Of a stretch of DNA of 64,000 nucleotides, positions 1 to 64,000 are shown piece after piece. The stretch comes from Brevundimonas sp. (lineage in GTDB: Bacteria > Pseudomonadota > Alphaproteobacteria > Caulobacterales > Caulobacteraceae), in NCBI RefSeq assembly GCF_965279155.1, contig NZ_OZ257138.1, forward strand, positions 313,210 to 377,209, in the 5' to 3' direction. The notes under the pieces were generated by a model. That model did no database searches and was not told the origin of the DNA. It saw nothing but the letters and a program-made list of their open reading frames with translations. Position numbers and translations under genes: made by a program. The stretch's first letter is position 1; each line of letters opens with the position of its first letter.

Positions 1-307
1 GGCTAAACAGGCCGGACCCGTGGCGATCTGGTGGGGACGCAAGTCTCCCGGTCCAGGCCAGATGGCGGCCCTATGCCGCGCGGCGCCCGTCATCAGCGTG
101 CGCGCGGTCCTCACATCGATACCAAGCGCTTGTCAGGATCGCCTGGTGCTCGACGGCGTCGATTTCGCCAGAGGCGGCGCGGTCGAGTTATGGCGTGTCC
201 GTCCGTCTGAAACGGATCGATGGCGCGCCGTCTGGACGGCCGACGTGCGGGGCGACCGCCCCTGGGCACGCCAGCCGAACCCGGACGTTAGTGATAGCGG
301 CGCATGA
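1..307 (+). CDS. 3' end of probable ComEC/Rec2 competence protein (partial, runs off window)
   Basis: Open frame from window start ending ...[18 protein letters not shown]...[11 protein letters not shown]; convergent with lexA, an arrangement typical of alphaproteobacterial comEC-lexA. Confidence 0.55.
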
Positions 308-983
308 GGCCGACCAGCTTGCCCTGAACGGCGACCTGGTCCGACCCGTAGATCTTGGTTTCGTAGTTGCGGTTGGCGGGCTCCAGCGCGATGGAGGCGC
401 CCTTCTTGCGAAGCCGCTTCAGCGTCGCGTGTTCGCCTTCGACCAGCGCCACGACGATCTCGCCCGAGGAGGCGTTGTCGGTCGATTTGATGACCACCAT
501 GTCGCCGTTCAGAATGCCCGCCTCAATCATCGAATCGCCTTCGATCTCAAGCAGGTAGTGTTCGCCCAAGCCCAGCATGGATTCGGGAACCGGATAGCGC
601 GCCGTCTCGTGCTCTATGGCGTCGATCGGCGTGCCGGCGGCGATCTTGCCCATCAGCGGCAGTTCTCGGGTGTCGTTTGCCGCAAGCGGCGCCAGGGCGC
701 GGCCGCCGCCGCCTTCGATGACGTCAGGCTTGAACCCGGCCCGGCCGCGCGGTGCGCCGGCGGTGGCCTGTTCGGGCAGTTTGGTGACTTCCAGGGCGCG
801 GGCGCGGTGGGCGAGGCGGCGGATGAAGCCGCGCTCCTCCAGCGCCGTGATCAGCCGGTGAATGCCCGACTTGGACGCCAGGTCCAGCGCCTCCTTCATC
901 TCGTCGAACGACGGGGAGACGCCCGTCTCCTGGATTCGTTCGTGGATGAACATCAGCAGTTCGTGCTGCTTGCGCGTGAGCAT
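288..983 (-). CDS. lexA: SOS transcriptional repressor LexA
   Basis: [10 protein letters not shown] wHTH N-terminus, cleavage site region IAAGTP, S24 protease motifs GDSM and TLKRL. Confidence 0.97.
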
Positions 984-1015
984 CGCCAGGCCCTCATGCG
1001 CCCGCCGACGAATCG

Positions 1016-1055
1016 GAACGGGCCGTGAACATTTGTCGATGTTCTGTAAGTGTTC
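1016..1055. promoter_or_regulatory. Two alphaproteobacterial SOS boxes upstream of lexA
   Basis: GAAC-gggccgt-GAAC (1016-1030) and GTTC-tgtaagt-GTTC (1041-1055) both match the GTTC-N7-GTTC consensus. Confidence 0.88.
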
Positions 1056-1112
1056 CTTCCTAATGTCAACTTAACAGCGCCCATGGGACGCCGCGTGACT
1101 CAAGGAATGCGA

Positions 1113-1907
1113 TCAGGCCGCCAGCAGTTGCCGCGTCGCCGCCTCGACATCAGCCTGACGCATCAGGCTCTCTCCGACCAGAATGGCCTGGGCGTGGGCG
1201 GCCGAGACGCGCTCGACGTCCTCAGGCGTGAAGATGCCGCTTTCGGCGACCAGCAGGGCGCGGACGGGGCTGAGCATCGACAGGCGCTCGGTGACCTCCA
1301 GATCGACCTCGAAGGTACGCAGCGAACGATTGTTGACCCCGACCAGGTCGCCACCGAGCGCACAGGCGCGGGCCATTTCGGCCTCGTCATGGGTTTCGAT
1401 CAGGGCGTCCATGCCGAAGCGCTCGGCCTCGGACAGCAGCTCGGCAGCCAGCCGGTCATCGACCATGGCCAGGATGATCAGGATGCAGTCGGCGCCCAGG
1501 GCGCGGCTCTCGGCGACCTGCCAGGGATCGACTAGAAAATCCTTGCGCAAGCAGGGTAGGGCGACCGCATCTCTGGCCTGGCCCAGGTAGGCGTCGTCGC
1601 CCTGGAAGCTGGGACCGTCGGTCAAGACCGACAGGCATGCCGCGCCGCCAGCTTCGTAGGCGCGGGCCAGGGCCGGCGGATCGAAGTCGGGACGGATCAG
1701 CCCCTTGGACGGACTGGCCTTCTTGATCTCGGCGATCAGGGCTGGACGGCCGGTCTCTTCTTCCACGCGCTCAAGGGCGGCGCGGAAACCACGCGGAGCC
1801 GAAGCGGTGCGGGCCAGCGCCTCGATCGCGTCCTGCGAGGTCGCGGCCATGCGGGCGGCGACGTCTTCGCGCTTGTAGGTGGCGATACGGTCCAGAACGT
1901 CGGTCAT
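1113..1907 (-). CDS. trpC: Indole-3-glycerol phosphate synthase
   Basis: [14 protein letters not shown]..., [34 protein letters not shown]. Confidence 0.96.
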
Positions 1908-2941
1908 GCGGGGTCTTCGCTTTCCAGCGGCGTGGAGGTGATACGGGCCAGACGCTCCAGCGCCTGGGCGGCCCAGCCATCGTCGATGGCGGCGGCGGCG
2001 AGGACAGCGCCTTGGGCAAGGTCGGCCGCCCGATCCGATACCACGAGGGCGGCGGCGGCGTTCAGCAGCACGATGTCGCGGTAGGGACCGGCGGCTCCCG
2101 CAAGCAGCGCGCGCAGGGCGACGGCGTTCTCCTCGGCGTCGCCGCCACGGATGTCTTCGATGGAGGCGCGGGGCAGGCCCGCGTCCTCGGGCGTGACCTG
2201 GAAACGACGAACTGCGCCGTCCTTCCATTCCGCAACTTCGGTCGATCCAGAGGTCGCCAGTTCGTCCAGGCCCTGTCCGTGCACGGTCCAAGCTCGCGTC
2301 GCGCCAAGGCGGCCCAGCACCTCGGCCAGGGGCTCCAGCAGGCGGGGGTCATAGACGCCCATGACCTGGCGTTTCGCAGAAGCCGGGTTTGAAAGCGGCC
2401 CCAGCAGGTTGAAGACGGTGCGGAAACCGATCTCGGCCCGCACCGGCCCGACATGACGCATGGCCCCGTGATAGGCAGGGGCGAACAGGAAGCAGATGCC
2501 GGCCTCGTCCAGCGCCTTCCTCTGCTGAGCCTGATCCGCCATCAGGTTCACGCCCAGGATCGACAGAACGTCGGAAGACCCTGATTTCGAAGACATCGCC
2601 CGGTTGCCGTGCTTGGCGACCTTCAGGCCCGCGCCGGCCAGAACGAGGGCGGCGGCCGTGGAAATGTTGTAGGTGTGCTGGCCGTCGCCGCCGGTGCCGC
2701 AGGTGTCGATCACCTCGTAGGGATGATCCAGCGTCAGCGCCGCCTCACGCATGGCGCCGGCGAAGGCGGCGATTTCGTCCACCGTCTCGCCGCGCATTCG
2801 CATGGCGGTGACGGCGGCGGCGACTTGCGACGGGGTCGGTTCGCCACGCAGGCAGGCGGCGAAGAAGTCATGCGCCTGTTGCGATGTCAGCGGATGGCCC
2901 TCGACCAGTCGGGCGAGGATCGGCTTGAATCCGTCCCCCAC
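1904..2941 (-). CDS. trpD: Anthranilate phosphoribosyltransferase
   Basis: [29 protein letters not shown] motifs. Confidence 0.96.
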
Positions 2942-2943
2942 CG

Positions 2944-3534
2944 TCAGGCGGCCGCGAGGCGCTTCACGCCGGCGATCTCAAGGAAGTTGGCCAGCATGTC
3001 GTGACCGTGTTCGGTGGCGATGGATTCCGGGTGGAACTGCACGCTGTGGATTGGCCGGCTGCGGTGCTGTAGGCCCATGATCTCGCCGTCGGCGGTCCAG
3101 GATGTGACCTCCAGACAGTCGGGCAGGGTCTCGCGCTTCACGGCCAGCGAATGATAGCGGGTGGCGGTGAAGGGCGACGGCAGGCCGGCGAAGACGCTTT
3201 TGCCTTCATGCAGGATCGGCGAGGTCTTGCCGTGCATCAGGGTCTTGGCGCGGATCACGTCGCCGCCGAAGGCCTGGCCGATCGCCTGATGGCCCAGGCA
3301 GACGCCAAGGATCGGCATCGAAGCCGGCGCGGTCGCGATCAACGGCAGGCAGATGCCGGCCTGGTCCGGCGCACAGGGGCCTGGCGACAGCAGGACGGCG
3401 GCGGGGTTCAGCGCCCACGCCTCGTCCACCGTCAGGTCGTCGTTGCGCACCACATGCGTCGGCGCGCCCAACTCCGCGAGGTAGTGGACGAGATTGTAGG
3501 TGAAGCTGTCGTAGTTATCGACGACGAGGATCAT
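2944..3534 (-). CDS. trpG: Anthranilate synthase component II (glutamine amidotransferase)
   Basis: [33 protein letters not shown]. Confidence 0.95.
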
Positions 3535-3622
3535 GGCTTGGCTTCTAGGCTTGACGGGCGTCCGCGCCAAGCGGGCGCGGCGGTAAAGCGCATTTTAACC
3601 CGACCCGGAGATAAATGCGGCT

Positions 3623-3826
3623 GTGAAACTCGCCGCTGAAAAAGATATCGCCGCCAAGATCGCCGCCGCGAAGGCGAAGCTGGTCGTGGTCGAGACCAGG
3701 CCCAGCCCCGTCGCCGCCCTCGGCGCTGCTGCATTCGCCGCGACGGCGGCCGTGCTGATGGCGGGCGTCGTCATCGTCGGCTCTGGCGTTCACTTCGACG
3801 ACCCGACGATGACCGTTACGCGCTAA
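3623..3826 (+). CDS. Small hypothetical membrane protein (67 aa)
   Basis: GTG start after GGAG-like RBS; Ala/Lys-rich N-terminus and one hydrophobic helix; fills the trpG-trpE gap on the opposite strand. Confidence 0.55.
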   Translation: MKLAAEKDIAAKIAAAKAKLVVVETRPSPVAALGAAAFAATAAVLMAGVVIVGSGVHFDDPTMTVTR

Positions 3827-5340
3827 CGATTGCCGGTGCGGAAATGCCAGGCGTCGTCGGCCGCCCGCATCGGCGCGCGCGCCTTGTGCTGGGTTTCGGC
3901 GTATTCGGCCGCAGGATCGCTGTCGGCCACCACGCCGGCGCCGGCTTGGACGAAAATCCGGTCGTCGGCGAACAGGGCGGTGCGCAGGGTGATGCAGATG
4001 TCCGCCTCGCCGCCGGCCGAGATATAGCCGACGCCGCCGCCGTAACCGACGCCACGCTTCTCGCTTTCCAACTCGTCGATGACCTCCATCGCCCGAACCT
4101 TCGGCGCGCCCGACAGGGTGCCGGCGGGCAGGGCCGCCAGCAGGGTGTCGACGGCGTCCAGCTTCGGATCGGCCTTGCCGCGCACGTTGGAGACGATGTG
4201 CATGACCTGGCTGTAGCGTTCGACGACGAAGCTCTCGGTCACCTCGACCGTGCCGGGTGCTGCGACCCTACCGACATCGTTCCGGCCCAGGTCCAGCAGC
4301 ATCAGATGCTCGGCCCGTTCCTTGGGATCGGCCAGCAGTTCGACTTCCAGCGCCTTGTCCGCCTCGGGCGTCGCGCCTCGCATGCGGGTGCCTGCAAGCG
4401 GGCGGATGGTGACCTCGCCGTCCTTCAGACGCACAAGAATCTCGGGGCTGGAACCGGCCAGCTGGAAGCCCTCGAAATTCAAATAGAACAGATAGGGCGA
4501 GGGGTTCTGGCGACGCAGGGACCGATAGAACGCGAACGGATCCTCGGTCCAGGGCGCCGAAAACCGATGGCTGAGCACGACCTGGAAGATGTCGCCCGCG
4601 CCGATGTAGTCCTTGGCCTTGGCGACCATTTCGCCGAACGCGGCTTCGTCCACGGCTGAGGTGAATGTCGGCGCCGACGTTTCCTGCGGCGCGGCGCGGA
4701 CGGGCAGGGGCTCGCGCAGTGCTGTCTCGAAGGCGTCCAGTCGCGCCACGGCGGCGTCGAAGGCCTCGCGTGGGGCGATGCCGGCATCGGGATAGGCGGC
4801 GGAGACCAGAACGATCTCGTGGCGCACCGAATCGAAGATGGCGACCAGCGACGGACGGGTCAGAACGGCGTCTGGCAGATCCAACGGATCGGGGTTAGGC
4901 GCCCCCAGCGGCTCCAGCAGGCGAACCATATCGTAGCCGAAGACACCGAACAGGCCGGCGGCCATGGGCGGCAGGCCATCGGGCAGGTCGAACTTCGATG
5001 CCGCGATCAGAGCGCGCAGCGATGGCAGCGTGGGCAGGGCTTCAGCCGTGAACCGGCCCTCGGCGATGGCTGGCCCGCGCGACAGTTCCGCCGCATTCGA
5101 ACGACAGCGCCAGACGACGTCCGGATCCAGCGTCAGGATCGAATACCGTCCCTTGACCGCACCCCCTTCGACCGATTCCAGCAGACAGGCGTAGGGGCGA
5201 TGGCGACCGAGTTTCAAATAGGCCGAGACCGGCGTTTCCAGGTCGTCGATGATCCGGCGCACCACCACCTGCGGCCGACCGGCGGAAAGGCCGGCGGCGA
5301 AGGCGTCGAAGTCGGCTTGTCCCGATAAAGCCTCGGTCAT
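3823..5340 (-). CDS. trpE: Anthranilate synthase component I
   Basis: LLESVEGG, IFQVVLS, NPSPY, GSSPE, RPLAGTR, KERAEHLML, GTLSGAPK; start MTEALS at 5340. Confidence 0.95.
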   Translation of the reverse strand: MTEALSGQADFDAFAAGLSAGRPQVVVRRIIDDLETPVSAYLKLGRHRPYACLLESVEGGAVKGRYSILTLDPDVVWRCRSNAAELSRGPAIAEGRFTAEALPTLPSLRALIAASKFDLPDGLPPMAAGLFGVFGYDMVRLLEPLGAPNPDPLDLPDAVLTRPSLVAIFDSVRHEIVLVSAAYPDAGIAPREAFDAAVARLDAFETALREPLPVRAAPQETSAPTFTSAVDEAAFGEMVAKAKDYIGAGDIFQVVLSHRFSAPWTEDPFAFYRSLRRQNPSPYLFYLNFEGFQLAGSSPEILVRLKDGEVTIRPLAGTRMRGATPEADKALEVELLADPKERAEHLMLLDLGRNDVGRVAAPGTVEVTESFVVERYSQVMHIVSNVRGKADPKLDAVDTLLAALPAGTLSGAPKVRAMEVIDELESEKRGVGYGGGVGYISAGGEADICITLRTALFADDRIFVQAGAGVVADSDPAAEYAETQHKARAPMRAADDAWHFRTGNR

Positions 5341-7244
5341 TGCGCCGGGGCGGCGGGCGTCGCGTCGGCCGAAAGTCCCAGGGCCGAACGGGCCTGAACC
5401 GGGTCGTTCTTGGCCTTGGAGCGCTGGGCGCCGGCGGCGAAGGACGTCTCGACCATGGCCTGGACCAGTTCCTGCGTCAGGCGCGGACGAACCTGTTCGG
5501 CCAGCGGCCCTGCCACGGCGGGACTGGCGGCAAGAACGTTGTCCACGCGACCAACGACATAGGCGGTCTGCGACGCCGGTTGCGAGAAGGCCTGGCCCTT
5601 GGACTGGCCGAACAGACCTTGCAGCACGCCCTGACCCAGAGCGTCCTGCGTCGCCTGGTTGCGGACGACGCCGGTGCGGACCGTCAGGGGCGCATTGACC
5701 GAGCGGGCGACGGCGGCGATGTCCTCGCCGTTGCGGACGCGGGTGGTCAGTTCTTCCGCCTTGGTCGAAAGACGACGCATCGTCTCGCGCTGGATCCATT
5801 GGGCCGTCAGGGGCTCGCGCACCTCGGCCAAGGTCGGCAGGGCCGACGGACGGATGTCGTTCACGCGCACGGCAAAATACTGGCCCTGGCCGGCGTCGAT
5901 CACGTCGCTTTCGCCGCCCTTGGTAAGACCCCAGGCCGTCTCGAAGATTTGCGGCGGGGCGTTCAGCGCCTGCGCGTTCGGCAGCTTGCCGTCGCGGGTG
6001 AAGGGCGGCAGATCGACCACGCGGCCGCCGGCTTCGCGGGCGGCGTCGGCCAGGTTCTTGCCGGCCGTGCGAGCGGCTTCGTATTTCTCGACCTTGGCGT
6101 AGGTCTGGGTCTTCACGTCTTCGGCGCGCAGTTCCTGGATCAGTTCTTCACGTGCGCTCTCCAGCGTCGCAGGCGCAGCGGGCTGGATGGCGGTGACCTT
6201 GGCCACCGCGAAGCCGACGCCGGCCTGGACCGGGTCGGAAACCTGGTTGGCTTGCAGGCCGAAGACGGCGCCGGCCGTCGCGGCGTCGCCGATGGCCGAG
6301 CGCGGCGTGGCGTCGAAGGTCGCGGGCGTGACGTTGTTGGCGCGGCCGGCGTCGGCCGGCGACTGGCCGGCGCGCAGGGCGGCGGCGATTTTCTGGGCCG
6401 TTTCGCGGTTCGGCGCCGTCAGAGTGACGAAGGTGCGGGTCTCGGGCTTGCCCAGAGTGTCCTTCTTGAACTCGAAACGCTCGCGGATGCGGTCATCCGT
6501 GATCGGCGTCGCGGCCGAGGCTTCAGGCGTGAACAGGACGACGGAGACCATGCGGAACTCCGGCGCACGCAGACGTTCGGCGTTTTCCTGGATGAAGGCG
6601 TTCAGCTGGGCGTCGGTGGGAGCAGGGACCTGGCCCGCCATAGCAGACGTGACCTCGAACCAACGACCGTCGCGGCTTTCGAAGGCCGAGCCGGCCAGCA
6701 GGGCGCCATAGATGCGCGGCACGCGGGCGCCGGCGAAGACGGCGGCGCCGAAATGTTCGGTGACGTATTGGTCGCGCAGGTCCTGTTCCAGCATGGCCGG
6801 TGTCAGGTTCTGTTGGGCCAGGGCGGCCTCATAGGCCTGCTGGTCGAACTGGCCGGTGACCGAGTTGAAGAAGGCCGGGATCTGGCGGATCTGCTTGACG
6901 ATCAGTTCCTTGCCGGGGCGGATGCCCGCCTTCCAAGCCCAGTTCAGGAAGCCCAGCTGCTGGGTCTGCTCGGTCAGGAACCGGGTATGGATGTTCTCCG
7001 CGACCAATTCCTCGTTGGTTAGAGGACGGCCGACCTGCTGTTGCAGGCGTTCACGCACCTGATCGAAGGCCGTGCGGAACTCCAGCTCGTTCATCGAACG
7101 GTCGCCCGCATCGATGACGTGCTTGGGACCCAGGTTCGAGAACACGTCCATCCGCGCGCCGACGATCACGAAGCTGATCGCGATCAGGACAAGTAGGGCG
7201 GCCGCCCATTTGGATCGAGAGAAGGCGCGGAAGGCGGTGAGCAT
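5337..7244 (-). CDS. ppiD: SurA-N/PpiD-type periplasmic folding chaperone
   Basis: N-terminal membrane anchor, SurA-like domain, rotamase-like region; typical tpiA-ppiD-trpE context. Confidence 0.8.
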   Translation of the reverse strand: MLTAFRAFSRSKWAAALLVLIAISFVIVGARMDVFSNLGPKHVIDAGDRSMNELEFRTAFDQVRERLQQQVGRPLTNEELVAENIHTRFLTEQTQQLGFLNWAWKAGIRPGKELIVKQIRQIPAFFNSVTGQFDQQAYEAALAQQNLTPAMLEQDLRDQYVTEHFGAAVFAGARVPRIYGALLAGSAFESRDGRWFEVTSAMAGQVPAPTDAQLNAFIQENAERLRAPEFRMVSVVLFTPEASAATPITDDRIRERFEFKKDTLGKPETRTFVTLTAPNRETAQKIAAALRAGQSPADAGRANNVTPATFDATPRSAIGDAATAGAVFGLQANQVSDPVQAGVGFAVAKVTAIQPAAPATLESAREELIQELRAEDVKTQTYAKVEKYEAARTAGKNLADAAREAGGRVVDLPPFTRDGKLPNAQALNAPPQIFETAWGLTKGGESDVIDAGQGQYFAVRVNDIRPSALPTLAEVREPLTAQWIQRETMRRLSTKAEELTTRVRNGEDIAAVARSVNAPLTVRTGVVRNQATQDALGQGVLQGLFGQSKGQAFSQPASQTAYVVGRVDNVLAASPAVAGPLAEQVRPRLTQELVQAMVETSFAAGAQRSKAKNDPVQARSALGLSADATPAAPAQ

Positions 7245-7395
7245 TCGAAAACCCGAGACTGGCCGAGATTGGGGCCGATGTTGGCGTCAGTGGTCGCGTA
7301 TAGTCGGGCCGGGCACGCTGCTGCAAGGACGGCTTCGTGTCGGATTGCGGCGCGGCCCCTTGGCTTCGCGGTTTTCGCCTTCTAGACAGGCGGCC

Positions 7396-8148
7396 ATGAA
7401 ACAATCCGTGAAGTTGATCGTCGGCAATTGGAAGATGAACGGCCTATCGGCCGCCCTGGCGCAGGCTGAATCGATAAGGGATGCCGTCAGCACAGCGGGG
7501 CAGGGCCCTAGGGTCGTCCTGTGCCCGCCCGCCACCCTGATCGACCGGATGCGTGCGGCGCTGGCGGGCAGCGGCGTCGCCGTGGGCGGTCAGGACTGCC
7601 ATGAGAAGCCGGTCGGCGCCTTCACTGGATCGGTGTCGGCGGAAATGCTTGCCGATGCGGGGGCGACCATCGTGATTCTGGGACATTCGGAGCGCCGCGC
7701 CGCCTTTGGCGAAACCGATGCGGATGTCGCAGCCAAGGTCGAGGCGGCGATCGCTGCGGGGCTGGAGCCCATCGTCTGCGTCGGTGAAACGCTGGAGCAA
7801 CGCGAGGCAGGCGACGCCATCGCCGTGGTTTCCGCCCATGTCGAGGGTTCATTGCCGATGGGCCTGTCCGAGCGCGACTTCGCCGTGGCCTATGAGCCGG
7901 TATGGGCCATCGGAACCGGCCTGACACCGACGCTGAAACAGATCGCCGAGGTCCATGCCGCCATCCGTGCGGCCATGATCAAGCGGTTGGGCGAGAGCGC
8001 GCGGACCGCGCCAATCCTGTACGGCGGTTCGGTGAAGCCCGAGAACGCCCGGGACATTCTGGCCACGTCGGAAGTCGGCGGCGCCCTAGTGGGCGGGGCG
8101 TCGCTGAAGGCCGAAGATTTCATGCCCATCGTCAAAGCGGCCGCCTGA
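7396..8148 (+). CDS. tpiA: Triosephosphate isomerase
   Basis: GNWKMNG, GAFTG, GHSERR, AYEPVWAIGTG, LYGGSV, LVGGASL. Confidence 0.97.
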   Translation: MKQSVKLIVGNWKMNGLSAALAQAESIRDAVSTAGQGPRVVLCPPATLIDRMRAALAGSGVAVGGQDCHEKPVGAFTGSVSAEMLADAGATIVILGHSERRAAFGETDADVAAKVEAAIAAGLEPIVCVGETLEQREAGDAIAVVSAHVEGSLPMGLSERDFAVAYEPVWAIGTGLTPTLKQIAEVHAAIRAAMIKRLGESARTAPILYGGSVKPENARDILATSEVGGALVGGASLKAEDFMPIVKAAA

Positions 8149-8212
8149 CGTTTGCTCCGGGCCGGCTTCGATGATAGAGGCCGCCGCTTGATCGGCGCAG
8201 ATCCGCGCCCAC

Positions 8213-8638
8213 ATGAATGACGCCATGCTCCAGACCATTCTGCTCGTCGCCATCATCATCATCGCCGTGTCCCTGACGGGCGTGGTGCTGCTTCAACGTT
8301 CCGAGGGCGGCGCCCTGGGCATGGGCGGCGGACCGTCGGGCTTCATGACGGCGCGCGGCGCAGGCAACCTTCTGACCAAGGTGACCTGGATCTTGGCCTT
8401 CCTGCTGTTCGGCCTGACCATCGTCCTGACCGTCGTCGGCAACATGGACCGCGCTTCGGTCTCGGTGATCGACGCCGACGCCGTCGGCTCGCTGGCCACC
8501 ACGCCGCAGACGCAGCAGCAGGCGCCCGCCCAGCAACAGCCCGCCGCTCCGGCCCAGCCTACGGCTCCGTCGCTGGACGATCTGGAAGCCAGCCTGCCGT
8601 CGGCGACGACGGCGCCGGCCCAGCAGCCCGCCCAGTAA
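8213..8638 (+). CDS. secG: Preprotein translocase subunit SecG
   Basis: VLLQRSEGGALGMGG, RGAGNLLTKVT; between tpiA and pyrG. Confidence 0.93.
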   Translation: MNDAMLQTILLVAIIIIAVSLTGVVLLQRSEGGALGMGGGPSGFMTARGAGNLLTKVTWILAFLLFGLTIVLTVVGNMDRASVSVIDADAVGSLATTPQTQQQAPAQQQPAAPAQPTAPSLDDLEASLPSATTAPAQQPAQ

Positions 8639-8664
8639 CGGTCAGACCAACGATCCGACTTCCC

Positions 8665-8697
8665 GAAAGCGCGCCGCAGGGCGCGCTTTCTTCTTTT
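8665..8697 (+). terminator. Intrinsic terminator after secG
   Basis: gaaagcgcgcc-gca-gggcgcgctttc stem followed by ttctttt. Confidence 0.75.
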
Positions 8698-8699
8698 GA

Positions 8700-10415
<1,716 letters not shown>

Positions 10416-10458
10416 GGGAACGCCGTTCACGGACTCGGGCAGGTCTGCGTTTTGCAGT

Positions 10459-10671
10459 ATGATGCACGGAACGGATCGATTTGACACGATCCGAGATGTG
10501 GCGGGACCGTCGATGATCGGCGAGTTGCTTTATCACCTGCACCGGCATGTTCGCCTGGTGCTGATCGCCGGCGGGCTGATGTTCGTCCTCGGCGTGATTT
10601 TGCTCGGCTATGAGGCCGTGCGGCATAGAGGCGAGCCGCCGGCCCGCCCGGCCGAAGCCGGGCAGGCCTGA
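10459..10671 (+). CDS. Small hypothetical membrane protein
   Basis: 70-aa ORF with one hydrophobic segment (LVLIAGGLMFVLGVILLGY) filling the gap after pyrG. Confidence 0.45.
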   Translation: MMHGTDRFDTIRDVAGPSMIGELLYHLHRHVRLVLIAGGLMFVLGVILLGYEAVRHRGEPPARPAEAGQA

Positions 10672-10675
10672 GCCG

Positions 10676-12040
10676 TCAGTCGATCTTCAGCCGCATGAAG
10701 ATCATCGCCCCGTCAGGATCGCCGCCATAAAGCGGCTCCAGCGCTGTCGGCACACGGTTCATTGCATAGAGACCGCCTAGACCGAACCGGACGTGTTCGG
10801 CGATCCGCCAGTCACGCACCACGCCAACCGACGCCTTGCCAACCGTGTAGAGCGGGCCGTGTCCGCCGCCGACGCCGGGAACCAATTCGTCCGTCTCGAT
10901 TCGTTCGGCGCGGGCGAAGACGGTCCAGCGATCGTTCGGGTGGACGGCGGATTCCAGCAGCCAGCCGTCTTTCGACTCGTCATGATCATTGGTCTTTCGA
11001 CCCCAGGCCAAGGTCGAGGACCACCAGCCGGTCTCGCCTAGCCGTCGGGTATGGATGGCGCTGGCCGACCATTTGGTCTCGTCCTCGTCCGGCTCCAGCT
11101 GTTCCGGTACGGAGACATCGGCGTAGGAGGCCTGGAGCGACCATTCGTCGGTGGGATTCCAAGCCGCCCGCACGGACCAGCTGTCCAGCCGTGGTGAATC
11201 GATGCCCCAACGTTCCTCGTCCGGTTCGCGTCCCTTGAAGGCCGAGGTCTCGATCTTGAACCGATCATGCGCCCAGCCCAGGGTCGTCACGCCGAAGATG
11301 ATATGGGTCGAGTCCAGCCAGTGGTGGGTGATCGGCGCCTCGGGACTGTCCATGGCGCTCATGCGGTGCATGAAGGCGGGGGGGCCAAAGGCGGGCTCGC
11401 CAGGCAGGCCGATGTAGCCATAGATGCTGTCCTTGTCCGACAGGCGCTTCGAATAGCTGGCCGACAGCTCCATGAAGAGGTCGTGCGGATGCTGGCGATC
11501 GACCAGCGGACTGACCCCGTCCGCCGTCTCGCCCGCCGCCAGAAGCAGCGGATAGCCGGACTTGCCCATCAGGGGATCGGGGCTGAGCATGGCGCGCAGG
11601 TTCAGCGTCGAACCGTCGTCGAAATCGCGCCGCGCCGAGGTCATCAGCATGCCGGCGACGAAGGTCTTGTCGCCGCCGCGTGGCCCGGACTGGGTGTCGT
11701 AGACCAGGTTCAGCATGGCATGGGTCATCACCATCCAGTCGCCCCTGACGGTATGGATGCCGCCATGTTCGCCGGCGTCGGGTTGCCAGCCGGTGCCCGA
11801 GGCGTCGCGGCTCATGGGCCATGGGCCATAGGGGCTGGTCATCGCATGACCCATGTTGGCGTGATCAACTGGCGTCGCATCTGACATCGGCATGGGCATG
11901 TCGTGGCCGGCGTGCGGGTCCGCCGACGGTGCGGTCGTGGTTGGTTGAGCGTGCTGGGAATGATCCTGCGCCGCCGCAGCCTGAGCCAGGGCGAGCAGGG
12001 ATACGCCGGCGCAGGCGCCGACGAGGATACGGATAGCCAT
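10676..12040 (-). CDS. Exported His/Met-rich protein, probable outer-membrane beta-barrel (metal-related, uncharacterised)
   Basis: Signal peptide ending AAAAQ; DHSQH/HAGHDMPMPM/HANMGHAM; HPHDLFMEL, HHWLDSTH; C-terminal alternating aromatic/hydrophobic strands; GGAGG RBS. Confidence 0.75.
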   Translation of the reverse strand: MAIRILVGACAGVSLLALAQAAAAQDHSQHAQPTTTAPSADPHAGHDMPMPMSDATPVDHANMGHAMTSPYGPWPMSRDASGTGWQPDAGEHGGIHTVRGDWMVMTHAMLNLVYDTQSGPRGGDKTFVAGMLMTSARRDFDDGSTLNLRAMLSPDPLMGKSGYPLLLAAGETADGVSPLVDRQHPHDLFMELSASYSKRLSDKDSIYGYIGLPGEPAFGPPAFMHRMSAMDSPEAPITHHWLDSTHIIFGVTTLGWAHDRFKIETSAFKGREPDEERWGIDSPRLDSWSVRAAWNPTDEWSLQASYADVSVPEQLEPDEDETKWSASAIHTRRLGETGWWSSTLAWGRKTNDHDESKDGWLLESAVHPNDRWTVFARAERIETDELVPGVGGGHGPLYTVGKASVGVVRDWRIAEHVRFGLGGLYAMNRVPTALEPLYGGDPDGAMIFMRLKID

Positions 12041-12046
12041 TCAAGG

Positions 12047-12112
12047 CCTCCTCTAATGATCGTGACAGATTTCGCCTGCGAGAGGCGCGAGCGGTGTCAG
12101 ACGATCAGGAGG
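12047..12112 (-). promoter_or_regulatory. Predicted mRNA hairpin sequestering the downstream Shine-Dalgarno
   Basis: On the - strand CCTCC-TGATCGT (codons R-L-L-I-V of the leader ORF) is complementary to ACGATCA-ttaga-GGAGG before the next ATG. Confidence 0.7.
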
Positions 12113-12420
12113 CGGGGCGGGCCGGGCTCGGGCGACAAAAGCCGACCAGCAGGCATGTCGATCAACACGGCGGCGAGACGCGCGGGTGAAACCTTCAAGC
12201 CGGACAGGGGCGCGGGATCCAGTGTCGGCGTCGCCACGCAGGCGACGCAGCAGATCATCGCCTTCATGGCCTTGGGGGCGTGACTGGGGGCCTCTTCCGG
12301 CATGGGTTGGCCTGTTTCATGACAGGGCGCGGCGGCAGGCGACGCGGACGCGCCGACCGTGCCGAGCGCCAGCACCGCCAGGGCGCCGATCAGCAGCAAC
12401 AGGGATTGAAGGATTTTCAC
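12097..12420 (-). CDS. CutF/CruR (DUF2946)-like metal-responsive leader peptide
   Basis: Sec signal peptide, CHE...M and CCVAC Cys motif, C-terminal PEPGPPR; 56 nt upstream of a metal-motif gene. Confidence 0.7.
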   Translation of the reverse strand: MKILQSLLLLIGALAVLALGTVGASASPAAAPCHETGQPMPEEAPSHAPKAMKAMICCVACVATPTLDPAPLSGLKVSPARLAAVLIDMPAGRLLSPEPGPPRLLIV

Positions 12421-12459
12421 CGCGTCAGGATAGGCGTCGGGGCGATGCGTCGCAATGCG

Positions 12460-13026
12460 TCAACGGGTCGGCTTCTTGTCCACCAGCGGCAGACCAGGCG
12501 CGTCGGGTGCGACCGAACCCCCTTGGCCCAGCGCCCGCTGCATGAAGACGACATCGCGCCAGTCGTCATGCTTCCATCCTGCCGCCTTGAACACGCCCGC
12601 GTCGGTGAAGCCGCGCGTGCGATGCAGGGCGATGGAGCCTGTGTTCTCGGAATCGCCGATCACCGCCACCATCTGACGAAGCCCCATCGCCTCGCAGCGC
12701 GCGATCAGCGCATCGAGAAGGGCGCCGGCGACGCCGCGTCCCCTGGCCCAGGGCGCGACATAGATCGAGTCCTCGACCATGTAGCGATAGGCCTGACGGG
12801 TTCGAAACGGGCCGGCATAGGCGTAGCCGGCGACCGCGCCGTCGATCTCGACCACAAGTCGCGGCAGGCCGAGAGCTTCGACCCCGGCTAGCCGGGACGC
12901 CATTTCGATCTCGTCAGGCGCCTCCAGCTCGAAGGTGCCGCGACCATTGGCGACGCTCTCGGCATAGATGGCCGTTATAGCGGCGATGTCGTCAGGACGG
13001 GCGTCGCGAACCGTCGGTGCGCTCAC
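12460..13026 (-). CDS. GNAT N-acetyltransferase (phosphinothricin/YncA-like)
   Basis: VRDARPDD...IYAESV, GYAYAGPFR, VEDSIYV, RGRGVAGALL, SIALH; GTG start overlaps ptrB stop. Confidence 0.85.
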   Translation of the reverse strand: MSAPTVRDARPDDIAAITAIYAESVANGRGTFELEAPDEIEMASRLAGVEALGLPRLVVEIDGAVAGYAYAGPFRTRQAYRYMVEDSIYVAPWARGRGVAGALLDALIARCEAMGLRQMVAVIGDSENTGSIALHRTRGFTDAGVFKAAGWKHDDWRDVVFMQRALGQGGSVAPDAPGLPLVDKKPTR

Positions 13027-15242
13027 GCCTTCTCCCAGCCCTTGTCGATGGCCCAGACGGCGAAGGCGTAGTCGTGGGCGACTTCCTTCAGATAGTCGAA
13101 CCGGCCGGCGGCGCCGCCATGACCCGCTTCCATATTGATCTTCAGCAGCACCGGCTTGCCCGAGGTGGTCGCGGGTCGCAGCTTGGCGACCCACTTCTCC
13201 GGCTCCCAGTAGGTGACCCGCGGATCAGACAGGCCGCCGGTGGCCAGCACCGCCGGATAGGCCTTGGCCTCGACCTGATCGTAGGGACTGTAGCTGAGCA
13301 TATAATCGTAGGCCGCCGGATCCTCGATGGGATTGCCCCATTCAGGCCATTCCGGCGGCGTCAGCGGCAGTGAGGTGTCGCTCATCGTGTTGATGACGTC
13401 GACGAACGGCACCTGACCGATGATTCCGGCCCACAGGTCGGGCCGCATGTTGTTGACGGCCCCCATCAAGAGGCCGCCCGCCGATCCGCCCTGGGCGACG
13501 ATGTTTCCGGTCGCGGCGTATTTGCGGTCGATCAGATGTTCGGCGGCGGCGATGAAGTCGGTGAAAGTGTTCTTCTTCGTCATCTTCCTCGCATCGAGGA
13601 ACCAGCCCCAGCCCTTGTCGGACCCGCCACGAATGTGGGCGATGGCGTAGATCCAGCCACGATCAACCAGCGAGAGCCGATTGGTCGAGAAGCTGGCCGG
13701 CATGGGGATTCCGTACGAGCCGTAGCCATAGAGCAGCAGCGGTGCGGAGCCATCGACCGGCGTCGATTTGCGACGCAACACCGTGACTGGCACCAGTTGT
13801 CCGTCCGAAGCGGGGGCGTTCAGCCGCTCGACGACATAGTCCGCGATGTTGTGGCCAGACGGAATCTCCTGCGTCTTGCGCAGCGTCCGCTCGCGCGTCG
13901 CCATGTCGTAGTCGAAGGTCTGGGTCGGAGTTGACGGCGAGTTGTAGGCGTAGCGAGTGTTCGTCGTCTCGAACTCGGATGCGCCGGCCAGCGACAGGGC
14001 GAAGGCGGGTTCGTCGACGGCGATCTCGTGCTCCTCGCCGGCGCGGTCGCGGATGATGATGCGCGTGTTGGCGTCGGCGCGTTCCTGGCGCGCCAGGTGG
14101 TCGTTGGTCAGATCCAGGCCTTCGATGAAACGACCGGGCGTGTGCGGGACCAGGTCGGTCCAGTTCGCCTTCGACGGCGTCGCCGTCGGAGCCTGAACGA
14201 TCTTGAAGTCGATGGCGTCGTCGGCGTTGGTGCGGATCACCCAGCGGTCGCCCCAGTGATCGGCGTCATAGCGAATGGCGACCACGCGCGGCTCCAGCAC
14301 CACGGGTTCGGCCATCGGCGTGGCGGCGGGGATATAGCGCGCCTCGGACGTTTCCTGGTTCTGGATGCCGATGACGATGAATTGATCGTCGGCCGTGCGT
14401 CCGACGCCGATGAACATGCCGTCGTCGGCCTCTTCATAGACCAGGGTGGTTTCGCCGCCGCGAGCCGGGCGACGGAAGATCTTGTCGGGGCGGCCGTTGT
14501 CGTCGCGATTGGTCCAGAAGATCCACTGGCTGTCGGGAGAGAAGACGAAGTCGCCGGTGGCGCTGTCGATCACGGCGGGCAGGACTTCGCCGGTCGCCAG
14601 ATCCTTGACGTATATCTTGTGGACCTCGGAACCCTGCGCATCCTCGGAATAGGCGAACAGGCTGTGATCCGGGCTGTGGCTCGCGGCCGAGACTTCGGAA
14701 TAGGCCTTGCCCTGGGCCAGTTCGTTGGCGTCCAGCAGCAGTTGGGGCGTGGGGGCCATGACGAAGTTTTTCGTCACCGGCTGACCATCGACCATCCACG
14801 TGCCCTGGCGTTCGACGCGCATGTAACGGGGATGCTGATCGCCCGTCTGGTATTCGACGTAGTAGTTCCAGCCGCCGTCCGGGGCCGGAACCGAGCTGTC
14901 GTCCTCTTTGATGCGGCCTCGCATCTCGGTGAACATCGTCTGCTGCAGGGGCAGGGTGGAGGCCATCATGGCCTCGCGATAGGCGTTTTCGGCCGTCAGA
15001 TGCTCCTTGACCTCGGCCTTGATCAGGGTCGGATCGCGCAGCACGGCCTGCCAGTTATCGTCCTTCATCCACTGATAGTCGTCGGTCCGGGTGCGGCCCA
15101 GCTGCTCGGTGACGACGGGAATCTTCTTGGCGACGGGCGGTTGAGGCATGGGAGATCCGGTGGACTGGCGGGCGAGCGCGGGGGAGGCCGAGGCGGCAAG
15201 CGCCGTCGCAGCGGTGGACATTATCAATTGCCGACGATTCAT
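13023..15242 (-). CDS. ptrB: Oligopeptidase B (S9A) with Tat-type signal peptide
   Basis: MNRRQLIMS signal; DDYQWMKD, LYGYGSYG, GGSAGGLLMGA catalytic Ser, DPRV, GHGG. Confidence 0.92.
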   Translation of the reverse strand: MNRRQLIMSTAATALAASASPALARQSTGSPMPQPPVAKKIPVVTEQLGRTRTDDYQWMKDDNWQAVLRDPTLIKAEVKEHLTAENAYREAMMASTLPLQQTMFTEMRGRIKEDDSSVPAPDGGWNYYVEYQTGDQHPRYMRVERQGTWMVDGQPVTKNFVMAPTPQLLLDANELAQGKAYSEVSAASHSPDHSLFAYSEDAQGSEVHKIYVKDLATGEVLPAVIDSATGDFVFSPDSQWIFWTNRDDNGRPDKIFRRPARGGETTLVYEEADDGMFIGVGRTADDQFIVIGIQNQETSEARYIPAATPMAEPVVLEPRVVAIRYDADHWGDRWVIRTNADDAIDFKIVQAPTATPSKANWTDLVPHTPGRFIEGLDLTNDHLARQERADANTRIIIRDRAGEEHEIAVDEPAFALSLAGASEFETTNTRYAYNSPSTPTQTFDYDMATRERTLRKTQEIPSGHNIADYVVERLNAPASDGQLVPVTVLRRKSTPVDGSAPLLLYGYGSYGIPMPASFSTNRLSLVDRGWIYAIAHIRGGSDKGWGWFLDARKMTKKNTFTDFIAAAEHLIDRKYAATGNIVAQGGSAGGLLMGAVNNMRPDLWAGIIGQVPFVDVINTMSDTSLPLTPPEWPEWGNPIEDPAAYDYMLSYSPYDQVEAKAYPAVLATGGLSDPRVTYWEPEKWVAKLRPATTSGKPVLLKINMEAGHGGAAGRFDYLKEVAHDYAFAVWAIDKGWEKA

Positions 15243-15323
15243 CGGTCGCTCCCCTGGATAGTCGAAGGGCCGAGTTTGGGCGCGGCGGGCGGCGAACGTC
15301 AAATGAAGAAAAGCAGCGACCCG

Positions 15324-17108
15324 TCAGCCCGCCAAGGCGTCCACCGTCATCCGTTGCAGCAGTTCGCCGCCTTGGCCGATGGCCGCCAGGCGGCTGGAGA
15401 CATGGCCCAGCACATTGGCGGCATAGACTTCGTAGAGATCCAGCTTGCCTTGCAGCCAGGCCGGATCGCCGTCCTGCGCATCCAGCTTCGCCTTGGCCGC
15501 CAGCGCGCCCTTGGACAGCATCCAGCCGCCGACGACGTCGCCCAGCAGTTTCAGATAGGCGTCGGCCGCCGCCAAGACGTCTGCCGCTGCATTTGGATCG
15601 GCCTTCTGATCCAGCAGCCAAAGGGTGGCGTCCTGAACCGCCTCGATGGCCGTCGCGAACCGTTCGACCGGCTTGCCGCTGTAGAGACCGCCGAGATCGA
15701 CCAAGGTCGCCTTCATGTCAGCGATCAGCGCCTTGGCGGATTCGCCGCCGTCCATCGAAAGCTTGCGCCCGACCAGGTCCATCGCCTGGATGCCATTGGT
15801 GCCTTCGTAGATCGGAGCAATGCGGGCGTCGCGATAGTATTGGGCCGCGCCGGTCTCCTCGATGAAGCCCATGCCGCCGTGGACCTGGATCCCCATCGAG
15901 GTAACTTCGCAGCCGACATCGGTGGACCAAGCCTTGGCGATGGGGGTGAACAGGTCTTCGCGACCCTTCCAGCGACGACGCTCCTCTTCGGTCCCGGCGT
16001 GCTTGGCCAGGTCGGCGGCGACACCTGTGGCCAGGCAGATGGCGCGGGCAGCCGAAATCTTGGCCTTCATCACGCTCAACATCCGGCGCACGTCGGGATG
16101 GTCGAAGATCGGGGCGTTGGCTTCGCCGGTCCAGACCGAACGGCCCTGGCGGCGGTCCAGCGCATAGGCGAGGGCGTGCTGGTAGGCGCGTTCGGCGATG
16201 CCGACGCCCTCGACGCCGACGGCCAGGCGGGCGGCGTTCATCATCACAAACATATGGGCCAGACCCTGGTTCGGTTGACCAACCAGTTCGGCGGTCGCGC
16301 CTTCATAGCTCATGACGCAGGTGGGCGAGGCGTGGATGCCCAGCTTGTGCTCGACCCCGACCGGGCGGAAGGCGTTGCGGTCCCCCAGGGTCCCGTCGTC
16401 ATTGACCGCGAATTTGGGCGTCAGGAACAGGCTGATGCCTTTCGGCCCCTTGGGTGCGTCTGGCAGGCGGGCCAGCACCAGATGGACGATGTTGTCGGTA
16501 GCGTCGTGATCGCCCCAGGTGATGTAGATTTTCTGGCCATTCAGGGCGTAGGTGCCGTCGCCATTCGGCGTCGCCGTGGTGATCAAAGAGCCAAGATCGG
16601 AGCCTGCGCCCGGCTCCGTCAGGACCATGGCGCCCGTCCATTCGCCGCTGACCAGTTTGGTCAGATATTTGGCCTTCTGCTCTTCCGTTCCCACCTGTTC
16701 CAGAGCCTCGATGGAGGCCAGCGACAGCATGGGACACAGGCCGAACGCCATGTTGGCGGCATGGACGGTTTCATATGCTGCCAGTTCCAGCGCCTTGGGC
16801 AGGGCCTGACCGCCGGCCTCGGTCGAGGCGGACAGGCCGGTCCAGCCGCCGGCCGCGAACTGGCGATAGGCGTCGGCGAAGCCCGGCGCGGCGGTGACCG
16901 AGCCATTGGCGTAGGTCGAACCCTTCTGGTCGCCGATCCGGTTCAACGGCGCCAGGACCTCTTCCGAGAACTGGCCCGCCGCTTCCAGCACGGCCAAAGC
17001 GACATCGGCGTCATAGTCGGGAAAGGCGCCGGTCGCCGCCACATCGGCCATGCCGGCCACCGCCTCCAGGGTGAAGGCCAGGTCTCGAACGGGGGCGCGG
17101 TAGGTCAT
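15324..17108 (-). CDS. Acyl-CoA dehydrogenase
   Basis: MTYRAPVRD, WTGAMVLTEPGAGSDL, GQKIYITWG, EHKLGIHASPTC, IYEGTNGIQAMDL. Confidence 0.92.
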   Translation of the reverse strand: MTYRAPVRDLAFTLEAVAGMADVAATGAFPDYDADVALAVLEAAGQFSEEVLAPLNRIGDQKGSTYANGSVTAAPGFADAYRQFAAGGWTGLSASTEAGGQALPKALELAAYETVHAANMAFGLCPMLSLASIEALEQVGTEEQKAKYLTKLVSGEWTGAMVLTEPGAGSDLGSLITTATPNGDGTYALNGQKIYITWGDHDATDNIVHLVLARLPDAPKGPKGISLFLTPKFAVNDDGTLGDRNAFRPVGVEHKLGIHASPTCVMSYEGATAELVGQPNQGLAHMFVMMNAARLAVGVEGVGIAERAYQHALAYALDRRQGRSVWTGEANAPIFDHPDVRRMLSVMKAKISAARAICLATGVAADLAKHAGTEEERRRWKGREDLFTPIAKAWSTDVGCEVTSMGIQVHGGMGFIEETGAAQYYRDARIAPIYEGTNGIQAMDLVGRKLSMDGGESAKALIADMKATLVDLGGLYSGKPVERFATAIEAVQDATLWLLDQKADPNAAADVLAAADAYLKLLGDVVGGWMLSKGALAAKAKLDAQDGDPAWLQGKLDLYEVYAANVLGHVSSRLAAIGQGGELLQRMTVDALAG

Positions 17109-17227
17109 GGGTTTCCTCAATCGTCGTTGCGGCCTAAGTGCCGCGTCGGGGCCGGTCGCTGCAAGCGTCTTGGCGACGCGCCCCATCTAGGTACAAGGTG
17201 ACGTAGTGCCGTGACGGAAGGGAAGAC

Positions 17228-17779
17228 ATGGGCGAGCCCCGCAATCGATATTCGACAGTTTCCCTGCTGTTTCACTGGGGTATCGCTCTGGCCGTTCTGA
17301 TCCAGGTGCTGCTGATCACGGCGCATGAGAATACGGAAGGGCCGATTTCGGGCCAGTTCGTGATGCTGCACAAGTCGCTGGGCCTGACGATCCTGACGCT
17401 GACCCTGGCGCGGATCGGCTGGCGGCTGGCCCATCCGGCCATTCCTTTGCCCTCCGGTCTGCCGCGCTGGCAGCGCATCGGCGCACGCGTCAGCCATGTG
17501 CTGTTCTATCTGGCGCTCATCTTCATTCCCATGACCGGCTGGCTGGCGTCTTCGGCCGGCGGGCGTGCGATCGAATGGTTCGGCCTGTTCGCCTGGCCGC
17601 TGCTGCCCATCGGCGGCGGGCGCGATGCGGCGCGCAGCCTGATGGGGCTGCATGGGCTGGCGGTGAAGGGGCTGTATGTCCTGATCGCGCTGCATGTTCT
17701 GGCGGCGCTGAAGCATCAGTTCATCGACCGGGACAATGTGCTGCACCGGATGATCCCGATCATCCCTCGCCGACCGTGA
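17228..17779 (+). CDS. Cytochrome b561 (YceJ/CybB-like)
   Basis: Four TM helices with heme His residues: FHW, LHKSLG, SHVLFY, LHGL, LHVLAALKHQ. Confidence 0.88.
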   Translation: MGEPRNRYSTVSLLFHWGIALAVLIQVLLITAHENTEGPISGQFVMLHKSLGLTILTLTLARIGWRLAHPAIPLPSGLPRWQRIGARVSHVLFYLALIFIPMTGWLASSAGGRAIEWFGLFAWPLLPIGGGRDAARSLMGLHGLAVKGLYVLIALHVLAALKHQFIDRDNVLHRMIPIIPRRP

Positions 17780-18693
17780 GCGAGACCCCGGATCAGGCGG
17801 CGCAGGCGCTGGCGAACGGCGATTTGATCCTGCTGCCGACCGAGACGGTCTATGGGCTGGGCGCCGATGCGGGCAATGCCCAAGCGGTCGCGGCCATCTT
17901 CGCAGCCAAGGGACGGCCGAGGTTCAACCCGCTGATTTCCCACGTCGTCGATGCAGATGCGGCGGCTGCCATCGGAGTATTCGGTCCGGCGGCACGCGCC
18001 TTGGCCGAGACCTTCTGGCCCGGTCCGTTGACGCTCGTCACGCCGGTTCGGGACGCTACGCGCGTCTGCGATCTGGCCCGCGCCGGGTTGGACAGCGTGG
18101 CGATCCGCGTGCCGGCCCATCCGATGGCGAGGGCGGTGTTGGCGGCGTTCGGTGGTCCGGTCGTGGCGCCGTCAGCCAATCGCTCGGGAAGGCCCAGCCC
18201 GACGACGTTTTTCGATGCGGTGGACGAGACCGGCTTCGCGGTCGCCGCCGCGGTCGATGGCGGCCCTTGCCAGGTCGGGTTGGAGAGCACGGTCGTGTCG
18301 GTGCTGGGCGGACGTGTCGCCCTGCTGCGGCCGGGCGCTGTCACCCGGTCCGAGATCGAGGCTCTGGTCGGTCTGCTGGCGGACAGCGGGGAGGGGCATC
18401 GCTCACCTGGACGGTTGGCTCTGCATTACGCACCGAATGCCCCGGTCAGGATCAAGGCGCATGAGGCGAAGAGCGGCGAAATCCTGCTGGGGTTCGGCGC
18501 CGGCGTCGGAGATCCGCGCTGGAGTCTGAGTCCGTCTGGCGACCTGCGGGAAGCGGCGGCCAATCTGTTTCGGCTGTTGCGCGAGGCGGACCGGACCGAG
18601 CCGGTCGGGATCGCCGTTTCGCCTATCCCGATGACGGGACTGGGCGAGGCCATCAATGATCGGCTGAGGCGGGCGGCCGGCTTCGTCGGCTAG
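17776..18693 (+). CDS. tsaC: Threonylcarbamoyl-AMP synthase (Sua5/TsaC)
   Basis: PTETVYGLGADA, KGRPRFNPLISH, FWPGPLT, APSANRSG, SPGRLALHYAP. Confidence 0.92.
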   Translation: MSETPDQAAQALANGDLILLPTETVYGLGADAGNAQAVAAIFAAKGRPRFNPLISHVVDADAAAAIGVFGPAARALAETFWPGPLTLVTPVRDATRVCDLARAGLDSVAIRVPAHPMARAVLAAFGGPVVAPSANRSGRPSPTTFFDAVDETGFAVAAAVDGGPCQVGLESTVVSVLGGRVALLRPGAVTRSEIEALVGLLADSGEGHRSPGRLALHYAPNAPVRIKAHEAKSGEILLGFGAGVGDPRWSLSPSGDLREAAANLFRLLREADRTEPVGIAVSPIPMTGLGEAINDRLRRAAGFVG

Positions 18694-19757
18694 CCGAATC
18701 GGGCCTGTAGATCGACGCTGGACTGGCGGCCGACGCTTGCCAGACAGGTCTGCAACCAATCGTCGGCGGCGGCCCGACCGCGCGCCTTCAGGTCGTTAAG
18801 AAAGCTCCATTCGGTATTGAACTTGGATCGCAGCGACAGGTCCGACAGCCAGCCGTCCGCCTCGATGGCGTGCAGGCGGACGTGGCGATAGGGGCCTGAT
18901 CCGCCGCCCTTCAGCTGGCCGTGGGCGATCATCTCGCCGGCCAGGGCGATGGCGCGCAGTTCGGCGACCAGGGGGGCGTTGAAGACGATCTCGTTCAGCC
19001 GATCCACGATGTCGCCGGCGCTGCGGGGCGTCTCATCGCGCGCCAAGGGGTTCAGCGTCACCAGCAGCACGTCATCCGGTGTATCCTCGCCGGTCAGAGG
19101 CCAGAGCGGCGGATTGGTCAGATAGCCACCGTCCCAATAGAGCTCGCCGTCGATCTCGACCGCCTGGAACAGATGGGGCAGGCAGGCAGAAGCCATCAGG
19201 ACATCGGCGTTGATCTCGGACGTCTCGAAAAGCCGGGTCTTGCCTTGGCGGACAGCGGTGGCGGCGACGAACAGCCGTATATCCGAGGCCTGGACCGCAC
19301 CGAAATCGACCGCCGCCTTCAGCACCCGTTTCAGAGGATTGTGGTTCAGCGGGTTGAATTCATAGGGGCTCATGGACATCGCCAACGTCTCGCCGGCGCG
19401 CCAGAAGGGGTTGTCCTTGATCCAGTCGGGCGGCTGGGCGGCGTTCCACATCGCGCTGTCGCCAAAGACGTTTCGGCCGCCAGACTGGTTCACCTCGCGC
19501 CACAGCTTGTCCAGCGCTGCACGGGCGTCGCCGGTCGCAAGGCCGGACACCAGCGCCGCGCCGTTCATGGCGCCGGCCGACACGCCGGACACCGCACGGA
19601 CATCCAGTCGGTCGTCTTCCAGCAGTCGATCCAGCACGCCCCACTGAAAGGCGCCGTGCGCGCCGCCCCCCTGAAGAGCGAGACAGACGGGGCGACGGCC
19701 CGTGAGATCAGGCAGATCTTCCGCCGGTTGGGCGGTCTTGCGTTTGAAGATCGCCAT
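18690..19757 (-). CDS. Patatin-like phospholipase/esterase
   Basis: GGGAHGAF, GVSAG nucleophile elbow, WDGG. Confidence 0.88.
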   Translation of the reverse strand: MAIFKRKTAQPAEDLPDLTGRRPVCLALQGGGAHGAFQWGVLDRLLEDDRLDVRAVSGVSAGAMNGAALVSGLATGDARAALDKLWREVNQSGGRNVFGDSAMWNAAQPPDWIKDNPFWRAGETLAMSMSPYEFNPLNHNPLKRVLKAAVDFGAVQASDIRLFVAATAVRQGKTRLFETSEINADVLMASACLPHLFQAVEIDGELYWDGGYLTNPPLWPLTGEDTPDDVLLVTLNPLARDETPRSAGDIVDRLNEIVFNAPLVAELRAIALAGEMIAHGQLKGGGSGPYRHVRLHAIEADGWLSDLSLRSKFNTEWSFLNDLKARGRAAADDWLQTCLASVGRQSSVDLQARFG

Positions 19758-19775
19758 GGTCGCCCCAGTCTGAAA

Positions 19776-20624
19776 TTATTGAGCGGTCCAACCGCCGTCG
19801 ATGGAGAAACTGGCCCCGTTCGCCGAGGCGCCGAGATCGCTGACCAGATAGAGGAAAATGCCGGTCAGTTCGTCCGTGGTCACGAATCGCTTGGTCGGCT
19901 GGGCGGCCAGGATGATGTCGGTCAGCACCTGCTCCTCGGTCATGTTGCGGGTGCGGGCCTGGTCCGCGATTTGTTTCGTCACGATCGGCGTCTCTACGAA
20001 GCCGGGGCAGATGGCGTTGCAGGTGATGTTGTCCCGCGCCAGTTCCAGCGCCACCGTCTTGGTGAAGCCGATGACGCCGTGCTTTGCTGCGACATAGGCG
20101 GACTTGAACGGACTGGCGACCAGCCCGTGGGCAGAGGCCATGTTGACGATCCGGCCGTGCCCTTGCGCCTTCATGATCGGGATCGCGGCGCGCGTGGCGT
20201 AAAAGGCCGACGACAGGTTGATGGCGATGATCTTCTCCCACTGGTCGGTGGGGAATTTCTCGACCGATTCGACGTGCTGGATGCCGGCGTTGTTGACCAG
20301 AATGTCCAGGCGGCCCAGCTCGCTTTGGGCGAAGGCGACCATGTCCGCAATCTCTTCGCCGCGCGTCATGTCGGCGGGATGATAGTGGACACGGACCCCA
20401 GACGAGGCTTCCAACTTGGCGCGCGTGCGCTCGATCTCGGCCGGATCGCCCAGGCCGTTCAGGACGACGTCGCCACCCCCCGCCGCTACGGCTCGCGCCA
20501 GGGCCAGGCCGATGCCGGAGGTCGAGCCGGTCACAATTGCAACCTGGCCCTTCAGGTCGCCAATGTTGCGGAACGTCGGCGTCTCGCCGTCGGCGTCCGT
20601 GGATGCATTAGGCCGTTGCGACAT
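19776..20624 (-). CDS. bdhA: D-3-hydroxybutyrate dehydrogenase
   Basis: TGSTSGIG, NNAGIQHV, SAHGLVASPFKSAYVAAKHG, ICPGFV. Confidence 0.9.
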   Translation of the reverse strand: MSQRPNASTDADGETPTFRNIGDLKGQVAIVTGSTSGIGLALARAVAAGGGDVVLNGLGDPAEIERTRAKLEASSGVRVHYHPADMTRGEEIADMVAFAQSELGRLDILVNNAGIQHVESVEKFPTDQWEKIIAINLSSAFYATRAAIPIMKAQGHGRIVNMASAHGLVASPFKSAYVAAKHGVIGFTKTVALELARDNITCNAICPGFVETPIVTKQIADQARTRNMTEEQVLTDIILAAQPTKRFVTTDELTGIFLYLVSDLGASANGASFSIDGGWTAQ

Positions 20625-20677
20625 GGGTCCGCCCTTAGGTTCGTCGTGGGGAGATTAGCGTCAGGACGGGTCGGGGA

Positions 20678-21478
20678 TCAAGAATTTCCCGATCTGATGA
20701 ATATCCATTCGCTTTCGGTGGATGCGGCCTTGTCGAACTTGTAACCGTCGCGGTCGAAAGCCTTCAGGTCCACGACGCGTTCCACGCGCTCGTCGATAGC
20801 GAAGCGCGCCATGGCGCCGCGCGCCTTCTTGGCAAAGAAGGAGATGATGCGGCTCTCGCCGTTCTTCTCTTCGCGAAACTGCGGCGTGACGATCGGCAGC
20901 TTAAGCGCCTTGGCGTCCACGGCGCCGAAATATTCCTGGCTGGCCAGGTTCACCAACGTCGGATCAGCCTGACCTTCAGCATCGGCGTTCAACTGCTTGG
21001 AGATCCGCTCGCCCCAGAAGTCGTAGAGGCTGGATCCGCGCCGGGTTTTCAGCCGTGTGCCCATCTCCAGGCGATAGGGCTGGATCCGGTCCAGCGGACG
21101 CAGCAGGCCGTAGAAGCCCGACAGGATGCGCAGATGATCCTGGGCATAGGTGAGCGCCTTGGCGTCGAGTTCGCGCGCTTTCAGCCCCTCATAGACGTCG
21201 CCGGCGAAGGCGAAGGCGGCCTGGACGCCATCGGTCGATTCGGAATCGAAGGCCTTGAATCGGGCGACGTTCAGCGTCGCCAGGTCGTCCGAAATGCCCA
21301 TCAGGCGGCGAAGATCGGCCTTTGTCTGACGCCGCGCGGTCGTCGCCAGGCTGGCGGTGTCTTCGGCGAATCGACGCTCAGTGCCGGGAAGCGCTGGATC
21401 GGCCTCGGTGAAGTCGAGCCGTTTGGCGGGAGAGAGAACGATCAGCAATTGGCGGCTCCGTTGCAGCGCCGCTGACAT
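20678..21478 (-). CDS. yaaA: Peroxide stress protein YaaA (start uncertain; TTG at 21448 also possible)
   Basis: IVLSPAK, LSGFYGLLRPLD, YRLEMG, VNLASQEY, AKKARG. Confidence 0.9.
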   Translation of the reverse strand: MSAALQRSRQLLIVLSPAKRLDFTEADPALPGTERRFAEDTASLATTARRQTKADLRRLMGISDDLATLNVARFKAFDSESTDGVQAAFAFAGDVYEGLKARELDAKALTYAQDHLRILSGFYGLLRPLDRIQPYRLEMGTRLKTRRGSSLYDFWGERISKQLNADAEGQADPTLVNLASQEYFGAVDAKALKLPIVTPQFREEKNGESRIISFFAKKARGAMARFAIDERVERVVDLKAFDRDGYKFDKAASTESEWIFIRSGNS

Positions 21479-22087
21479 AGGCCGCTTCGGCGAGGATTTG
21501 AACGGGGTGCGACGCCTGCGCAAGGCGCGAGCTTGTGGATCGGAGACGATGAGATCGGCGTGGACATAGGGCGCGTCTTGCAGAACGGGATTTAGGACAA
21601 GCGTGTTCGGCCTCGCGCTTTCGCTGCGAAGTTATTGGAGGGCTGGGCGGAGCGCCGGGCCTTCGCCCGGAATGTGAGTTTGTAAGTACCGTTTCGACGA
21701 AGGGTATGACGCTCCGCGCGGAAGGTTGGCCTGCAAGCTCGGGGCGTCGAGTGGTGGCGGTCTTATCGCCTAACCCCATAAGCCTGCGACGGGTCGGCGA
21801 GGTCTGCGAAACCCCGTCCCGAGTGCGATCGAGTATCCCCCTCGACGCTCCGACGGCGTTCGCCGCCGGCGCGAGCCGTTTCAGACCCGCTCCCGTTCCA
21901 TCCGCTCCCGCCGCCGCAAGGTCGCAGGCCAAGCGAGCCCTCCGGGCGACGGGACGGGTGTAGAATACGCGCGTTTCCAAGGGGGAATGGGAGAAGGGGG
22001 ACATAATTCGGCAAGCGATTGAAATCGCTGGGAATGAACTAGCATCATTGTGATGGCTGGCGCGCGATTCACGTCTCTCTACACCCG

Positions 22088-22221
22088 TCATCCTCGGCCT
22101 TGTGCCGAGGACCCACCCGTCCGCTGCGCGATCAACAGGCGGGGCGCACGAAGCGTTATGCGCCTTCTTTTCACGTTCGATTCCGCCTTACCGTGGGTCC
22201 TCGGCACAAGGCCGAGGATGA
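22088..22221. repeat. REP/RPE-like element with 29-bp perfect terminal inverted repeats
   Basis: tcatcctcggccttgtgccgaggacccac (22088-22116) and its exact reverse complement (22193-22221); each arm is itself a hairpin. Confidence 0.85.
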
Positions 22222-22312
22222 AAAGAGGGCGAGGCGCCTCCTGTGGGACTTTGAGGCCCCCTTCGCCCCTACGCGGTCCCACTCCCTGCAAAGCGGGGAG
22301 GAGACGGGAGCG

Positions 22313-23725
22313 TTAGAACAGAACGGCCGGGTTCATGATCCGCTTGGGGTCGATGGCGCGGCGGATGGCGGCCATGGTTTCGATCTCAACGGGGGATTTG
22401 TAGCGTTTGACCTCTTCGGTCTTGAGCCGGCCCAGGCCGTGTTCGGCCGAGATCGAGCCGTCGTAGGTTCCGACAACGTCGTGAACGACTTGCGAGCCTT
22501 CCTTCCAGAGACCGATGAAGGCGGGGATGTCCTGACCGAAGCCCGGCAGGATGTCGTAGTGCAGATTACCGTCGCCGACGTGGCCGAAGACCGAGATGCG
22601 GGCGCCGGGGTGGAAGCGTTCGACGGCGGCCGAGGCTTCGTCAATGAATTCGGCGATGCGGCTGATGGGGACGGAGACATCGTGTTTCCAGCCGCCGCCC
22701 TCGGGCTTCAGGGCCGCCGAATGTTCTTCGCGCAGACGCCAGAAAGCGGCGCGCTGGGCGTCGTTCTGGGCGATGGCGGCGTCGGTGATCAGGCCTTCCT
22801 CGAAGGCGACTTCCAGCAAGGCCTCCATCTGGGCCTCGGCGCCGCCCGGCGTGCCCGAGGCGATCTCGATGAGAACATACCAGTCGGGCGTCGAGTCCAG
22901 AGGTTCGCGGGTGTCGGGGATGTTCTTGAGCACCAGCGCCATGCCCAGACGCTTCATCAGCTCGAAGGCCTCGACCCCGCCGCCGGTCTCGGCCTTGGCG
23001 CGGGCCAGCAGTTCGACCGAGGCGGCGGCCGTCTCCAGGCCGACGATGGCGACGGCGCGCGACCGCATGATCGGGAACAGTTTCAGGGTGGCGGCGGTGA
23101 CGACGCCTAGCGTGCCCTCGGCGCCGATCAGCAGCTGTTTCAGGTCATAGCCGGTGTTGTCCTTGCGCAGCCGCTTCAGGCCGCGGAAGATTTCGCCGTT
23201 GGGCAGGACAGCCTCGATGCCCAGGACCAGATCGCGCATCATGCCGTAGCGGAGCACCTGGGTGCCGCCGGCGTTGGTGGAGATGACGCCGCCGATGGTG
23301 GCAGACCCCTCGGCCGCCAGACTGAGCGGGAAATAGCGGCCGGCCGCCGTCGCCGCCTGTTGCGCCTCGAACAGGGTCAGGCCGGCCTCGACCGTCATGG
23401 CGTCGTCCAGCGGGGTCACGTCGCGGACGGCTCGCATCTTGCGCGTCGAGAGCAGAACTTCGCCGAAGGGGATTTGGCCGCCGACCAGGCCCGTTCCTCC
23501 GCCATGAGGTGTGATGGCGACGCCTTCGCGCGCGCAGATCGTCACGGCCTTCGCCGTTTCCTCGACTGAACGCGGGGTCAGCAGGATCGGCGTATTGCCG
23601 GTCCAGCGATTGCGCCATTCGGTGAGCGACGGGGCGATGACGTCGGGATCCTGGGTCCAGCCGCCCGGACCCAGCGCGGCCTTCAGTTCATCGAGCACGG
23701 CGGAGGAGGGGGCGGGCGTCTGCAT
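22313..23725 (-). CDS. FAD-binding oxidoreductase (D-2-hydroxyacid dehydrogenase, GlcD/Dld family)
   Basis: PHGGGTGLVGG, TIGGVISTNAGG, KDNTGYDLK, GHVGDGNLH, ISAEHG. Confidence 0.9.
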   Translation of the reverse strand: MQTPAPSSAVLDELKAALGPGGWTQDPDVIAPSLTEWRNRWTGNTPILLTPRSVEETAKAVTICAREGVAITPHGGGTGLVGGQIPFGEVLLSTRKMRAVRDVTPLDDAMTVEAGLTLFEAQQAATAAGRYFPLSLAAEGSATIGGVISTNAGGTQVLRYGMMRDLVLGIEAVLPNGEIFRGLKRLRKDNTGYDLKQLLIGAEGTLGVVTAATLKLFPIMRSRAVAIVGLETAAASVELLARAKAETGGGVEAFELMKRLGMALVLKNIPDTREPLDSTPDWYVLIEIASGTPGGAEAQMEALLEVAFEEGLITDAAIAQNDAQRAAFWRLREEHSAALKPEGGGWKHDVSVPISRIAEFIDEASAAVERFHPGARISVFGHVGDGNLHYDILPGFGQDIPAFIGLWKEGSQVVHDVVGTYDGSISAEHGLGRLKTEEVKRYKSPVEIETMAAIRRAIDPKRIMNPAVLF

Positions 23726-23773
23726 GCCCCCTTTTGTCAGGCGGCGTCGTTCGGTGGAAGAGCCGCGAAGGCC

Positions 23774-25855
23774 TCAGACGTCGAGTTCTTCTTTCACGAA
23801 CTGCGCGTTTTCCTGAATGAACTGGAAACGGGCGTCGGCGCGCTTGCCCATCAGGCGTTCGACCAGGTCCTCAATGTCGGTCTCGGCGTCCGGCACGGTG
23901 ATCCGGGCCAGGGTGCGCTTCTTGGGGTCCATGGTGGTCTCCTTCAGCTGGGAGGCCATCATTTCGCCCAGGCCCTTGAACCGGCCGATCTCGGTCTTCT
24001 TGCCCTTGAAGACGGTGGCCATCAGCTCGTCGCGGTGGGCGTCGTCGCGGGCGTATTCGCTCAAGGGGCCGGCGCTGATGCGATAGAGCGGCGGCAGGGC
24101 CATGAAGACCCGACCCTGGCGGATGGTTTCGGGCATGACGCGGTAGAAGAAGGTGATCAGGAGGGCCGCGATGTGGGCGCCGTCCACGTCGGCGTCGGTC
24201 ATGATGACGATCCGCTCGTAGCGCAGGTCGTCGATATTGAACCGATTGCCCGGCTGGACGCCCATGGCGAGCGCCAGGTCGGACAGTTCTACGTTCTGGC
24301 GCAGCTTGTCCGCCGTGGCCGAGGCGACGTTCAGGATCTTGCCGCGCAGGGGCAGGATGGCCTGGGTCGTGCGGTCGCGCGCCTGTTTGGCCGAGCCGCC
24401 GGCCGAATCGCCTTCGACGATGAAGAGCTCGGTCCCCTGGGCCGACTGGCGGCTGCAATCCGACAGCTTGCCCGGCAGGCGCAGCTTGCGGGTGGCGGCG
24501 GCGCGCTGGACCTCCTTGTCCTTGCGGCGACGCAGGCGGTCCTCGGCGCGGTCGACGACGAATCCAAGCAGGGCGTTGGCCTGTTTGGGGCTTTCGGTCA
24601 GCCAGTGGTCCAGCGGGTCACGGAGCAGTTGCTCCACGATGCGCGTGCCCTCGGGCGAGGATAGACGGTCCTTGGTCTGGCCCTGGAACTCGGGATTGCG
24701 GATGAAGACGCTGATCAGGGCGCCGGCGTTGGCGATGACGTCCTCGGCCGTGATGATGGCGGCGCGCTTCTCGTTGGTCAGTTCGCCGTAGGATTTCAGA
24801 CCCTTGACCAGAGCGGCGCGGAAGCCGGCCTCGTGCGTGCCGCCGTCGGGGGTGGAGACGGTGTTGCAGTAGGACTGGATGAAGCCGTCGGATTCGCCGA
24901 AGCCGATGGGCGACCAGGTGACGGCCCATTCGAAGGCGCCCGCCTCGCCCTGGCGCTCGGCGCGGCCGGCGAAGGTGGGGGTGACGGTGTCCAATTCGCC
25001 GATCCGGTCGACCAAGGCGTCGGCCAGGCCACCGGGGAAGTGCAGGCTGGCCTGGGTCGGGGTGGCGTCGGTGATCCGCTCGGGCGCGCAGGTCCACCGG
25101 ATCTCCACGCCACGGAACAGATAGGCCTTGGAGCGGGCCATACGGAACAGACGGGCGGGTTTGAAGGCCGCGCCCATGCCGAAGATTTCGTCGTCGGGCT
25201 TGAAGCGGATCAGGGTGCCGCGCTTCTTGGATGGGCCGATCTGCTGGATGGGGGCCAGGACGGCGCCGCGGCTGAAGGCCTGTTTCCATTCGAAGCCGTC
25301 GCGCCAGACGGTGACCTCGACGCTTTCGCTGAGCGCATTGACGACCGAGACGCCGACGCCGTGCAAACCGCCTGAAGTTTCATAGGCCTTGCCGGAGAAC
25401 TTGCCACCTGAGTGGAGGACGGTCATGACCACTTCCAGCGCCGACTTGCCGGGGTGTTTGGGGTGCGGATCGACCGGGATGCCGCGGCCGTCGTCACGCA
25501 CCGACAGATAGCCCTCGGCGTCCAGATCCACGGTGATCAGCTTGGCGTGTTTGGCCACCGCCTCGTCCATGGCGTTGTCCAGGACTTCGGCGAACAGGTG
25601 GTGCAGGGCGCGCTCGTCGGTGCCGCCGATATACATGCCGGGGCGTTTGCGGACGGGCTCCAGCCCCTCCAGCACCTCGATGGAGGAGGCCGAATAGGCG
25701 TTGGCGCTGCCGGCCGTCGGCGCAGCGGCTGCGGTCGGGGTAGGGGATGGCGCAGGCGCGGGCGGCGCCTCGGGCGGTTTCACGGCCACGGGTTTGGGAG
25801 GCTCGGGTTTGCGAGCTTCGGGTTCGTCATCAAAAGCGAAGAGGTCGGCGGCCAT
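23774..25855 (-). CDS. parE: DNA topoisomerase IV subunit B
   Basis: EGLEPVRKRPGMYIG, GGLHGVGVSVVNALS, VEGDSAGGSAK, PLRGK, MTDADVDG, GRFKGLGEM. Confidence 0.95.
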   Translation of the reverse strand: MAADLFAFDDEPEARKPEPPKPVAVKPPEAPPAPAPSPTPTAAAAPTAGSANAYSASSIEVLEGLEPVRKRPGMYIGGTDERALHHLFAEVLDNAMDEAVAKHAKLITVDLDAEGYLSVRDDGRGIPVDPHPKHPGKSALEVVMTVLHSGGKFSGKAYETSGGLHGVGVSVVNALSESVEVTVWRDGFEWKQAFSRGAVLAPIQQIGPSKKRGTLIRFKPDDEIFGMGAAFKPARLFRMARSKAYLFRGVEIRWTCAPERITDATPTQASLHFPGGLADALVDRIGELDTVTPTFAGRAERQGEAGAFEWAVTWSPIGFGESDGFIQSYCNTVSTPDGGTHEAGFRAALVKGLKSYGELTNEKRAAIITAEDVIANAGALISVFIRNPEFQGQTKDRLSSPEGTRIVEQLLRDPLDHWLTESPKQANALLGFVVDRAEDRLRRRKDKEVQRAAATRKLRLPGKLSDCSRQSAQGTELFIVEGDSAGGSAKQARDRTTQAILPLRGKILNVASATADKLRQNVELSDLALAMGVQPGNRFNIDDLRYERIVIMTDADVDGAHIAALLITFFYRVMPETIRQGRVFMALPPLYRISAGPLSEYARDDAHRDELMATVFKGKKTEIGRFKGLGEMMASQLKETTMDPKKRTLARITVPDAETDIEDLVERLMGKRADARFQFIQENAQFVKEELDV

Positions 25856-27176
25856 TCACATAGTCTGAGGCGATTCGGGACCGGGTCTGGTAGGCCCGTG
25901 AGGCCGGTCGAGCAAGCGGCGCGCGAACAGGGGCCGGATCGAAGGTCACGGCGCGGGCCATGATCGCCAGCATCAGGATCCACGGCAGGTTGGCGTGGGT
26001 CAGCAGGACGCTCTCCGACAGACTCAATGCCGTGAACACGGTCAGATAGGCGATGCTCCAATACCCTTCGCGCGCGCCCTGGCCGTTCAGCCGCGCGACG
26101 ATCAGGATCGCAGAGATTCCCATGACGGCGCCGACAGCAACCGCGCCGGGCCAGCCCAACTGGACCAGCAGGTCGATCCAGCCGTTGTGCGCGGACGGCA
26201 CGGGCCACTGGGTCTCGATGCGAATTTCGCGTGCGGGGATGGAGTCCACGCCCCAGAACGCGCTGAAGCCGTAGCCGGTCCAGGGACGCTCGGCGACCTT
26301 TCGCATTAAAGCTTCCCAGATCAGGGTGCGGCCGGTCAGTGATGGGTCCTTGCCCAGGGCTTCCAGGATCGCCGCCGAATCCGAGTTCCACAGCCAGGTC
26401 GCTGCCGCCGCTGTCACGACGCCCAACCAGATCCCGGCGACCGTGATCACCGCGCCGCCCTGTTTCAGCGTCCACCAGCCCCCCACCATGCCCAGGCCCA
26501 GGCCCCAGCACAGCAGCGATGTCTTCGATTGGGTGGCGAGCACCAGGAGCGTGGTGAGGCCCAAGGTCAGCAGGCAAACCCAGAAACGGTTGCTGCGCCC
26601 GGCGATATGATCGGCGGCCAGGGTCGCGGCGGCCGAAACGGCGCCGATCACCATGACCAGACCCATCTGGTTCTTCTCGTACCAGAGGCCGCGCCAAAGG
26701 CCGGCGTTGTCGAACTGATGCACGCCCACCTTGGGATAGCCGAACACCATGAGAAGGCTGCCGATCGCCATCACCAGGCCGGTGTACATCAGGACGCGCG
26801 GTAGGGCGTCGTCGCGGAATCGGGCGCCCAGATAGATGGCGAAGGCGCTGTTGATGGCCATGGCGATCACGCGGCGCTCGGTCACGCCGGGGTCGATGGA
26901 CCAGTATTTCGACACGAAACACAGGGCGACCAGGCCGAACATCATCAGCCAGGCCGGCCAGGCCCGAATGACCTTGTCGAAGCGAAACACGATCAGGCCG
27001 GCGATGACGGCGTAGACCGGCAACCAGATGAACCGCAGGATCGGCGTCTCGACCTGGGTCGGGGCGATGACGGGGGCGATCAGAGCGCCGGTCAGCATGA
27101 AGACGACGAAGCCGGCCGCCCACTGTTCCCACAGCGGCGGCGAATCATCCTGAATCTGAACGGGCGGTTCGCGCAC
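25830..27176 (-). CDS. O-antigen ligase/Wzy-family polysaccharide polymerase (HfsC/HfsI-like)
   Basis: Multi-TM; WRGLWYEKN, SKTS, GKDPSLTGRT, AHNGWIDL. Confidence 0.8.
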   Translation of the reverse strand: MREPPVQIQDDSPPLWEQWAAGFVVFMLTGALIAPVIAPTQVETPILRFIWLPVYAVIAGLIVFRFDKVIRAWPAWLMMFGLVALCFVSKYWSIDPGVTERRVIAMAINSAFAIYLGARFRDDALPRVLMYTGLVMAIGSLLMVFGYPKVGVHQFDNAGLWRGLWYEKNQMGLVMVIGAVSAAATLAADHIAGRSNRFWVCLLTLGLTTLLVLATQSKTSLLCWGLGLGMVGGWWTLKQGGAVITVAGIWLGVVTAAAATWLWNSDSAAILEALGKDPSLTGRTLIWEALMRKVAERPWTGYGFSAFWGVDSIPAREIRIETQWPVPSAHNGWIDLLVQLGWPGAVAVGAVMGISAILIVARLNGQGAREGYWSIAYLTVFTALSLSESVLLTHANLPWILMLAIMARAVTFDPAPVRAPLARPASRAYQTRSRIASDYVNGRRPLRF

Positions 27177-27199
27177 CGGCGCACAGTCCTTTACGGCGC

Positions 27200-28378
27200 T
27201 TAAGGAACCGTGAGTGCGGCGTTGAAAGCGGCGAGGCCCCGTTCCAGATCGACGATCAGGTCGGCGGGGTCTTCCAGTCCGACATGAATGCGGATCAGTT
27301 CGCCCTCCAGCACGGGCGGGTGGTCGCGATAGGCCATCTGATGCGTCTCGTGGGTGATCAGACTTTCGAACCCACCCCAGGAATAGCCCAGCCCAAACAA
27401 GGTGAGGGCGTTCAGGAAGGCCTCGCCCGCCGGCTTGTCGCCGCCCTTCATGACCAAGCCCATCAGGGACGCCGCGCCTGTGAAATCCCGCCGCCACAGA
27501 TCATGGCCGGTCGAGCCGGGCAGGGGCGGGTAGAGGACGCGGGAAACCTCGGGCCGCGTTTGGAGCCATTCCGCGACGATCAGGCCTGACCGCGCCTGTT
27601 CTGCATAGCGCAGCGGCAGGGTCCGCAGGCCGCGCAGCGCCAGCCAGGCATCGTCGGGCGACACATGCCAGCCCAGGTCCTCGATCGTGTCGCCTATGGC
27701 GCGCAGGCAGGCGGGATCATTGGCGGCGATGCTGCCCATCAGCACGTCCGAGTGTCCGCCGACATATTTGGTGACGGCCTGGACGCTGACATCCACGTCA
27801 TGGGCCAGCGGGCGGTAGGCCAGACCGGCGGCCCAGGTATTGTCGACAACCGTCAGGATGCCGCGCGTGCGGCAGGCCCGGGCCACGGCGACGACATCGA
27901 CCATTTCGAACGTCAGGGACGACGGCGACTCCATCAACACCAGTCGGGTCTGGTCGCCCAGGGCCGCGACAATGGCGGAAGCATCTGCATCGGCAGGAAG
28001 GAACCGAGTCGTGACGCCGCGTGCGGCCTGATAGCGGCTGAGGAAGCGGCGCGTGGGGCCATAGACGGCGTCCGTGGTGATCACCTCGTCGCCCGGCCGC
28101 AGCAGGGCCAGGAGCGGAACGGTGACGGCCGCCAGGCCGGAGGGGACCAGAAAGGCGTCCTTCGCCCCCTCCAGATCGGCCAGAGCCCGTCGGAGATCGC
28201 GCGCCGCACTGGTGCCGCTGAGCCCATAGCTCGGACCGCCTGTCTCGTCGCGCATGACGCCGGCCGTGTCGCTGAGCATGGTCGAGGCGCGTTCGATGGG
28301 CGGGTTCACACCCCGCCGCCCTTGCCCCCGACGTGTTGCGGCGGCGATCAGGCGGGTGCGGTCCGAATGCGGCGACAT
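27200..28378 (-). CDS. metC: Cystathionine beta-lyase
   Basis: VNPPIERAST, YGPTRRF, VDNTWA, TKYVGGHSD PLP lysine, FGLGYSWGG. Confidence 0.9.
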   Translation of the reverse strand: MSPHSDRTRLIAAATRRGQGRRGVNPPIERASTMLSDTAGVMRDETGGPSYGLSGTSAARDLRRALADLEGAKDAFLVPSGLAAVTVPLLALLRPGDEVITTDAVYGPTRRFLSRYQAARGVTTRFLPADADASAIVAALGDQTRLVLMESPSSLTFEMVDVVAVARACRTRGILTVVDNTWAAGLAYRPLAHDVDVSVQAVTKYVGGHSDVLMGSIAANDPACLRAIGDTIEDLGWHVSPDDAWLALRGLRTLPLRYAEQARSGLIVAEWLQTRPEVSRVLYPPLPGSTGHDLWRRDFTGAASLMGLVMKGGDKPAGEAFLNALTLFGLGYSWGGFESLITHETHQMAYRDHPPVLEGELIRIHVGLEDPADLIVDLERGLAAFNAALTVP

Positions 28379-28458
28379 GGCGTTTCCGATGGGTTGCGGA
28401 TCGGGCCCTAAAGGCCTCTAAAGCCAGCGGGGCGCAAGCGGCGAGGGATAGGAACGCG

Positions 28459-29550
28459 ATGCGGTGCTGGATGATCGGAGCGATGGCGGCGGTGCTGCTG
28501 ACGGCCGCGTGCGGGCGGCAGGACGCCGATCCGACGCCGGAGACGACCCCTGTCGCACCGACCGCGACCACGCCCAGCGCCGTTCCCGAAAGCCCGACCC
28601 TGGCGGCGATCAAGCGACGCGGCCGCCTGAACTGCGGCGTGCATCAGGGACTGGTCGGGTTCGCCTATACCGACAATCGCGGTCAGTGGCGCGGGTTCGA
28701 CGTGGACTTCTGCCGCGCCACGGCGGCAGCCGTGCTGGGCGATGCGAATGCTGTTCGGTTCGTGCCCTTGTCGGCGTCGGATCGGTTCACAGCGCTGAAC
28801 GACGGCAGGATCGACGTGCTGTGGCGCAACTCTTCCTGGACCATGAGCCGCGACGCCGGCGAGGGGTTCGTCTTCGCCGGCATCAACTATTACGACGGCC
28901 AAGGCTTTCTGGTCCGGCGATCGCTGAACCTGAACAGCGCGACGGAGCTGAACGGCGCGCGGGTCTGCGTGCAGTCCGGCTCGACCTCGCAGGTCAACGC
29001 CGCCGACTATTTCCGGTCGCGTGGCATTGAATATCGGCCTGTCGTCTTCGAAACCGAAGAGGCGGCGCGCGACGCCTATGGCCGCGAGGATTGCGACGCC
29101 TTCAGCGCCGACATCTCCGCTTTAGCCGCAGCCCGGACCGTTCTGACCAACCCCAACGAACATGTGATCCTGTCGGACGTGGCGTCCAAGGAGCCGCTGG
29201 GGCCGGTCGTCAAGGCGGGCGACGAGCGTTGGGCCTCTACCGTGCGCTGGACCCTGAACGCCCTGATGCTTGCCGAGGAGCTGGGGGTGACCAAAGCCAG
29301 TGTGGAGGCTCAGTCCAAGACTGCGACGGACCCGCGCGTGCGGCGTTTGCTGGGCGTCGAGGGCGAGTTCGGCCCCATGCTGGGCTTATCCAAGACCTGG
29401 GCCAGGGACGCCGTCGGGGCGGTCGGCAATTACGGCGAGATCTTCGAGCGGAACCTGGGGGCGCAATCGGCGCTCGACCTGGCGCGCGGTTTGAACGCAC
29501 AATGGAACGCGCGTCCGGCCGGCTTGATCTATGGTCTGCCGATCCGATAA
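28459..29550 (+). CDS. AapJ/BztA-like amino-acid substrate-binding lipoprotein
   Basis: Lipobox LLTAAC; LNCGV, GFDVDFCRA, YYDGQGF, SKEPLGP, VGNYGEIFERN. Confidence 0.85.
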   Translation: MRCWMIGAMAAVLLTAACGRQDADPTPETTPVAPTATTPSAVPESPTLAAIKRRGRLNCGVHQGLVGFAYTDNRGQWRGFDVDFCRATAAAVLGDANAVRFVPLSASDRFTALNDGRIDVLWRNSSWTMSRDAGEGFVFAGINYYDGQGFLVRRSLNLNSATELNGARVCVQSGSTSQVNAADYFRSRGIEYRPVVFETEEAARDAYGREDCDAFSADISALAAARTVLTNPNEHVILSDVASKEPLGPVVKAGDERWASTVRWTLNALMLAEELGVTKASVEAQSKTATDPRVRRLLGVEGEFGPMLGLSKTWARDAVGAVGNYGEIFERNLGAQSALDLARGLNAQWNARPAGLIYGLPIR

Positions 29551-29583
29551 GCGCCGACGTTTGTATCGCTTCCTGGGGGATAG

Positions 29584-30906
29584 ATGACCGAGACGAAACG
29601 TGGCGGCCTCGCGCTGCACTGGCTGATGCTGATCGGTTTCGCCGTGGGTCTGGGCGGCGGTTTGATCGTCAATCTGACGCTGGGCGCCGACACGGGCTGG
29701 GTCGTCTGGCTGACGGACAACGTCACAGGGCCGCTGGGTCAGATCTTCCTGCGCCTGCTGTTCATGATGGTCATCCCCCTGCTGTTCTCGGCCCTGGTGG
29801 TCGGGGTGGCCGAGATGGGCGACCTCAGCTCGCTGGGGCGGGCGGGGATCAAGACCCTGATGCTGACGATCCTGGTGTCCAGCATCGCCGTGGTGATCGG
29901 CCTGGTGATGGTCAATGTGTTCCAGCCCGGACGGGGCGTCGATCCCGTGCTGGCGCAACAGCTGCTGGAGCAGGGCCGCGATGGCGCGGCCGGCATCGTG
30001 CGCGGGGCGCCCGAGACCATCCAGCTTGGCGACTTCTTCCTGGAGCTGATCCCGTCGAACGTCTTCACGGCGGCGGCCGAGAACCAGATCCTGCCGGTGA
30101 TGGTGTTCGCCCTGTTCTTCGGCATCGGCCTAGTGATGGCCAAGTCACCCGCCACCGACCGGCTGCAGCAGGTCATCGAGGGCATGTTCGAAGTCACGAT
30201 GAAGCTGATCAACCTCTTCATCAAACTGGCCCCCATCGCCATCGCCTGCCTGATGTTCAACCTGGCGGCTCTGTTCGGATGGGATCTGCTGGTGCGGCTG
30301 GCGGCCTATGTGGGTGTCGCCGTGGGCGCCATGGCGATCCATATGTTCGTGGTCTATCCGCTGGTGATCTGGATCCTGGGCGGCCGTTCGCCCATCGCCT
30401 TCTTCAAGGGCGTGCGCGAGCCGATGGTGGTGGCCTTCTCGACCGCCTCGTCCAACGCCTCGCTGCCGGTGTCGCTGAAGGCGGCCGAGAAAGAGTTGAA
30501 ACTGCCGCGCAAGATCGCCCGGTTTGTCCTGACCGTGGGCGCCACCGCCAACCAGAATGGCACGGCCCTGTTCGAGGGCGTGACGGTGCTGTTCCTGGCG
30601 CAGTTCTTCGGCGTCGATCTAACGATCACCCAGCAGGTCATCGTCATGCTGGTGTGCATACTGGGCGGGATCGGCACGGCGGGTGTGCCCGCCGGTTCGC
30701 TGCCGGTCGTGGCGATGATCCTGGTGATGGTGAAAGTGCCGCCCGAAGGGATCGGCCTGATCCTGGGCGTGGATCGCTTCCTGGACATGTGCCGTACGAC
30801 GCTGAACGTCACCGGCGATCTGGTCTTGGCGACCGTGGTGTCGCGTGGCGAAGAGGATGACACTGTCGAAGCGGACGATGTCGTGCCCGTAGCGCCGCCG
30901 GCCTGA
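29584..30906 (+). CDS. Dicarboxylate/amino acid:cation symporter (DAACS)
   Basis: AFSTASSNASLP, GATANQNGTAL, GVDRFLDMCRT. Confidence 0.92.
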   Translation: MTETKRGGLALHWLMLIGFAVGLGGGLIVNLTLGADTGWVVWLTDNVTGPLGQIFLRLLFMMVIPLLFSALVVGVAEMGDLSSLGRAGIKTLMLTILVSSIAVVIGLVMVNVFQPGRGVDPVLAQQLLEQGRDGAAGIVRGAPETIQLGDFFLELIPSNVFTAAAENQILPVMVFALFFGIGLVMAKSPATDRLQQVIEGMFEVTMKLINLFIKLAPIAIACLMFNLAALFGWDLLVRLAAYVGVAVGAMAIHMFVVYPLVIWILGGRSPIAFFKGVREPMVVAFSTASSNASLPVSLKAAEKELKLPRKIARFVLTVGATANQNGTALFEGVTVLFLAQFFGVDLTITQQVIVMLVCILGGIGTAGVPAGSLPVVAMILVMVKVPPEGIGLILGVDRFLDMCRTTLNVTGDLVLATVVSRGEEDDTVEADDVVPVAPPA

Positions 30907-30909
30907 GAT

Positions 30910-31734
30910 TCAGCCTGTCTCGACCGGAGTGTCCTCGCGGGCGCCCCATTCAGACCAAGAGCCGTCATAGAGCCGTGACGCGCGCCCAAGCTCGGCCAAG
31001 CCTAGGGTCAGAATGGCGGTGGTGACGCCGGAGCCGCAGGTGGTCACGATGGAGCTATCGATGTCCACACCTGCATCGACGAAGGCCTGCTCCAGCGCCG
31101 AACCGCGCTTCATCGTGCCGTCCTCGTTCAGCAGGCGGCCGTAGGGCAGGTTGAGCGCGCCTGGCATATGACCGCCGCGGACTCCGGGGCGGGGTTCGGC
31201 GGCCTGACCAGTGAAGCGCGCAGCGCCGCGCGCATCGACGATCTGGACGCCTTGGGCCAAGGCGTCGCGGACGTCATCGAGCGAAGCGATGGCCTCACCG
31301 GGATCTGCGGCCTCGAAACCGGTCGCGACGACTTCCGATTCGCCAGTCTGCACGGGGTGGCCCCGCGCCAGCCAACGCGGGAGGCCGCCGTCCAGCACTT
31401 GAACCTGCCTGGCGCCCATCGTCTTCAGCATCCACCAGACACGGGCCGCCGAGAACAGGCCGGCCGTGTCGTAGACGACGATCCGGTGGTCGTTCCCGAT
31501 GCCAAGGGCGCCGACCGAGGCCGCGAACGATTGCGGCGCCGGCATCATGTGGGGCAGGGGGCTGTCGCGGTCGGACACGGCATCCAGATCAAAGAAGACC
31601 GCGCCGGGAATGTGAGCTTGCTCGAAGTCAGCGCGGGCGTCCCGTCCGTCCAGATGCCAACTGCCATCGACGATGCGTAGGCCGGGCTCGTCCAAACGAA
31701 TGCCGAGATCTTCGCTGGAAATCAAAAAGCTCAT
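30910..31734 (-). CDS. sseA: 3-mercaptopyruvate/thiosulfate sulfurtransferase
   Basis: HIPGAVFFD, LDGGL, GHMPGA, TCGSGVT, YDGSWSEWG. Confidence 0.9.
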   Translation of the reverse strand: MSFLISSEDLGIRLDEPGLRIVDGSWHLDGRDARADFEQAHIPGAVFFDLDAVSDRDSPLPHMMPAPQSFAASVGALGIGNDHRIVVYDTAGLFSAARVWWMLKTMGARQVQVLDGGLPRWLARGHPVQTGESEVVATGFEAADPGEAIASLDDVRDALAQGVQIVDARGAARFTGQAAEPRPGVRGGHMPGALNLPYGRLLNEDGTMKRGSALEQAFVDAGVDIDSSIVTTCGSGVTTAILTLGLAELGRASRLYDGSWSEWGAREDTPVETG

Positions 31735-32951
31735 GGTCGGGACAGGGCCAGTTGGATGACATCGGTGCGGCCGGATCGGAACCCGGCTTCGCAATAGGCG
31801 AGATAGAAGCGCCATAGCCGCCGGAAACGCTCATCGAAACCGGGAATCCTGCTGATTTCGGACCAACTTGCCTGGAAGCGCTCGTCCCAGCGTTTCAGGG
31901 TGCAAGCATAGTCGAGACCGAACCGCTCGACGGCCTGCCAGGACAGGCCCGCCGCCGAGGTGACAGGCGCCAATCGCTCCTCAGACGGCAGCATGCCGCC
32001 AGGGAAGACGTACTTCTGGATGAAGTCGGTGCGGGCGTTGTATTCCTCGAACAGGACGTCCTTGATGGTGATGATCTGCAGCCCCGCGACGCCGCCCGGC
32101 TTGAGGACATCGTGGACCTTGTCGAAATAGGCGGGCCAGTATTCCTTGCCGACCGCCTCGAACATCTCGATGGAGGCGACGCGGTCGAACTGGCCCTGGA
32201 CGTCGCGGTAATCGACCAGCTCGATCCTGGCTTTGTCGGCCAGCCCCGCATTGAACAGCCGTTGCTGCGCGAAGTCGTGCTGCTCCTTGGAGATGGTGAT
32301 GCCGGTGACATTCGCGCCGATCTCGCGCGCCGCGAACTCGGCGAAGCCGCCCCAGCCGCAGCCGATCTCCAGGACCGACATGCCGGGTTTCAGGTCCATC
32401 ATCCGCGCCAGGCTGGCGTATTTCTCGCGCTGACCGGCCTCCAGCGTCTCGTCATCGCGACGAAAACGCGCCGACGAATAGGTCATCGAGGCATCCAGCC
32501 AGTTCAGATAGAAGGCGTTGCCCAGGTCGTAGTGGGCGTGGATGTTCTTCTTGGAGCCCGTGCGGCTGTTGCGGTTGCTGCGGTGCGACAGCCAGTTGAC
32601 CGCCATCATCAGCCAGTTGCCGTCGAACAGGCGACGAATGTGGTCGTAATTATCGACCAGGGTTTCCAGCAGGGCGGCCAGATGCGGGCTGTCCCATTCG
32701 CCGGCCATATAGCCCTCTGCGAATCCGATATCGCCGGCGGCCAGGACACGGCGCGCGAAGCCGTAATCCTTGACGTGCATCACGCCGCTGGGGCCGGGCT
32801 GCTTGCCTTCCAGCACATGGGCCTCTCCATTCGGCAGATGCACCGTCAGGCGCCCAAAGGTCCAGTTGGAGGCGAGCAGGCGTAGCAGCATCGCAAAGAC
32901 GCGGGGCGTCCGTGCGGCGGCGGCCTTCAGGTCGGTCGTGGCGAGACTCAT
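31731..32951 (-). CDS. cfa: Cyclopropane-fatty-acyl-phospholipid synthase-like SAM methyltransferase
   Basis: HYDLGN, MTYSS, LEIGCGWG, SIEMFEAVG, FPGGMLPS, YLAYCEAGF. Confidence 0.88.
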   Translation of the reverse strand: MSLATTDLKAAAARTPRVFAMLLRLLASNWTFGRLTVHLPNGEAHVLEGKQPGPSGVMHVKDYGFARRVLAAGDIGFAEGYMAGEWDSPHLAALLETLVDNYDHIRRLFDGNWLMMAVNWLSHRSNRNSRTGSKKNIHAHYDLGNAFYLNWLDASMTYSSARFRRDDETLEAGQREKYASLARMMDLKPGMSVLEIGCGWGGFAEFAAREIGANVTGITISKEQHDFAQQRLFNAGLADKARIELVDYRDVQGQFDRVASIEMFEAVGKEYWPAYFDKVHDVLKPGGVAGLQIITIKDVLFEEYNARTDFIQKYVFPGGMLPSEERLAPVTSAAGLSWQAVERFGLDYACTLKRWDERFQASWSEISRIPGFDERFRRLWRFYLAYCEAGFRSGRTDVIQLALSRP

Positions 32952-32969
32952 GATGAACCTTTCTGCGCG

Positions 32970-34424
32970 TCAATCACGGTCGGTCGTGTCGTCGCCGCGT
33001 CCCGACACCGTCTTGAGGGCGTCGAGGGCGCGAGCACGAGCTTGGCCATGATCCAAGATGGGGTGGGGATAGTCTTTGCCAAGCCTGACGCCGGCGTCGC
33101 GCAGCACCTCGGTCGGGGCGGTCCAGGGAGCCTGGAGCCAGCGGTCGGGCAGGGCGCGCAGTTCGGGAACCCAGCGGCGGACATAGCCGCCCTTGGCGTC
33201 GAACTTCTCGCCCTGGGCGATGGGATTGAAGATGCGGAAATAGGGCGAGGCGTCGGCGCCGGACCCGGCGACCCACTGCCAGTTCTGCACATTGCTGGCC
33301 AGATCGGCGTCGACCAACGTGTCCCAGAACCAGGCCTCGCCCTCGCGCCAATCGATCAGCAGATGCTTGACCAGGAAGGAGGCGACCACCATCCGCACGC
33401 GATTGTGCATCCAGCCGGTCGCCCAGAGTTGTCGCATCCCGGCATCGACCAGCGGATAGCCAGTTCGGCCGCGTTTCCAGGCCTCCAAGCCCTTGGGATC
33501 GTCACGCCAGGGCATGGCGTCGTATTCGGGGCGGAAGGCGCGCTCGGGCATGGTCGGGAAATGGTGGAGCAGGTGGGCGGAGAAATCGCGCCAGCCGATC
33601 TCGGCGACGAACTTCTCGGCTTCGGCGGCGGTGACCTTGCCTGCTGCGGCCGCGTCACGCGCGCGTTCAACGGCGCGCCACGGACTGATCTCGCCCCAAT
33701 GCAGGTGCGGCGACAGGCGGCTGGTCGCGGGGCGGTCGGGGTGGTCGCGACCGACGGCGTAGGTCTTCAGCCCGCCGGACAGAAAGTCGGACAGGGCGGC
33801 CGAAGCGCCGTCTTCGCCCGGCGTCCAGTCGAAGCCTTTGGACCAGTCCGGCTCCGTCGGATGCAGTTTCCAGTCGTCAATCGACTCGCTCTCGATGGCA
33901 GTCGGGGTGTCGATCGCGCGCGGGCCGGTCGTGTGGGCGGGCGGTTCGGCCTGGGCCAGCAGCGCCTTCAGGAACGGCGTGAAGACCTTATAGGGGCCGC
34001 CCGTGCCGTTCAGCACCGCGCCGGGCCGACAAAGCAGCGATCCGTTGAAGCCCCGGCATTCGACGGCGTCGGCTTTCAGCGCATGGGCGATCTCGGCGTC
34101 GCGTTCGAACGCCTGCGGTTCGAACAGCCGGTTCATGAAGACGGCGTCGGCATTGGTCTCCTGGATCAGCTTCTGAAGTTGCGACAGCGAATCGCCGCTT
34201 CGCAAAATCAACCGCGAACCCCGGGTTTGAAGCGACGCGTCGAGCGCCCGGAGCGACTTGTCGAGCCACCACAGCGACGCGGCGCCGGTCTGGCGATCCG
34301 GATTTCGATCCAGGATGAAGACCGGCAGGATCGGCCGTCCCAACTCGGCGGCGTGGTTCAAGGCGGGGTTGTCGTGCAGGCGCAGGTCGCGGCGGAACCA
34401 GAGGATGACAGGCTTGGTGGCCAC
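32970..34424 (-). CDS. phrB: Deoxyribodipyrimidine photolyase
   Basis: [51 protein letters not shown]. Confidence 0.93.
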
Positions 34425-34536
34425 GCTGGCGAACTCCGTGATAACTTGCGCTCAACCGTTCAGAGCGCCACCTGATGGCCCAATAGCTGCGGCAAACGCC
34501 GCCTCTACAACACTCGAACTTCGAAAGAGCCGCCTC

Positions 34537-35415
34537 GTGAGCCGACCCAACGCAGTCATTACGTTGTCCGAAGGTCTTCGGACGCCTGTCGTCATCGGCG
34601 GCGGCGCCAGAATCGCCTTTATCGCCGGTCCCTGCCAGATGGAAAGCCGTCAGCACGCACTGGAAACGGCCCACGCGCTGAAGGAAATCGGCGAGCGGCT
34701 AAACGTCGGGATCATCTACAAGACCAGTTTCGACAAGGCGAACCGCACCAGCGCCAGCGCCGCGCGCGGCATCGGCCTGAAGGAGGCCATGCCGATCTTC
34801 GCCGAGATTCGCGAAGTGACCGGCCTGCCGACCCTTACCGACGTCCATTCCGAGGCCCAGTGCGGTCCGGTGGGCGAGGTGGTCGATGTGCTGCAGATCC
34901 CGGCCTTCCTCAGCCGTCAGACCGACCTGCTGCTCGCCGCCGCCGCCACCGGTAAGGCGATCAACATCAAGAAGGGTCAGTTCCTGGCGCCCTGGGACAT
35001 GAAGAACGTCATCGCCAAGGTGGTCGGGGCGGGCAATCCCAACGTCATGGCCTGCGAGCGGGGCGCCAGCTTCGGCTACAACACCCTGATCAGCGATATG
35101 CGGGCGCTTCCGGTGCTGCGTGAGATCGGCTGCCCTGTCGTGTTCGACGCGACCCACAGCGTCCAGCAGCCGGGTGGGCAGGGCACGTCCTCGGGCGGGC
35201 AGCGCGAGTTCGTGCCAGTGCTGGCGCGTGCCGCCGTCTCGGTCGGGGTGGACGCGGTCTTCGTGGAGACGCACCCGGATCCGGACAATGCGCCGTCGGA
35301 CGGGCCCAACATGGTGCCGCTGGACCAGTTCGAAGCCCTGGCCGCGCAACTGATCGCCTTCGACGACTTGGCCATCAAGATCGGGGCCAAGGCGCCGGTG
35401 GCGCAGGCCGCCTGA
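34537..35415 (+). CDS. kdsA: 3-deoxy-8-phosphooctulonate (KDO8P) synthase
   Basis: [43 protein letters not shown]. Confidence 0.96.
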
Positions 35416-35433
35416 ATCCTCTAGGTCGGACCC

Positions 35434-36891
35434 ATGTCTGACACCCTGGACCTGGGCGCCCTGCAAAGTCTGCTGGAGCGCGTGCGCGGCCTGAAGATCG
35501 CCTGCGTCGGCGATCTGATGCTGGACCGCTACGTCTATGGCGAGGTCAGCCGCATCTCGCCCGAGGCGCCAATTCCGGTGCTGCGCGCCGCCCGCACCGT
35601 CGCCATGCCCGGCGGCGTCGGCAATGTGGCGCGCAACATCGCGGCCTTGGGCGGTGTGGCCCGCCTGGGCGCCATCGTCGGGGATGATGCGGCCGGCGCT
35701 GAGCTGACCGCTCTGATCGCCGCCGAGCCCCGCATCGAGGACGCCCTGGCCCGTCCCGCAGAGGCCGCGACCATCGTCAAGACGCGGTTCGTCTCCGCGG
35801 GGCAGCAGCTGTTGCGTCTGGACGACGAAGCAGCACCAGTATCGATCGATAATTCCGATGCGTTTACGGGTGCTTCCGTCTATCTTTTGTCTGACTATGC
35901 CAAGGGCGTGGTCGGCGACGCGCTAATTGGTTCGGCCTTGGCTGCGGCGAAGGCGTCAGGCGCGCCCGTCGTGGTCGATCCCAAGGGACGCGACTTCGCC
36001 CGCTATGGGGCGGTCGATGTGATCAAGCCCAATGCTTCGGAACTGGCCGGCGCGACCGGCCTCCCGGTCGGGACGGACCCGGAGGTCGAGACGGCGCTGG
36101 AGGCCCTGCTGGCCGCCACGACCGCAAAGACTGTGATCGTCACGCGCGCGGGCAAGGGGATGAGCCTGGCGAGGCGTGGTCATCCGGTGAAGCATTTCCC
36201 GGGCCGGGCGCGCGAAGTGTTTGATGTCTCGGGCGCCGGGGATACCTGTCTGGCCGCCATCGGCCTAGCCCTGGGCGCCGGAGCCTCGCTGGAGACGGCG
36301 GTCGAGTTCGCGATCCTGGCCTCGGGCGTGGTGGTCGGAAAGGCCGGAACGGCCGTGGTGACGCCGGCCGAACTGATCGAGGCCGAGCTGAGCCAGCATG
36401 CGACCGCCGCCGTCGCCAAGGTGACGCCGCTGGACGAATTGGCGGCCGAGGTCGAGGCCTGGCGGCGTCAGGGGCTGAAGGTCGGCTTTACCAACGGCTG
36501 TTTCGACATTCTGCACCGGGGCCATGTCGCCTATCTGGCCCAGGCGCGCAGCTGGTGCGACCGGCTGGTGGTGGCGCTGAACACCGACGCCTCGGTCAAA
36601 CGGCTGAAAGGCGACGGCCGGCCGGTCAACGATCTGGACAGCCGGGCGGTCGTCATCGGTGGCCTGGCCAGCGTGGACCGCGTGACCAGTTTCGATGATC
36701 CGACGCCGGTCGCCCTGATCGAACGGCTGCGGCCCGATGTGCTGATCAAGGGTTCCGATTATACGCGAGAGGGCGTGGTCGGTGGCGATCTGGTCGAGAG
36801 CTGGGGCGGCGAGGTCAAGCTGGCGGATTTCAAGGACGGGTATTCGACCACTCGGACTATCGAGAAGATGACCACAGGATCCCAGCAATGA
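35434..36891 (+). CDS. hldE: Bifunctional heptose 7-phosphate kinase / heptose 1-phosphate adenylyltransferase
   Basis: RISPEAP, DVSGAGDT, FTNGCFDILHRGH. Confidence 0.94.
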   Translation: MSDTLDLGALQSLLERVRGLKIACVGDLMLDRYVYGEVSRISPEAPIPVLRAARTVAMPGGVGNVARNIAALGGVARLGAIVGDDAAGAELTALIAAEPRIEDALARPAEAATIVKTRFVSAGQQLLRLDDEAAPVSIDNSDAFTGASVYLLSDYAKGVVGDALIGSALAAAKASGAPVVVDPKGRDFARYGAVDVIKPNASELAGATGLPVGTDPEVETALEALLAATTAKTVIVTRAGKGMSLARRGHPVKHFPGRAREVFDVSGAGDTCLAAIGLALGAGASLETAVEFAILASGVVVGKAGTAVVTPAELIEAELSQHATAAVAKVTPLDELAAEVEAWRRQGLKVGFTNGCFDILHRGHVAYLAQARSWCDRLVVALNTDASVKRLKGDGRPVNDLDSRAVVIGGLASVDRVTSFDDPTPVALIERLRPDVLIKGSDYTREGVVGGDLVESWGGEVKLADFKDGYSTTRTIEKMTTGSQQ

Positions 36892-37889
36892 CGCCTCGCA
36901 TGATCGTCGTCACCGGCGGCGCCGGCTTCATCGGCTCCAACATCGCGGCGCGGCTGACGGCAGAGACGGCCTATGACGTCGTGGTCTGCGATCGGCTGGA
37001 GACCGCCGACCTGGCCAAGTGGAAGAACATCACCAAGCACGCCATTGCCGACTTCTGGTCGCCTGAAGAACTGTTCGAGCAGTTGGAGCGCCACGCCGAG
37101 CGGATCGAGGCCGTGGTGCATATGGGCGCCATCTCATCCACGACCGAGCCGGACGCCGACCTGATCCTGCGCACCAACTTCACCCTGTCGCGCGACCTGT
37201 GGGACTGGTGCACGATCCGCGACGTGCGGATGATCTACGCGTCCTCGGCAGCCACCTATGGCGACGGTGAGGGGGGCTTCAACGACGACGATGATGTGGA
37301 TTCTCTGTCGAAGCTTCGGCCGCTAAACGCCTATGGTTATTCGAAGATGCTGTTCGATCAGCATGCCGTGCGCCAGGCGGATCGCGGCCAGGCGCCGCGC
37401 CAGTGGGCCGGGCTGAAGTTCTTCAACGTCTATGGACCGAACGAAGGCCACAAGGGCGGAATGAAGTCGGTCGTCGCCCAGATCTGGCCCAAGGTCGAGG
37501 CGGGCGAGGCGGTCAGCCTGTTCCGGTCGCACAATCCGAACTATCCCGACGGCGGCCAACTGCGCGACTTCGTCTATGTCGACGACGTGGTCGATATCGT
37601 CGAGTTCCTGCTACAATCGCCCGAGGTGTCCGGCATCTTCAACGCCGGGTCCGGCCAGGCGAGGTCGTTCGCCGATCTGGCGCGCGCCACCTTCGCCGCC
37701 GCCGGCAAGGAGCCGTCGATCGAGTACGTCGACATGCCCGAGGTGATCCGCGACCGGTATCAGTATTTCACCGAGGCGCGCATGGACCGCATCCGCGCCG
37801 CTGGATTTGAGGGGCAATCCACGCCGCTGGAAGAAGGTGTGCGTCGCTACGTCCAGGACTTCCTCTCTACGACCGATCCGTACCGCTGA
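36888..37889 (+). CDS. hldD: ADP-L-glycero-D-manno-heptose 6-epimerase
   Basis: VTGGAGFIGSN, HMGAISSTT, YASSAATYG, PLNAYGYSK, FFNVYGPNE. Confidence 0.94.
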   Translation: MTPRMIVVTGGAGFIGSNIAARLTAETAYDVVVCDRLETADLAKWKNITKHAIADFWSPEELFEQLERHAERIEAVVHMGAISSTTEPDADLILRTNFTLSRDLWDWCTIRDVRMIYASSAATYGDGEGGFNDDDDVDSLSKLRPLNAYGYSKMLFDQHAVRQADRGQAPRQWAGLKFFNVYGPNEGHKGGMKSVVAQIWPKVEAGEAVSLFRSHNPNYPDGGQLRDFVYVDDVVDIVEFLLQSPEVSGIFNAGSGQARSFADLARATFAAAGKEPSIEYVDMPEVIRDRYQYFTEARMDRIRAAGFEGQSTPLEEGVRRYVQDFLSTTDPYR

Positions 37890-38980
37890 TGCGCCGGCTG
37901 ACCTTCAGGCAATGGGTCGGCTATGCGGGTTTCGCCGCCGTGTTCGCCCTTACGGCCGCCGTCGCGGTGTGGAGTGGGGACATCCTTCGCGCCGGGCTGG
38001 ACCCTCAGGTGCCGTTCCAGACCTATCAGCCGCCGCCCGCGCCGGATTATCGGTCGGCGTCGTCCTGGGCGCTGATGGACGAAGGCGCGCCGGACCAGGC
38101 GGCGGTCTTTTTCGTCATGCCGACCACTTTCGATGGCGGCGCGGAGTGGAACGGGCCGATCGACGATGCACGGGCGAACGCCTATTTGCGCCGCGTCGTC
38201 CTGCCGAACTATGCCTCACCGTTTGCGCGGGAGGGCAAGGTCAGCGCGCCGCTCTATCGTCAGGCAAGCCTCTATACGCGTCTGACCCTGCGCGACGATG
38301 CGCGTGAGGCGCGCGCCTTCGCCTATGAGGATGTGAAGGCGGCGTTCTCGCTATGGCTTCGCAACCATCCGACCGGACCGATCGTGATCGCCGGGGCGGA
38401 GCAGGGCGGGGAACTGTCGGCGTTGCTGGTGCGCGATGCGCTTCGCGCCGATCCGAAGCTCAAGGATCGGTTGGTGGCAGCCTATCTGATCGAGACCTTG
38501 GTCAGTCGCGAGATGTTCCAGCAGAGGGTCACGCCCTGCGACGCGTCGGACGAGACAGGCTGTATCGTCGCCTGGTCTTCGGTCGAGGACGGCGACGAAC
38601 CGGCGGCGCGGCGCAAGCTGCGGCGGGCGCTGGACTGGAACGACCGGGGCGAGCTGGTCGGGCTGACGACCGCGCCGATCTGCGTCAACCCGGTGACCGG
38701 AGCGACGCAACAGCCGCGCGCCGAGGCACGCCAGCACAGCGGGGCGACCAATGCGACGGGGCTGGAATGGGGCGCGCGTCCGGCGCTTACCGGGCGACTG
38801 ATTTCGACCGATTGTCGTGGCGGCCTTCTGTGGCACAGCGCGCCCGACGCCGACTTCCTGACCGCCGGGGGAAGCTGGGCGGATCGACGCAAGATCGTGC
38901 CTTACAACCTGTTCTACGGCGACATCGAGCGTGACGTCAGCGTCCGGCTGGCGGCATGGCGGGCCAAGCGCGGCCTTTAG
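37889..38980 (+). CDS. DUF3089-like alpha/beta-fold protein
   Basis: VFFVMPTT, APLYRQA, AYEDVKAAF, CVNPVTG; nucleophile-elbow position reads GAEQG. Confidence 0.65.
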   Translation: MRRLTFRQWVGYAGFAAVFALTAAVAVWSGDILRAGLDPQVPFQTYQPPPAPDYRSASSWALMDEGAPDQAAVFFVMPTTFDGGAEWNGPIDDARANAYLRRVVLPNYASPFAREGKVSAPLYRQASLYTRLTLRDDAREARAFAYEDVKAAFSLWLRNHPTGPIVIAGAEQGGELSALLVRDALRADPKLKDRLVAAYLIETLVSREMFQQRVTPCDASDETGCIVAWSSVEDGDEPAARRKLRRALDWNDRGELVGLTTAPICVNPVTGATQQPRAEARQHSGATNATGLEWGARPALTGRLISTDCRGGLLWHSAPDADFLTAGGSWADRRKIVPYNLFYGDIERDVSVRLAAWRAKRGL

Positions 38981-39056
38981 CCTCTATCCGATCGTCCGGT
39001 TTCTATGGCGCCGCTCGCGTGCAGCGCGTAGGCTGATCGCCTCAGGGAGGATCTGA

Positions 39057-40052
39057 ATGGACGTCACCACCATATTCGCCGGCGTAGTCTTGCTTCTCGC
39101 CATTGTGCTCTTGATCAGCGTGATCAAGATCGTGCCGCAAGGACGTGAATTCACAGTCGAACGCTTCGGCAAATACACCAAGACGCTGAGCCCCGGCATC
39201 GGCTTCCTGACCCCGTTCGTGGAGCGGGTCGGCCGTCGAATGAACATGATGGAACAGGTGCTGGACGTGCCGACGCAGGAGGTCATCACCAAGGACAACG
39301 CCATGGTGAAGGTCGATGCGATCGTGTTCATTCAAGTGATGAACGCCTCGGCTGGCGCTTACCGCGTCGAGAATCTTCCCTACGCCATCACCCAGCTCTG
39401 CATGACCAACCTGCGGACGGTCGTCGGTTCGATGGAACTGGACGAGGTTCTTTTTCAACGCGACTCGATCAACACGCGATTGCTGACTGTCATCGACGCT
39501 GCGACCGAACCTTGGGGCGTCAAGGTCAACAGGATCGAGATCAAGGATCTTACTCCGCCTGTCGACATCACGAACGCCATGGCTCGCCAGATGAAGGCGG
39601 AGCGTGAAAAACGCGCGATCATCACCGAGGCGGAGGGCGAGAAACAGGCCGCAATCGCGCGCGCCGAAGGCGCCAAACAGGCCGCCATTCTTCAGGCCGA
39701 AGGCCGCAAGGAAGCCGCTTTCCGCGACGCAGAGGCTCGTGAACGCGAAGCCCAGGCGGAAGCAAAAGCGACCGCCATGGTGTCGGAAGCCATCGCGCGC
39801 GGCGACGTGAACGCCATCAACTACTTCATCGCCCAAAAGTACGTCGAAGCCTTCGCCGAACTGGCGCGCAGCCCGCAGCAGCGCACCGTCATCGTTCCTG
39901 CGGAAATGGGCGCCCTGGTCGGCACCATCGCCGGCATCGGCGAGATGGTCGGCCTGGCCAAGAACCAAAACTCCGGCGACGCTCCGACGCCGCCGGTCCG
40001 TCCCACACCGCCGCGTCGCCCTGCGGGCGGCGCTGTCCCACCCTCGGCCTGA
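39057..40052 (+). CDS. SPFH/band 7 (QmcA-like) membrane protein
   Basis: VERFGKY, QEVITKDNA, WGVKV, AMARQMKAER, AEG repeats. Confidence 0.92.
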   Translation: MDVTTIFAGVVLLLAIVLLISVIKIVPQGREFTVERFGKYTKTLSPGIGFLTPFVERVGRRMNMMEQVLDVPTQEVITKDNAMVKVDAIVFIQVMNASAGAYRVENLPYAITQLCMTNLRTVVGSMELDEVLFQRDSINTRLLTVIDAATEPWGVKVNRIEIKDLTPPVDITNAMARQMKAEREKRAIITEAEGEKQAAIARAEGAKQAAILQAEGRKEAAFRDAEAREREAQAEAKATAMVSEAIARGDVNAINYFIAQKYVEAFAELARSPQQRTVIVPAEMGALVGTIAGIGEMVGLAKNQNSGDAPTPPVRPTPPRRPAGGAVPPSA

Positions 40053-40069
40053 TCGAAGGACGCTGACCG

Positions 40070-40528
40070 ATGATGTCGCTCGCTGATCTCTATACCAGCC
40101 AGCCGTTCTGGATCTGGCTGGCTATTGGGGTTCTGCTGTTGGCGGTCGAGGCGATGTTCTCGACCGAATGGCTGCTGTGGCCCGCCGTTTCGGCTGGCGT
40201 CGTCGCGGTGATGACGGCGGCGGGCTTGCGGCTAGGTTTGCCGGGCGAAGTCGCCGTCTTCGCCGTTCTGACGGTTATCGCTACGCTTCTGTCTCGTCGA
40301 CTGATCTCCAAGGCCAACCCCGCCGGACCCGACATCAACGACCGCGACAGCCGCCTGATCGGCCAAAGGGCGCGGGTGGTCGAAGCCTTCGTTTCCGGGC
40401 GCGGCCGCGTCTTCATCTCGGGCGCCGAATGGCCGGCCGAGGTCGAGGGCGAGGCGCCGGTGGAGGGGCAGGACGTCGTGGTGACGCGCATCACCGGGTC
40501 TTTGTTGACGGTCCAGTCCCCCGTCTGA
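40070..40528 (+). CDS. NfeD-like (YbbJ) partner of the SPFH protein
   Basis: TM N-terminus plus OB-fold GRGRVFISGAEW; directly after SPFH gene. Confidence 0.85.
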   Translation: MMSLADLYTSQPFWIWLAIGVLLLAVEAMFSTEWLLWPAVSAGVVAVMTAAGLRLGLPGEVAVFAVLTVIATLLSRRLISKANPAGPDINDRDSRLIGQRARVVEAFVSGRGRVFISGAEWPAEVEGEAPVEGQDVVVTRITGSLLTVQSPV

Positions 40529-40559
40529 AACGACGCGGCCCGAGAGGCGTTCGTCAGGA

Positions 40560-41957
40560 ATGACAGCCAGCCAGAACGCCGCCTCGGACGGCCTGCCCAC
40601 GCCCAGGCGGTATTGGGCTATCGCGTCCATCGGCCTTGGGATCACCCTGGCCGTTCTGGACGGGGCTATCGCCAACGTCGCCCTGCCGTCCATCGCCCAG
40701 GATCTTCAGGCGTCGTCGGCGGCCTCGATCTGGATCGTCAACGCCTATCAGATCGCCATCGTCGTCGCCCTTCTGCCGCTCGCGTCGCTGGGCGAGATCG
40801 TCGGCTATCGCCGAGTGTCACAGGCGGGGCTGGCCGTCTTCACCCTGGCGTCCATCGCCTGCGTCTTCGCCAACTCCATCGAGGCGTTGAGCCTTGCTCG
40901 CGTGATCCAAGGGTTCGGCGCGGCGGGCATAATGAGCGTCAACGGCGCCCTGGTGCGTTTCACCTATCCGCACAGCCTGCTGGGCCGCGCCGTCGGCATC
41001 AACGCCGTGATCGTGTCCCTGGCGGCGGCGGCCGGGCCGACGATCGCCAGCGCGATCCTGTCGGTCGGACATTGGCGCTGGCTGTTTGCGCTGAACGTGC
41101 CCATCGGGCTGCTGGCCGTGTCGCTCGCGGGGTTCACCCTGCCGCATAATCTGTTGCAGAAGCGCAAGCTGAACTGGACCGGGGCCGCGCTGAACGCGGC
41201 GGCGTTCGGCCTGGTCATCACGGGCTTGCAATCCTTGGCGCATGGCGAGGCGGCCGTGTTGGGGTTTGGCCTGACGGGGGCAGGGCTGGCGGCGGGCGTC
41301 TTGCTGATTCGCCACGAGCGGTCGCGGGCGTCGCCTTTGATCCCGCTGGATCTGTTGGCGCGGCCGATGTTCAGCCTGTCGGTGGCGACCTCGATCATCT
41401 CCTTCACGGCGCAGATGATGGCCTTCGTGGCCTTGCCGTTCTTTCTTCAAGGATCTTTGCGACTGACGGCGGTCGAGACGGGCCTTCTGATGACGCCTTG
41501 GCCGCTGGCGACGATGATCGCGGCGCCCTTGGCGGGTTATCTGTCGGATCGATATTCGGCCGGCGTGCTGGGCGCGATCGGCCTGAGTGTTTTCGCCTGC
41601 GGCCTGATGGCGCTGAGCTTCCTAAATGCCGATTCGACGCATTTCGACGTCGTCTGGCGAATGGCGGTGTGTGGCGCAGGATTCGGCTTCTTCCAGTCGC
41701 CCAACAATCGCGCCCTGTTGTCGGAGGCGCCCAGGGAGAGAGCCGGCGCGGCGGGCGGCACGCTGGGCATGGCGCGGGTCTTGGGGCAGTCGCTGGGCGC
41801 GGTCGTGGTCGCCTTCCTGCTGTCGGCGGCGCCCATCGACGGGGTCGTGCACGGGTTTCAGATCGCGGCCGTCACGGCCCTGTTCGGCGCGGTCATGAGC
41901 GGATCGCGCGTTCGGCGCCGTCCGGCCGAGCCGGAAAAAGAAGTCGAGGCGGTCTAG
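40560..41957 (+). CDS. MFS transporter (DHA2-like)
   Basis: [45 protein letters not shown]. Confidence 0.9.
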
Positions 41958-42406
41958 CGCCGCTTCAAATCCGCCACGCCGCGATTCGCCAGCTGGTCCG
42001 CGCGCTCGTTCAGCTCATGGCCCGCATGCCCCTTCACCCAGCGCCACTTCACGTCGTGGCGCAGACGGGCGGCGTCCAGGCGCTGCCACAGGTCGGCGTT
42101 CTTGACCGGCTTCTTGTCGGCGGTCAGCCAGCCGCGCGTCTTCCAGCCGCGCATCCATTCGGTGATTCCCTGCATGACGTATCTGCTGTCGGTATGCAGT
42201 TCGATCTTGCAGGGCCGCTTCAGCGCCTCCAGCGCCATGATGGCGGCCATCAGCTCCATGCGGTTGTTGGTGGTGTTGGCTTCGCCGCCCCACAATTCCT
42301 TTTCGTGACCGCCGCCGGTTTGCAGCAGTGCGCCCCAGCCGCCGGGGCCCGGATTGCCCTTGCAGGCGCCGTCGGTGTGGATGATGACGTGATCGGAGAG
42401 ACTCAT
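41954..42406 (-). CDS. rnhA: Ribonuclease HI
   Basis: [42 protein letters not shown]. Confidence 0.97.
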
Positions 42407-42515
42407 GGTCGCGCAGACCTACAGCGTCCCTTGGCGTGGGGCCATCACTGCGCCTATATGCGGATCGAAGAATAGTGGATGGGATCGATCATCGGTTCCT
42501 TCGAGGAGATTACCC

Positions 42516-42734
42516 ATGGGCTCCCTGAGCATCTGGCATTGGGCCATCGTCATCGTCGTCGTCGCGCTGCTGTTCGGCGGCCGGGGCAAGTTGTCGGGCA
42601 TCATGGGCGACGCGGCCAAGGGCATCCGCGCCTTCAAGGACGGCCTGAAGGACGACGACAAGAAGGACGGCCCGCACGAAGGCGTCAGCTCGCTGCCGCG
42701 CACCGAGGCGGAAAAGGAAGAGCTGAAGCGCTAG
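42516..42734 (+). CDS. tatA: Twin-arginine translocase TatA
   Basis: MGSLSIWHW...LLFGG...GIRAFKDG. Confidence 0.93.
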
Positions 42735-42757
42735 TCGTCGTCTGTAAGGGCTGACGC

Positions 42758-43333
42758 ATGGGCGGGCTCGGCCCCGGTATCGGGGGCTTCGAATTAGTGG
42801 TGATCGGTCTGGTGGCCCTGCTTGTGGTGGGGCCCAAGGATCTGCCTGTTCTGATGCGTCGCGTCGGTCAGATGGTCGCCAAGGCGCGCGCCATGGCCAA
42901 CGAGTTCCGCTCCAGCTTCGACGAGATGGCGCGTCAGTCCGAGTTGGACGACCTGCGTAAGGAGGTTGAGGCGCTGCGGACGGGGCAGGGGGCCATGTAT
43001 CCCCTGGGCGCCGAGGCGGACGCCGCCTTCAAGGACATCAACGCGGGACTGACGGGGCCGACGCCCACGGCCGCACTGCCTGCGCCCGAGCCGGAGGTTC
43101 CCGTCATGACGCCGGCCGCCGACGAATGGCCCGACACGCCGACGCCCGTCGAGCCCGTCGTGAAGACGAAGCCCAAACGGGCAGTTTCGAAGGCGAATCC
43201 GGCGACGACGGCCAAGGCCTCGACGACAAAGCCGCGCGCAGCTGCCAAGCCCAAGGCGGCGACTCAGGCCGCCAAGACAAAGTCGGCGACCGCCAAGACC
43301 AAGACACCGCGCAAGAAGGCCGCTGACCTGTGA
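42758..43333 (+). CDS. tatB: Twin-arginine translocase TatB
   Basis: ELVVIGLVALLVVGPKDLP; K/A-rich tail. Confidence 0.92.
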   Translation: MGGLGPGIGGFELVVIGLVALLVVGPKDLPVLMRRVGQMVAKARAMANEFRSSFDEMARQSELDDLRKEVEALRTGQGAMYPLGAEADAAFKDINAGLTGPTPTAALPAPEPEVPVMTPAADEWPDTPTPVEPVVKTKPKRAVSKANPATTAKASTTKPRAAAKPKAATQAAKTKSATAKTKTPRKKAADL

Positions 43334-44220
43334 CGTCTCCCGATCGTGACGAGGCCGAGATCGAGGCGTCGCGCGCGCCCTTGATGGATCACCTGATCGA
43401 GCTGCGTGGGCGGCTGCTGATCTGCGTCGTGGCCTTCTTCCTGGCGTTCATCCTGTGCTTCGCCTTCGCCAACCAGATCCAGATCGCCCTGATCAAACCC
43501 TATCAGGCGGCGGTCGCGGTCCATGCTGCGGCCCTCGCATCGGGCGGTCACGCCAACCCCCTCGAACTGATCGCCGTGATGACGGGCCTGAAGCCTTATC
43601 CGCCCGGCAGCGCGGCCGTCGTTCAGCTGATCGCGACGGCGCCGCTGGAGCAGCTGTTCACCAAAATGAAGATCGCGGCCTTCGGCGCCGCCGTCCTGAC
43701 CTTCCCGGTCATGGCCTGGCAGATGTATCGCTTCGTGGCGCCGGGTCTGTATCGCAACGAACGCGGCGCCTTCCTGCCGTTCCTGATCGCGGCGCCGGTG
43801 ATGTTCTGCCTGGGCGGCGCGCTGGTCTATTATGTCATGCTGCCGTTCGTAATGCTGTTCTCGTTGAGCCAGCAGGTGGCCAGCGATGGCATATCTGTGG
43901 CCCAGACGACCAAGATTTCCGACTATCTCAGCCTGGTGACCTCGCTGTTGCTAGCCTTCGGTCTGTGCTTCCAATTGCCGGTCGTCACGACGCTGCTGGG
44001 CCTGGCCGGCCTGATCAATTCCAAGGTCATGGCCGCGGGCCGCCGCTACGCCATTGTCGCCGTGGTGGTGGTCGCCGCCGTGGTCACGCCTCCGGATCCG
44101 ATCAGCCAGCTGATGTTGGCGATCCCGCTGGTCATTCTCTACGAGCTGTCGATCTGGTGCGTGCGACTGATCGAACTGCGTCGCAAAAAGGCCGACGATC
44201 TGGAAGCCGAAATCGCCTGA
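43330..44220 (+). CDS. tatC: Twin-arginine translocase TatC
   Basis: PLMDHLIELRGRL, FVAPGLY, FQLPV, TPPDPISQ. Confidence 0.95.
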   Translation: MTSPDRDEAEIEASRAPLMDHLIELRGRLLICVVAFFLAFILCFAFANQIQIALIKPYQAAVAVHAAALASGGHANPLELIAVMTGLKPYPPGSAAVVQLIATAPLEQLFTKMKIAAFGAAVLTFPVMAWQMYRFVAPGLYRNERGAFLPFLIAAPVMFCLGGALVYYVMLPFVMLFSLSQQVASDGISVAQTTKISDYLSLVTSLLLAFGLCFQLPVVTTLLGLAGLINSKVMAAGRRYAIVAVVVVAAVVTPPDPISQLMLAIPLVILYELSIWCVRLIELRRKKADDLEAEIA

Positions 44221-44333
44221 ATCGATGCCTCGCGTGGCTGCGGTCGCGCGCGGGCCAGCCGGCGTCTATCGATGATCGCCTAAACATGACACTCTGACCA
44301 CTCGAACAACACTGTTCGACCTGGAGAGACGCC

Positions 44334-44732
44334 ATGAATATCCCTGCATTGCTAGGGTTCGGGCTCGTGCTCGGCCTGCCTACACTCGTGACCGCTCAAA
44401 CGCCCATGGCGCCGCCAACTTTGGTGCAACTCGCCACCGGCAATACGCTGGAGGTCGTCTATCCGGACGATGGTCCGCGTCTGACCTTCATGTTCAAGAG
44501 CGAAGGCACATTCACCGCCGTGTTCCCGGACGGCGTGGCCGGCAACGGCGACTATGTCGCGGATGATCGTTATGTCTGTTGGATCGTCAAGGTTCCCATG
44601 GATACCGAGCCTGGCCGCAACGTCAGGTGCGAAGCCAATTCCACCGAGGGCCATGGCATGGGTGAAAGTTGGACGGTGACGGACTCCTATGGCGACAAGC
44701 CCACGCTGACCATCCGTCCAGGTCAGCACTAG
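44334..44732 (+). CDS. Secreted hypothetical protein
   Basis: GGAG RBS, signal-peptide-like N-terminus, 132 aa with two Cys. Confidence 0.6.
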   Translation: MNIPALLGFGLVLGLPTLVTAQTPMAPPTLVQLATGNTLEVVYPDDGPRLTFMFKSEGTFTAVFPDGVAGNGDYVADDRYVCWIVKVPMDTEPGRNVRCEANSTEGHGMGESWTVTDSYGDKPTLTIRPGQH

Positions 44733-44750
44733 GCAGCCACGCACAAGGCC

Positions 44751-44784
44751 AAAGAAAAGGCGCCGACGGTTTCCCGCCGGCGCC
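44751..44784 (-). terminator. Intrinsic terminator after glnA
   Basis: ggcgccgacgg-tttc-ccgccggcgcc stem; A-run on + gives a U-tail on -. Confidence 0.75.
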
Positions 44785-44807
44785 CTGATCTGCGGCCGAT
44801 CTGTCGA

Positions 44808-46214
44808 TCAGCAGCTGTAGTACATGTCGAACTCGACCGGGTGCGGGTGCAGTTGCAGGCGCATGACCTCTTCCATCTTCAGCTCGATGTAGCTGTCGAT
44901 GAAATCGTCATCCATGACGCCGCCCTTCTTGAGGAAGGCGCGGTCCTTGTCGAGGTTTTCGAGGGCTTCACGCAGCGAGCCGCAGACCTCGGGGATCGAA
45001 CCGCGCTCTTCCGGCGGAAGGTCGTAGAGGTTCTTGTCGGCGGGCGCGCCCGGATCGATGCGGTTCTCGATCCCGTCCAGACCGGCCATCAGCAGGGCGA
45101 CGAAGGTCAGATAGGGGTTGCCCATCGGGTCGGGGAAGCGGGCTTCCAGACGCTTTGCCTTCGGCGACGAGACGTGCGGGATTCGGATCGAGGCCGAGCG
45201 GTTGCGGGCCGAATAGGCCAGTTTCACCGGGGCTTCGTAGCCGGGGACCAGACGCTTGTAGCTGTTGGTGGTCGAGTTGGCGAAGGCGTTGATGGCCTTG
45301 GCGTGCTTGATGATGCCGCCAATGTACCACAGACATTCCTGGGACAGGCCGGCGTACTGGTCGCCGGCGAACTGGGGCTTGCCGTCCTTCCAGATCGACA
45401 TGTGGACGTGCATGCCCGAGCCGTTGTCTGCGAACATCGGCTTGGCCATGAAGGTCGCCGACTTGCCATAGGCGGCGGCGACGTTGTGGATCACGTACTT
45501 ATAGAGCTGCAGGCGGTCAGCCATGGTCAGCAGGTCCGAGAACTTCAGACCCAGTTCGTGCTGGGCCGGCGCCACCTCGTGGTGATGCTTCTCGGGCTGA
45601 AGGCCCAGGTCGCGCATGACGCCCAGCATTTCGCCGCGCAGGTCCTGGCCCGAATCGACGGGGTTGACGGGGAAGTAGCCGCCCTTGGCGCCGGGGCGGT
45701 GGCCCATATTGCCTTCGGTGTATTCGGCGTTGGTGTTGGCCGGCAGTTCGGTCGAGTCGTACGAATACGACGTGTTGTGCGGCTGGGTCGACCAGCGCAC
45801 GTCGTCGAAGATGAAGAACTCGGCTTCCGGGCCGAAATAGACCACGTCGCCCACGCCCGACGATTGCACGTAGGACAGCGCCTTCTTGGCCATCGAACGG
45901 CTGTCGCGGTTGTAGGGTTCGTTGGTGTCCGGGTTCAGCACGTCGCAGAACAGGAACATCGTCTTCTGCTGATAGAAGGGATCGATGTAGGCCGTGGTCA
46001 GGTCCGGCTTCAGCAGCATGTCGGACTCGTTGATGGCCTTCCAGCCGGCGATGGACGAGCCGTCGAACATCGTGCCTTCGTTCAGGAAGTCCTCGTCGAC
46101 CAGGTCGATATCGAAGGTGACGTGCTGCAGGCGGCCGCGCGTGTCGGTGAATCGGACGTCCACATACTGGACCTCCTCATCCTTGATCTGTTTGAGGATC
46201 TTGCTGGCGCTCAT
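44808..46214 (-). CDS. glnA: Glutamine synthetase type I
   Basis: [54 protein letters not shown]. Confidence 0.98.
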
Positions 46215-46297
46215 TCTCGGAAGTCCTGTTTCTTGGCGTTTGGGGAGGAAACCGGTCAACGACCCGAGGGGCCGAGGACCGGGGAGGGTGGTCGAAT

Positions 46298-46702
<405 letters not shown>

Positions 46703-46750
46703 TCAAAGCAAGCGATTTTCGCAGAAAAGCCACGGATAATCGGAACGCGG

Positions 46751-47575
46751 ATGATAGAAACCAACGACCCGGCGATCTGGCGCAATTTTCTGCCTTGGCC
46801 GGGCGCGGAAACGCACAAGCATACGCGGGGCCGTTTGGTCGTCGTCTCGGGAAAGGCCCATCAGACGGGCGCTGCGCGACTTGCGGCGCACGCGGGGCTG
46901 CGAATGGGCGCCGGCGTGGTGCGAATCCTGTGCCCGCCAGACGCCGTCGCCGTCATCGCGCCGGCCGTCCAGGCGATCATGCTGACGCCGTTCTCTTCAT
47001 CTGAAATCTTAGGTCGAGAGGTCGCCGGCAGCGACGCCGTCGTGATCGGACCGGCTGCGGGACTGGAAGACGCGACGATCGCCAACATCCAGGCCCTGGC
47101 TTTGAGCGGCGCAGTGCTGGTGATCGACGCCGACGGTCTGTCGGTATTCAAGGGCCGAACCGCCGAACTGTTCGCCGTTCTGGACCGCGACGACATCCTG
47201 ACGCCGCATGAGGGCGAGTTCGAACGGCTGTTTCCGGGTCTGCTGGACCAAGGCCGCGAAGTCGCCGCCATTGAAGCCGCGCGCCTGACCCAGGCAACCA
47301 TCGTCCTGAAAGGCGCCAGGACGATCATCGCGTCACCTGACGGACGCGTCCGTCGCAACGAGAATGGCTCGGCCTGGCTGGCTACGGCTGGAACCGGCGA
47401 TGTCCTGGCCGGAATGATCGGCGGACTGGCGGCCCAGCGGATGGACAGTTTCGATGCGGCGTGCGCGGCGGTCTGGATCCATTCCGACGCGGCGGAGCGT
47501 TTTGGACCGGGATTGACCTCTGACGACCTGAGCGATGTCTTGCCCAAGGTGCTGTCGTCTTTATGGAAAGGCTGA
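46751..47575 (+). CDS. nnrD: NAD(P)HX dehydratase (NnrD domain only)
   Basis: HKHTRG, GAARLAA, VIGPAAG, IDADGL, LTPHEGEF, LATAGTGDVLAG. Confidence 0.88.
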   Translation: MIETNDPAIWRNFLPWPGAETHKHTRGRLVVVSGKAHQTGAARLAAHAGLRMGAGVVRILCPPDAVAVIAPAVQAIMLTPFSSSEILGREVAGSDAVVIGPAAGLEDATIANIQALALSGAVLVIDADGLSVFKGRTAELFAVLDRDDILTPHEGEFERLFPGLLDQGREVAAIEAARLTQATIVLKGARTIIASPDGRVRRNENGSAWLATAGTGDVLAGMIGGLAAQRMDSFDAACAAVWIHSDAAERFGPGLTSDDLSDVLPKVLSSLWKG

Positions 47576-47603
47576 GCCGAAAGGATGCAGGGCCTTTGTC
47601 AGC

Positions 47604-47664
47604 GTTCCATAATCCCAAGACTCTAACTGGTTGAATTTCAAACGGTGCCATGTTCCATAATCCC
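47604..47664. repeat. 13-bp direct repeat gttccataatccc x2 at the left island junction
   Basis: Copies at 47604-47616 and 47652-47664; further aatccc at 47668 and inverted gggatt at 47707. Confidence 0.7.
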
Positions 47665-47872
47665 GAGAATCCCATAGTTCACCGCAAGCGATGGTGCTGC
47701 ATTATTGGGATTCACTGCATGGCCATAGTCGGTGCAACGCCACGCTAGGGGCTAGTGCCACCACGCAGGATCGCGGGCCGCTGAGCGATGGTGATAGCTA
47801 GCGGAGCGGATTGCGGAAGCGTTTGCCTGATCGTCAGCCGGCGCCGACGCGAGCTGGCCAGCAGCATGTTCT

Positions 47873-48088
47873 TTAGGGCGACAGATATCGCAACAGTCGC
47901 ATGCTGACCCAAAACAATAACACGCCCGCGATCACCCCAACTTTGATCTGGTGATCCATGAACCGAACGCCCAACACGGCGAAGAATGCGCCGGCTAGGC
48001 AAAGCACGGACAGGTTTCCCATCAACCTGGCGGTCATCTTGAGCCAGATGTCGTTTTGGTAAGGCGTCATTGGCGCGTTTCCATTCAA
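47873..48088 (-). CDS. Small two-TM hypothetical protein
   Basis: 71-aa ORF with two hydrophobic helices (LSVLCLAGAFFAVLGV; VGVIAGVLLFWV). Confidence 0.55.
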   Translation of the reverse strand: MNGNAPMTPYQNDIWLKMTARLMGNLSVLCLAGAFFAVLGVRFMDHQIKVGVIAGVLLFWVSMRLLRYLSP

Positions 48089-48199
48089 ATCGCAGCCTAC
48101 ACCGTATCGACGGGATGGGAAGATGCATGAAATACATCCACTCCCACCCGTAACTGGTGGACTGCAAGCCGCCCTCTCGGAACGACAAAATCGCCAGAA

Positions 48200-48769
48200 C
48201 TATTTGCCCATCTGATCCGAAGTCCGGGCCAAAGCGCGATACAAAGTGCTGCGAGAAATCCCGAAAGTGGTCGCTACGGCTCCCATCGTCTGATCGGGAT
48301 GCTGAAGTAAGAGACGGACCTGCTCAAGCTGGCGCGCCGATAGAGCCCGCTTACGCCCGCCAGTTCGTCCTCTCGCGCGAGCGGCTGCCAAGCCTGCCAT
48401 GGTCCGCTCGCGGATTAGGTCTCGCTCCATTTCGGCTAGAGCCGCCATCATATGGAAGAAGAACCGTCCTGCCGGTGTCGTAGTGTCGATGCCATCAGTC
48501 AGGCTTCGAAATTCAACGCCGCGGCTCTTTAGGGCACTGACGAAATCAACAAGCTGACCGACTGTGCGGCCTAGGCGGTCAAGCTTCCAAACAACGAAGA
48601 CATCTTTCTCTCGGGCAAAGCTTAAAGCCTCGCCCAATGCCTTGCGATCTACCCGCGCGCCGGACGCAGCTTCAGAGAAAATCCGCTCGCAGCCCGCCTG
48701 TTTGAGCGCGTCAATCTGGAGATCGAGGTTTTGGTCCGCAGTCGAAACCCGCGCGTATCCGATAAACAT
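48200..48769 (-). CDS. Small serine recombinase (resolvase/invertase)
   Basis: MFIGYARVSTADQ catalytic Ser, VWKLDRLGR, SLTDGIDTTTPAGR, ERTMAGL, C-terminal HTH GISRSTLYR. Confidence 0.95.
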   Translation of the reverse strand: MFIGYARVSTADQNLDLQIDALKQAGCERIFSEAASGARVDRKALGEALSFAREKDVFVVWKLDRLGRTVGQLVDFVSALKSRGVEFRSLTDGIDTTTPAGRFFFHMMAALAEMERDLIRERTMAGLAAARARGRTGGRKRALSARQLEQVRLLLQHPDQTMGAVATTFGISRSTLYRALARTSDQMGK

Positions 48770-48903
48770 GTCGCGAAACTCGTAAACCTAGGGCTTCATG
48801 ACACATAGATTATGCAACAGAGTTTAGCCACACCTTCGGCGCTGACGGCAGGGGGCGGAATTGGATTCGGACGGTCGCGGTCACAAACGTTCGTTTTTGG
48901 GAC
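48769..48903. promoter_or_regulatory. res-like recombinase binding sites upstream of the resolvase
   Basis: Imperfect palindromes tgtcgcgaa...ttcatgaca (48769-48803) and gtcacaaac-gttc-gtttttgggac (48880-48903). Confidence 0.55.
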
Positions 48904-49049
48904 GGGCCGATGAACAGAGGCCATGGGTGAGTAGCTGCCTCTGTGTTTTCTCGGACTTTTGGAAGGTCCGCTTTGAGGCTGCATGAAACATCTGCCTCCA
49001 GCGAGCCGGCGATGGCGCAACATCGCCACCCCGCCGTCTTTGCTCGATT

Positions 49050-49250
49050 CACGTCGGTAATCAGCTTTGGCTGCAGGTCGGAGCTTTCGGTAACGGTCCG
49101 ATAGATGCCGGCGAGCAGCGCACGCCCGGTCGATGGACCGGATGCCGGCGAGTACTATCCCGCCGACAGCTTCGCGCGCGTCGTGGCCATGGCAGAACCG
49201 CCTAAAGTTGCTATAAGCGAAATCCTGTTCCGACCGACGTCTCGTGAAAA
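49050..49250 (+). pseudogene. Degraded 3' fragment of an SDR oxidoreductase
   Basis: PADSFARVVA...ISEILFRPT resembles the YdfG-like SDR C-terminus; no intact N-terminal NAD-binding motif. Confidence 0.6.
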
Positions 49251-49282
49251 CTGGCGCCCGTCGACAGACCAAGGGCGACGTT

Positions 49283-50404
49283 ATGGCGAAGACAGCGTGG
49301 GACTGGGGCAATGTCCCCGATGACCCAGATGTTCGCGCCGCATCGCGCATGCTCGGTTGCGCCGGAGAGGGAGCGCCCGCGAAGAAGCGCCATCATTATG
49401 TAGCGACAACCTATCTCGATGGCTTCACCACGCCCGAAGGCAAGCTCTGGACCTACTTCCTCGACAATCCCCTCAATCCCCGACCCAGCCGACCCGAGGC
49501 GGTTGGCTATTCCAACTACTACTATTCGCAGCTTCGACCTGACGGCACGCGCGACGATAACTCGTTCGAAGACCTGTGGAGCGCGATCGAGACCGTCTGG
49601 CCCGAGACGATGGCGGCGATCCGGGGCGGTCGTGTCTCGCCGGCGACCTCGTTCAATGTACTCGGCATGGTTGGGATCACGGGCGTTCGTGTGCCCGCCG
49701 CACGACACCGGCATGAGCTTCTGCTTGCAGCGAAGCTGCGCGCCGAGGCGAAGGCGCTCGAGCGCGCGGGCGTGCTGCCTAAAAAACTGCAACGCTACGC
49801 GGGCCAGCTCGACACCGTTCCCGTCGGCATCAACCCGCAACAGTCGATCCCGACGATGATGACCGATCTGCGCCGGTTCGGCGATCTGTGCTTCCAGATT
49901 GGCTTCGAAGTGGTCCACAACGACACCGATCTGCCCTTCATCACGTCGGACAATCCGCTCGCAATCTACGATCCGCGATCGCCCCCCGGCCAGCGCCGCC
50001 CATATGAGTACGACGGCCAAGTCGAGCTGATATGTCCGCTCGATGCGAGCACGCTATTGCGGGGCCACAGCCGGATTCGGCCGGTGAATGAAATCTCACG
50101 CCACGTGCGCATCTCGGACCGGAGCGCGATTGCGAGATTGAATAATACTCTTGCCCAGTTCGCGTACGGGCTCGTCTTGGCGAGCGACCGCTCAAGCGAT
50201 GGCGTGATCGCGCTGCAGGCGAACCGGTGCCCTACCTTGTCGATAAAGGTCGTCGAGACGCCGAAAGGCGGCGACATCATCTGGCGACACGTTTTCGGCC
50301 CCCGTCCGAAACTTCCCGCCTTCATCGACACCCCTGAAAAGGCCGAACGGCTTGAGGCCGAAATGGCGGCCGCCGCCGCCCGGGCAGTGGAGGGCGCACG
50401 GTGA
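49283..50404 (+). CDS. DUF4238-like protein
   Basis: N-terminal KRHHYVATTYL, later FITSDNP; both typical of DUF4238. Confidence 0.75.
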   Translation: MAKTAWDWGNVPDDPDVRAASRMLGCAGEGAPAKKRHHYVATTYLDGFTTPEGKLWTYFLDNPLNPRPSRPEAVGYSNYYYSQLRPDGTRDDNSFEDLWSAIETVWPETMAAIRGGRVSPATSFNVLGMVGITGVRVPAARHRHELLLAAKLRAEAKALERAGVLPKKLQRYAGQLDTVPVGINPQQSIPTMMTDLRRFGDLCFQIGFEVVHNDTDLPFITSDNPLAIYDPRSPPGQRRPYEYDGQVELICPLDASTLLRGHSRIRPVNEISRHVRISDRSAIARLNNTLAQFAYGLVLASDRSSDGVIALQANRCPTLSIKVVETPKGGDIIWRHVFGPRPKLPAFIDTPEKAERLEAEMAAAAARAVEGAR

Positions 50405-51333
50405 CCGGCGAGCGGATTTTCAATGTCTTTCTGTATTTCGACGACGGTTTCGCGCGCGAGTACGGGGTCCGGCATCATCGCGTGCGAGGCGACGACGCCA
50501 CCAAGATGGCGGCGCTCGCTCAAGCAGTCGCGACGGATCACGGCATCGCGCAGCGCTTCGCCCTGCCGCGGACCTTTACGCCGGGAGAATGGGCCGCGCA
50601 GCAACGCCTCGGGGTTAATCTAGGCCTGTTCGAGGGAGGCATCGACCACTATCGCGCGGGTCCTGAACCCCTGTATTGCCTGACGAGCATCGTCGACGGC
50701 GTTCCCCGTGCGGAGATCAGGGGCGGTCTGGGGCCGCACCAAGGTGACAGCGTCGGTGAGGGCATGCCTGGGACGATGCCGGACTGGCTGGTGGTCTATA
50801 CCGAAGGCGACGCTTTTCGATTCGACAAGCTGATCAACGACGACTACTTCGCGGCTATCAAGCTGCTGTTCAACGCGCGTCATATCGCCTCGACGTCGAA
50901 GCTACTGATGTCCTGCATCGATACGCTCGCCTTTGTCGAGTTCGGCGACAAGCGCGGCAATTTCGTCGAATGGCTGAATACCTATGCCGATCTCGAACCG
51001 GTCGGGGTCACCGCCGACGAACTCTGGGAGTTTCGCAACTCGATCGTCCATATGACCAATCTGTCGTCGCGCGCGGTGCTTGCGGGCAAGGCGTCGTCGC
51101 TGGCACCCTATATCGGCTCCGACGCGCTCATCGGGACCGAGCCAGTCACTGATCTCAAGCCGTTCAACCTTTACACGCTCAATCTGGCGGTGATCGGCGG
51201 CGTCAGCCGCTGGGCGCAGAGCTACAATCGCGACCGGAGTAAGTTCGAAAAATTCGTCGAACGCTACGACACGATCGTTTCCGACAGCCGGGTTGCAATC
51301 GTTCAGACGCCGCCGCCCACTGCGGCGTCTTAG
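50401..51333 (+). CDS. Hypothetical protein with a C-terminal HEPN-like domain
   Basis: GTGA overlap with upstream stop; helical region ...LLMSCIDTLA... then ELWEFRNSIVH (R-x4-H, 51034-51051). Confidence 0.65.
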   Translation: MTGERIFNVFLYFDDGFAREYGVRHHRVRGDDATKMAALAQAVATDHGIAQRFALPRTFTPGEWAAQQRLGVNLGLFEGGIDHYRAGPEPLYCLTSIVDGVPRAEIRGGLGPHQGDSVGEGMPGTMPDWLVVYTEGDAFRFDKLINDDYFAAIKLLFNARHIASTSKLLMSCIDTLAFVEFGDKRGNFVEWLNTYADLEPVGVTADELWEFRNSIVHMTNLSSRAVLAGKASSLAPYIGSDALIGTEPVTDLKPFNLYTLNLAVIGGVSRWAQSYNRDRSKFEKFVERYDTIVSDSRVAIVQTPPPTAAS

Positions 51334-51679
51334 ACAAGCCCGACGCTGTAGGCATCCATCAGATCCCAAAGCCAGTCGACATTCAGGTTGGACTGCCGCA
51401 GGCCGATCGTAGGCTTGCCGCGTCTACTTGCATCGAGGAGCCCCCGGCGACGGAGTCAGACCTCGGCAGACTGCCAGAACGCAAAGTGCGCGGCCCGTCT
51501 CTGACTCGTTGCTGACCATCGGAAAATCAGCTTCAAGGGTCGAATACGCGAGCGGTGACACCCTAAAGCGAGCGCCCGAACGATCGCAATAGATCTTGAG
51601 GCTGCCGTCAAAGTGCTGACCTTCCGACGTTCGAGGTTTAGCGTTGAGGGCGGTAGCGTCGCGACTTGAGGGGGAGACA

Positions 51680-54600
51680 ATGACGATCAGGTTCTCCGAG
51701 AACGGCCCGGAAATCCCGAGCGCCTTGCTCGACGCGCTCATCGCCGGCGACGTGGTCTTCGTCTGTGGCGCCGGCATCAGCGCACCGCAGCTGCCGCATT
51801 TCCGTCTGCTCGTCGAGCAGGTCTATGCTGGCCTGAACGCCGAGATGGAGCCTTCCGAAGAAGCATCCTTCCAAGCCGGCCGGTACGAGGAAGCCCTCGG
51901 TTCATTGTCGCGGAGAATGGTCGGGAGCCGCGACGTCGTGGACACGGCTTCAGCGCTCCTGGCCGTGCCCGATCCTGTGGACCTGACCCGCCACGCGACA
52001 GTGCTGAGGTTGTCCCGTGACATCGCCAATCAGGTGATTGTGGTCACGACCAACTTCGACACTCTAATAGAACGGGCACTGGCCGACCATACCGGTGGAG
52101 ATGTTCGGGAGGAGAGCGCCGCCGGTCAGGGCCTGCCGCCCCCGGGCGGCGCGGACTTCCATGGCGTCATCCACCTCCACGGTCGGCTTCGGGACGAGGC
52201 GTTGGGGCTGGAGCCGACCCCGCTCGTTCTGACCAGTGCGGACTACGGCGACGCCTATATGCGTAGCGGCTGGGCGTCGCGGTTCCTGTTTGATCTGATC
52301 CGCTGCAAGACCATCGTCCTTTTGGGGTACAGCGCCTCCGACGCCCCTATCCGCTATTTCCTATCCGTACTGGCGGCGGATCGAGCACGCTTCCCTGCGC
52401 TCAACCCGGTCTACGCCTTCTATGCCGTGTTTGAGGACGTCGCCGAGGCGGATGCCCACTGGGGCACGTTGGCCGTTGAGCCCATCCCCTACCGTGCCTT
52501 CCGCGATCCGGAGACGGGGGCCGAGGATCACGCAGCCCTCTACGACGATCTGGCCCGGCTTGCAGATGTCGTCGAACGGCCGAAAGCGTCTCGGCGAGAA
52601 AGGGCGCGGGCGCTCTTGCAACGTGATCCAGGTAGCCTAACCCCGCTCGAAACAAACGAAGTGGACTGGCTCTTTAACGGTCGATCTGATCTTTGGGATC
52701 TCGTTATCCGAGAGGTGACCCAGGCTGGCTGGTTCGAGCTTTTCCGAAAGCGAAAGCTCTGGGATGACAAGACGGCGAGCTGGGTGGTCGCAGCCTGGGC
52801 GGCCCTGGAACCCCAATCTCGGGGCCGATATGAGACCGCCATCCGATGGAAGGGTCTGCTCGGCGAGCCTTTCACCGACGAAGTCGCGTGGCGCATTCGA
52901 CAGACGGCGGACCTTCCTGACCTTTGGCGCAAAGCCTGGCGGCTGCTCTGTGTCGATCAGCTTCAGGAGGACAATGTTTGGGACCTGAAAAGCCCCTACG
53001 AAATCCTGGAGGCGATGAAGCAGGGTGTCGTCCTGGATCGCGATCTGGAGCACGCCGTCGGTTGGCTGAGGCCTCGTCTCGACATCGAGCCACACACAGG
53101 CGCGATTTACGGTTCGCCGCCGCCCGAGCCGGCAGAACGACTTCATGACATCGCCTGGCCACGGCTCAAGCTGAGCGATCGGGGCGCGTTGCCGGACTTG
53201 CTCAACGCGATTCCGCAATGGGATTCCGAAGCGCGTTTGCTAGACCTCATGGCGTCGGCGCTCGCCAGTACGGTGCTGACCGCTGGTGACGCGGAGATGA
53301 TCCGCGACGAGTATGACGCCGTCGATGGCGGCCTGCCGTCCATCGAACCTCACAAGCAGAACGACCATCGCGACGGCGTCGTCCATCTGGCCCAGACCTC
53401 CGCCACGCTCCTTCCGAAGCTGGCGGCCACGGACAGGGATGCCGCGAGAGCGATCGTCGCACGTTGGCGGGCGTTGCCGGGGCGCCTGGGTCTCCGGCTG
53501 TGGCTGCAGGCCTGTCGAACACCCGCATTGTTCACGCCGTCCGAAGTCCTCATTGACCTTGAGAGGCTGTCAGAGATCGACTTCTGGACGCTGCGACGCG
53601 AGCTTGCTCTGGTTTTTAGGGAGGGGCTAGCCGGTGCACCGGAGGATGAGGTTCTGCGGCTCGAGGCCCGGATTCTGGATACAGCCGACGCCTATTTCCG
53701 CCGGTACGAACTCGACGAAGGCCAGATGGATTGGCGTCCTCACGCCCGAGACGCAGAGGTCTGGCTGCGTCTGATGATGTTGTCGGAGGCCGGTCTCCTC
53801 TCCCAACCCGGGAAGGACGAGCTTACGGCGATCAAGGTTCGCCGCGACTACCTGGATCGTGCCGTCGAGGATCGGGATTTCTTCGGGTCCTATATGTCCG
53901 AGGTGACCGTCGTCACCGGTGATCCGTCCCCGATCGTCGAGGCGGCGGACGAGGATCGCCTGGAGGTGGCCTTGCAGGTTCGGGCAAGCCGGGACCTCCA
54001 CACACAGCACGGCTGGAGTGCCTACGCGCGCCAGGATCCGGAAGGCGCCTTCAAGACGCTCATGGACGGCCCCCGAAACGAACCGAATGCACCGCTGTGG
54101 CAGGAGTTCATCGGCACGCTGTCGTGGCCTAGCGATCAGGAAGACACCACCAAGTCTCGTCTGACCGTATCGGTGTTCGAGGTTCTGGACGGCGCGGAAG
54201 ACGACTTTATCGATCTCGTCTCGGACAGGCTCGTCGATCTGCTCTGGGGTGCGGCGGATGCAGCCGATATCGACAGCGGTGCTTGGTGGAGCCGCCTCTG
54301 GGCCTCAGTGGTTCGGTCTGACGACGGCGCTGCGCCCAAGGTCGACGATCTCTATTCGCAGGCCATCAATCATCCGGCCGGTCGTCTGACGCAGATCGCA
54401 CTGAAGTCGATCGAACGACAGCGGCGAGACACTCCGGATGTGCGTGAGCCGTGGCTGGGAAGACTGCGCCAAGCCGGCGCGGAAGGCGGCCTAAGCGGGA
54501 TCATGGCTTGGGCGGTTATGGCTCATGACCTCGTTTTCGTCCTGTCGGTGGCGGAGGAAGACGCCGTTCGCGTCATGGCGCCGGCCATGAGCGCCGATGA

Positions 54601-55297
54601 CGATATCGGAGCTGGTCTGCGCAAGGTGGCGGTGGAGGAGGGGCGAGTCTCGCCTCTTCTGACCCGACGGTTCGGCCCGATCTTGATCAAGGCGGCGACG
54701 GAAAACACATCGTCCGGCTGGTCCCAAGTGCATGCCGCAGGCAAGCTCCTGATCCCCCTCGCTAGCGTGGCCAGCGGAGACAAGGCGGCGGATGCCTGGG
54801 GCGTGACGACGGCTGAGGTCGCTCACGCGTTGAGGGTCGGCACACCTTCGCTGCGCGATGGCGCCGCCGAATGGTTCCGCCGAGCACTCGAGGAGGAGGC
54901 TGATCCGGCGGCCACGTGGCGGGGCTGGATGGGGACGCTGTTCCGAACCGTCTGGCCGAGGGAAGCAAAGTACCGCGATGCGGCCCTGAACCGTCACCTC
55001 GCCGACTTCGCGATCGCTGCCAGTGATGCATTCCCCGAGGCGCTTGAGCTGCTGCGACCCTACTTCATGCCGCGAGGCGCAGGTCGAGGGCACACCAACT
55101 CCTTGAGCAAATCCGACCTGCCGGATCGCTTCCCAAACGCCTGTTTGGACCTTGTCTGGATACTTTTTGGTCTCGGCGAAGTGGTCGATAATTATGAGCT
55201 CCCCAAGCTACTCGACCGTCTGATCACTGCGGCCCCGCGCTTGGAGGCTGATCGACGCCTTCAATGGCTTGAACATCGCGTCTTCCGGTTCGACTAA
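51680..55297 (+). CDS. Large SIR2 (sirtuin/NADase) protein, DSR1-like
   Basis: [36 protein letters not shown]; about 900-aa helical C-terminal region. Confidence 0.85.
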
Positions 55298-55320
55298 CTC
55301 CGAGATGTCCGATTGGATCT

Positions 55321-55690
55321 TCGAAGCGGTGAAGCCGGCGCATTCGATCGCAACCCGCATGGCCTGTTCCTGGAGGAGGGGCACGCCGAGGGTCTTGCCC
55401 AGCACCTTCTCCAGCTCGGGATTGGGATAGACGACGTCCTCCTTGCCCTCTCTGCGACGCAGATAGGGATGGACCATGTCGCCCTGGATCGGGCCGGGGC
55501 GGACGATGGCGACCTCGATGACCAGATTGTAGAAGGTGCGCGGCTTGATGCGCGGGAGCATGGCCATCTGGGCCTGGCTCTCGATCTGGAAGACACCGAG
55601 CATGTCGGCCTTCCGGATCATCGCATAGGTCTTGGGGGCCTCGGCCGGAATGGTGGCGAGGTCGAGCGCGATCCCCTTGTGCTCGGCCAG
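55321..55690 (-). pseudogene. dnaE2: Internal fragment of error-prone polymerase DnaE2/ImuC
   Basis: [52 protein letters not shown]; both ends missing. Confidence 0.85.
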
Positions 55691-55699
55691 CCGTCTCAG

Positions 55700-55895
55700 C
55701 GCGGCGATGCGCTTCTACACCATGACCCCGTACGTTGTGACCATATTCACCGGTCTGGCCGTCGCCATCGGCGCCACCCTGTTCCGGTGGCCCATTTGGC
55801 CGACATCTCGAACTCGGGCACGCTGTTCGCCATTTTCATGATGTCGATCGCGGTAATGGCGCTGCGCAAGGCCGACCCGAGCCGGCATGCCGACG
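55700..55895 (+). pseudogene. Frameshifted fragment of an APC amino-acid permease
   Basis: TPYVVTIFTG then frame change to LADISNSGTLFAIFMMSIAVMALRKADP. Confidence 0.7.
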
Positions 55896-55999
55896 CCCGA
55901 GGCCTGACACGCAGAGCGCAACTTGTTTTCCCTCGTGCAATGGTTGCGCGTTAACGAGGACTGCGCTCAAGGTCGGCCGTCAACTTTGCGAGGCCCGGA

Positions 56000-58459
56000 A
56001 TGGATACGGCTCTTATCGTGATGGGCGTCGCTGTCCCCGGCGGGGCGCCTGTCTTCTGCTACGCCCAACTCAGATCGGTGATCGCCGCAGGCGATTACGG
56101 ACCCCTCACCCTGCCCAGATCCGCAGCCCCGGCGAACCATCGCCGCGTCGCGGTGATGAAGGCGTTCGAACTTGTCTCATGGCGACGGCGCCTGAGCGAC
56201 GATGAGTTGGCCGCTTTCCGTTCCGGGCTGTCGGCGGGAACGGTGTCCTTGCCCGATGACTGTCCGATCGAGCCCGGCAAGACAATTAACGGCGAGACCT
56301 TCCCGGATACCTATATTCTCGAGACAAGCGACTACGTACCTGTGGCTGGTGCCGGGGTGCTGACTAGCCGCGGGCTGTGTTCGGCCGACGCCGTGCCCGA
56401 TATCGTAAACCTTCTCATCGCTGCGTTTGGCCGCGCTGAGGTCGGCGACGGGGTGCAGGCGCTGCTCACCGCGATCGACGATGAAATCGGGTCGCCGAAC
56501 CTCGTGGCGGAAACCCGTCGCCTGGGCGTCGTGGAAGACCTTCGACGGTCATCGTCGGCGACAGCCGCCGATCTTCTGCGTGTCGCGGTGGCCAAGGTCG
56601 ATGCCCGATCCGACGATGCCTGCCTTCAGCTCCGCATCATTCGAGAGCCGGTGGTCACCGCGCGCCGCGACCTCCGTGTCGTGGTTCGGATGAAGACCTC
56701 GACGTTCGAGGTCGTCCGCCGACTGATCCTGATCCCTGCGGACACGGATGAGCAGATCGTGGACTCGCCGAGTCACATCGTGGAGGCGGAGCTTCAGGTT
56801 TTCGATGCGCGGGATGGGGAGTTCCTTCAGTTGGTGGATACATGGTTTACCCAAGGGTTCCTGCTCTCCATGACCATGATGGGCGCCACAGACCTGCTCC
56901 CGACGCCGTTCAGCTCAGCGCCTCACAGCCCAGACCTGATCGCCCGGCCCCGATTTGAGGGCGGCGGTCCGAAGACTAGGCTGGGGTTCGGAAATCGCTC
57001 AGGCGGCTTCGATGTCCTGAAGGCGACCGCGGATATTGTCGATCAACTCGCCGGAAAGCGGGACGAGAAACTAGAATCCCGGTTCTTCGAGGCCGGGCAT
57101 CAATCCCAAGTCGAGGTGATCCGCTGGATCAAGTCCCAGCTCGAAAACACAGACGTGGAAGAAGCTTTTCTCCTCGATCCTTACCTCGGTCGCCCCGCTA
57201 TGGAGCGGGTCATCCTCCGCAACGGGAGTGAGAGTCTGAAGCTGACCCTGATGGTGTCCCCCGGGGCCGTCGATCCAGACGCCGAGAAAATGGACGCCAT
57301 CGTGGGGTCGGGACTTCACGTTCAGGGTCTGGTCGCCGCCGCCGAGGCGCTGAAGTCTCAGCTGTGCGGAGAGGTTGAAATCATCCATGTCGAGCGGGGG
57401 AGCGATCAGCGCCAGGCCTTCCACGACCGCTATCTGGGCCTCAAGCTGCAGGATGGAACGCCTCGTGTCTTCGTGCTGTCGAACAGTCTCAGCAAGGCGG
57501 CTGGAGCGTGGCCATTCGCCATCGCCGAGGTTGATCGCCGCGCCGCATGGCGGATCGCCGCCTATGTCAGCGCCCTGCGCCGCGGCCTCGAAAACGGTCA
57601 CCCTGTCACCTCCACCGTCATCTGGCGTTCTGGCCCACGCGAGAGCCAGTATGAGGTCCCCGAGGCGACGGCCTTCCAGTCGGCGCTGTGGGAGCTTCAC
57701 GGCGCGTTGTGCGAAGTCTGCACCGGTTCAGACGATGTCGATCCCGAACCCTACACGCCTCTTGTCGACCAGCTGCTCGCCTGCTTGCCTGAAGATCAGG
57801 ATGTCTCGGATCTCGGGACGGCGGTCTTCAAGGGGATGTACGGGCGTGATCGTTCGGCGAGCTTGCTGGCCGGCTGGATCGAAGACCGGCATGGCCATGA
57901 AGCGCTGGGACGGGCCGTCGCGGCAGCACAACTTGACGAGATTCTCCAGCAAGTGGCCCCCAAGGACGGACGTATCGGTCGGGTCCACCTTCAGATCGAC
58001 TCCCTGGTCCTCGCCGGCCTTCAACTGTCGCGCACCCCCAAGGGGACAGATGTCATACGGGATCGCCTGAACCCCGCCGCGGAACACTGCATGCTCTGGC
58101 TCGAGCTGGGAGGGGCGGGCGACCGTTCCCTTCGCGCCCTCTCCGCCGTATTCGCGATCGTCCTCATCGGGCTGGAGACCGCGCGCCAGGGTGTCGATCT
58201 CGTGCCCGCCCACCGGACGGGCCTTGCGACCGACTATGTCGCCCTGCTGGCCCGCGTGCTGCGGACCGACACTGCCCGAGAATGGCTCGCGCTGCGTGAC
58301 GACCTGGCCCCGGACACGGCGATCGTGAGACGATGCTTGGCCGCCGCCGAAGAACTGGCGTCCGATCTGCACGGCCCGGTCGCCGCGACCTGGAGACGGC
58401 TGTCGGCGGACCCCCTCTGTGTCAGGCCGCTTCCGATCGCTGACGAGCGGTCGCTGTGA
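56000..58459 (+). CDS. Large hypothetical protein with a PLD-fold (HDR-type) domain, VPA1262-like
   Basis: AFLLDPYL, then AFHDRYL...VFVLSNSLS (57419-57493). Confidence 0.65.
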   Translation: MDTALIVMGVAVPGGAPVFCYAQLRSVIAAGDYGPLTLPRSAAPANHRRVAVMKAFELVSWRRRLSDDELAAFRSGLSAGTVSLPDDCPIEPGKTINGETFPDTYILETSDYVPVAGAGVLTSRGLCSADAVPDIVNLLIAAFGRAEVGDGVQALLTAIDDEIGSPNLVAETRRLGVVEDLRRSSSATAADLLRVAVAKVDARSDDACLQLRIIREPVVTARRDLRVVVRMKTSTFEVVRRLILIPADTDEQIVDSPSHIVEAELQVFDARDGEFLQLVDTWFTQGFLLSMTMMGATDLLPTPFSSAPHSPDLIARPRFEGGGPKTRLGFGNRSGGFDVLKATADIVDQLAGKRDEKLESRFFEAGHQSQVEVIRWIKSQLENTDVEEAFLLDPYLGRPAMERVILRNGSESLKLTLMVSPGAVDPDAEKMDAIVGSGLHVQGLVAAAEALKSQLCGEVEIIHVERGSDQRQAFHDRYLGLKLQDGTPRVFVLSNSLSKAAGAWPFAIAEVDRRAAWRIAAYVSALRRGLENGHPVTSTVIWRSGPRESQYEVPEATAFQSALWELHGALCEVCTGSDDVDPEPYTPLVDQLLACLPEDQDVSDLGTAVFKGMYGRDRSASLLAGWIEDRHGHEALGRAVAAAQLDEILQQVAPKDGRIGRVHLQIDSLVLAGLQLSRTPKGTDVIRDRLNPAAEHCMLWLELGGAGDRSLRALSAVFAIVLIGLETARQGVDLVPAHRTGLATDYVALLARVLRTDTAREWLALRDDLAPDTAIVRRCLAAAEELASDLHGPVAATWRRLSADPLCVRPLPIADERSL

Positions 58460-58718
58460 ATCTGGCAGATCCGGTCGCGGAAGCCGCACGCCTGCTGTTG
58501 CAGAGCATGTCCACGAGCCGGGGAAAGCTCGGCCGGCGACAGTCGTTCCTGTTTGGCCGCCCGGGGTCTTCGCCCCACGACCGGCGAATGGCGAGGCGAT
58601 TTCAAAGATACGGCTTTGGGAACGGGCCGGACGGGACCAGCATCCAGCAACGCCGCCGGCCGACGGATGCCCTAGAATGATCGCGCGACCTGGGATCTGA
58701 TTCGGAGCTCTCGACGTC

Positions 58719-61700
58719 ATGTTCAACATCACCGGCGAGGATATCGCGCAACTGGGGGACGCCGACCTGCGGACCCTCGTCGCCCGGCTCGCCCAGGCAG
58801 AGGTGGCGCGGCGCGGCGGTCCCGTGTCAGCGGTCACCGCGGGCGGTCCGCAGGACGCCGGGGACGGCGGCATCGATGTGCGCGTTGAACTGCCGACGCC
58901 GACTGCACAACCCGATTTCGTCCCGCGGGCACAGACAGGGTTCCAGGTCAAGAAACCACCCATGACCCCATCTGCGATCGGTGGCGAAATGCGCCCGACC
59001 GGCACGCTGCGCGCTGCGATCGCCGAGCTTGCGGAGAAACGCGGAGCGTATCTGATCGTGAGCGGAGCGACGGGGGTCACCGACGTCGCGCTCGCAAGAC
59101 GCCGGACGGCGATGCGAGAGGCGGTCGCCGACCACCCAAAGGCGGGGGATCTGCATCTCGACTTCTATGATCGGGACCGGCTCGCGGCGTGGGCCGACCT
59201 CTATCCGGGCGTGGCCGCGTGGGTGCGCGGGCGGGTCGGGCGCCCGCTCGCGGGCTGGCGACCGATCGGGCGCTGGCGGGACCTCTCGACGGCCACCGAC
59301 ACCGGCTACCTGATCGACGAGGGGCTGACGCTGATCGACGAACGCGACGGGGCCAAGGTGCTGCCAATCGAGCAGGGCCTCGCGCTCCTGCGCGATCTGC
59401 TTCGGCGACCCGGCGCCTGCGTCAGACTGATCGGCTTGTCCGGGGTGGGCAAGACCCGTCTCGTGGAAGCTCTGTTCGAGGACGGGGTCGGCTCAGCGCC
59501 CCTTGATCCGGGTTCGGCCATCTATGCGGACTACGCCGACGCCACGACGCCGTCTGCCCAGGAGATGGCCCAACGCCTCGACGAGGCCCAAACCTCAGCC
59601 ATTCTGATTATCGACAACTGCAACCCGGCGACGCACAGCCGACTCGCCCAGGTGTGCGGGCGGCCGGGCAGTCGGATCAGCCTCCTGACGGTCGAGTACG
59701 ACATCCGGGATGACGAACCGGAAGCAACCCAAGTCGTACGGCTGGTCGCGTCTTCGGAACCCTTGGTCGAAACGTGGCTGGGGCGGGACTTCCCGCATGT
59801 GTCCCAACTGGATCGCGGCCGGATCGCCACCTTCAGCGGCGGCAATTTCCGCGTGGCGCGGGCGCTGGCGGGCGCGTTGCGAGTCGGGGAAAGCCTCGGT
59901 CGATTGCGAGACCGGGACCTGTTCGAACGGATCTTCCGGCAGCGGAACGACCCGGACCAGACCTTGCTGCGCGATGCCGAGACGCTCGCCCTGTTCTATT
60001 CGTTCGAGGGCGTGGACGATGCGGACGGCGAACTCGCGCGTATCGGTCGGCTCCAGGGACGCATGGTCGCCGATCTGTTCGGCACCTTGGCGGAGCTGAA
60101 AACCCGAGGCGTGCTTCAAACGCGCGGGAAGTGGCGCGCCATCCTGCCGCACGCCATCGCGAACCCGCTGGCGGCCGGGGCGCTGGGCCGGCTACCCCCC
60201 GCCGCATTCGACGCCTTCGCCGCAGCCCTGCCGGAGCGGATGTTCCGCTCGCTCACGCGGCGGCTGGGCCAGCTCCACGATGTGGACGTTGCTCGCGATC
60301 TGGTTCAGCGCTGGTTGGACCCCACAGGGCCGGCGGGCGACCTTCTCGCCGGGGGGCGGTTCGATCTGCTGATCAACCTCGCACCTGTCGCTCCGCGCGA
60401 CACGCTCGACAGGCTAACGGCTGCGGTTCAGGCGGGGGACGGACCGAGAGCCGGAGGATTGCACAGGGGCAGCTGGAACAGCCTGATCAAGGCGATCGCC
60501 TATGACGTCGATCTGTTCGCGCCGGCGGCTCGCCTTCTGGCGAGCCTGGTCGCCCGGGAGGCGCACGATGAGAACTACGACAGCGCCCGGGGCGCGTTCG
60601 AGGAACTGTTCCATCTCTACCTGTCCGGCTCCCAGGCCTCGCCCGCGGATCGCCGGGCCATCACGGTCGAGCTCCTGAGGAGCGACGACCCCGGCCTGCG
60701 GCGGGCGGGCGGCCTGGCCCTCGACGGCCTGCTGCAGGAGGGGCACTTCAGTTCCAGCCATAGCCTGGACTTCGGAGCCCGCCCTCGGGATTTCGGCTGG
60801 CACCCGACGACGACGCAGGACGTCAGCGACTGGTACGAAGCCGCGCTCGGCGTCGCACGAACCGAAACGCGCCGGGACGAACAGCGCGTGCGTTTTGCCG
60901 GAGCGCTGCGCGGTCTCTGGCGATACCCGGCCTGCCGCACGGCGTTCGAGGCGGCCGCGGCGGATTTTGAAGGCGACGGCGGCTGGCTTGAAGGGTGGTC
61001 TGCGCTGCGGATGGTATTGCGCTACGACGCCGAGGGGATGCCGACCGAGGTTCGACAACAGACAGACGCACTGATCGACAGGCTCAAGCCAGACGGACTG
61101 CTGGCGCGGGCGAGAGCATGGGTCGTGTCGCCACGGCCGGGTCTTTGGGAGGACGACGACGACGAAGAGCCCTCGGACTCCGGCACCTCATGGGAGCGCG
61201 CCAACGACCGTGCCGCCGAAATCGGCGCGGCCATGGCGTCCGACGAGGCCCTGCTCGCGGCCTTTATCCCCGAGGTGATGAGAGAGGGGGCGGCCGCGAT
61301 CCGCGATGCGCCCTTCGCCCGCGGTGTCGCAGGGGCCGTCTCGGATCTGCAGGCGACCTGGACAGTCATGACGACCGCCTATCGCGTCGGAGAGCCAGCT
61401 CGCCACTCGCCTGTGATCCTGGCCCATTTCCTCGCGGCCGCCCGGGCGCGGGATGACGCCTTCGTCGAGGCCTCGCTTGAGGCCGCCGCCGCCGACCCGG
61501 ATCTCGCGGGAGTCCTTGCCTACCTCCAGTTCACAGCCGGTTTGGATGCGCGCGGCATCGACCGACTGCTGCGCGCGATGGACGCGTCCGACGCGGTCGA
61601 ATCCTACCAGGTCCTTGGACGCGTTCACCCCGAGGACGTTGCGCCGGCCGATCTGGCGCGTTTGCTGGCGCGGCTCGCGCAGAAGCCTGGCGGCGTCACG

Positions 61701-62459
61701 ATCGGCCTGGACGCGCTATCGACCTATTTCTACCCGTCCGGTGGCAAGGCGGTCGAACCCCACCCCGCGCTCGTCGTCCTGGGGCGCGACCTCTTCTCCC
61801 GCATGGGACCCGAAGGTCTTTCGGACATGCGGAATTACAGCCTGCGCTATGTCGTACGGCCCTGTCTCTCCGGCGTGGACGGAGAAGCAGCCGCGCGGCG
61901 GACCTGTGAAATCGTCCGCAGCCTCAAAACGGGCCGGTCGGGTTGGAAACGGGGCGGAAACGGACTTGCCCAGGCGCTCTTCGAGGTCCAGCCGGAGATT
62001 GCACTCGACGTCTTCATGGCCGGTCCGGACGGGCCCGTTGAGACGCTCTTTCGGGAGCGCCCCGGCGGCCCTTCACCCCTCAACAAACTGGATGTGTCGC
62101 AGGTGGTCAGCTGGGCCGATAGGGACCCGGCGGCCCGCTACGCAGCCTTGGGGACCGCTTCCGCCATGTTCCTCAAAGACCAGGGCGATCGTACGCTGGG
62201 ATTGAACCCACTGTTCGTAACCTTGCTCGAGCACTCCCCGGATAAGCAGGCCTTCCTGGGGTCGTTCTACGACCGTCTCGCGCCGAGGAGCTGGTCGGGT
62301 TCGCTCGCCGAGATACTAGACCAGCGGCGGCGACTGCTCGACGCCTTGCCGGATCATCCGGATGTTCAGACCTGGCGCGAGGCCGCCGCGCCCCAGATTG
62401 CCCGTTGGATCGCCACCGAGCGGGAGAACGAGGCAGAGCGGGAGGAGTCTTTTGAATGA
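58719..62459 (+). CDS. Restriction-endonuclease-like + STAND-like P-loop ATPase + helical C-terminus (Avs-like architecture)
   Basis: DGGID...GFQVK (PD-(D/E)xK/Mrr-like); Walker A GLSGVGKT (59433-59456); Walker B ILIIDN (from 59601). Confidence 0.75.
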   Translation: MFNITGEDIAQLGDADLRTLVARLAQAEVARRGGPVSAVTAGGPQDAGDGGIDVRVELPTPTAQPDFVPRAQTGFQVKKPPMTPSAIGGEMRPTGTLRAAIAELAEKRGAYLIVSGATGVTDVALARRRTAMREAVADHPKAGDLHLDFYDRDRLAAWADLYPGVAAWVRGRVGRPLAGWRPIGRWRDLSTATDTGYLIDEGLTLIDERDGAKVLPIEQGLALLRDLLRRPGACVRLIGLSGVGKTRLVEALFEDGVGSAPLDPGSAIYADYADATTPSAQEMAQRLDEAQTSAILIIDNCNPATHSRLAQVCGRPGSRISLLTVEYDIRDDEPEATQVVRLVASSEPLVETWLGRDFPHVSQLDRGRIATFSGGNFRVARALAGALRVGESLGRLRDRDLFERIFRQRNDPDQTLLRDAETLALFYSFEGVDDADGELARIGRLQGRMVADLFGTLAELKTRGVLQTRGKWRAILPHAIANPLAAGALGRLPPAAFDAFAAALPERMFRSLTRRLGQLHDVDVARDLVQRWLDPTGPAGDLLAGGRFDLLINLAPVAPRDTLDRLTAAVQAGDGPRAGGLHRGSWNSLIKAIAYDVDLFAPAARLLASLVAREAHDENYDSARGAFEELFHLYLSGSQASPADRRAITVELLRSDDPGLRRAGGLALDGLLQEGHFSSSHSLDFGARPRDFGWHPTTTQDVSDWYEAALGVARTETRRDEQRVRFAGALRGLWRYPACRTAFEAAAADFEGDGGWLEGWSALRMVLRYDAEGMPTEVRQQTDALIDRLKPDGLLARARAWVVSPRPGLWEDDDDEEPSDSGTSWERANDRAAEIGAAMASDEALLAAFIPEVMREGAAAIRDAPFARGVAGAVSDLQATWTVMTTAYRVGEPARHSPVILAHFLAAARARDDAFVEASLEAAAADPDLAGVLAYLQFTAGLDARGIDRLLRAMDASDAVESYQVLGRVHPEDVAPADLARLLARLAQKPGGVTIGLDALSTYFYPSGGKAVEPHPALVVLGRDLFSRMGPEGLSDMRNYSLRYVVRPCLSGVDGEAAARRTCEIVRSLKTGRSGWKRGGNGLAQALFEVQPEIALDVFMAGPDGPVETLFRERPGGPSPLNKLDVSQVVSWADRDPAARYAALGTASAMFLKDQGDRTLGLNPLFVTLLEHSPDKQAFLGSFYDRLAPRSWSGSLAEILDQRRRLLDALPDHPDVQTWREAAAPQIARWIATERENEAEREESFE

Positions 62460-63691
62460 GCGAGGCCGAGCCGATCGATGACGCCGAGCCTGTCTCCCTT
62501 TTAGGCCCCGCGAAACGAGTTCTTCTGGGGGCCGGGTCGCCTTCGCGGCTCAAGCCCAGACGTCGGGCCGGACGACCGGTTTGTCTGCCGGAGCTGAAGC
62601 TGGACGGCATCATTGCGGAAGGCGGGCGCGAAGGTGAGATGGTCAAGGTGTGGAACCGCCTGTCCATGACGTCCGATGCCCCGCATTTTCATCTCATTCT
62701 CGAGAACCTGGACAAGACCCTCGCCGGCGCGTCGCAAAGCGCCGGGATCGAGACCCGAGGTCTCGCAGACGCAAATCTCGCGCTTCTCGTGATCCATGCC
62801 GACCATACCGCCGAGCTTTGGTCCGACAATCTGCCCGTGACCATGGATATCGTCCTGCTCCGCAGCGTAGAGAAGGGCGAAGCCGTCTTCCACCACGACA
62901 TTGGAGATATCCGGGCCGTCAATATTGGGGGGCCGCGTCTGTTGGCCGATGACAAGGTTCTCTGCGTCATGCGCGAAGGCTGGCGCTTCGGATTCTATAT
63001 GAATCTGACTCAGCAGTTCGATCCTGCGGAAATGGCGCGCACGCTCGCCGCCTTGATCCGGCGAATGCGCTACGCACGAATCTACAACGCTGTTCAGCAG
63101 CCGGCTGTGTTCGACCGGCTGGTGGAAGCGGGCTGGTTCCCCTTCGCCGAAATAGTGTCCCGGGAGTTCCCGAGCATCATGGGCGCGGTGGACGCGGGCT
63201 GGACCCTGGACGACGTCAACAAGGAGATCCTGAAGGCGTTCGACGAGCCCCGGCTCGACAGGATGCTGGAGCGTTGGACCCCCAGACCGCACTTTGCAGA
63301 CGCCGCGCCTCTCCTGCGGGCAGCGATCGCGGCCTACAAACGCGAAGACCCGGTTTCGGTCCTGAAGATCGTGCTCACGGAGATCGAGGGCGTTCTGCGG
63401 CGCGCCTACAAGGCGGAGACCGGACAGTCGGCCAGGCTCAAACGTCTGCTCGCCTTCGTCCATGAGACGGCTGTAAAAAAGACCGGCGCGCCTGACACGC
63501 TGCTGCTGCCGGAAAGGTTCACCGACTATCTGCGGGATTATGTATTCGCGGAGTTCGATCCTGACGCCGGCGGCGGGCTGGCCGGATCCCGACATGCCGT
63601 CGGTCACGGTGCGGCCGCGGCGGACAGCTACACCCAGGTGCGCGCCCTTCAGGCGCTGCTGACGCTCGATCAGCTCGCTTTGGCCACCTGA
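62456..63691 (+). CDS. Hypothetical protein with a C-terminal HEPN-like domain (start possibly 62639)
   Basis: ATGA overlap with upstream stop; EIEGVLR helix and SRHAVGHG (R-x4-H, 63590-63607). Confidence 0.65.
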   Translation: MSEAEPIDDAEPVSLLGPAKRVLLGAGSPSRLKPRRRAGRPVCLPELKLDGIIAEGGREGEMVKVWNRLSMTSDAPHFHLILENLDKTLAGASQSAGIETRGLADANLALLVIHADHTAELWSDNLPVTMDIVLLRSVEKGEAVFHHDIGDIRAVNIGGPRLLADDKVLCVMREGWRFGFYMNLTQQFDPAEMARTLAALIRRMRYARIYNAVQQPAVFDRLVEAGWFPFAEIVSREFPSIMGAVDAGWTLDDVNKEILKAFDEPRLDRMLERWTPRPHFADAAPLLRAAIAAYKREDPVSVLKIVLTEIEGVLRRAYKAETGQSARLKRLLAFVHETAVKKTGAPDTLLLPERFTDYLRDYVFAEFDPDAGGGLAGSRHAVGHGAAAADSYTQVRALQALLTLDQLALAT

Positions 63692-63797
63692 TCGTCTGTC
63701 GGGATCGTCTGAAACACCGTGCGCGCTGGGAAAAAGCAGCGGCAACCACTATTTCGATAACGCTGTTTGTCAGCCGGGTGCTACCCGGAAAGCAAAA

Positions 63798-63825
63798 GGG
63801 ATTAGCGGGCGAACTGCTAAATCCC
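63798..63825 (-). terminator. Hairpin immediately downstream of the tRNA-like fragment
   Basis: gggattagc...gctaaatccc imperfect stem with flanking aaaa on + (U-run on -). Confidence 0.5.
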
Positions 63826-63834
63826 ATTGAAAAA

Positions 63835-63877
63835 TGGTGGAGCTTAGCAGAGTCAAACCGCTGACCTTTTGCGTGCC
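63835..63877 (-). other. Degenerate 3' half of tRNA-Ala (GGC-like), probable att scar
   Basis: + strand tggtggagcttagcagagtcaaaccgctgaccttttgcgtgcc resembles the reverse complement of a tRNA-Ala 3' end (TGGTGGAGCTAAGCGGGATCGAACCGCTGACCTCTTGCATGCC) including CCA; 5' half absent. Confidence 0.7.
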
Positions 63878-64000
63878 CTCTCTGACCGCCCAATTCATGT
63901 TGGAGAGCTTCGGAACAAACCTCTAACCAAGTCCCTGACGAGAGCAACCTGATGCCGCCGGACCGTCAGACACCGTCCTGACGTAGTTACGGCACCGGGC

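Follow-up and report, generated by a model that had tools for sequence, protein, structure and literature searches.

Two adjacent genes in the Brevundimonas window (the whole 64-kb stretch of DNA analysed here) probably act together as a CutF-type translational switch, in which a metal turns on the translation of a porin. The first gene encodes a small exported peptide whose sequence supports its assignment as a new CutF-like arrest leader, with a mechanism that would be of a known type and a target that is new and unannotated. The last codons of the leader are predicted to pair with the Shine-Dalgarno (SD) sequence of the porin gene, and such pairing recurs at related loci, with a sequence and a position that differ between clades.

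The leader peptide and its downstream gene

All of the relevant genes are on the minus strand, and the unit is a two-gene pair in which the leader is followed, after a spacer of 56 nt, by the porin-fold gene. The gene upstream of the leader codes for an ArsN1-type GNAT acetyltransferase (12460-13194), and the gene downstream of the pair is pyrG, which is convergent. The features of the two genes are given below, with the evidence for each in brackets.

12428..12455, minus strand: promoter-like element, comprising TTGCGAC (12449-12455), 13 nt, and GCCTATCC (12428-12435) (alignment of 18 loci)
12097..12420, minus strand: leader open reading frame (ORF) of 107 aa, with a GTG start and a TGA stop at 12097-12099 (ORF list, homologues, profile search, alignments)
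12343..12420, minus strand: predicted Sec signal peptide of the leader, approximately residues 1-26, with cleavage near ASA/S (inspection)
12316..12330, minus strand: A-P-C33-H34-E35, the first conserved motif and a candidate periplasm-exposed metal ligand pair (leader alignments)
12238..12252, minus strand: C57-C58-V-A-C61 motif, readable both as CxxxC and as CxxC (leader alignments)
12112..12132, minus strand: P97-E-P-G-P101-P102-R103, candidate arrest motif (leader alignments)
10676..12040, minus strand: putatively regulated gene of 454 aa, with an ATG at 12040 (ORF list, homologues, fold model)

The 3′ end of the promoter-like element is 7 nt ahead of the leader GTG, and its TTG and CCTA blocks are conserved at a constant distance from the start codon in an alignment of 18 diverse loci. 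The element seems to resemble the Caulobacter sigma-73 consensus, and a scan for consensus sigma-70 promoters and terminators found nothing relevant at the locus. There is no SD ahead of the leader, and its mRNA may be leaderless. A search for RNA-seq covering the locus yielded no usable data: the matches were metagenomic runs containing at most 11% of the sampled words and runs of unknown type.

The leader ORF encodes the protein MKILQSLLLLIGALAVLALGTVGASASPAAAPCHETGQPMPEEAPSHAPKAMKAMICCVACVATPTLDPAPLSGLKVSPARLAAVLIDMPAGRLLSPEPGPPRLLIV. By inspection, its N-terminus contains K2 and a hydrophobic core, LLLLIGALAVLALG, followed by ASA-S, and within this core G12, A13, L14, V16, L17, L19 and G20 are invariant in one leader alignment (A1). 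Outside of the signal peptide, three motifs stand out. In the first, the two leader alignments (A1 and A2) show no variation at C33 and keep H34 in at least 90% of their sequences, and C33 is also invariant once relatives from copper-resistance clusters are included (alignment A6). In the second, C57, C58 and C61 are either invariant or conserved in at least 90% of the sequences in all three alignments, and C61 is 46 residues from the C-terminus. In the third, P97, P101, P102 and R103 are invariant in A6, copper-cluster relatives included, with P102 showing no variation in A1 or A2 either; P101 lies 6 residues and P102 lies 5 residues from the C-terminus, R103 being followed by LLIV and the stop codon. 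A preliminary description of this DNA had recorded a 107-aa ORF with a signal peptide, CHE and CCVAC motifs and a C-terminal PEPGPPR, and the ORF list and inspection agree with it throughout.

A word-indexed search returned 64 close homologues of the leader, all from Brevundimonas and all named as hypothetical proteins. When 1.84 billion cluster representatives were searched exhaustively with a profile, the family came to 93 clusters at 50% identity, with lengths of 94-155 aa (typically about 100 aa). The family consensus consists of a signal peptide, PPCHE, MxCCVACV, approximately 35 variable residues and GRxPxPEPGPPR, with 0-4 further residues before the stop. No other CutF-like leader was found when the 64-kb window was scanned.

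The leader and the porin gene travel together, with the degree of association depending on the side from which it is viewed. Starting from the leader, a porin homologue is directly downstream in all 44 evaluable metagenome loci. From the porin side, a set of 80 genome loci was collected from the Caulobacterales, Sphingomonadales, Hyphomicrobiales and some gammaproteobacterial metagenome-assembled genomes, and a family leader is located upstream in approximately 45 of the approximately 75 that could be evaluated (about half of the 80). Roughly one in two of the porin homologues from other genomes lacks a recognisable leader, and the porin therefore does not need leader control. The conservation of the leader with its downstream gene, on which the preliminary description had staked its reading, holds for every leader-side locus and for about half of the porin-side loci. 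Most related loci have a spacer of 44-69 nt between the two genes. In the loci from sphingomonads, the leader and the porin gene are separated by a small exported ORF rich in His, Gln and Cys.

The 454-aa target protein consists of a signal peptide, a His/Met-rich N-terminal region that is disordered (approximately residues 25-83) and a porin-fold beta-barrel. Residues 1-83 are disordered, and the His/Met-rich stretch following the signal peptide reads QDHSQH...HAGHDMPMPM...HANMGHAM. The protein belongs to a family of more than 8000 homologues with no sequence match in Pfam, NCBIfam, PADLOC or the PDB, and the preliminary description was right to call it uncharacterised; its porin fold comes from the structural model. 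The gene in the window is 99% identical to that of B. intermedia over the gene length. The AlphaFold model (pLDDT 66.8, pTM 0.69) has about 18 strands, with a pLDDT of 70-90 in the barrel, and Foldseek matches it to OmpF, Omp32 and OmpK36 at E-values of about 1e-9 to 1e-10 (3e-10 among them), with TM-scores of 0.50 (normalised to the query) and 0.65 (normalised to the target). The modelled protein thus agrees, at the level of fold only, with the 16- to 18-stranded barrel of the general porins. Three motifs, RQHPHD, FMHRM and THHWLDSTH, are invariant in the porin alignment (A3); they fall in two low-confidence stretches of the model that we take to be loops, such that their position in the model is uncertain.

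The closest functional parallel is with PcoB/CopB (PF05275; PMC9210255), which share with the target an outer-membrane beta-barrel, a disordered Met/His-rich N-terminus and a link to copper. However, the target has no PF05275 match at E ≤ 1, its predicted barrel of approximately 18 strands is larger, and its best structural matches are porins of the OmpF/Omp32 type. It is most likely a metal-selective outer-membrane channel, similar to PcoB/CopB in function.

Relationship of the leader to CutF, CruR and copper-resistance clusters

CutF of Rhodobacter capsulatus is encoded by the first gene of the cutFOG operon and is described in Ozturk et al. 2021 (PMC8456105), Ozturk et al. 2023 (PMC9973294) and a 2025 preprint (10.1101/2025.02.05.636593). 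It is 118 aa long, with a Sec signal peptide and a C69xxHC73 motif (PMC8456105, PMC9973294), and has 45 residues from the Cys motif to the C-terminus (PMC9973294). Its C-terminus is P109EPEGPPPRL118, in which a change of PPP to PAP abolishes regulation, and a 40-bp intergenic stem-loop between cutF and cutO masks the cutO SD (PMC8456105, PMC9973294).

The resemblance of the window leader to CutF, which is drawn from the published features of CutF and not from aligned sequences, extends over most of these properties. CutF (118 aa) and the window leader (107 aa) are each a short exported protein that begins with a Sec signal peptide and carries CxxxC in its central part; 45 residues separate this motif from the C-terminus in CutF, and 46 do so here; the C-termini read PEPEGPPPRL and PEPGPPRL(LIV), respectively; each is followed by a short intergenic SD-masking stem-loop, of 40 nt in CutF and 56 nt here; and both score below the Pfam DUF2946 threshold. 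There are also differences. The proline motif is PPR here and PPPR in CutF, and the invariant PCHE and the CC doublet are additional features of the window leader. The target here has a Sec signal peptide and the fold of an outer-membrane porin, whereas that of CutF is a Tat-exported multicopper oxidase. Finally, the anti-SD is inside the last leader codons here, and inside the Pro-Pro codons in sister clades.

About 5,300 CutF-like arrest leaders have been listed bioinformatically (Ozturk et al.; PMC9973294), using as rules a length below 150 aa, a signal peptide, PP within the last 15 residues and a close neighbour on the same strand (PMC9973294). The window leader has all of these properties, being 107 aa long with a signal peptide (by inspection), PP near its C-terminus and a neighbour 56 nt away, and it also has the central Cys motif approximately 45 aa from the C-terminus (C57xxxC61, 46 residues). 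Its relationship to DUF2946 (PF11162), as proposed in the preliminary description together with a link to CutF, is less direct. A nearly full-length match is present, and 26 of 34 and 31 of 84 leader relatives match the model weakly (best E-value 7.8e-5), but the match of the window leader itself, at 14.2 bits (E = 0.076), is below the gathering threshold of 23.7 bits. Searching with the family profile at E ≤ 10 gave no match with a Pfam annotation, and hence no sequence bridge to annotated DUF2946 proteins. The CutF-like proteins have likewise been reported to match no Pfam family, DUF2946 being the model closest to them (Ozturk et al.; PMC8456105, PMC9973294).

The second copper-responsive leader to be considered is CruR (Bp2923) of Bordetella pertussis, a member of the DUF2946 family in which copper relieves an arrest at RAPP, leading to Rho-dependent termination (Roy et al. 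2022, PMC9426467). CruR resembles the window leader in that it is encoded upstream of an outer-membrane transport protein, at the head of the operon, and in the constant spacing between its Cys motif and a proline arrest motif at the C-terminus; it responds to copper, as the window leader probably does. However, CruR has a CXXC motif, RAPP, a 162-nt intergenic region and Rho-dependent termination, and it is an OFF switch independent of both its signal peptide and EF-P. The window leader has PPR instead of RAPP and a structured spacer of 56 nt, and does not correspond to the CruR type. The preliminary description had credited CruR, along with CutF, with unfolding an SD hairpin; this is mistaken, as CruR acts by Rho-dependent termination (PMC9426467), and CutF is the only true precedent.

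Other comparisons are more distant. SecM, VemP and MifM are likewise exported nascent chains whose arrest opens an SD-masking stem of a downstream gene, but they monitor secretion activity and not metal, and their sequences and arrest motifs are unrelated to those of the leader. CopL, a leader of the copLAB type in Xanthomonas and Stenotrophomonas (PMC9973294), compares by gene order only, and with those relatives of the leader that lie in a copA-leader-cusF-oxidase-copB arrangement.

These relatives provide the link to copper. A relaxed profile search identified distant leader relatives at E-values of 1e-9 to 1e-16, of which three could be placed on contigs. Two of these sit between a copper P-type ATPase gene and a cusF-multicopper oxidase-copB cluster. 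A CsoR-type repressor gene is present near one of the two clusters. The third (P0268) precedes a homologue of the window porin with 48% identity. Across the alignment that includes the distant relatives (A6), C33, C57, C58, G92, R93, P97, P101, P102 and R103 are invariant, which at the level of sequence indicates that the putative sensor module is common to the leaders of classical copper-resistance operons. Copper is the most likely ligand, because relatives in the family reside in copA-cusF-oxidase-copB clusters, an arrangement typical of CutF and CopL.

Predicted pairing of the porin Shine-Dalgarno sequence with the leader 3′ end

The last codons of the leader, CGC CUC CUG AUC GUC UGA (12114-12097), contain GCCUCC-UGAUCGU (12113-12101), which is complementary to ACGAUCA (12063-12057) and GGAGGC (12051-12046), with UUAGA as a 5-nt bulge. 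An extra GACA/UGUC helix takes in the leader stop codon, and the porin ATG (12040) is 6 nt 3′ of GGAGG. The elements of this structure are listed below.

12095..12113, minus strand: 5′ arm, comprising GCCUCC (12108-12113), UGAUCGU (12101-12107) and GACA (12095-12098) (minimum-free-energy fold)
12073..12087, minus strand: apical GC-rich hairpin, CGCCU-cucgc-AGGCG, nested within the masking stem (minimum-free-energy fold)
12046..12067, minus strand: 3′ arm, comprising UGUC, ACGAUCA, the bulge UUAGA, and the SD GGAGG (12047-12051) plus C46 (sequence, minimum-free-energy fold)

The 5′ arm is encoded by R103, L104, L105, I106 and V107 together with the stop codon. The minimum-free-energy fold contains exactly the masking stem and the apical hairpin, and the pairing probability of the 5′ arm is 0.94; the complementarity between the last leader codons and the ribosome binding site of the next gene, which the preliminary description had pointed out, is thus present as pairing in the predicted fold. 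The apical hairpin was also considered as an intrinsic terminator or attenuator and rejected, there being no U-tract after it. The energy of the whole fold is no better than that of shuffled sequences (z = -0.43 and +0.36), a comparison that is uninformative for a sequence of 68% GC. The leader tail and the SD arm together give a duplex of -23.0 kcal/mol, a value reached by 0.8% of dinucleotide shuffles of the 36-nt tail and by 2.2% of shuffles of the 93 nt upstream. The duplex statistics of the window are by themselves suggestive, and the decisive case comes from the comparative data.

There are several lines of comparative evidence. First, the SD is predicted to be paired with the leader 3′ end with a probability above 0.6 in most loci. 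Second, 24 of 32 adjacent loci (75%) have CCTCC among the final 33 nt of the leader, as compared with 3.3% expected from the composition of the loci themselves. Third, this anti-SD is placed differently in different clades, lying in the Pro-Pro codons in some, in the Arg-Leu-Leu codons in the clade of the window, and beside the stop codon in others. Where the first Pro codon of PPR is CCT, as it is in 13 of the 32 leaders, the proline codons themselves provide a CCU-CCN anti-SD; CCT makes up only 5.8% of the Pro codons in the porin ORFs. Fourth, measured from the second Pro codon, the position most likely to pair with the SD falls at -6 to +18 nt in 27 of the 33 representatives. If the downstream footprint of a ribosome is taken to be approximately 15 nt, an estimate, the stretch that pairs with the SD would lie beneath a ribosome halted at PPR or on the stop codon.

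The helices flanking the SD pairing are clade-specific, with UGAUCGU/ACGAUCA in the clade of the window, and GAAGCUGAA/UUCAGCUUC and CUGAAAG/CUUUCAAG elsewhere; a GC-rich hairpin is found at the matching place in other clades. RNAalifold predicts no pairs (0) over 30 sequences drawn from all clades, because the anti-SD positions are not homologous between clades, and in place of a cross-clade consensus structure we compared cognate duplexes with swapped ones. Among 24 dereplicated representatives, cognate duplexes between leader tail and SD have a mean energy of -18.0 kcal/mol, as compared with -15.0 kcal/mol when the partners are swapped (permutation p = 5e-5).

Within the clade of the window, 92% of stem cells are paired among 38 distinct sequences. 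Compensatory double changes are seen only in the apical hairpin (pairs 42-54 and 44-52); none occur in masking helices 1-2 among the 38 members, several of which carry single mismatches in the masking stem. Covariation of the stem, to which the preliminary description had looked for confirmation, is therefore present only in part: masking is conserved and cognate duplexes are stronger than swapped ones, but the clade offers no classical covariation. A different signature is found in the codons of the 5′ arm: R103, L104 and L105 hardly vary at their synonymous sites, nor do I106 and V/A107 at their third positions, as compared with a mean entropy of 1.13 bits at four-fold degenerate sites elsewhere in the mature leader (three sites, p = 0.004; five sites, p = 3.5e-4). 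This invariance is selection on RNA, and it explains why the LLIV tail is conserved in the clade of the window and absent from the wider family. Part of the conservation of the 5′ arm could nonetheless be protein-driven, the arm being coding. Taken across the clades, these sequence comparisons indicate that masking of the SD by the leader 3′ end is conserved as a function and not as a sequence.

A proposed switch and its alternatives

By analogy with CutF, we propose that the leader would be translated and exported co-translationally via SecYEG, such that when the ribosome reaches the P-E-P-G-P-P-R codons the PCHE and CCVAC motifs would already be in or beyond the translocon. Binding of copper, or of another thiophilic metal, to these motifs would weaken the pull on the nascent chain, and the weaker pull would turn the intrinsically slow Pro-Pro-Arg step into a prolonged pause. 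A ribosome paused there or on the stop codon would cover the next ~15 nt, the anti-SD arm (GCCUCCUGAUCGU), leaving the porin SD GGAGG free and allowing a second ribosome to start on the porin. When metal is lacking, the leader would be finished and released quickly, the 16-bp interrupted stem would re-form, and the porin would be poorly translated. We infer the export dependence, the metal-induced arrest, the involvement of EF-P and the ON direction of the leader from CutF, and at this locus it is likewise presumptive that the leader senses metal, that it arrests the ribosome and that the switch works in this direction. The broader reading in the preliminary description, that control of the CutF type acts here on a different target, gains support from the identity of the leader, its association with the porin gene and the conserved SD pairing.

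The main rival has the opposite, CruR-like polarity: PPR would arrest by default, keeping the SD open or Rho off, and metal would relieve the arrest, with the porin acting as a copper-uptake channel that is made under copper limitation and switched off by copper. Copper induction of a porin is not obviously adaptive, and an OFF switch would be physiologically sensible for an influx porin; moreover, in CruR, of the DUF2946 family, copper does relieve arrest and turn the downstream transporter off, and a Fur-family gene is found near one homologous locus. We nevertheless consider this polarity unlikely, as CruR combines RAPP with signal-peptide independence, a 162-nt intergenic region and Rho-dependent termination, whereas this locus has PPR in a PEPxPPRL context, a structured spacer of 56 nt and a CutF-like SD-masking stem, and relatives of the leader are found in copper-resistance (detoxification) clusters, which are normally induced by copper.

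Two further explanations would dispense with metal sensing or with the pairing itself. The genes might be joined by plain translational coupling, with the leader a secreted copper-binding protein or chaperone that is made together with the porin. The stop codon is inside the 5′ arm, so that each terminating ribosome would open the stem transiently, and CutF itself was first proposed to be a chaperone. This account fits poorly, however, with the invariance of PxPxPPR at 0-4 residues from the stop throughout the family and with the fixed distance from the Cys motif to the C-terminus, both of which are expected of an arrest sensor, and CutF acts only in cis, its secreted form being rapidly degraded; the RNA statistics also count against it, and we therefore rate coupling as a rather poorer prospect than a switch of reversed polarity. 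The last explanation, that the hairpin is mainly an element of mRNA stability or processing, or a chance GC-rich fold in which the SD complementarity is incidental, draws on the total folding energy, which does not exceed that of shuffles, and on the cutF-cutO stem-loop, which was first described as affecting mRNA stability. It seems to us highly improbable when set against an anti-SD frequency of 75% versus 3.3% expected, the use of the rare CCU at the PP site, the advantage of cognate over swapped duplexes (p = 5e-5), the frozen synonymous sites, and the missing U-tract, which leaves no intrinsic terminator.

To our knowledge, CutF-type sensing has been demonstrated experimentally for one operon only, and the CutF-type switch proposed here would be a clean and minimal two-gene example, in another order of the Alphaproteobacteria and with another class of target. 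The comparative data point to SD masking by the last leader codons as the conserved core of the device, with an anti-SD whose position can drift while staying under the paused ribosome. The locus also gives a large unannotated family (more than 8000 homologues) a testable role in copper-regulated passage across the outer membrane, and, as an operon without other genes, it offers an easy system in which to ask whether PPR is sufficient for metal-dependent arrest. The embedding of an anti-SD in, or just after, proline arrest codons may be general.

A more far-reaching reading, which we put forward tentatively and regard as somewhat doubtful, is that the proline arrest site and the anti-SD form a single dual-coded module, in which the anti-SD would always lie directly under the paused ribosome, controlling a hitherto unrecognised family of metal-selective outer-membrane porins with an N-terminal His/Met antenna and invariant His clusters. 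If so, a nascent-chain sensor of periplasmic copper would directly tune the copper permeability of the outer membrane, a previously undescribed layer of copper homeostasis. In the clade of the window the anti-SD is 5-9 nt further downstream, in the Arg-Leu-Leu codons, than in the clades where it is formed by CCU CCN.

Gene order and the leader start

Upstream of the CutF-like leader lie genes for an oligopeptidase-B-like peptidase (759 aa) and a GNAT acetyltransferase of the ArsN1/phosphinothricin type, and the order peptidase, acetyltransferase, leader, porin is shared by loci ranging from Brevundimonas to Caulobacter. On the other side of the locus, pyrG and the porin gene are convergent, and by sequence inspection the listed tpiA ORF extends too far at its 5′ end.

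7072-10415, plus strand: tpiA (triosephosphate isomerase), secG and pyrG (CTP synthase), by sequence inspection
12428-12455, minus strand: promoter-like block pair TTGCGAC-N13-GCCTATCC, conserved upstream of the leader
12460-15302, minus strand: peptidase and acetyltransferase genes, in the same order in loci L053, L054 and L068

Only 40 nt separate the acetyltransferase stop codon, which overlaps a TTGACG hexamer, from the leader start. The promoter-like block pair stops 7 nt short of the leader start codon (GTG in the window's clade), and the blocks also occur upstream of the leaders in homologous loci L005-L021, L072, L084, L098, L101 and L119. The leader has no Shine-Dalgarno (SD) sequence in front of it, and the transcript may be leaderless.

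Potential metal ligands in the porin

Once cleaved at the predicted signal-peptide site, the porin has the N-terminus Q-D-H, an ATCUN-like start because His is the third residue.

10676-12040, minus strand, porin residues about 25-83: His/Met-rich disordered stretch, after the Q-D-H start
10676-12040, minus strand, porin residues about 182-191 and 223-246: invariant clusters RQHPHD, FMHRM and THHWLDSTH

All three clusters fall within the two segments of the porin that AlphaFold fails to place.

Variant loci and doubtful records

An additional small exported ORF separates the CutF-like leader from the porin gene in five sphingomonad loci.

L030, 1222-1600: additional ORF
L046, 3566-3870: additional ORF
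L047, L064 and L078: additional ORF

This ORF has a high content of His, Gln and Cys, as in MKIIVAAFALAIATPAAAQTADHGQHQQQGQHQHQQ...CPCC..., and its own SD (AGGAG) pairs with the leader stop-codon region (CCUGAGA/UCUCAGG). More distant leader relatives, with CCCDCLGC and PEPDPPRPGTLS motifs, are found on metagenome contigs L129 and L132 in the order Cu-ATPase, leader relative, cusF, multicopper oxidase, copB, cytochrome c. Intergenic spacing in these clusters is longer, at 143-157 nt, with no obvious SD masking in the predicted folds.

The Brevundimonas albigilva leader ORF (L009, 3700-3890) carries a frameshift and ends prematurely at ...PPAVF, with GPPRLPIV readable in a different frame; the downstream anti-SD/SD hairpin is undamaged. 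Either a sequencing error or recent breakage of the leader would account for this. Finally, leader homologue P0046 is labeled Pseudomonas sp. ODNR1LW and porin locus L015 an Afipia felis MAG; both resemble Brevundimonas sequence, which suggests that the source records are contaminated or wrongly binned.

Follow-up and report, generated by a model that had tools for sequence, protein, structure and literature searches.

A mosaic defence island of separately mobile modules beside nnrD in a Brevundimonas chromosome

Does the run of candidate effector genes that follows nnrD in a Brevundimonas chromosome encode one new multi-gene defence system, or several systems lying side by side? The locus occupies the right part of the window, that is, of the whole 64,000-nucleotide stretch analysed here (contig NZ_OZ257138.1, positions 313,210 to 377,209), and its left neighbour is nnrD (46661-47575; Carb_kinase, 2e-53). 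A first-pass annotation had described a defence island with all large open reading frames after nnrD on the plus strand, which the coordinates and strands bear out; the frames of all six candidate genes are open and full-length. None of the 24 congeneric species compared has island DNA, homology stopping at about 47545, and among 150 other species of the genus each gene is found in just 0-6 (Avs8A in 6, DUF4238 in 4, the Dsr1-like gene full-length in 1, p310 in 1, the Juno-like gene and p411 in 0), so the genes are not core in the genus. The locus is variable and lies between nnrD and a DUF1365 gene; the variable segment, which includes tniA, tniB and tniQ, extends to about 68608 in window numbering, past the window's end. 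An accessory segment, a variable locus and four genes that match experimentally validated defence families together support the reading of this island as a real, horizontally acquired, putatively anti-phage gene cluster, as had been proposed.

Four modules make up the segment as a mosaic, and copies of three of them, 90-98% identical, turn up singly and among different neighbours in other genomes. Module 1 (47610-51506) comprises the resolvase, the DUF4238 gene and a gene for a 310-aa protein, p310; over 3.9 kb it is 89.6% identical to copies in L089 and L090 and 90.7% identical to that in L091, at a different locus (in L089, an NCBI assembly, the copy of the module 1 protein carries the label 'uncultured Brevundimonas sp.'). 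Two direct repeats, GTTCCATAATCCC(A/G)AGA, go with the module, at 47604 and 47652. Module 3 (55683-58593), the Juno-like gene with its flanks, matches L095 and L096 at 97.6% over 2.9 kb and stands there alone between unrelated genes. Module 4 (58592-64000), composed of Avs8A, the gene for a 411-aa protein (p411) and a tRNA-Ala fragment, is 94.7% identical over 5.4 kb to copies in L006 and L007, where both flanks differ; the match runs to 64064, past the window. The remaining module is the Dsr1-like gene. Neighbouring modules meet at 55683-55689 and at 58592/58593, and G+C varies among the modules (0.60, 0.63, 0.65 and 0.67). These borders, the independent distribution and the accessory status are direct observations, as are the homologies and intact motifs described below. 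The linkage among the genes that the first-pass annotation implied does not hold, as the modules move independently and the HEPN-motif families are stand-alone; for the same reason of independent movement, a single new multi-gene system is rejected. Nor does the shared orientation carry the signal attached to it: for four modules its p is about 0.125, within chance. The island is most probably of the accretion type, built up from no fewer than four modules that move independently and each act on their own.

The resolvase and gene debris that had been noted among the large genes are both real. The former is a serine recombinase of the resolvase/invertase type (48200-48769, minus strand; 189 aa; Pfam Resolvase 3.6e-47, HTH_7 9.8e-10). 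The debris consists of a fragment of dnaE2, encoding the error-prone DNA polymerase (55318-55689, minus strand), with 94% identity to an intact DNA_pol3_alpha gene in L089 and 72% to the dnaE2 gene of the host genome, and of an amino-acid permease gene fragment (55748-55854, plus strand), 81% identical to part of a 532-aa permease gene at genome positions 454200-455798. Accordingly, a 213-aa open reading frame with a weak NCBIfam BcaP match was dismissed as spurious. Also real is the tRNA scar, a degenerate piece of tRNA-Ala(GGC) that spans its 3' part from the anticodon to CCA (63838-63880, minus strand); its 43-44 nt are 90.9% identical to the real tRNA 1.2 Mb away (genome positions 1603845-1603920), and neither ARAGORN nor Rfam called anything there. 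Its supposed role as an att-like border was rejected: the fragment travels inside module 4 with Avs8A in L006 and L007, it has no second copy at the left island end, and the variable segment continues past it.

Four of the genes resemble characterised systems, from which every biochemical step suggested for them is borrowed by analogy. The DUF4238 protein (49283-50404, plus strand; Pfam DUF4238 6.8e-26, full profile) is 373 aa long if read from ATG 49283 and 386 aa if read from GTG 49244. A lone DUF4238 protein from a P2 prophage hotspot protects E. coli against T7 (Rousset 2022, PMC9122126), and the two share a full-length Pfam domain, a similar size and a setting among defence genes; the present gene differs in its translational coupling to the HEPN-motif gene behind it, in its link with a resolvase and in matching no PADLOC model. 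It would act as a single-protein anti-phage factor. The sirtuin (51680-55297, plus strand; 1205 aa from the ATG in a frame opening at TTG 51644; Pfam SIR2_2 5.3e-17) contains the SIR2 motifs TTNFD and HLHG and resembles Dsr1, defence-associated sirtuin 1, in its N-terminal SIR2 domain, its length of about 1200 aa and its single-gene form. PADLOC matched it to Dsr1 (4.4e-78; best stretch residues 15-344), whereas the C-terminal 850 or so residues barely match Dsr1 models and NCBIfam Dsr1 scored 318 bits, below its cut-off of 1400, which marks the protein as a divergent sensor variant. By analogy, the C-terminal region may, on sensing a phage cue, set free the N-terminal SIR2 NADase, whose depletion of NAD+ would abort the infection.

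The claim that only the sirtuin and the DUF4238 protein resemble named systems was mistaken, since the protein read as PLD-fold belongs with the VPA1262 family, or Juno, and the REase-STAND protein is PD-lambda-4A, or Avs8A. The former (56000-58459, plus strand; 819 aa) has motif support for the PLD-fold call (F474-H-D-R477 and S494-N-S-L497, invariant in 12 sequences), and NCBIfam assigns it the VPA1262 N-terminal domain (VPA1262_N_dom, 143 bits where 80 is the cut-off). A 2026 report describes this family as the anti-phage protein Juno, which gives E. coli more than 100-fold protection against T4, lambda-vir and two BASEL phages (bioRxiv 10.64898/2026.08.01.741415). The present protein shares with Juno the N-terminal domain, the PLD-like H-x-R ... 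S-N-S core and the single-gene form within defence or mobile surroundings; in contrast, it has 819 aa against a 1026-position family profile, differs in its C-terminal third and misses the full-family cut-off (VPA1262_fam, 117 against 325 bits), a shortfall that, as in Dsr1, points to a divergent sensor part. Its subfamily is small, with 11 full-length homologues of 812-866 aa and one frameshifted copy of 689 aa. It may defend as a single protein, probably through PLD-type phosphodiesterase or nuclease activity that uses the invariant H-x-R ... S-N-S residues.

Avs8A (58719-62459, plus strand; 1246 aa) combines an Mrr-type nuclease, a STAND ATPase and a helical sensor. It matches the full PADLOC PD-Lambda-4_A model (1063 bits; residues 1-1246 against 3-1283 of 1283) and aligns end to end with E. 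coli PD-lambda-4A at 31% identity (E 2e-168), with D53, Q76-x-K78, G-x-G-K-T 242-246 and D299 among the invariant residues, so that length, architecture and catalytic and Walker motifs are preserved. PD-lambda-4 is Avs8 of E. coli ECOR07 (Vassallo 2022, as cited in bioRxiv 10.1101/2025.07.02.662641), where defence is complete with Avs8A alone and does not need Avs8B (10.1101/2025.07.02.662641); what Avs8 senses is the phage major capsid protein (10.64898/2026.01.04.697583). Unlike that system, the island lacks a PD-Lambda-4_B homologue and has the unrelated p411 gene in its position, and the protein is a distant alphaproteobacterial homologue whose trigger specificity is putative. If it works like its relative, the C-terminal helical sensor would bind an HK97-fold major capsid protein and the STAND ATPase would oligomerise, whereupon the N-terminal Mrr-type nuclease would cut DNA.

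Thus, of the destructive domains listed by the first-pass annotation, Pfam and PADLOC recovered DUF4238, SIR2 and the Mrr-type nuclease with STAND, while both HEPN calls came down to the Rx4H motif. p310 (50401-51333) and p411 (62456-63691), both on the plus strand, have no Pfam, PADLOC or NCBIfam match; PADLOC models including ApeA gave nothing even at E <= 10, Pfam HEPN families matched none of 27 members of either family, and fold comparison returned no significant match. In each, an alpha/beta domain at the N-terminus is followed by a helical C-terminal one that holds an invariant Rx4H, and profile comparison finds the two families unrelated. Among 218 p310 homologues, W, E and R of the motif W-E-F-R-N-S-x-x-H are invariant and F, N, S and H occur in at least 90%; the p411 family, with at least 602 homologues, has an invariant S-R-H-x-V-x-H-G. 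Neither has a conserved neighbour (for p411, in Proteobacteria), and their neighbours include Wadjet, retron, pAgo and ThsB for p310, and Gabija, Lamassu, DRT, MADS and SAVED-TIR for p411. As single genes in defence islands with the C-terminal Rx4H, they recall the ApeA-type stand-alone HEPN abortive-infection proteins, and UniRef labels one p411 homologue 'Apea-like HEPN domain-containing protein'; however, they match no ApeA model and are mutually unrelated. Motif and neighbourhood suggest that both most likely work as self-contained abortive-infection RNases of the HEPN type, which would have landed directly behind DUF4238 and Avs8A and be co-translated with them here.

Homologue neighbourhoods and congener distribution show that p310 and p411 are stand-alone families, not partners of the upstream genes, and the same data bear on two rival pairings. 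DUF4238 and p310 could form a two-gene system that the adjacent resolvase mobilises, the two acting for instance as sensor and HEPN effector or in the manner of toxin and antitoxin; functional coupling would fit the 4-nt GTGA overlap of the p310 start with the DUF4238 stop, with the Shine-Dalgarno sequence GGAGGG 7 nt upstream, and in L089-L091 and L100 both genes travel together with the resolvase on a single 3.9-kb piece. We consider this unlikely, as all co-occurrences are copies of one module at least 90% identical, and DUF4238 stands beside a p310 homologue in only 1 of 24 loci with upstream sequence. In L101, a p310 homologue at 84% identity has no detectable DUF4238 homologue within 5 kb on either side; congener G120 carries a p310 copy at 84% in a genome without a DUF4238 match, and congener G094 a DUF4238 copy at 73% in one without p310, the congeners carrying each gene being disjoint sets. 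Moreover, DUF4238 alone works in E. coli (PMC9122126). An Avs8 variant in which p411 replaces Avs8B under the STAND sensor, as a second effector or modulator, is unlikely to the same degree. It would fit the 4-nt ATGA overlap of the Avs8A stop with the p411 ATG, with a strong Shine-Dalgarno sequence (GGGAGGAG lies upstream), the joint inheritance of both genes in L006 and L007, and the downstream gene in the same position in E. coli Avs8. Yet that only other occurrence, 95% identical, is not independent evidence; Avs8A lies within 8 kb of none of 70 p411 homologues, none of the six Avs8A-bearing congeners has p411, and p411 shows no similarity to PD-Lambda-4_B. On six plasmids, Avs8A genes have no p411-type partner, a p411-like gene being absent from the fetched loci in 4 of 4 tested by tblastn and annotated downstream in 0 of 6. 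Lineage-specific, disordered sequence makes up the first 35 or so residues of p411, a pattern that a recent junction would produce, and Avs8A suffices in E. coli.

Larger units fare no better. That the adjacent, co-oriented Juno-like, Avs8A and p411 genes (56000-63691) are one undescribed three-gene system is extremely improbable: a module border falls exactly between the first two, at 58592/58593, with each side found elsewhere without the other; their 260-nt gap holds a GC-rich inverted repeat (58556-58586, one mismatch), and homologues of the Juno-like gene are single genes. The whole 21-kb segment might instead be cargo of one Tn5053/Tn7-like transposon, as tniA, tniB and tniQ lie directly to its right, a resolvase sits at its left end and relatives lack all of it. 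This is quite improbable, though, as a search for terminal inverted repeats and a target duplication found none, tniA reads away from the island, which places the island outside the expected transposon body, the resolvase is part of module 1, which occurs elsewhere without tni genes, and congener G020 retains a remnant of the tniQ/RHH end at the same locus without the island. Somewhat less improbable, if still a little behind the two pairings, is that anti-phage function is missing from some or all of the genes, which would instead serve mobile DNA as addiction or toxin genes or be passengers in decay, without current function. There is debris between the genes, and close copies of Avs8A (L006, L007) and of the Juno-like gene (L095-L097, the L097 protein being identical to those of the other two) are frameshifted, so such modules do decay; the copies here could be inactive despite their open frames. 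Against this stand six full-length frames, intact catalytic motifs in Avs8A, the SIR2 protein and the Juno-like protein, and four genes with experimentally validated relatives.

The accretion of independently mobile modules remains the preferred reading. The island is a patchwork of separately mobile, mostly already named systems, namely DUF4238, Dsr1, Juno and Avs8, together with two unnamed stand-alone HEPN-motif genes; as both of their families sit among known defence genes, p310 and p411 are the only candidates in the island for something undescribed.

Downstream of nnrD (46661-47575; Carb_kinase, 2e-53) in this single-contig genome of 3.31 Mb and 66.4% G+C, of which the window occupies 313210-377209 and whose nearest database proteins carry Brevundimonas labels, six large genes lie co-oriented on the + strand, with a serine recombinase gene on the minus strand (48200-48769). 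They encode a DUF4238 protein (49283-50404, +; Pfam DUF4238, 6.8e-26), a 310-aa HEPN-motif protein (p310) whose gene overlaps the preceding one (50401-51333, +), an approximately 1205-aa SIR2 protein (51680-55297, +; SIR2_2, 5.3e-17), an 819-aa protein resembling the anti-phage protein Juno (56000-58459, +; VPA1262 N-terminal domain), a 1246-aa homologue of Avs8A (58719-62459, +; PADLOC PD-Lambda-4_A) and a 411-aa HEPN-motif protein (p411), the gene of which overlaps that of Avs8A (62456-63691, +). Gene debris lies among these effectors, and two pieces of it were identified: the 213-aa ORF at 55313-55954 is spurious, its DNA being made up of 372 nt from a dnaE2 polymerase gene on the opposite strand (55318-55689) and 107 nt from an amino-acid permease gene. 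The promoter and terminator scan was uninformative, with no promoters predicted and terminators at shuffle level; no RNA genes were found by Rfam (E <= 1, 44000-64000) or ARAGORN, and the repeat scan of the island gave short chance pairs only.

The island genes are not core to the genus. Among 150 other species (E <= 1e-10), each has matches in 0 to 6: Avs8A in 6, the DUF4238 protein in 4, the full-length Dsr1-like SIR2 protein and p310 in 1 each, and the Juno-like protein and p411 in none. The initial description of the region as a defence island, with its six co-oriented genes and interspersed debris, is largely borne out, and the part of that description leaving four of the six genes without a system name is not, since four belong to, or closely resemble, described systems. 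The block holds two recently named systems (Avs8 and Juno) together with Dsr1 and DUF4238, and is therefore not to be taken for new biology.

The block consists of independent modules placed side by side. Module 1 (47610-51506), with the resolvase, DUF4238 and p310 genes, recurs in the retrieved loci L089-L091 (90%), where it lies 8 kb from an intact dnaE2; module 3 (55683-58593), with the Juno-like gene, recurs in L095/L096 (97.6%), where it stands alone between housekeeping-type genes; and module 4 (58592-64064), with Avs8A, p411 and a tRNA fragment, recurs in L006/L007 (94.7%), flanked there by AbiE-type genes upstream and an ImmA/XRE pair downstream. Module borders abut at 55683-55689 and 58592/58593, and G+C climbs stepwise over the four modules (0.60, 0.63, 0.65, 0.67), whose common orientation is unremarkable (p about 0.125). 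Because the modules recur separately, the Juno-like gene and Avs8A do not form a joint system. The fragment, from a foreign dnaE2 gene, shares 94% identity with the intact gene beside module 1 in L089 and only 72% with the genome's own dnaE2. A part of the island thus derives from a site of this kind by copying, and the fragment marks the former position of that part next to dnaE2.

Two short elements were also observed. A 40-nt stretch at 62464-62503, encoding p411 residues 4-16, recurs inverted in L095 (12633-12672, 97.5% identity); in L095/L096 this copy lies 39 nt past the end of the Juno-like module and supplies the 3' end of a 348-aa gene that is unrelated. Either a recombination junction or a short element common to both places could account for the match. 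About 500 nt downstream of the resolvase gene, at the left border of module 1, stand two direct copies of GTTCCATAATCCC(A/G)AGA (47604-47620 and 47652-47668), with a partial inverted copy near 47700; at least the second direct copy is conserved in L089. A recombinase or a transposase may bind at these repeats.

Homology to 24 congeneric species ends at about 47545 and returns at about 68608, at a DUF1365 gene; therefore, the variable segment measures about 21 kb, rather than the 16 kb of the first-pass annotation, which had also read an att-like tRNA scar as a bound of the island. The sequence concerned is the anticodon-to-CCA part of a tRNA-Ala(GGC) gene at 63838-63880 (minus strand), 91% identical to an intact gene 1.2 Mb away, and it is a relic inside module 4 and no att border. 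A tRNA-integrated genomic island would be marked by an intact tRNA at one end, a direct repeat of the tRNA 3' part at the opposite end and an integrase, and these features are absent: 47000-69500, left border included, holds this one tRNA-Ala-derived piece only, and the window has no tRNA gene and, among the ORFs scanned, no tyrosine integrase. A Tn5053/Tn402-type transposon is suggested by the genes directly to the right of the island, namely tniA (546 aa; rve and Mu-transposase C-terminal domains), tniB (300 aa), tniQ (358 aa) and a small ribbon-helix-helix-like (RHH) ORF, at 1052-5151 of L001, the locus that extends past the right end of the window (window-equivalent 64342-68441). This candidate was rejected as well, since terminal inverted repeats, sought around the tni genes and from one island end to the other, amounted to 10-12-nt chance-level matches only, and the resolvase, which in such an element would be adjacent (res/tniR), lies 15 kb from the tni genes and belongs to module 1. 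Moreover, tniA reads away from the island, so we do not regard the island as cargo of the tni element.

The same locus in a congener (genome G020) is not a defence hotspot: between nnrD and the DUF1365 gene (L002) it carries instead about 18 kb of genes for polysaccharide synthesis (two GT2, WecG, Wzy and a Wzz-like protein), a TonB-dependent receptor and a PepSY protein, DNA that is absent from the genome of the window. Of the tniQ/RHH end, the congener locus has kept short stretches (86% and 69% identity). These remnants, together with the different cargo, thus indicate a long-standing variable site.

Among the independent modules juxtaposed at this site, that of the Juno-like protein shares with Juno the VPA1262 N-terminal domain, which scores above the NCBIfam cut-off (NF040700, 143.3 bits against 80; residues 61-528 on positions 6-477 of 478), but the protein stays below the cut-off of the full-family model (NF040699, 116.9 bits against 325; residues 342-548 only). 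A motif F-H-D-R ... S-N-S-L is invariant in 12 relatives of 812-866 aa and fits a predicted PLD-like site. The homologues in L095-L099 have no conserved partner, their neighbours being type I R-M and mobile genes, and judged by these neighbourhoods the protein is a candidate single-gene defence system. VPA1262-family proteins, named Juno in August 2026, gave E. coli over 100-fold protection from four phages (10.64898/2026.08.01.741415). Near-identical copies in L095-L097 (10001-12459) are split by a frameshift into 689+122 aa; the window copy is intact.

The SIR2 protein matches PADLOC Dsr1 (defence-associated sirtuin 1) over residues 15-344 (4.4e-78) and contains both TTNFD and HLHG, the catalytic Asn and His motifs. 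This SIR2 N-terminus is common to Dsr1 and the window protein, whereas a whole-protein match to the Dsr1 equivalog is absent: NF041818 gives 318 bits against a cut-off of 1400, with a best stretch of residues 16-309 only. Therefore, we describe the protein as Dsr1-like with a divergent sensor part. The DUF4238 protein covers positions 1-280 of the 281 of the Pfam profile (91.8 bits) and had no PADLOC match at E <= 10; PADLOC 2.0 may hold no model for the corresponding system. DUF4238 is the domain of a single-gene P2 prophage hotspot system that protects against T7 (PMC9122126), and the window protein shares this domain over its whole length. Sequence searches of the PDB returned no matches for the Juno-like protein, Avs8A, Dsr1 or the p411 profile.

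The Avs8A homologue was compared with the bona fide PD-lambda-4 locus of E. coli strain FEX669, in which the A protein scores 2518 bits and the 303-aa B protein 653 bits under the PADLOC models. On L145 (FEX669 chromosome 46368-60001) this E. coli A+B pair adjoins an integrase as well as a DEAD-box helicase + DUF2290 pair, whose gene content is that of another P2/P4-hotspot defence system. The window protein scores 1063 bits under PD-Lambda-4_A (residues 1-1246 on model positions 3-1283) and aligns end to end with the E. coli A protein in BLASTP (31% identity, E 2e-168). In six Avs8A homologues, that of the window included, D53 and Q76-x-K78, which make up the Mrr-type nuclease motif, and G242-x-G-K-T246 and D299, the Walker A and B motifs of a STAND ATPase, are invariant. 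Whereas the A protein with its nuclease and ATPase motifs is common to both loci, the B protein occurs in E. coli only: there is no PD-Lambda-4_B downstream of the window gene, and p411 has no PADLOC match (E <= 10) and does not resemble the B protein of E. coli (E 3.4). PD-lambda-4A has been renamed Avs8A and binds HK97-fold major capsid proteins (10.1101/2025.07.02.662641; 10.64898/2026.01.04.697583), and Avs8A alone provides full defence, Avs8B being dispensable (10.1101/2025.07.02.662641). By analogy, an HK97-fold major capsid protein is a candidate activator of the window protein. An Avs8A homologue lacking a recognisable B gene thus exists here, apparently also in other lineages, and could be missed by defence finders that require both genes. 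The near-identical copy in L006/L007 (6263-10004) is frameshift-split (320+935/964 aa), the window copy being intact.

Of the two genes initially called HEPN, p310 and p411, each keeps the motif and neither has a profile match. With a conserved Rx4-6H motif as the criterion of HEPN membership, both families retain Rx4H: in p411, 27 sequences share S378, R379, H380, V382, H384 and G385 without exception (S-R-H-x-V-x-H-G), and in p310 (W-E-F-R-N-S-x-x-H) R212 is invariant and N213, S214 and H217 are kept in at least 90% of sequences. The Pfam HEPN models match none of 27 members of either family (E <= 1), and p310 and p411 themselves have no Pfam, NCBIfam or PADLOC match (PADLOC to E <= 10). In the structure model of p411 (pLDDT 84.7) an alpha/beta domain precedes a helical one that bears the motif; a fold search with this whole multi-domain model gave as its only HEPN-like match 1ufb (the HEPN-domain protein TT1696; probability 0.41, E 1.4), and the same search with the p310 model (pLDDT 74.9) gave no relevant match. 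Given the missing profile matches and the weak fold match, HEPN stays a motif-level call for both. By profile-profile comparison, p310 and p411 belong to unrelated families (probability 0.3%).

Both genes overlap their upstream neighbours at start and stop codons and carry good Shine-Dalgarno sequences there, which leaves some room for functional coupling with DUF4238 and Avs8A. The distribution of the homologues speaks for separate genes. None of 70 genomic loci of p411 homologues (of which there are at least 602) has Avs8A within the up to 8 kb inspected on each side, proteobacterial copies have no neighbour in common, and all six Avs8A-bearing genomes of the genus lack p411. The first ~35 residues of p411 are disordered and missing from its homologues, as expected of a recent junction. 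Similarly, for p310 (at least 218 homologues) no conserved neighbour was found: of 24 metagenomic loci that extend far enough upstream, only one has DUF4238, that locus being a module 1 copy; in Sphingopyxis, Rhizobium and Hyphomicrobium the p310 gene stands by itself; and the genus genomes with DUF4238 (4/150) and with p310 (1/150) are disjoint. We therefore take p310 and p411 to be stand-alone candidate defence genes, joined by chance to the DUF4238 and Avs8A operons in this lineage. In L071-L087, from Poribacteria and other MAGs, 10 loci with distant p411 homologues (about 30%) show a conserved gene of ~640 aa directly upstream, which is not a feature of the proteobacterial copies; the family may have a two-gene form here. 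A gene pair upstream of Avs8A on a Sphingobium plasmid, suspected from its sizes to be DUF4238+p310, showed no similarity in tblastn.

Taken together, the segment is a clean example of a defence island built from precisely abutting 3-5-kb single-system modules, which bear relics of earlier sites in the form of a dnaE2 piece and a tRNA-Ala piece. The p310 and p411 families are the only possibly new items in it. Both are widespread in Alphaproteobacteria and beyond and occur near defence genes, p411 near Gabija, Lamassu, DRT, MADS, SAVED-TIR and AriA, and p310 near Wadjet, retron RT-Toprim, pAgo and ThsB. We put at somewhat below an even chance the proposal that they are two undescribed single-gene anti-phage families, each combining a sensing domain at the N-terminus with a HEPN-type RNase at the C-terminus, that current defence-finding HMM libraries miss. 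As well-populated families resident in defence islands, p310 and p411 are nominated for testing.

Follow-up and report, generated by a model that had tools for sequence, protein, structure and literature searches.

Organization of the Locus

The analyzed window is a 64,000-nt stretch of a Brevundimonas sp. genome. Positions 58719..62459 of its forward strand are occupied by a gene of the Avs8A-like (PD-λ-4A) family, the sole ORF listed there, which starts with ATG and encodes 1246 aa plus a stop codon. The non-coding stretch upstream (58592..58718, forward strand) travels with the gene and probably contains its promoter and ribosome-binding site. Reading of the sequence reveals GGAG approximately 11 nt 5' of the ATG, while we infer the promoter only, since a search of this stretch for the sigma-70 consensus yielded no match. 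A second gene, HEPN-like and encoding 411 aa, follows on the same strand (62456..63691), its ATG overlapping the stop codon of the first gene by 4 nt (ATGA).

The Avs8A-like gene is located in a defence island together with a Dsr1-like SIR2 gene (approximately 3.4 kb upstream), VPA1262-family and DUF4238 genes, and a serine recombinase. The source genome is high-GC, and the GC content drops from approximately 47 kb of the window onward. The full sequence of the gene was found in four sequencing runs with flat, DNA-like depth, and no RNA run was found. An apparent 14-kb joint connecting positions 49390 and 63411 in two runs was attributed to chance, its shorter side spanning only 20 letters.

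Domain Architecture

The N-terminal domain (aa 1–160; 58719..59198, forward strand) shares 41% identity with its counterpart in the E. coli prototype and is predicted to be an Mrr-type PD-(D/E)xK nuclease with an intact active site. Its motifs are DGGID (aa 49–53; nt 58863–58877) and QVK (aa 76–78; nt 58944–58952). The putative catalytic residues are D53 and Q76-x-K78, with D49, E28, and E90 also conserved; a set of 27 diverse homologues retains D49, G51, D53, Q76, K78, and E90 without exception. In the AF2 model, the core has the order alpha-beta-beta-beta-alpha-beta, D53 directly precedes the strand 54–57, and QVK ends the strand 72–78. A Pfam scan of 27 N-terminal domains for Mrr_cat gave no signal at E ≤ 10, a PDB profile search with the domain gave no match, and hhalign of the N-terminal alignment against the single sequence of EcoKMrr gave a probability of 0.6%. 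Hence, the Mrr assignment draws its support from the motif, the topology predicted by AF2, and the literature. The decapeptide FYDRDRLAAW (aa 149–158; nt 59163–59192), initially annotated as a linker, belongs in the model to the nuclease domain itself, forming its last strand (146–150) and helix (152–159). Within it, D151 and W158 never vary in the three alignments considered here (22, 37, and 27 sequences), and F149 or Y150 and R152 are invariant in some of them.

A variable connector (aa 161–215; 59199..59363, forward strand), 26% identical to E. coli Avs8A and containing a low-confidence loop (aa 187–194, pLDDT <50), leads to the NTPase module (aa 216–520; 59364..60278, forward strand; 43% identity). 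The latter comprises a nucleotide-binding domain, a helical domain, and a winged helix. Walker A is GLSGVGKT (aa 239–246; nt 59433–59456) and Walker B is IIDN (aa 297–300; nt 59607–59618), or, in extended form, ILIIDN (aa 295–300; nt 59601–59618). Throughout the aligned family, Walker B has DN instead of DD/DE. The residues D49, G51, D53, Q76, K78, G239, S241, G242, G244, K245, T246, D299, N300, and C301 are invariant in the alignments of 22 and 37 sequences, and the nuclease residues of this set are also unchanged in the third alignment (n = 27). A Foldseek search of PDB with the NTPase module retrieved MalT (8bob), a STAND-TPR protein (6mfv), Apaf-1, NOD2, the NRC2/3 resistosomes, and Avs5 (9nc9) with E-values from 1e-7 to 1e-5; Avs5 ranked 16th, as a generic match of the STAND fold only. 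The modelled combination of a P-loop, a helical domain, a winged helix, and a helical sensor places the protein in the STAND NTPase superfamily.

The remaining 726 residues (aa 521–1246; 60279..62456, forward strand) are modelled as an essentially all-helical solenoid (AF2 pLDDT 87), the putative sensor. Its invariant patches are FGARPRDxGW (nt 60771–60791), WxEGW, SWSGSLA (nt 62289–62309), and the terminal FE. Structural matches of the sensor are limited to generic HEAT/karyopherin folds (TM approximately 0.3). At E ≤ 1e-3, it is matched by 1741 cluster representatives, and in most of the full-length ones the sensor starts near residue 525.

All motifs quoted in the initial annotation were recovered at their positions within 58719..62459, and the effector–NTPase–sensor layout that it proposed is borne out by the Mrr-type signature, the STAND fold found by Foldseek, and the alpha-solenoid tail. 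The tail of about 800 aa described there is indeed helical; the solenoid proper is shorter and begins after the helical domain and the winged helix of the NTPase module.

Assignment to the Avs8 Family

The whole protein matches the PADLOC model PD-Lambda-4_A (PDLC03991) with E = 0 and 1063 bits, residues 1–1246 aligning with positions 3–1283 of the 1283-position profile; for comparison, the score of E. coli PD-λ-4A itself on this model is 2518 bits. In a BLASTP alignment, the two proteins are collinear from end to end (31% identity over approximately 1285 columns, E 2e-168), and the sensor alone is also collinear with that of E. coli Avs8A (24% identity over 731 columns, E 1e-43). At E ≤ 0.1, no PADLOC family besides PD-Lambda-4_A matched the protein. 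General resources were less informative: Pfam gave only sub-threshold AAA-type matches to the whole protein (the best being AAA_16) and a weak DUF7552 match, NCBIfam gave no match, and no PDB chain, the solved Avs chains included, matched it by sequence at E ≤ 1. From its sequence, the protein is thus best described as an intact but distant homologue of E. coli Avs8A that extends a known family in an expected way and has a sensor homologous to the Avs8 sensor.

This changes two statements of the initial annotation. The protein had been placed outside the named Avs types. PADLOC includes AVAST models, and the search with them retrieved no model of the Avs1–5 type; nevertheless, full-length homology with PD-λ-4A puts the protein inside a described Avs clade, the outcome under which the initial annotation would count it as less novel. 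PD-λ-4A is the ECOR07 protein WP_000963924.1 (Vassallo et al., 2022; PMC9519451), and PD-λ-4 was renamed Avs8 in two preprints (10.1101/2025.07.02.662641, 2025; 10.64898/2026.01.04.697583, 2026). The second of these classifies families by sensor cluster, while sensor homology was judged here by BLASTP. The ligand had likewise been called unknown, and for the E. coli prototype it is the HK97-fold major capsid protein according to both preprints.

In particular, E. coli Avs8A directly binds λ gpE (KD 127 nM) and the Bas21 capsid protein (KD 14 nM), it accepts capsid proteins less than 15% identical to one another, and capsid protein together with Mg2+ and ATP triggers its degradation of dsDNA (10.1101/2025.07.02.662641). 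Mutations of the nuclease active site abolish defence, and Avs8A alone defends against λ, Avs8B being dispensable (10.1101/2025.07.02.662641). An independent screen also identified the major capsid protein as the Avs8 trigger and modelled the sensor on the capsid A-domain (10.64898/2026.01.04.697583).

Conservation and Distribution

More than 2000 database proteins match the Avs8A-like protein at E ≤ 1e-5, with 97–100% query coverage among the 120 listed, and 363 relatives were found in species-representative genomes. Comparison with a 95%-identical relative yields dN/dS of 0.23 overall, 0.12 for the NTPase module, and 0.30 for the sensor. Given the number of matches and relatives and this dN/dS, the frame did not arise by chance from high GC content. 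Among the matches listed, the closest homologues are proteins of Phenylobacterium and Brevundimonas, and almost all named public homologues are called hypothetical, a label that can now be replaced with a concrete annotation.

The nearest relative (loci L088/L089) carries a +1 C frameshift in the Avs8A-like gene, hence the gene can be lost. Homology to these loci (94.8% at the nucleotide level) starts at position 58592, to the left of which the two sequences are different. In species-representative genomes, the family spans Alpha-, Beta-, and Gammaproteobacteria, Verrucomicrobia, Chlorobi, Firmicutes, and Chloroflexi. The E. coli clade stands apart, with 28–34% identity to the other 56 members compared, except for its close plasmid-borne relative from Enterobacter mori (55%). 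Elsewhere, relatives are found in a lambdoid prophage, beside AbiEii, and beside an integrase; a tblastn search of a phage collection gave no matches. No adjacent same-strand ORF of at least 120 aa recurs across 56 loci. The family is large, mostly single-gene, and horizontally mobile, and Avs8 reaches well beyond Enterobacteria with a fixed architecture and usually without a partner gene.

The Downstream HEPN-Like Gene

The HEPN-like gene belongs to a conserved family of approximately 400-aa proteins with 602 homologues, in which a C-terminal SRHAVGHG (Rx4H; R379-x4-H384) and LTEIEG are invariant. Searches of Pfam, PADLOC, and PHROG matched no model. An identification as ApeA has no support from Pfam or PADLOC. 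The protein is not Avs8B either, as it has no similarity to Avs8B and no match to PADLOC PD-Lambda-4_B. Avs8B itself (PDLC03992, 653 bits in E. coli) was found in none of the other 85 loci. That the Brevundimonas locus has no Avs8B does not speak against its Avs8 membership, because Avs8B is dispensable for defence. The HEPN-like gene stands beside Avs8A only here and in L088/L089. This pairing is lineage-specific, and the gene is a candidate partner only.

Proposed Mechanism and Alternative Explanations

The analysis establishes to which family the Avs8A-like gene belongs and how its domains are arranged, that the catalytic and nucleotide-binding residues are intact, and that the gene is under purifying selection and lies in a defence island. 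The protein is likely a receptor of the Avs8 (PD-λ-4A) family that acts against phages on its own, with capsid sensing leading through ATP-dependent oligomerisation to DNase activity. The C-terminal solenoid would recognise the HK97-fold major capsid protein of a tailed phage soon after its synthesis, before assembly. Upon ligand binding and with ATP at the Walker A/B site, autoinhibition would be released and the protein would oligomerise, probably as a tetramer. The N-terminal Mrr-type PD-(D/E)xK domains would thereby be gathered and would degrade phage and host dsDNA without sequence specificity, blocking virion production. For this particular protein, we infer the ligand, oligomeric state, DNase activity, and defence phenotype from E. 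coli Avs8A. Conservation of the ligand is an extrapolation, as the sensor is 24% identical to the tested protein and the E. coli clade is an outlier.

The identity to E. coli Avs8A, which is 41–43% in the nuclease and the NTPase and falls to 24% in the sensor, and the sensor dN/dS, the highest among the three domains, would also agree with a receptor of the same family and with the same ATP-dependent nuclease output whose sensor reads another phage protein or another surface. There is a precedent in KpAvs2, which binds structurally unrelated ligands (quoted in 10.1101/2025.07.02.662641). We consider such a change of ligand unlikely, as the sensor is collinear with the prototype along its full length and has invariant patches in common with it, and the tolerance of E. 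coli Avs8A to capsid proteins with less than 15% mutual identity suggests fold-level recognition that would survive divergence. Even less probable, to the point of being nearly negligible, is a decaying or non-defence STAND protein, e.g., a regulator or an inactive relic. The frameshift in the closest relative, early stop codons in four retrieved homologues (L037, L041, L055, and L060), and the missing transcription record could be read as signs of decay, but the ORF is intact over its 1246 aa, every conserved catalytic and nucleotide-binding residue is retained, and the overall dN/dS is low; a nuclease effector domain in a defence-island setting is unsuited to a transcription regulator.

The arrangement of the two genes raises the question of whether the system is a two-gene variant, with the HEPN-like protein acting as a functional partner (a second effector or a modulator) in the position held by Avs8B in E. 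coli. The same-strand overlap of 4 nt, the preservation of the gene pair with 127 nt upstream as a block in L088/L089 where the left flank differs, the strong purifying selection on the HEPN-like gene (dN/dS 0.10), and its invariant Rx4H motif are in line with this. At the same time, none of the 86 loci encoding Avs8A relatives contains a HEPN-like homologue, the family has no recurrent same-strand neighbour, HEPN-like homologues occur without a nearby Avs8A at L090 and L091, and the second gene is dispensable in E. coli. Moreover, the pairing is seen in one close relative alone and hence amounts to a single evolutionary event. A functional partnership therefore seems quite improbable. Taken together, there is a small chance that either a translationally coupled HEPN-like partner moves as a cassette with Avs8A or the sensor has a non-capsid ligand; a cassette would mean that a capsid-sensing STAND nuclease is coupled to a second, possibly RNA-targeting, effector. 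A single-protein, capsid-sensing Avs8 receptor is the preferred reading.

Comparison with Known Systems

The nuclease domain shares its motif with EcoKMrr (E. coli K-12 Mrr, NP_418771.1), GDGGIDG...VQAKR in the latter corresponding to GDGGIDV...FQVKK in the Avs8A-like protein. Outside the motif, no similarity to EcoKMrr was detectable by hhalign, and EcoKMrr has an N-terminal winged-helix DNA reader and neither an NTPase nor a sensor.

Avs4 (EcAvs4) and Avs3 are AVAST STAND nucleases whose tetramers were reportedly solved by Gao and co-workers in 2022. They resemble the Avs8A-like protein in having an N-terminal PD-(D/E)xK nuclease, which in Avs4 is an Mrr-like effector, a STAND NTPase, and a helical-repeat sensor, and in becoming active once they directly bind a conserved phage protein. 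In contrast, their ligands are the terminase or the portal rather than the capsid protein, and they have no sequence-level match to the Avs8A-like protein (PADLOC at E ≤ 0.1; PDB at E ≤ 1). Avs7, Avs10, and Dsr1 target the same capsid A-domain surface as Avs8 with different sensor architectures (10.64898/2026.01.04.697583). For Avs7, combinations with at least 20 different effectors have been reported, whereas the Avs8 sensor occurs almost only with one nuclease–NTPase N-terminus.

The closest comparison is with E. coli Avs8A. In the E. coli PD-λ-4 system the second gene is Avs8B, whereas the Brevundimonas locus has the HEPN-like gene downstream instead. The receptors themselves differ in sequence, both overall and, most strongly, in the sensor, but share the three-part architecture with matching positions (1246 vs. 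1283 aa), identical GDGGID...QxK, GLSGxGKT Walker A, and DNC Walker B motifs, as well as identical FGARPRDxG, WxEGW, and SWSGS sensor patches and the terminal FE. At 31% identity to the prototype, the Brevundimonas protein would offer a useful comparison for understanding how recognition of a conserved capsid fold can persist in a helical sensor.

Identification of the gene and its family

A single long open reading frame in the ORF listing of the window (58719..62459, + strand, ATG start) encodes a protein of 1246 aa; the start is supported by the N-terminus MF(E/D)I(T/S)G, conserved in alignments of nearly all homologs. All five motifs quoted in the initial annotation are found in it, namely DGGID (aa 49–53), QVK (aa 76–78), FYDRDRLAAW (aa 149–158), GLSGVGKT (aa 239–246), and IIDN (aa 297–300). 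More than 2000 database proteins are similar to it at E ≤ 1e-5, with query coverage of 97–100% among the 120 matches listed, and species-representative genomes contain 363 relatives. The dN/dS ratio, measured against a 94.8%-identical relative, is 0.23. This is clearly a real gene.

The protein had been placed outside the named Avs types, which is not supported. The PADLOC profile PD-Lambda-4_A (PDLC03991), the only PADLOC family matched at E ≤ 0.1, covers it at full length (E = 0, 1063 bits; residues 1–1246 against profile positions 3–1283 of 1283). The protein is collinear with an E. coli copy of the prototype (NZ_CP065152, locus L006, 6001–9852; 2518 bits on PDLC03991), the end-to-end alignment having 31% identity (E 2e-168). 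Searches of NCBIfam and of PDB sequences yielded no match, and Pfam only sub-threshold AAA-type ones, AAA_16 being the best. The protein is assigned to Avs8/PD-λ-4A as a new member with a divergent sequence.

Domain architecture

The effector–NTPase–sensor reading of the initial annotation was correct: AlphaFold2 models of aa 1–560 (pLDDT 84) and 481–1246 (pLDDT 87) contain a nuclease unit, a STAND NTPase, and an all-helical C-terminus. In the first model, the N-terminal unit has the order alpha-beta-beta-beta-alpha-beta, with D53 directly preceding strand 54–57 and Q76-V-K78 at the end of strand 72–78. E. coli Mrr has the same nuclease signature (GDGGIDG...VQAKR, compared to GDGGIDV...FQVKK here), and GDGGID...QVK is invariant across 27 diverse homologs. 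FYDRDRLAAW, formerly interpreted as a linker, is conserved and forms the final strand and helix of the nuclease domain; the connector after the nuclease unit is poorly ordered. The third part of this model is a P-loop domain that includes helical and winged-helix elements; its best structural matches in PDB are STAND proteins (MalT, 6mfv, Apaf-1, NOD2, NRC resistosomes, and the Avs5 filament). Walker A residues G239, S241, G242, G244, K245, and T246 and Walker B residues D299, N300, and C301 are all invariant in the alignments of homologs. In all family members, E. coli Avs8A among them, Walker B (59601..59621, aa 295–301) reads hhhhDNC; the second residue is Asn family-wide, and the second acidic residue is absent.

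The essentially all-helical model of aa 481–1246 matches only generic HEAT/karyopherin solenoids (TM about 0.3), and hence no solved structure of this sensor was found in PDB. Among sensor homologs, the region preceding the sensor is almost always the same ~525-aa N-terminus. Avs8B, present as a 303-aa PD-Lambda-4_B gene (653 bits) after this E. coli copy of the prototype, is absent from the window locus and all other loci examined, and at 56 intact loci no family of adjacent same-strand ORFs of at least 120 aa recurs. Taken together, these observations indicate that Avs8A is essentially a single-gene system of fixed architecture.

The defense island

A housekeeping gene at about 47.6 kb precedes the start of the defense island. 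At the island's left edge, where GC content drops (0.59–0.63 over 47–57 kb, compared to about 0.66 elsewhere), lies a gene for a DNA-invertase-type serine recombinase (48200..48769, – strand; phrog_125, 253 bits). It is followed on the + strand by genes for a DUF4238 protein (49244..50404), a 310-aa protein overlapping it by 4 nt (50401..51333), and a 1217-aa Dsr1-like SIR2 protein (51644..55297; PADLOC 261 bits, NCBIfam 318 bits against a cutoff of 1400). Immediately upstream of Avs8A is an 819-aa VPA1262-family protein (56000..58459, + strand; NCBIfam N-terminal domain, 143 bits) with no Pfam or PADLOC hit. Since GC content of the Avs8A gene (0.686) exceeds that of its neighbors (0.615–0.646), the sequence composition suggests mosaic assembly.

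The Dsr1 match is confined to the N-terminal ~330 aa, the C-terminus of ~900 aa being divergent. As Dsr1 sensors have also been reported to detect the capsid protein (10.64898/2026.01.04.697583), the island may contain two capsid sensors, separated by about 3.4 kb. A 137-aa ORF (55208..55621, – strand), a fragment of the DNA polymerase III alpha finger domain by Pfam (130 bits), overlaps the Dsr1-like gene at its end and looks like a dnaE remnant; here assembled contigs of the four runs in which the locus occurs break, and depth rises about threefold.

The HEPN-like neighbor

The ATG of a 411-aa gene (62456..63691, + strand) shares nucleotides with the Avs8A stop codon (ATGA). The encoded protein belongs to a separate, widespread family (about 400 aa in length, 602 hits), in which SRHAVGHG at the C-terminus (Rx4H, HEPN-like) and LTEIEG are invariant. 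The gene has dN/dS of 0.10 and no match among Pfam, PADLOC, or PHROG models; one UniRef member of the family is named "Apea-like HEPN". The unit formed by both genes and the 127 nt upstream of Avs8A is found again in a related metagenomic contig (L088/L089), bordered on the left by different sequence; positions 6263..10004 of that contig are the closest relative of the Avs8A gene (94.8% nucleotide identity). That copy has an additional C after window position 59512, which splits the ORF shortly past Walker A; it may be a pseudogene or an assembly error. At other loci the two families are unlinked. The HEPN-like gene is probably an independent defense gene, with a small chance of its being a lineage-specific partner of Avs8A, and its family may represent an undescribed single-gene defense family. 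In an unrelated contig (L090), a homolog of the HEPN-like gene adjoins a DUF4238 gene (7370..8323).

Probable horizontal spread of one allele

One Avs8A allele (87–97% protein identity), starting with MFEITGAQVADL, is present in 12 species genomes of 11 genera: Castellaniella, Pseudomonas, Pedomonas, Stenotrophomonas, Delftia, Achromobacter, Bordetella, Sphingobium, Siccibacter, Acidovorax, and Dokdonella (loci L010–L014, L016, L019, L029, L034, L040, L044, and L048; also L001 and L004). An Enterobacter lambdoid prophage carries it downstream of the replication P gene and upstream of the RusA and antiterminator genes. Such a distribution points to recent wide horizontal transfer.

Comparison with characterized Avs8

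PD-λ-4 was obtained by functional selection in E. coli and labeled "ATPase, hypothetical" (PMC9519451); HHpred assigned the ATPase to residues 226–392 of the A protein and a zinc-ribbon-like N-terminus to the B protein (PMC9519451 supplement). The new name Avs8 comes from a 2025 preprint, which reported that Avs8A alone provides full λ defense, Avs8B being dispensable; that purified Avs8A binds λ gpE and the Bas21 capsid protein, with KD of 127 nM and 14 nM, respectively; that capsid protein with Mg2+ and ATP, but not assembled virions, triggers dsDNA degradation; that nuclease active-site mutants lose defense; and that AlphaFold3 favors a tetramer (10.1101/2025.07.02.662641). The family-wide Asn in Walker B bears on the question, raised there, of whether ATP hydrolysis is needed. 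In a 2026 preprint, the major capsid protein was independently found to be the Avs8 trigger, with the sensor modeled on the penton/hexon-forming surface of its A-domain (10.64898/2026.01.04.697583).

By homology, the sensor of the Brevundimonas protein would bind unassembled HK97-fold capsid protein, ATP-dependent oligomerization would follow, and the Mrr-type domains would then degrade DNA, aborting infection. The protein's place in the family, its architecture, and its intact motifs are shown by the present analysis; ligand, oligomeric state, and activity are inferred. The main uncertainty of this mechanism is sensor divergence: identity to the E. coli prototype is 41% in the nuclease, 43% in the NTPase, and 24% in the sensor, which on its own aligns with the E. 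coli sensor over 731 collinear columns (E 1e-43). The E. coli clade is itself an outlier, with 28–34% identity to the 56 other members in the comparison, except its close Enterobacter mori relative at 55%; the Brevundimonas protein belongs to a larger clade, with identities of 40–60%.
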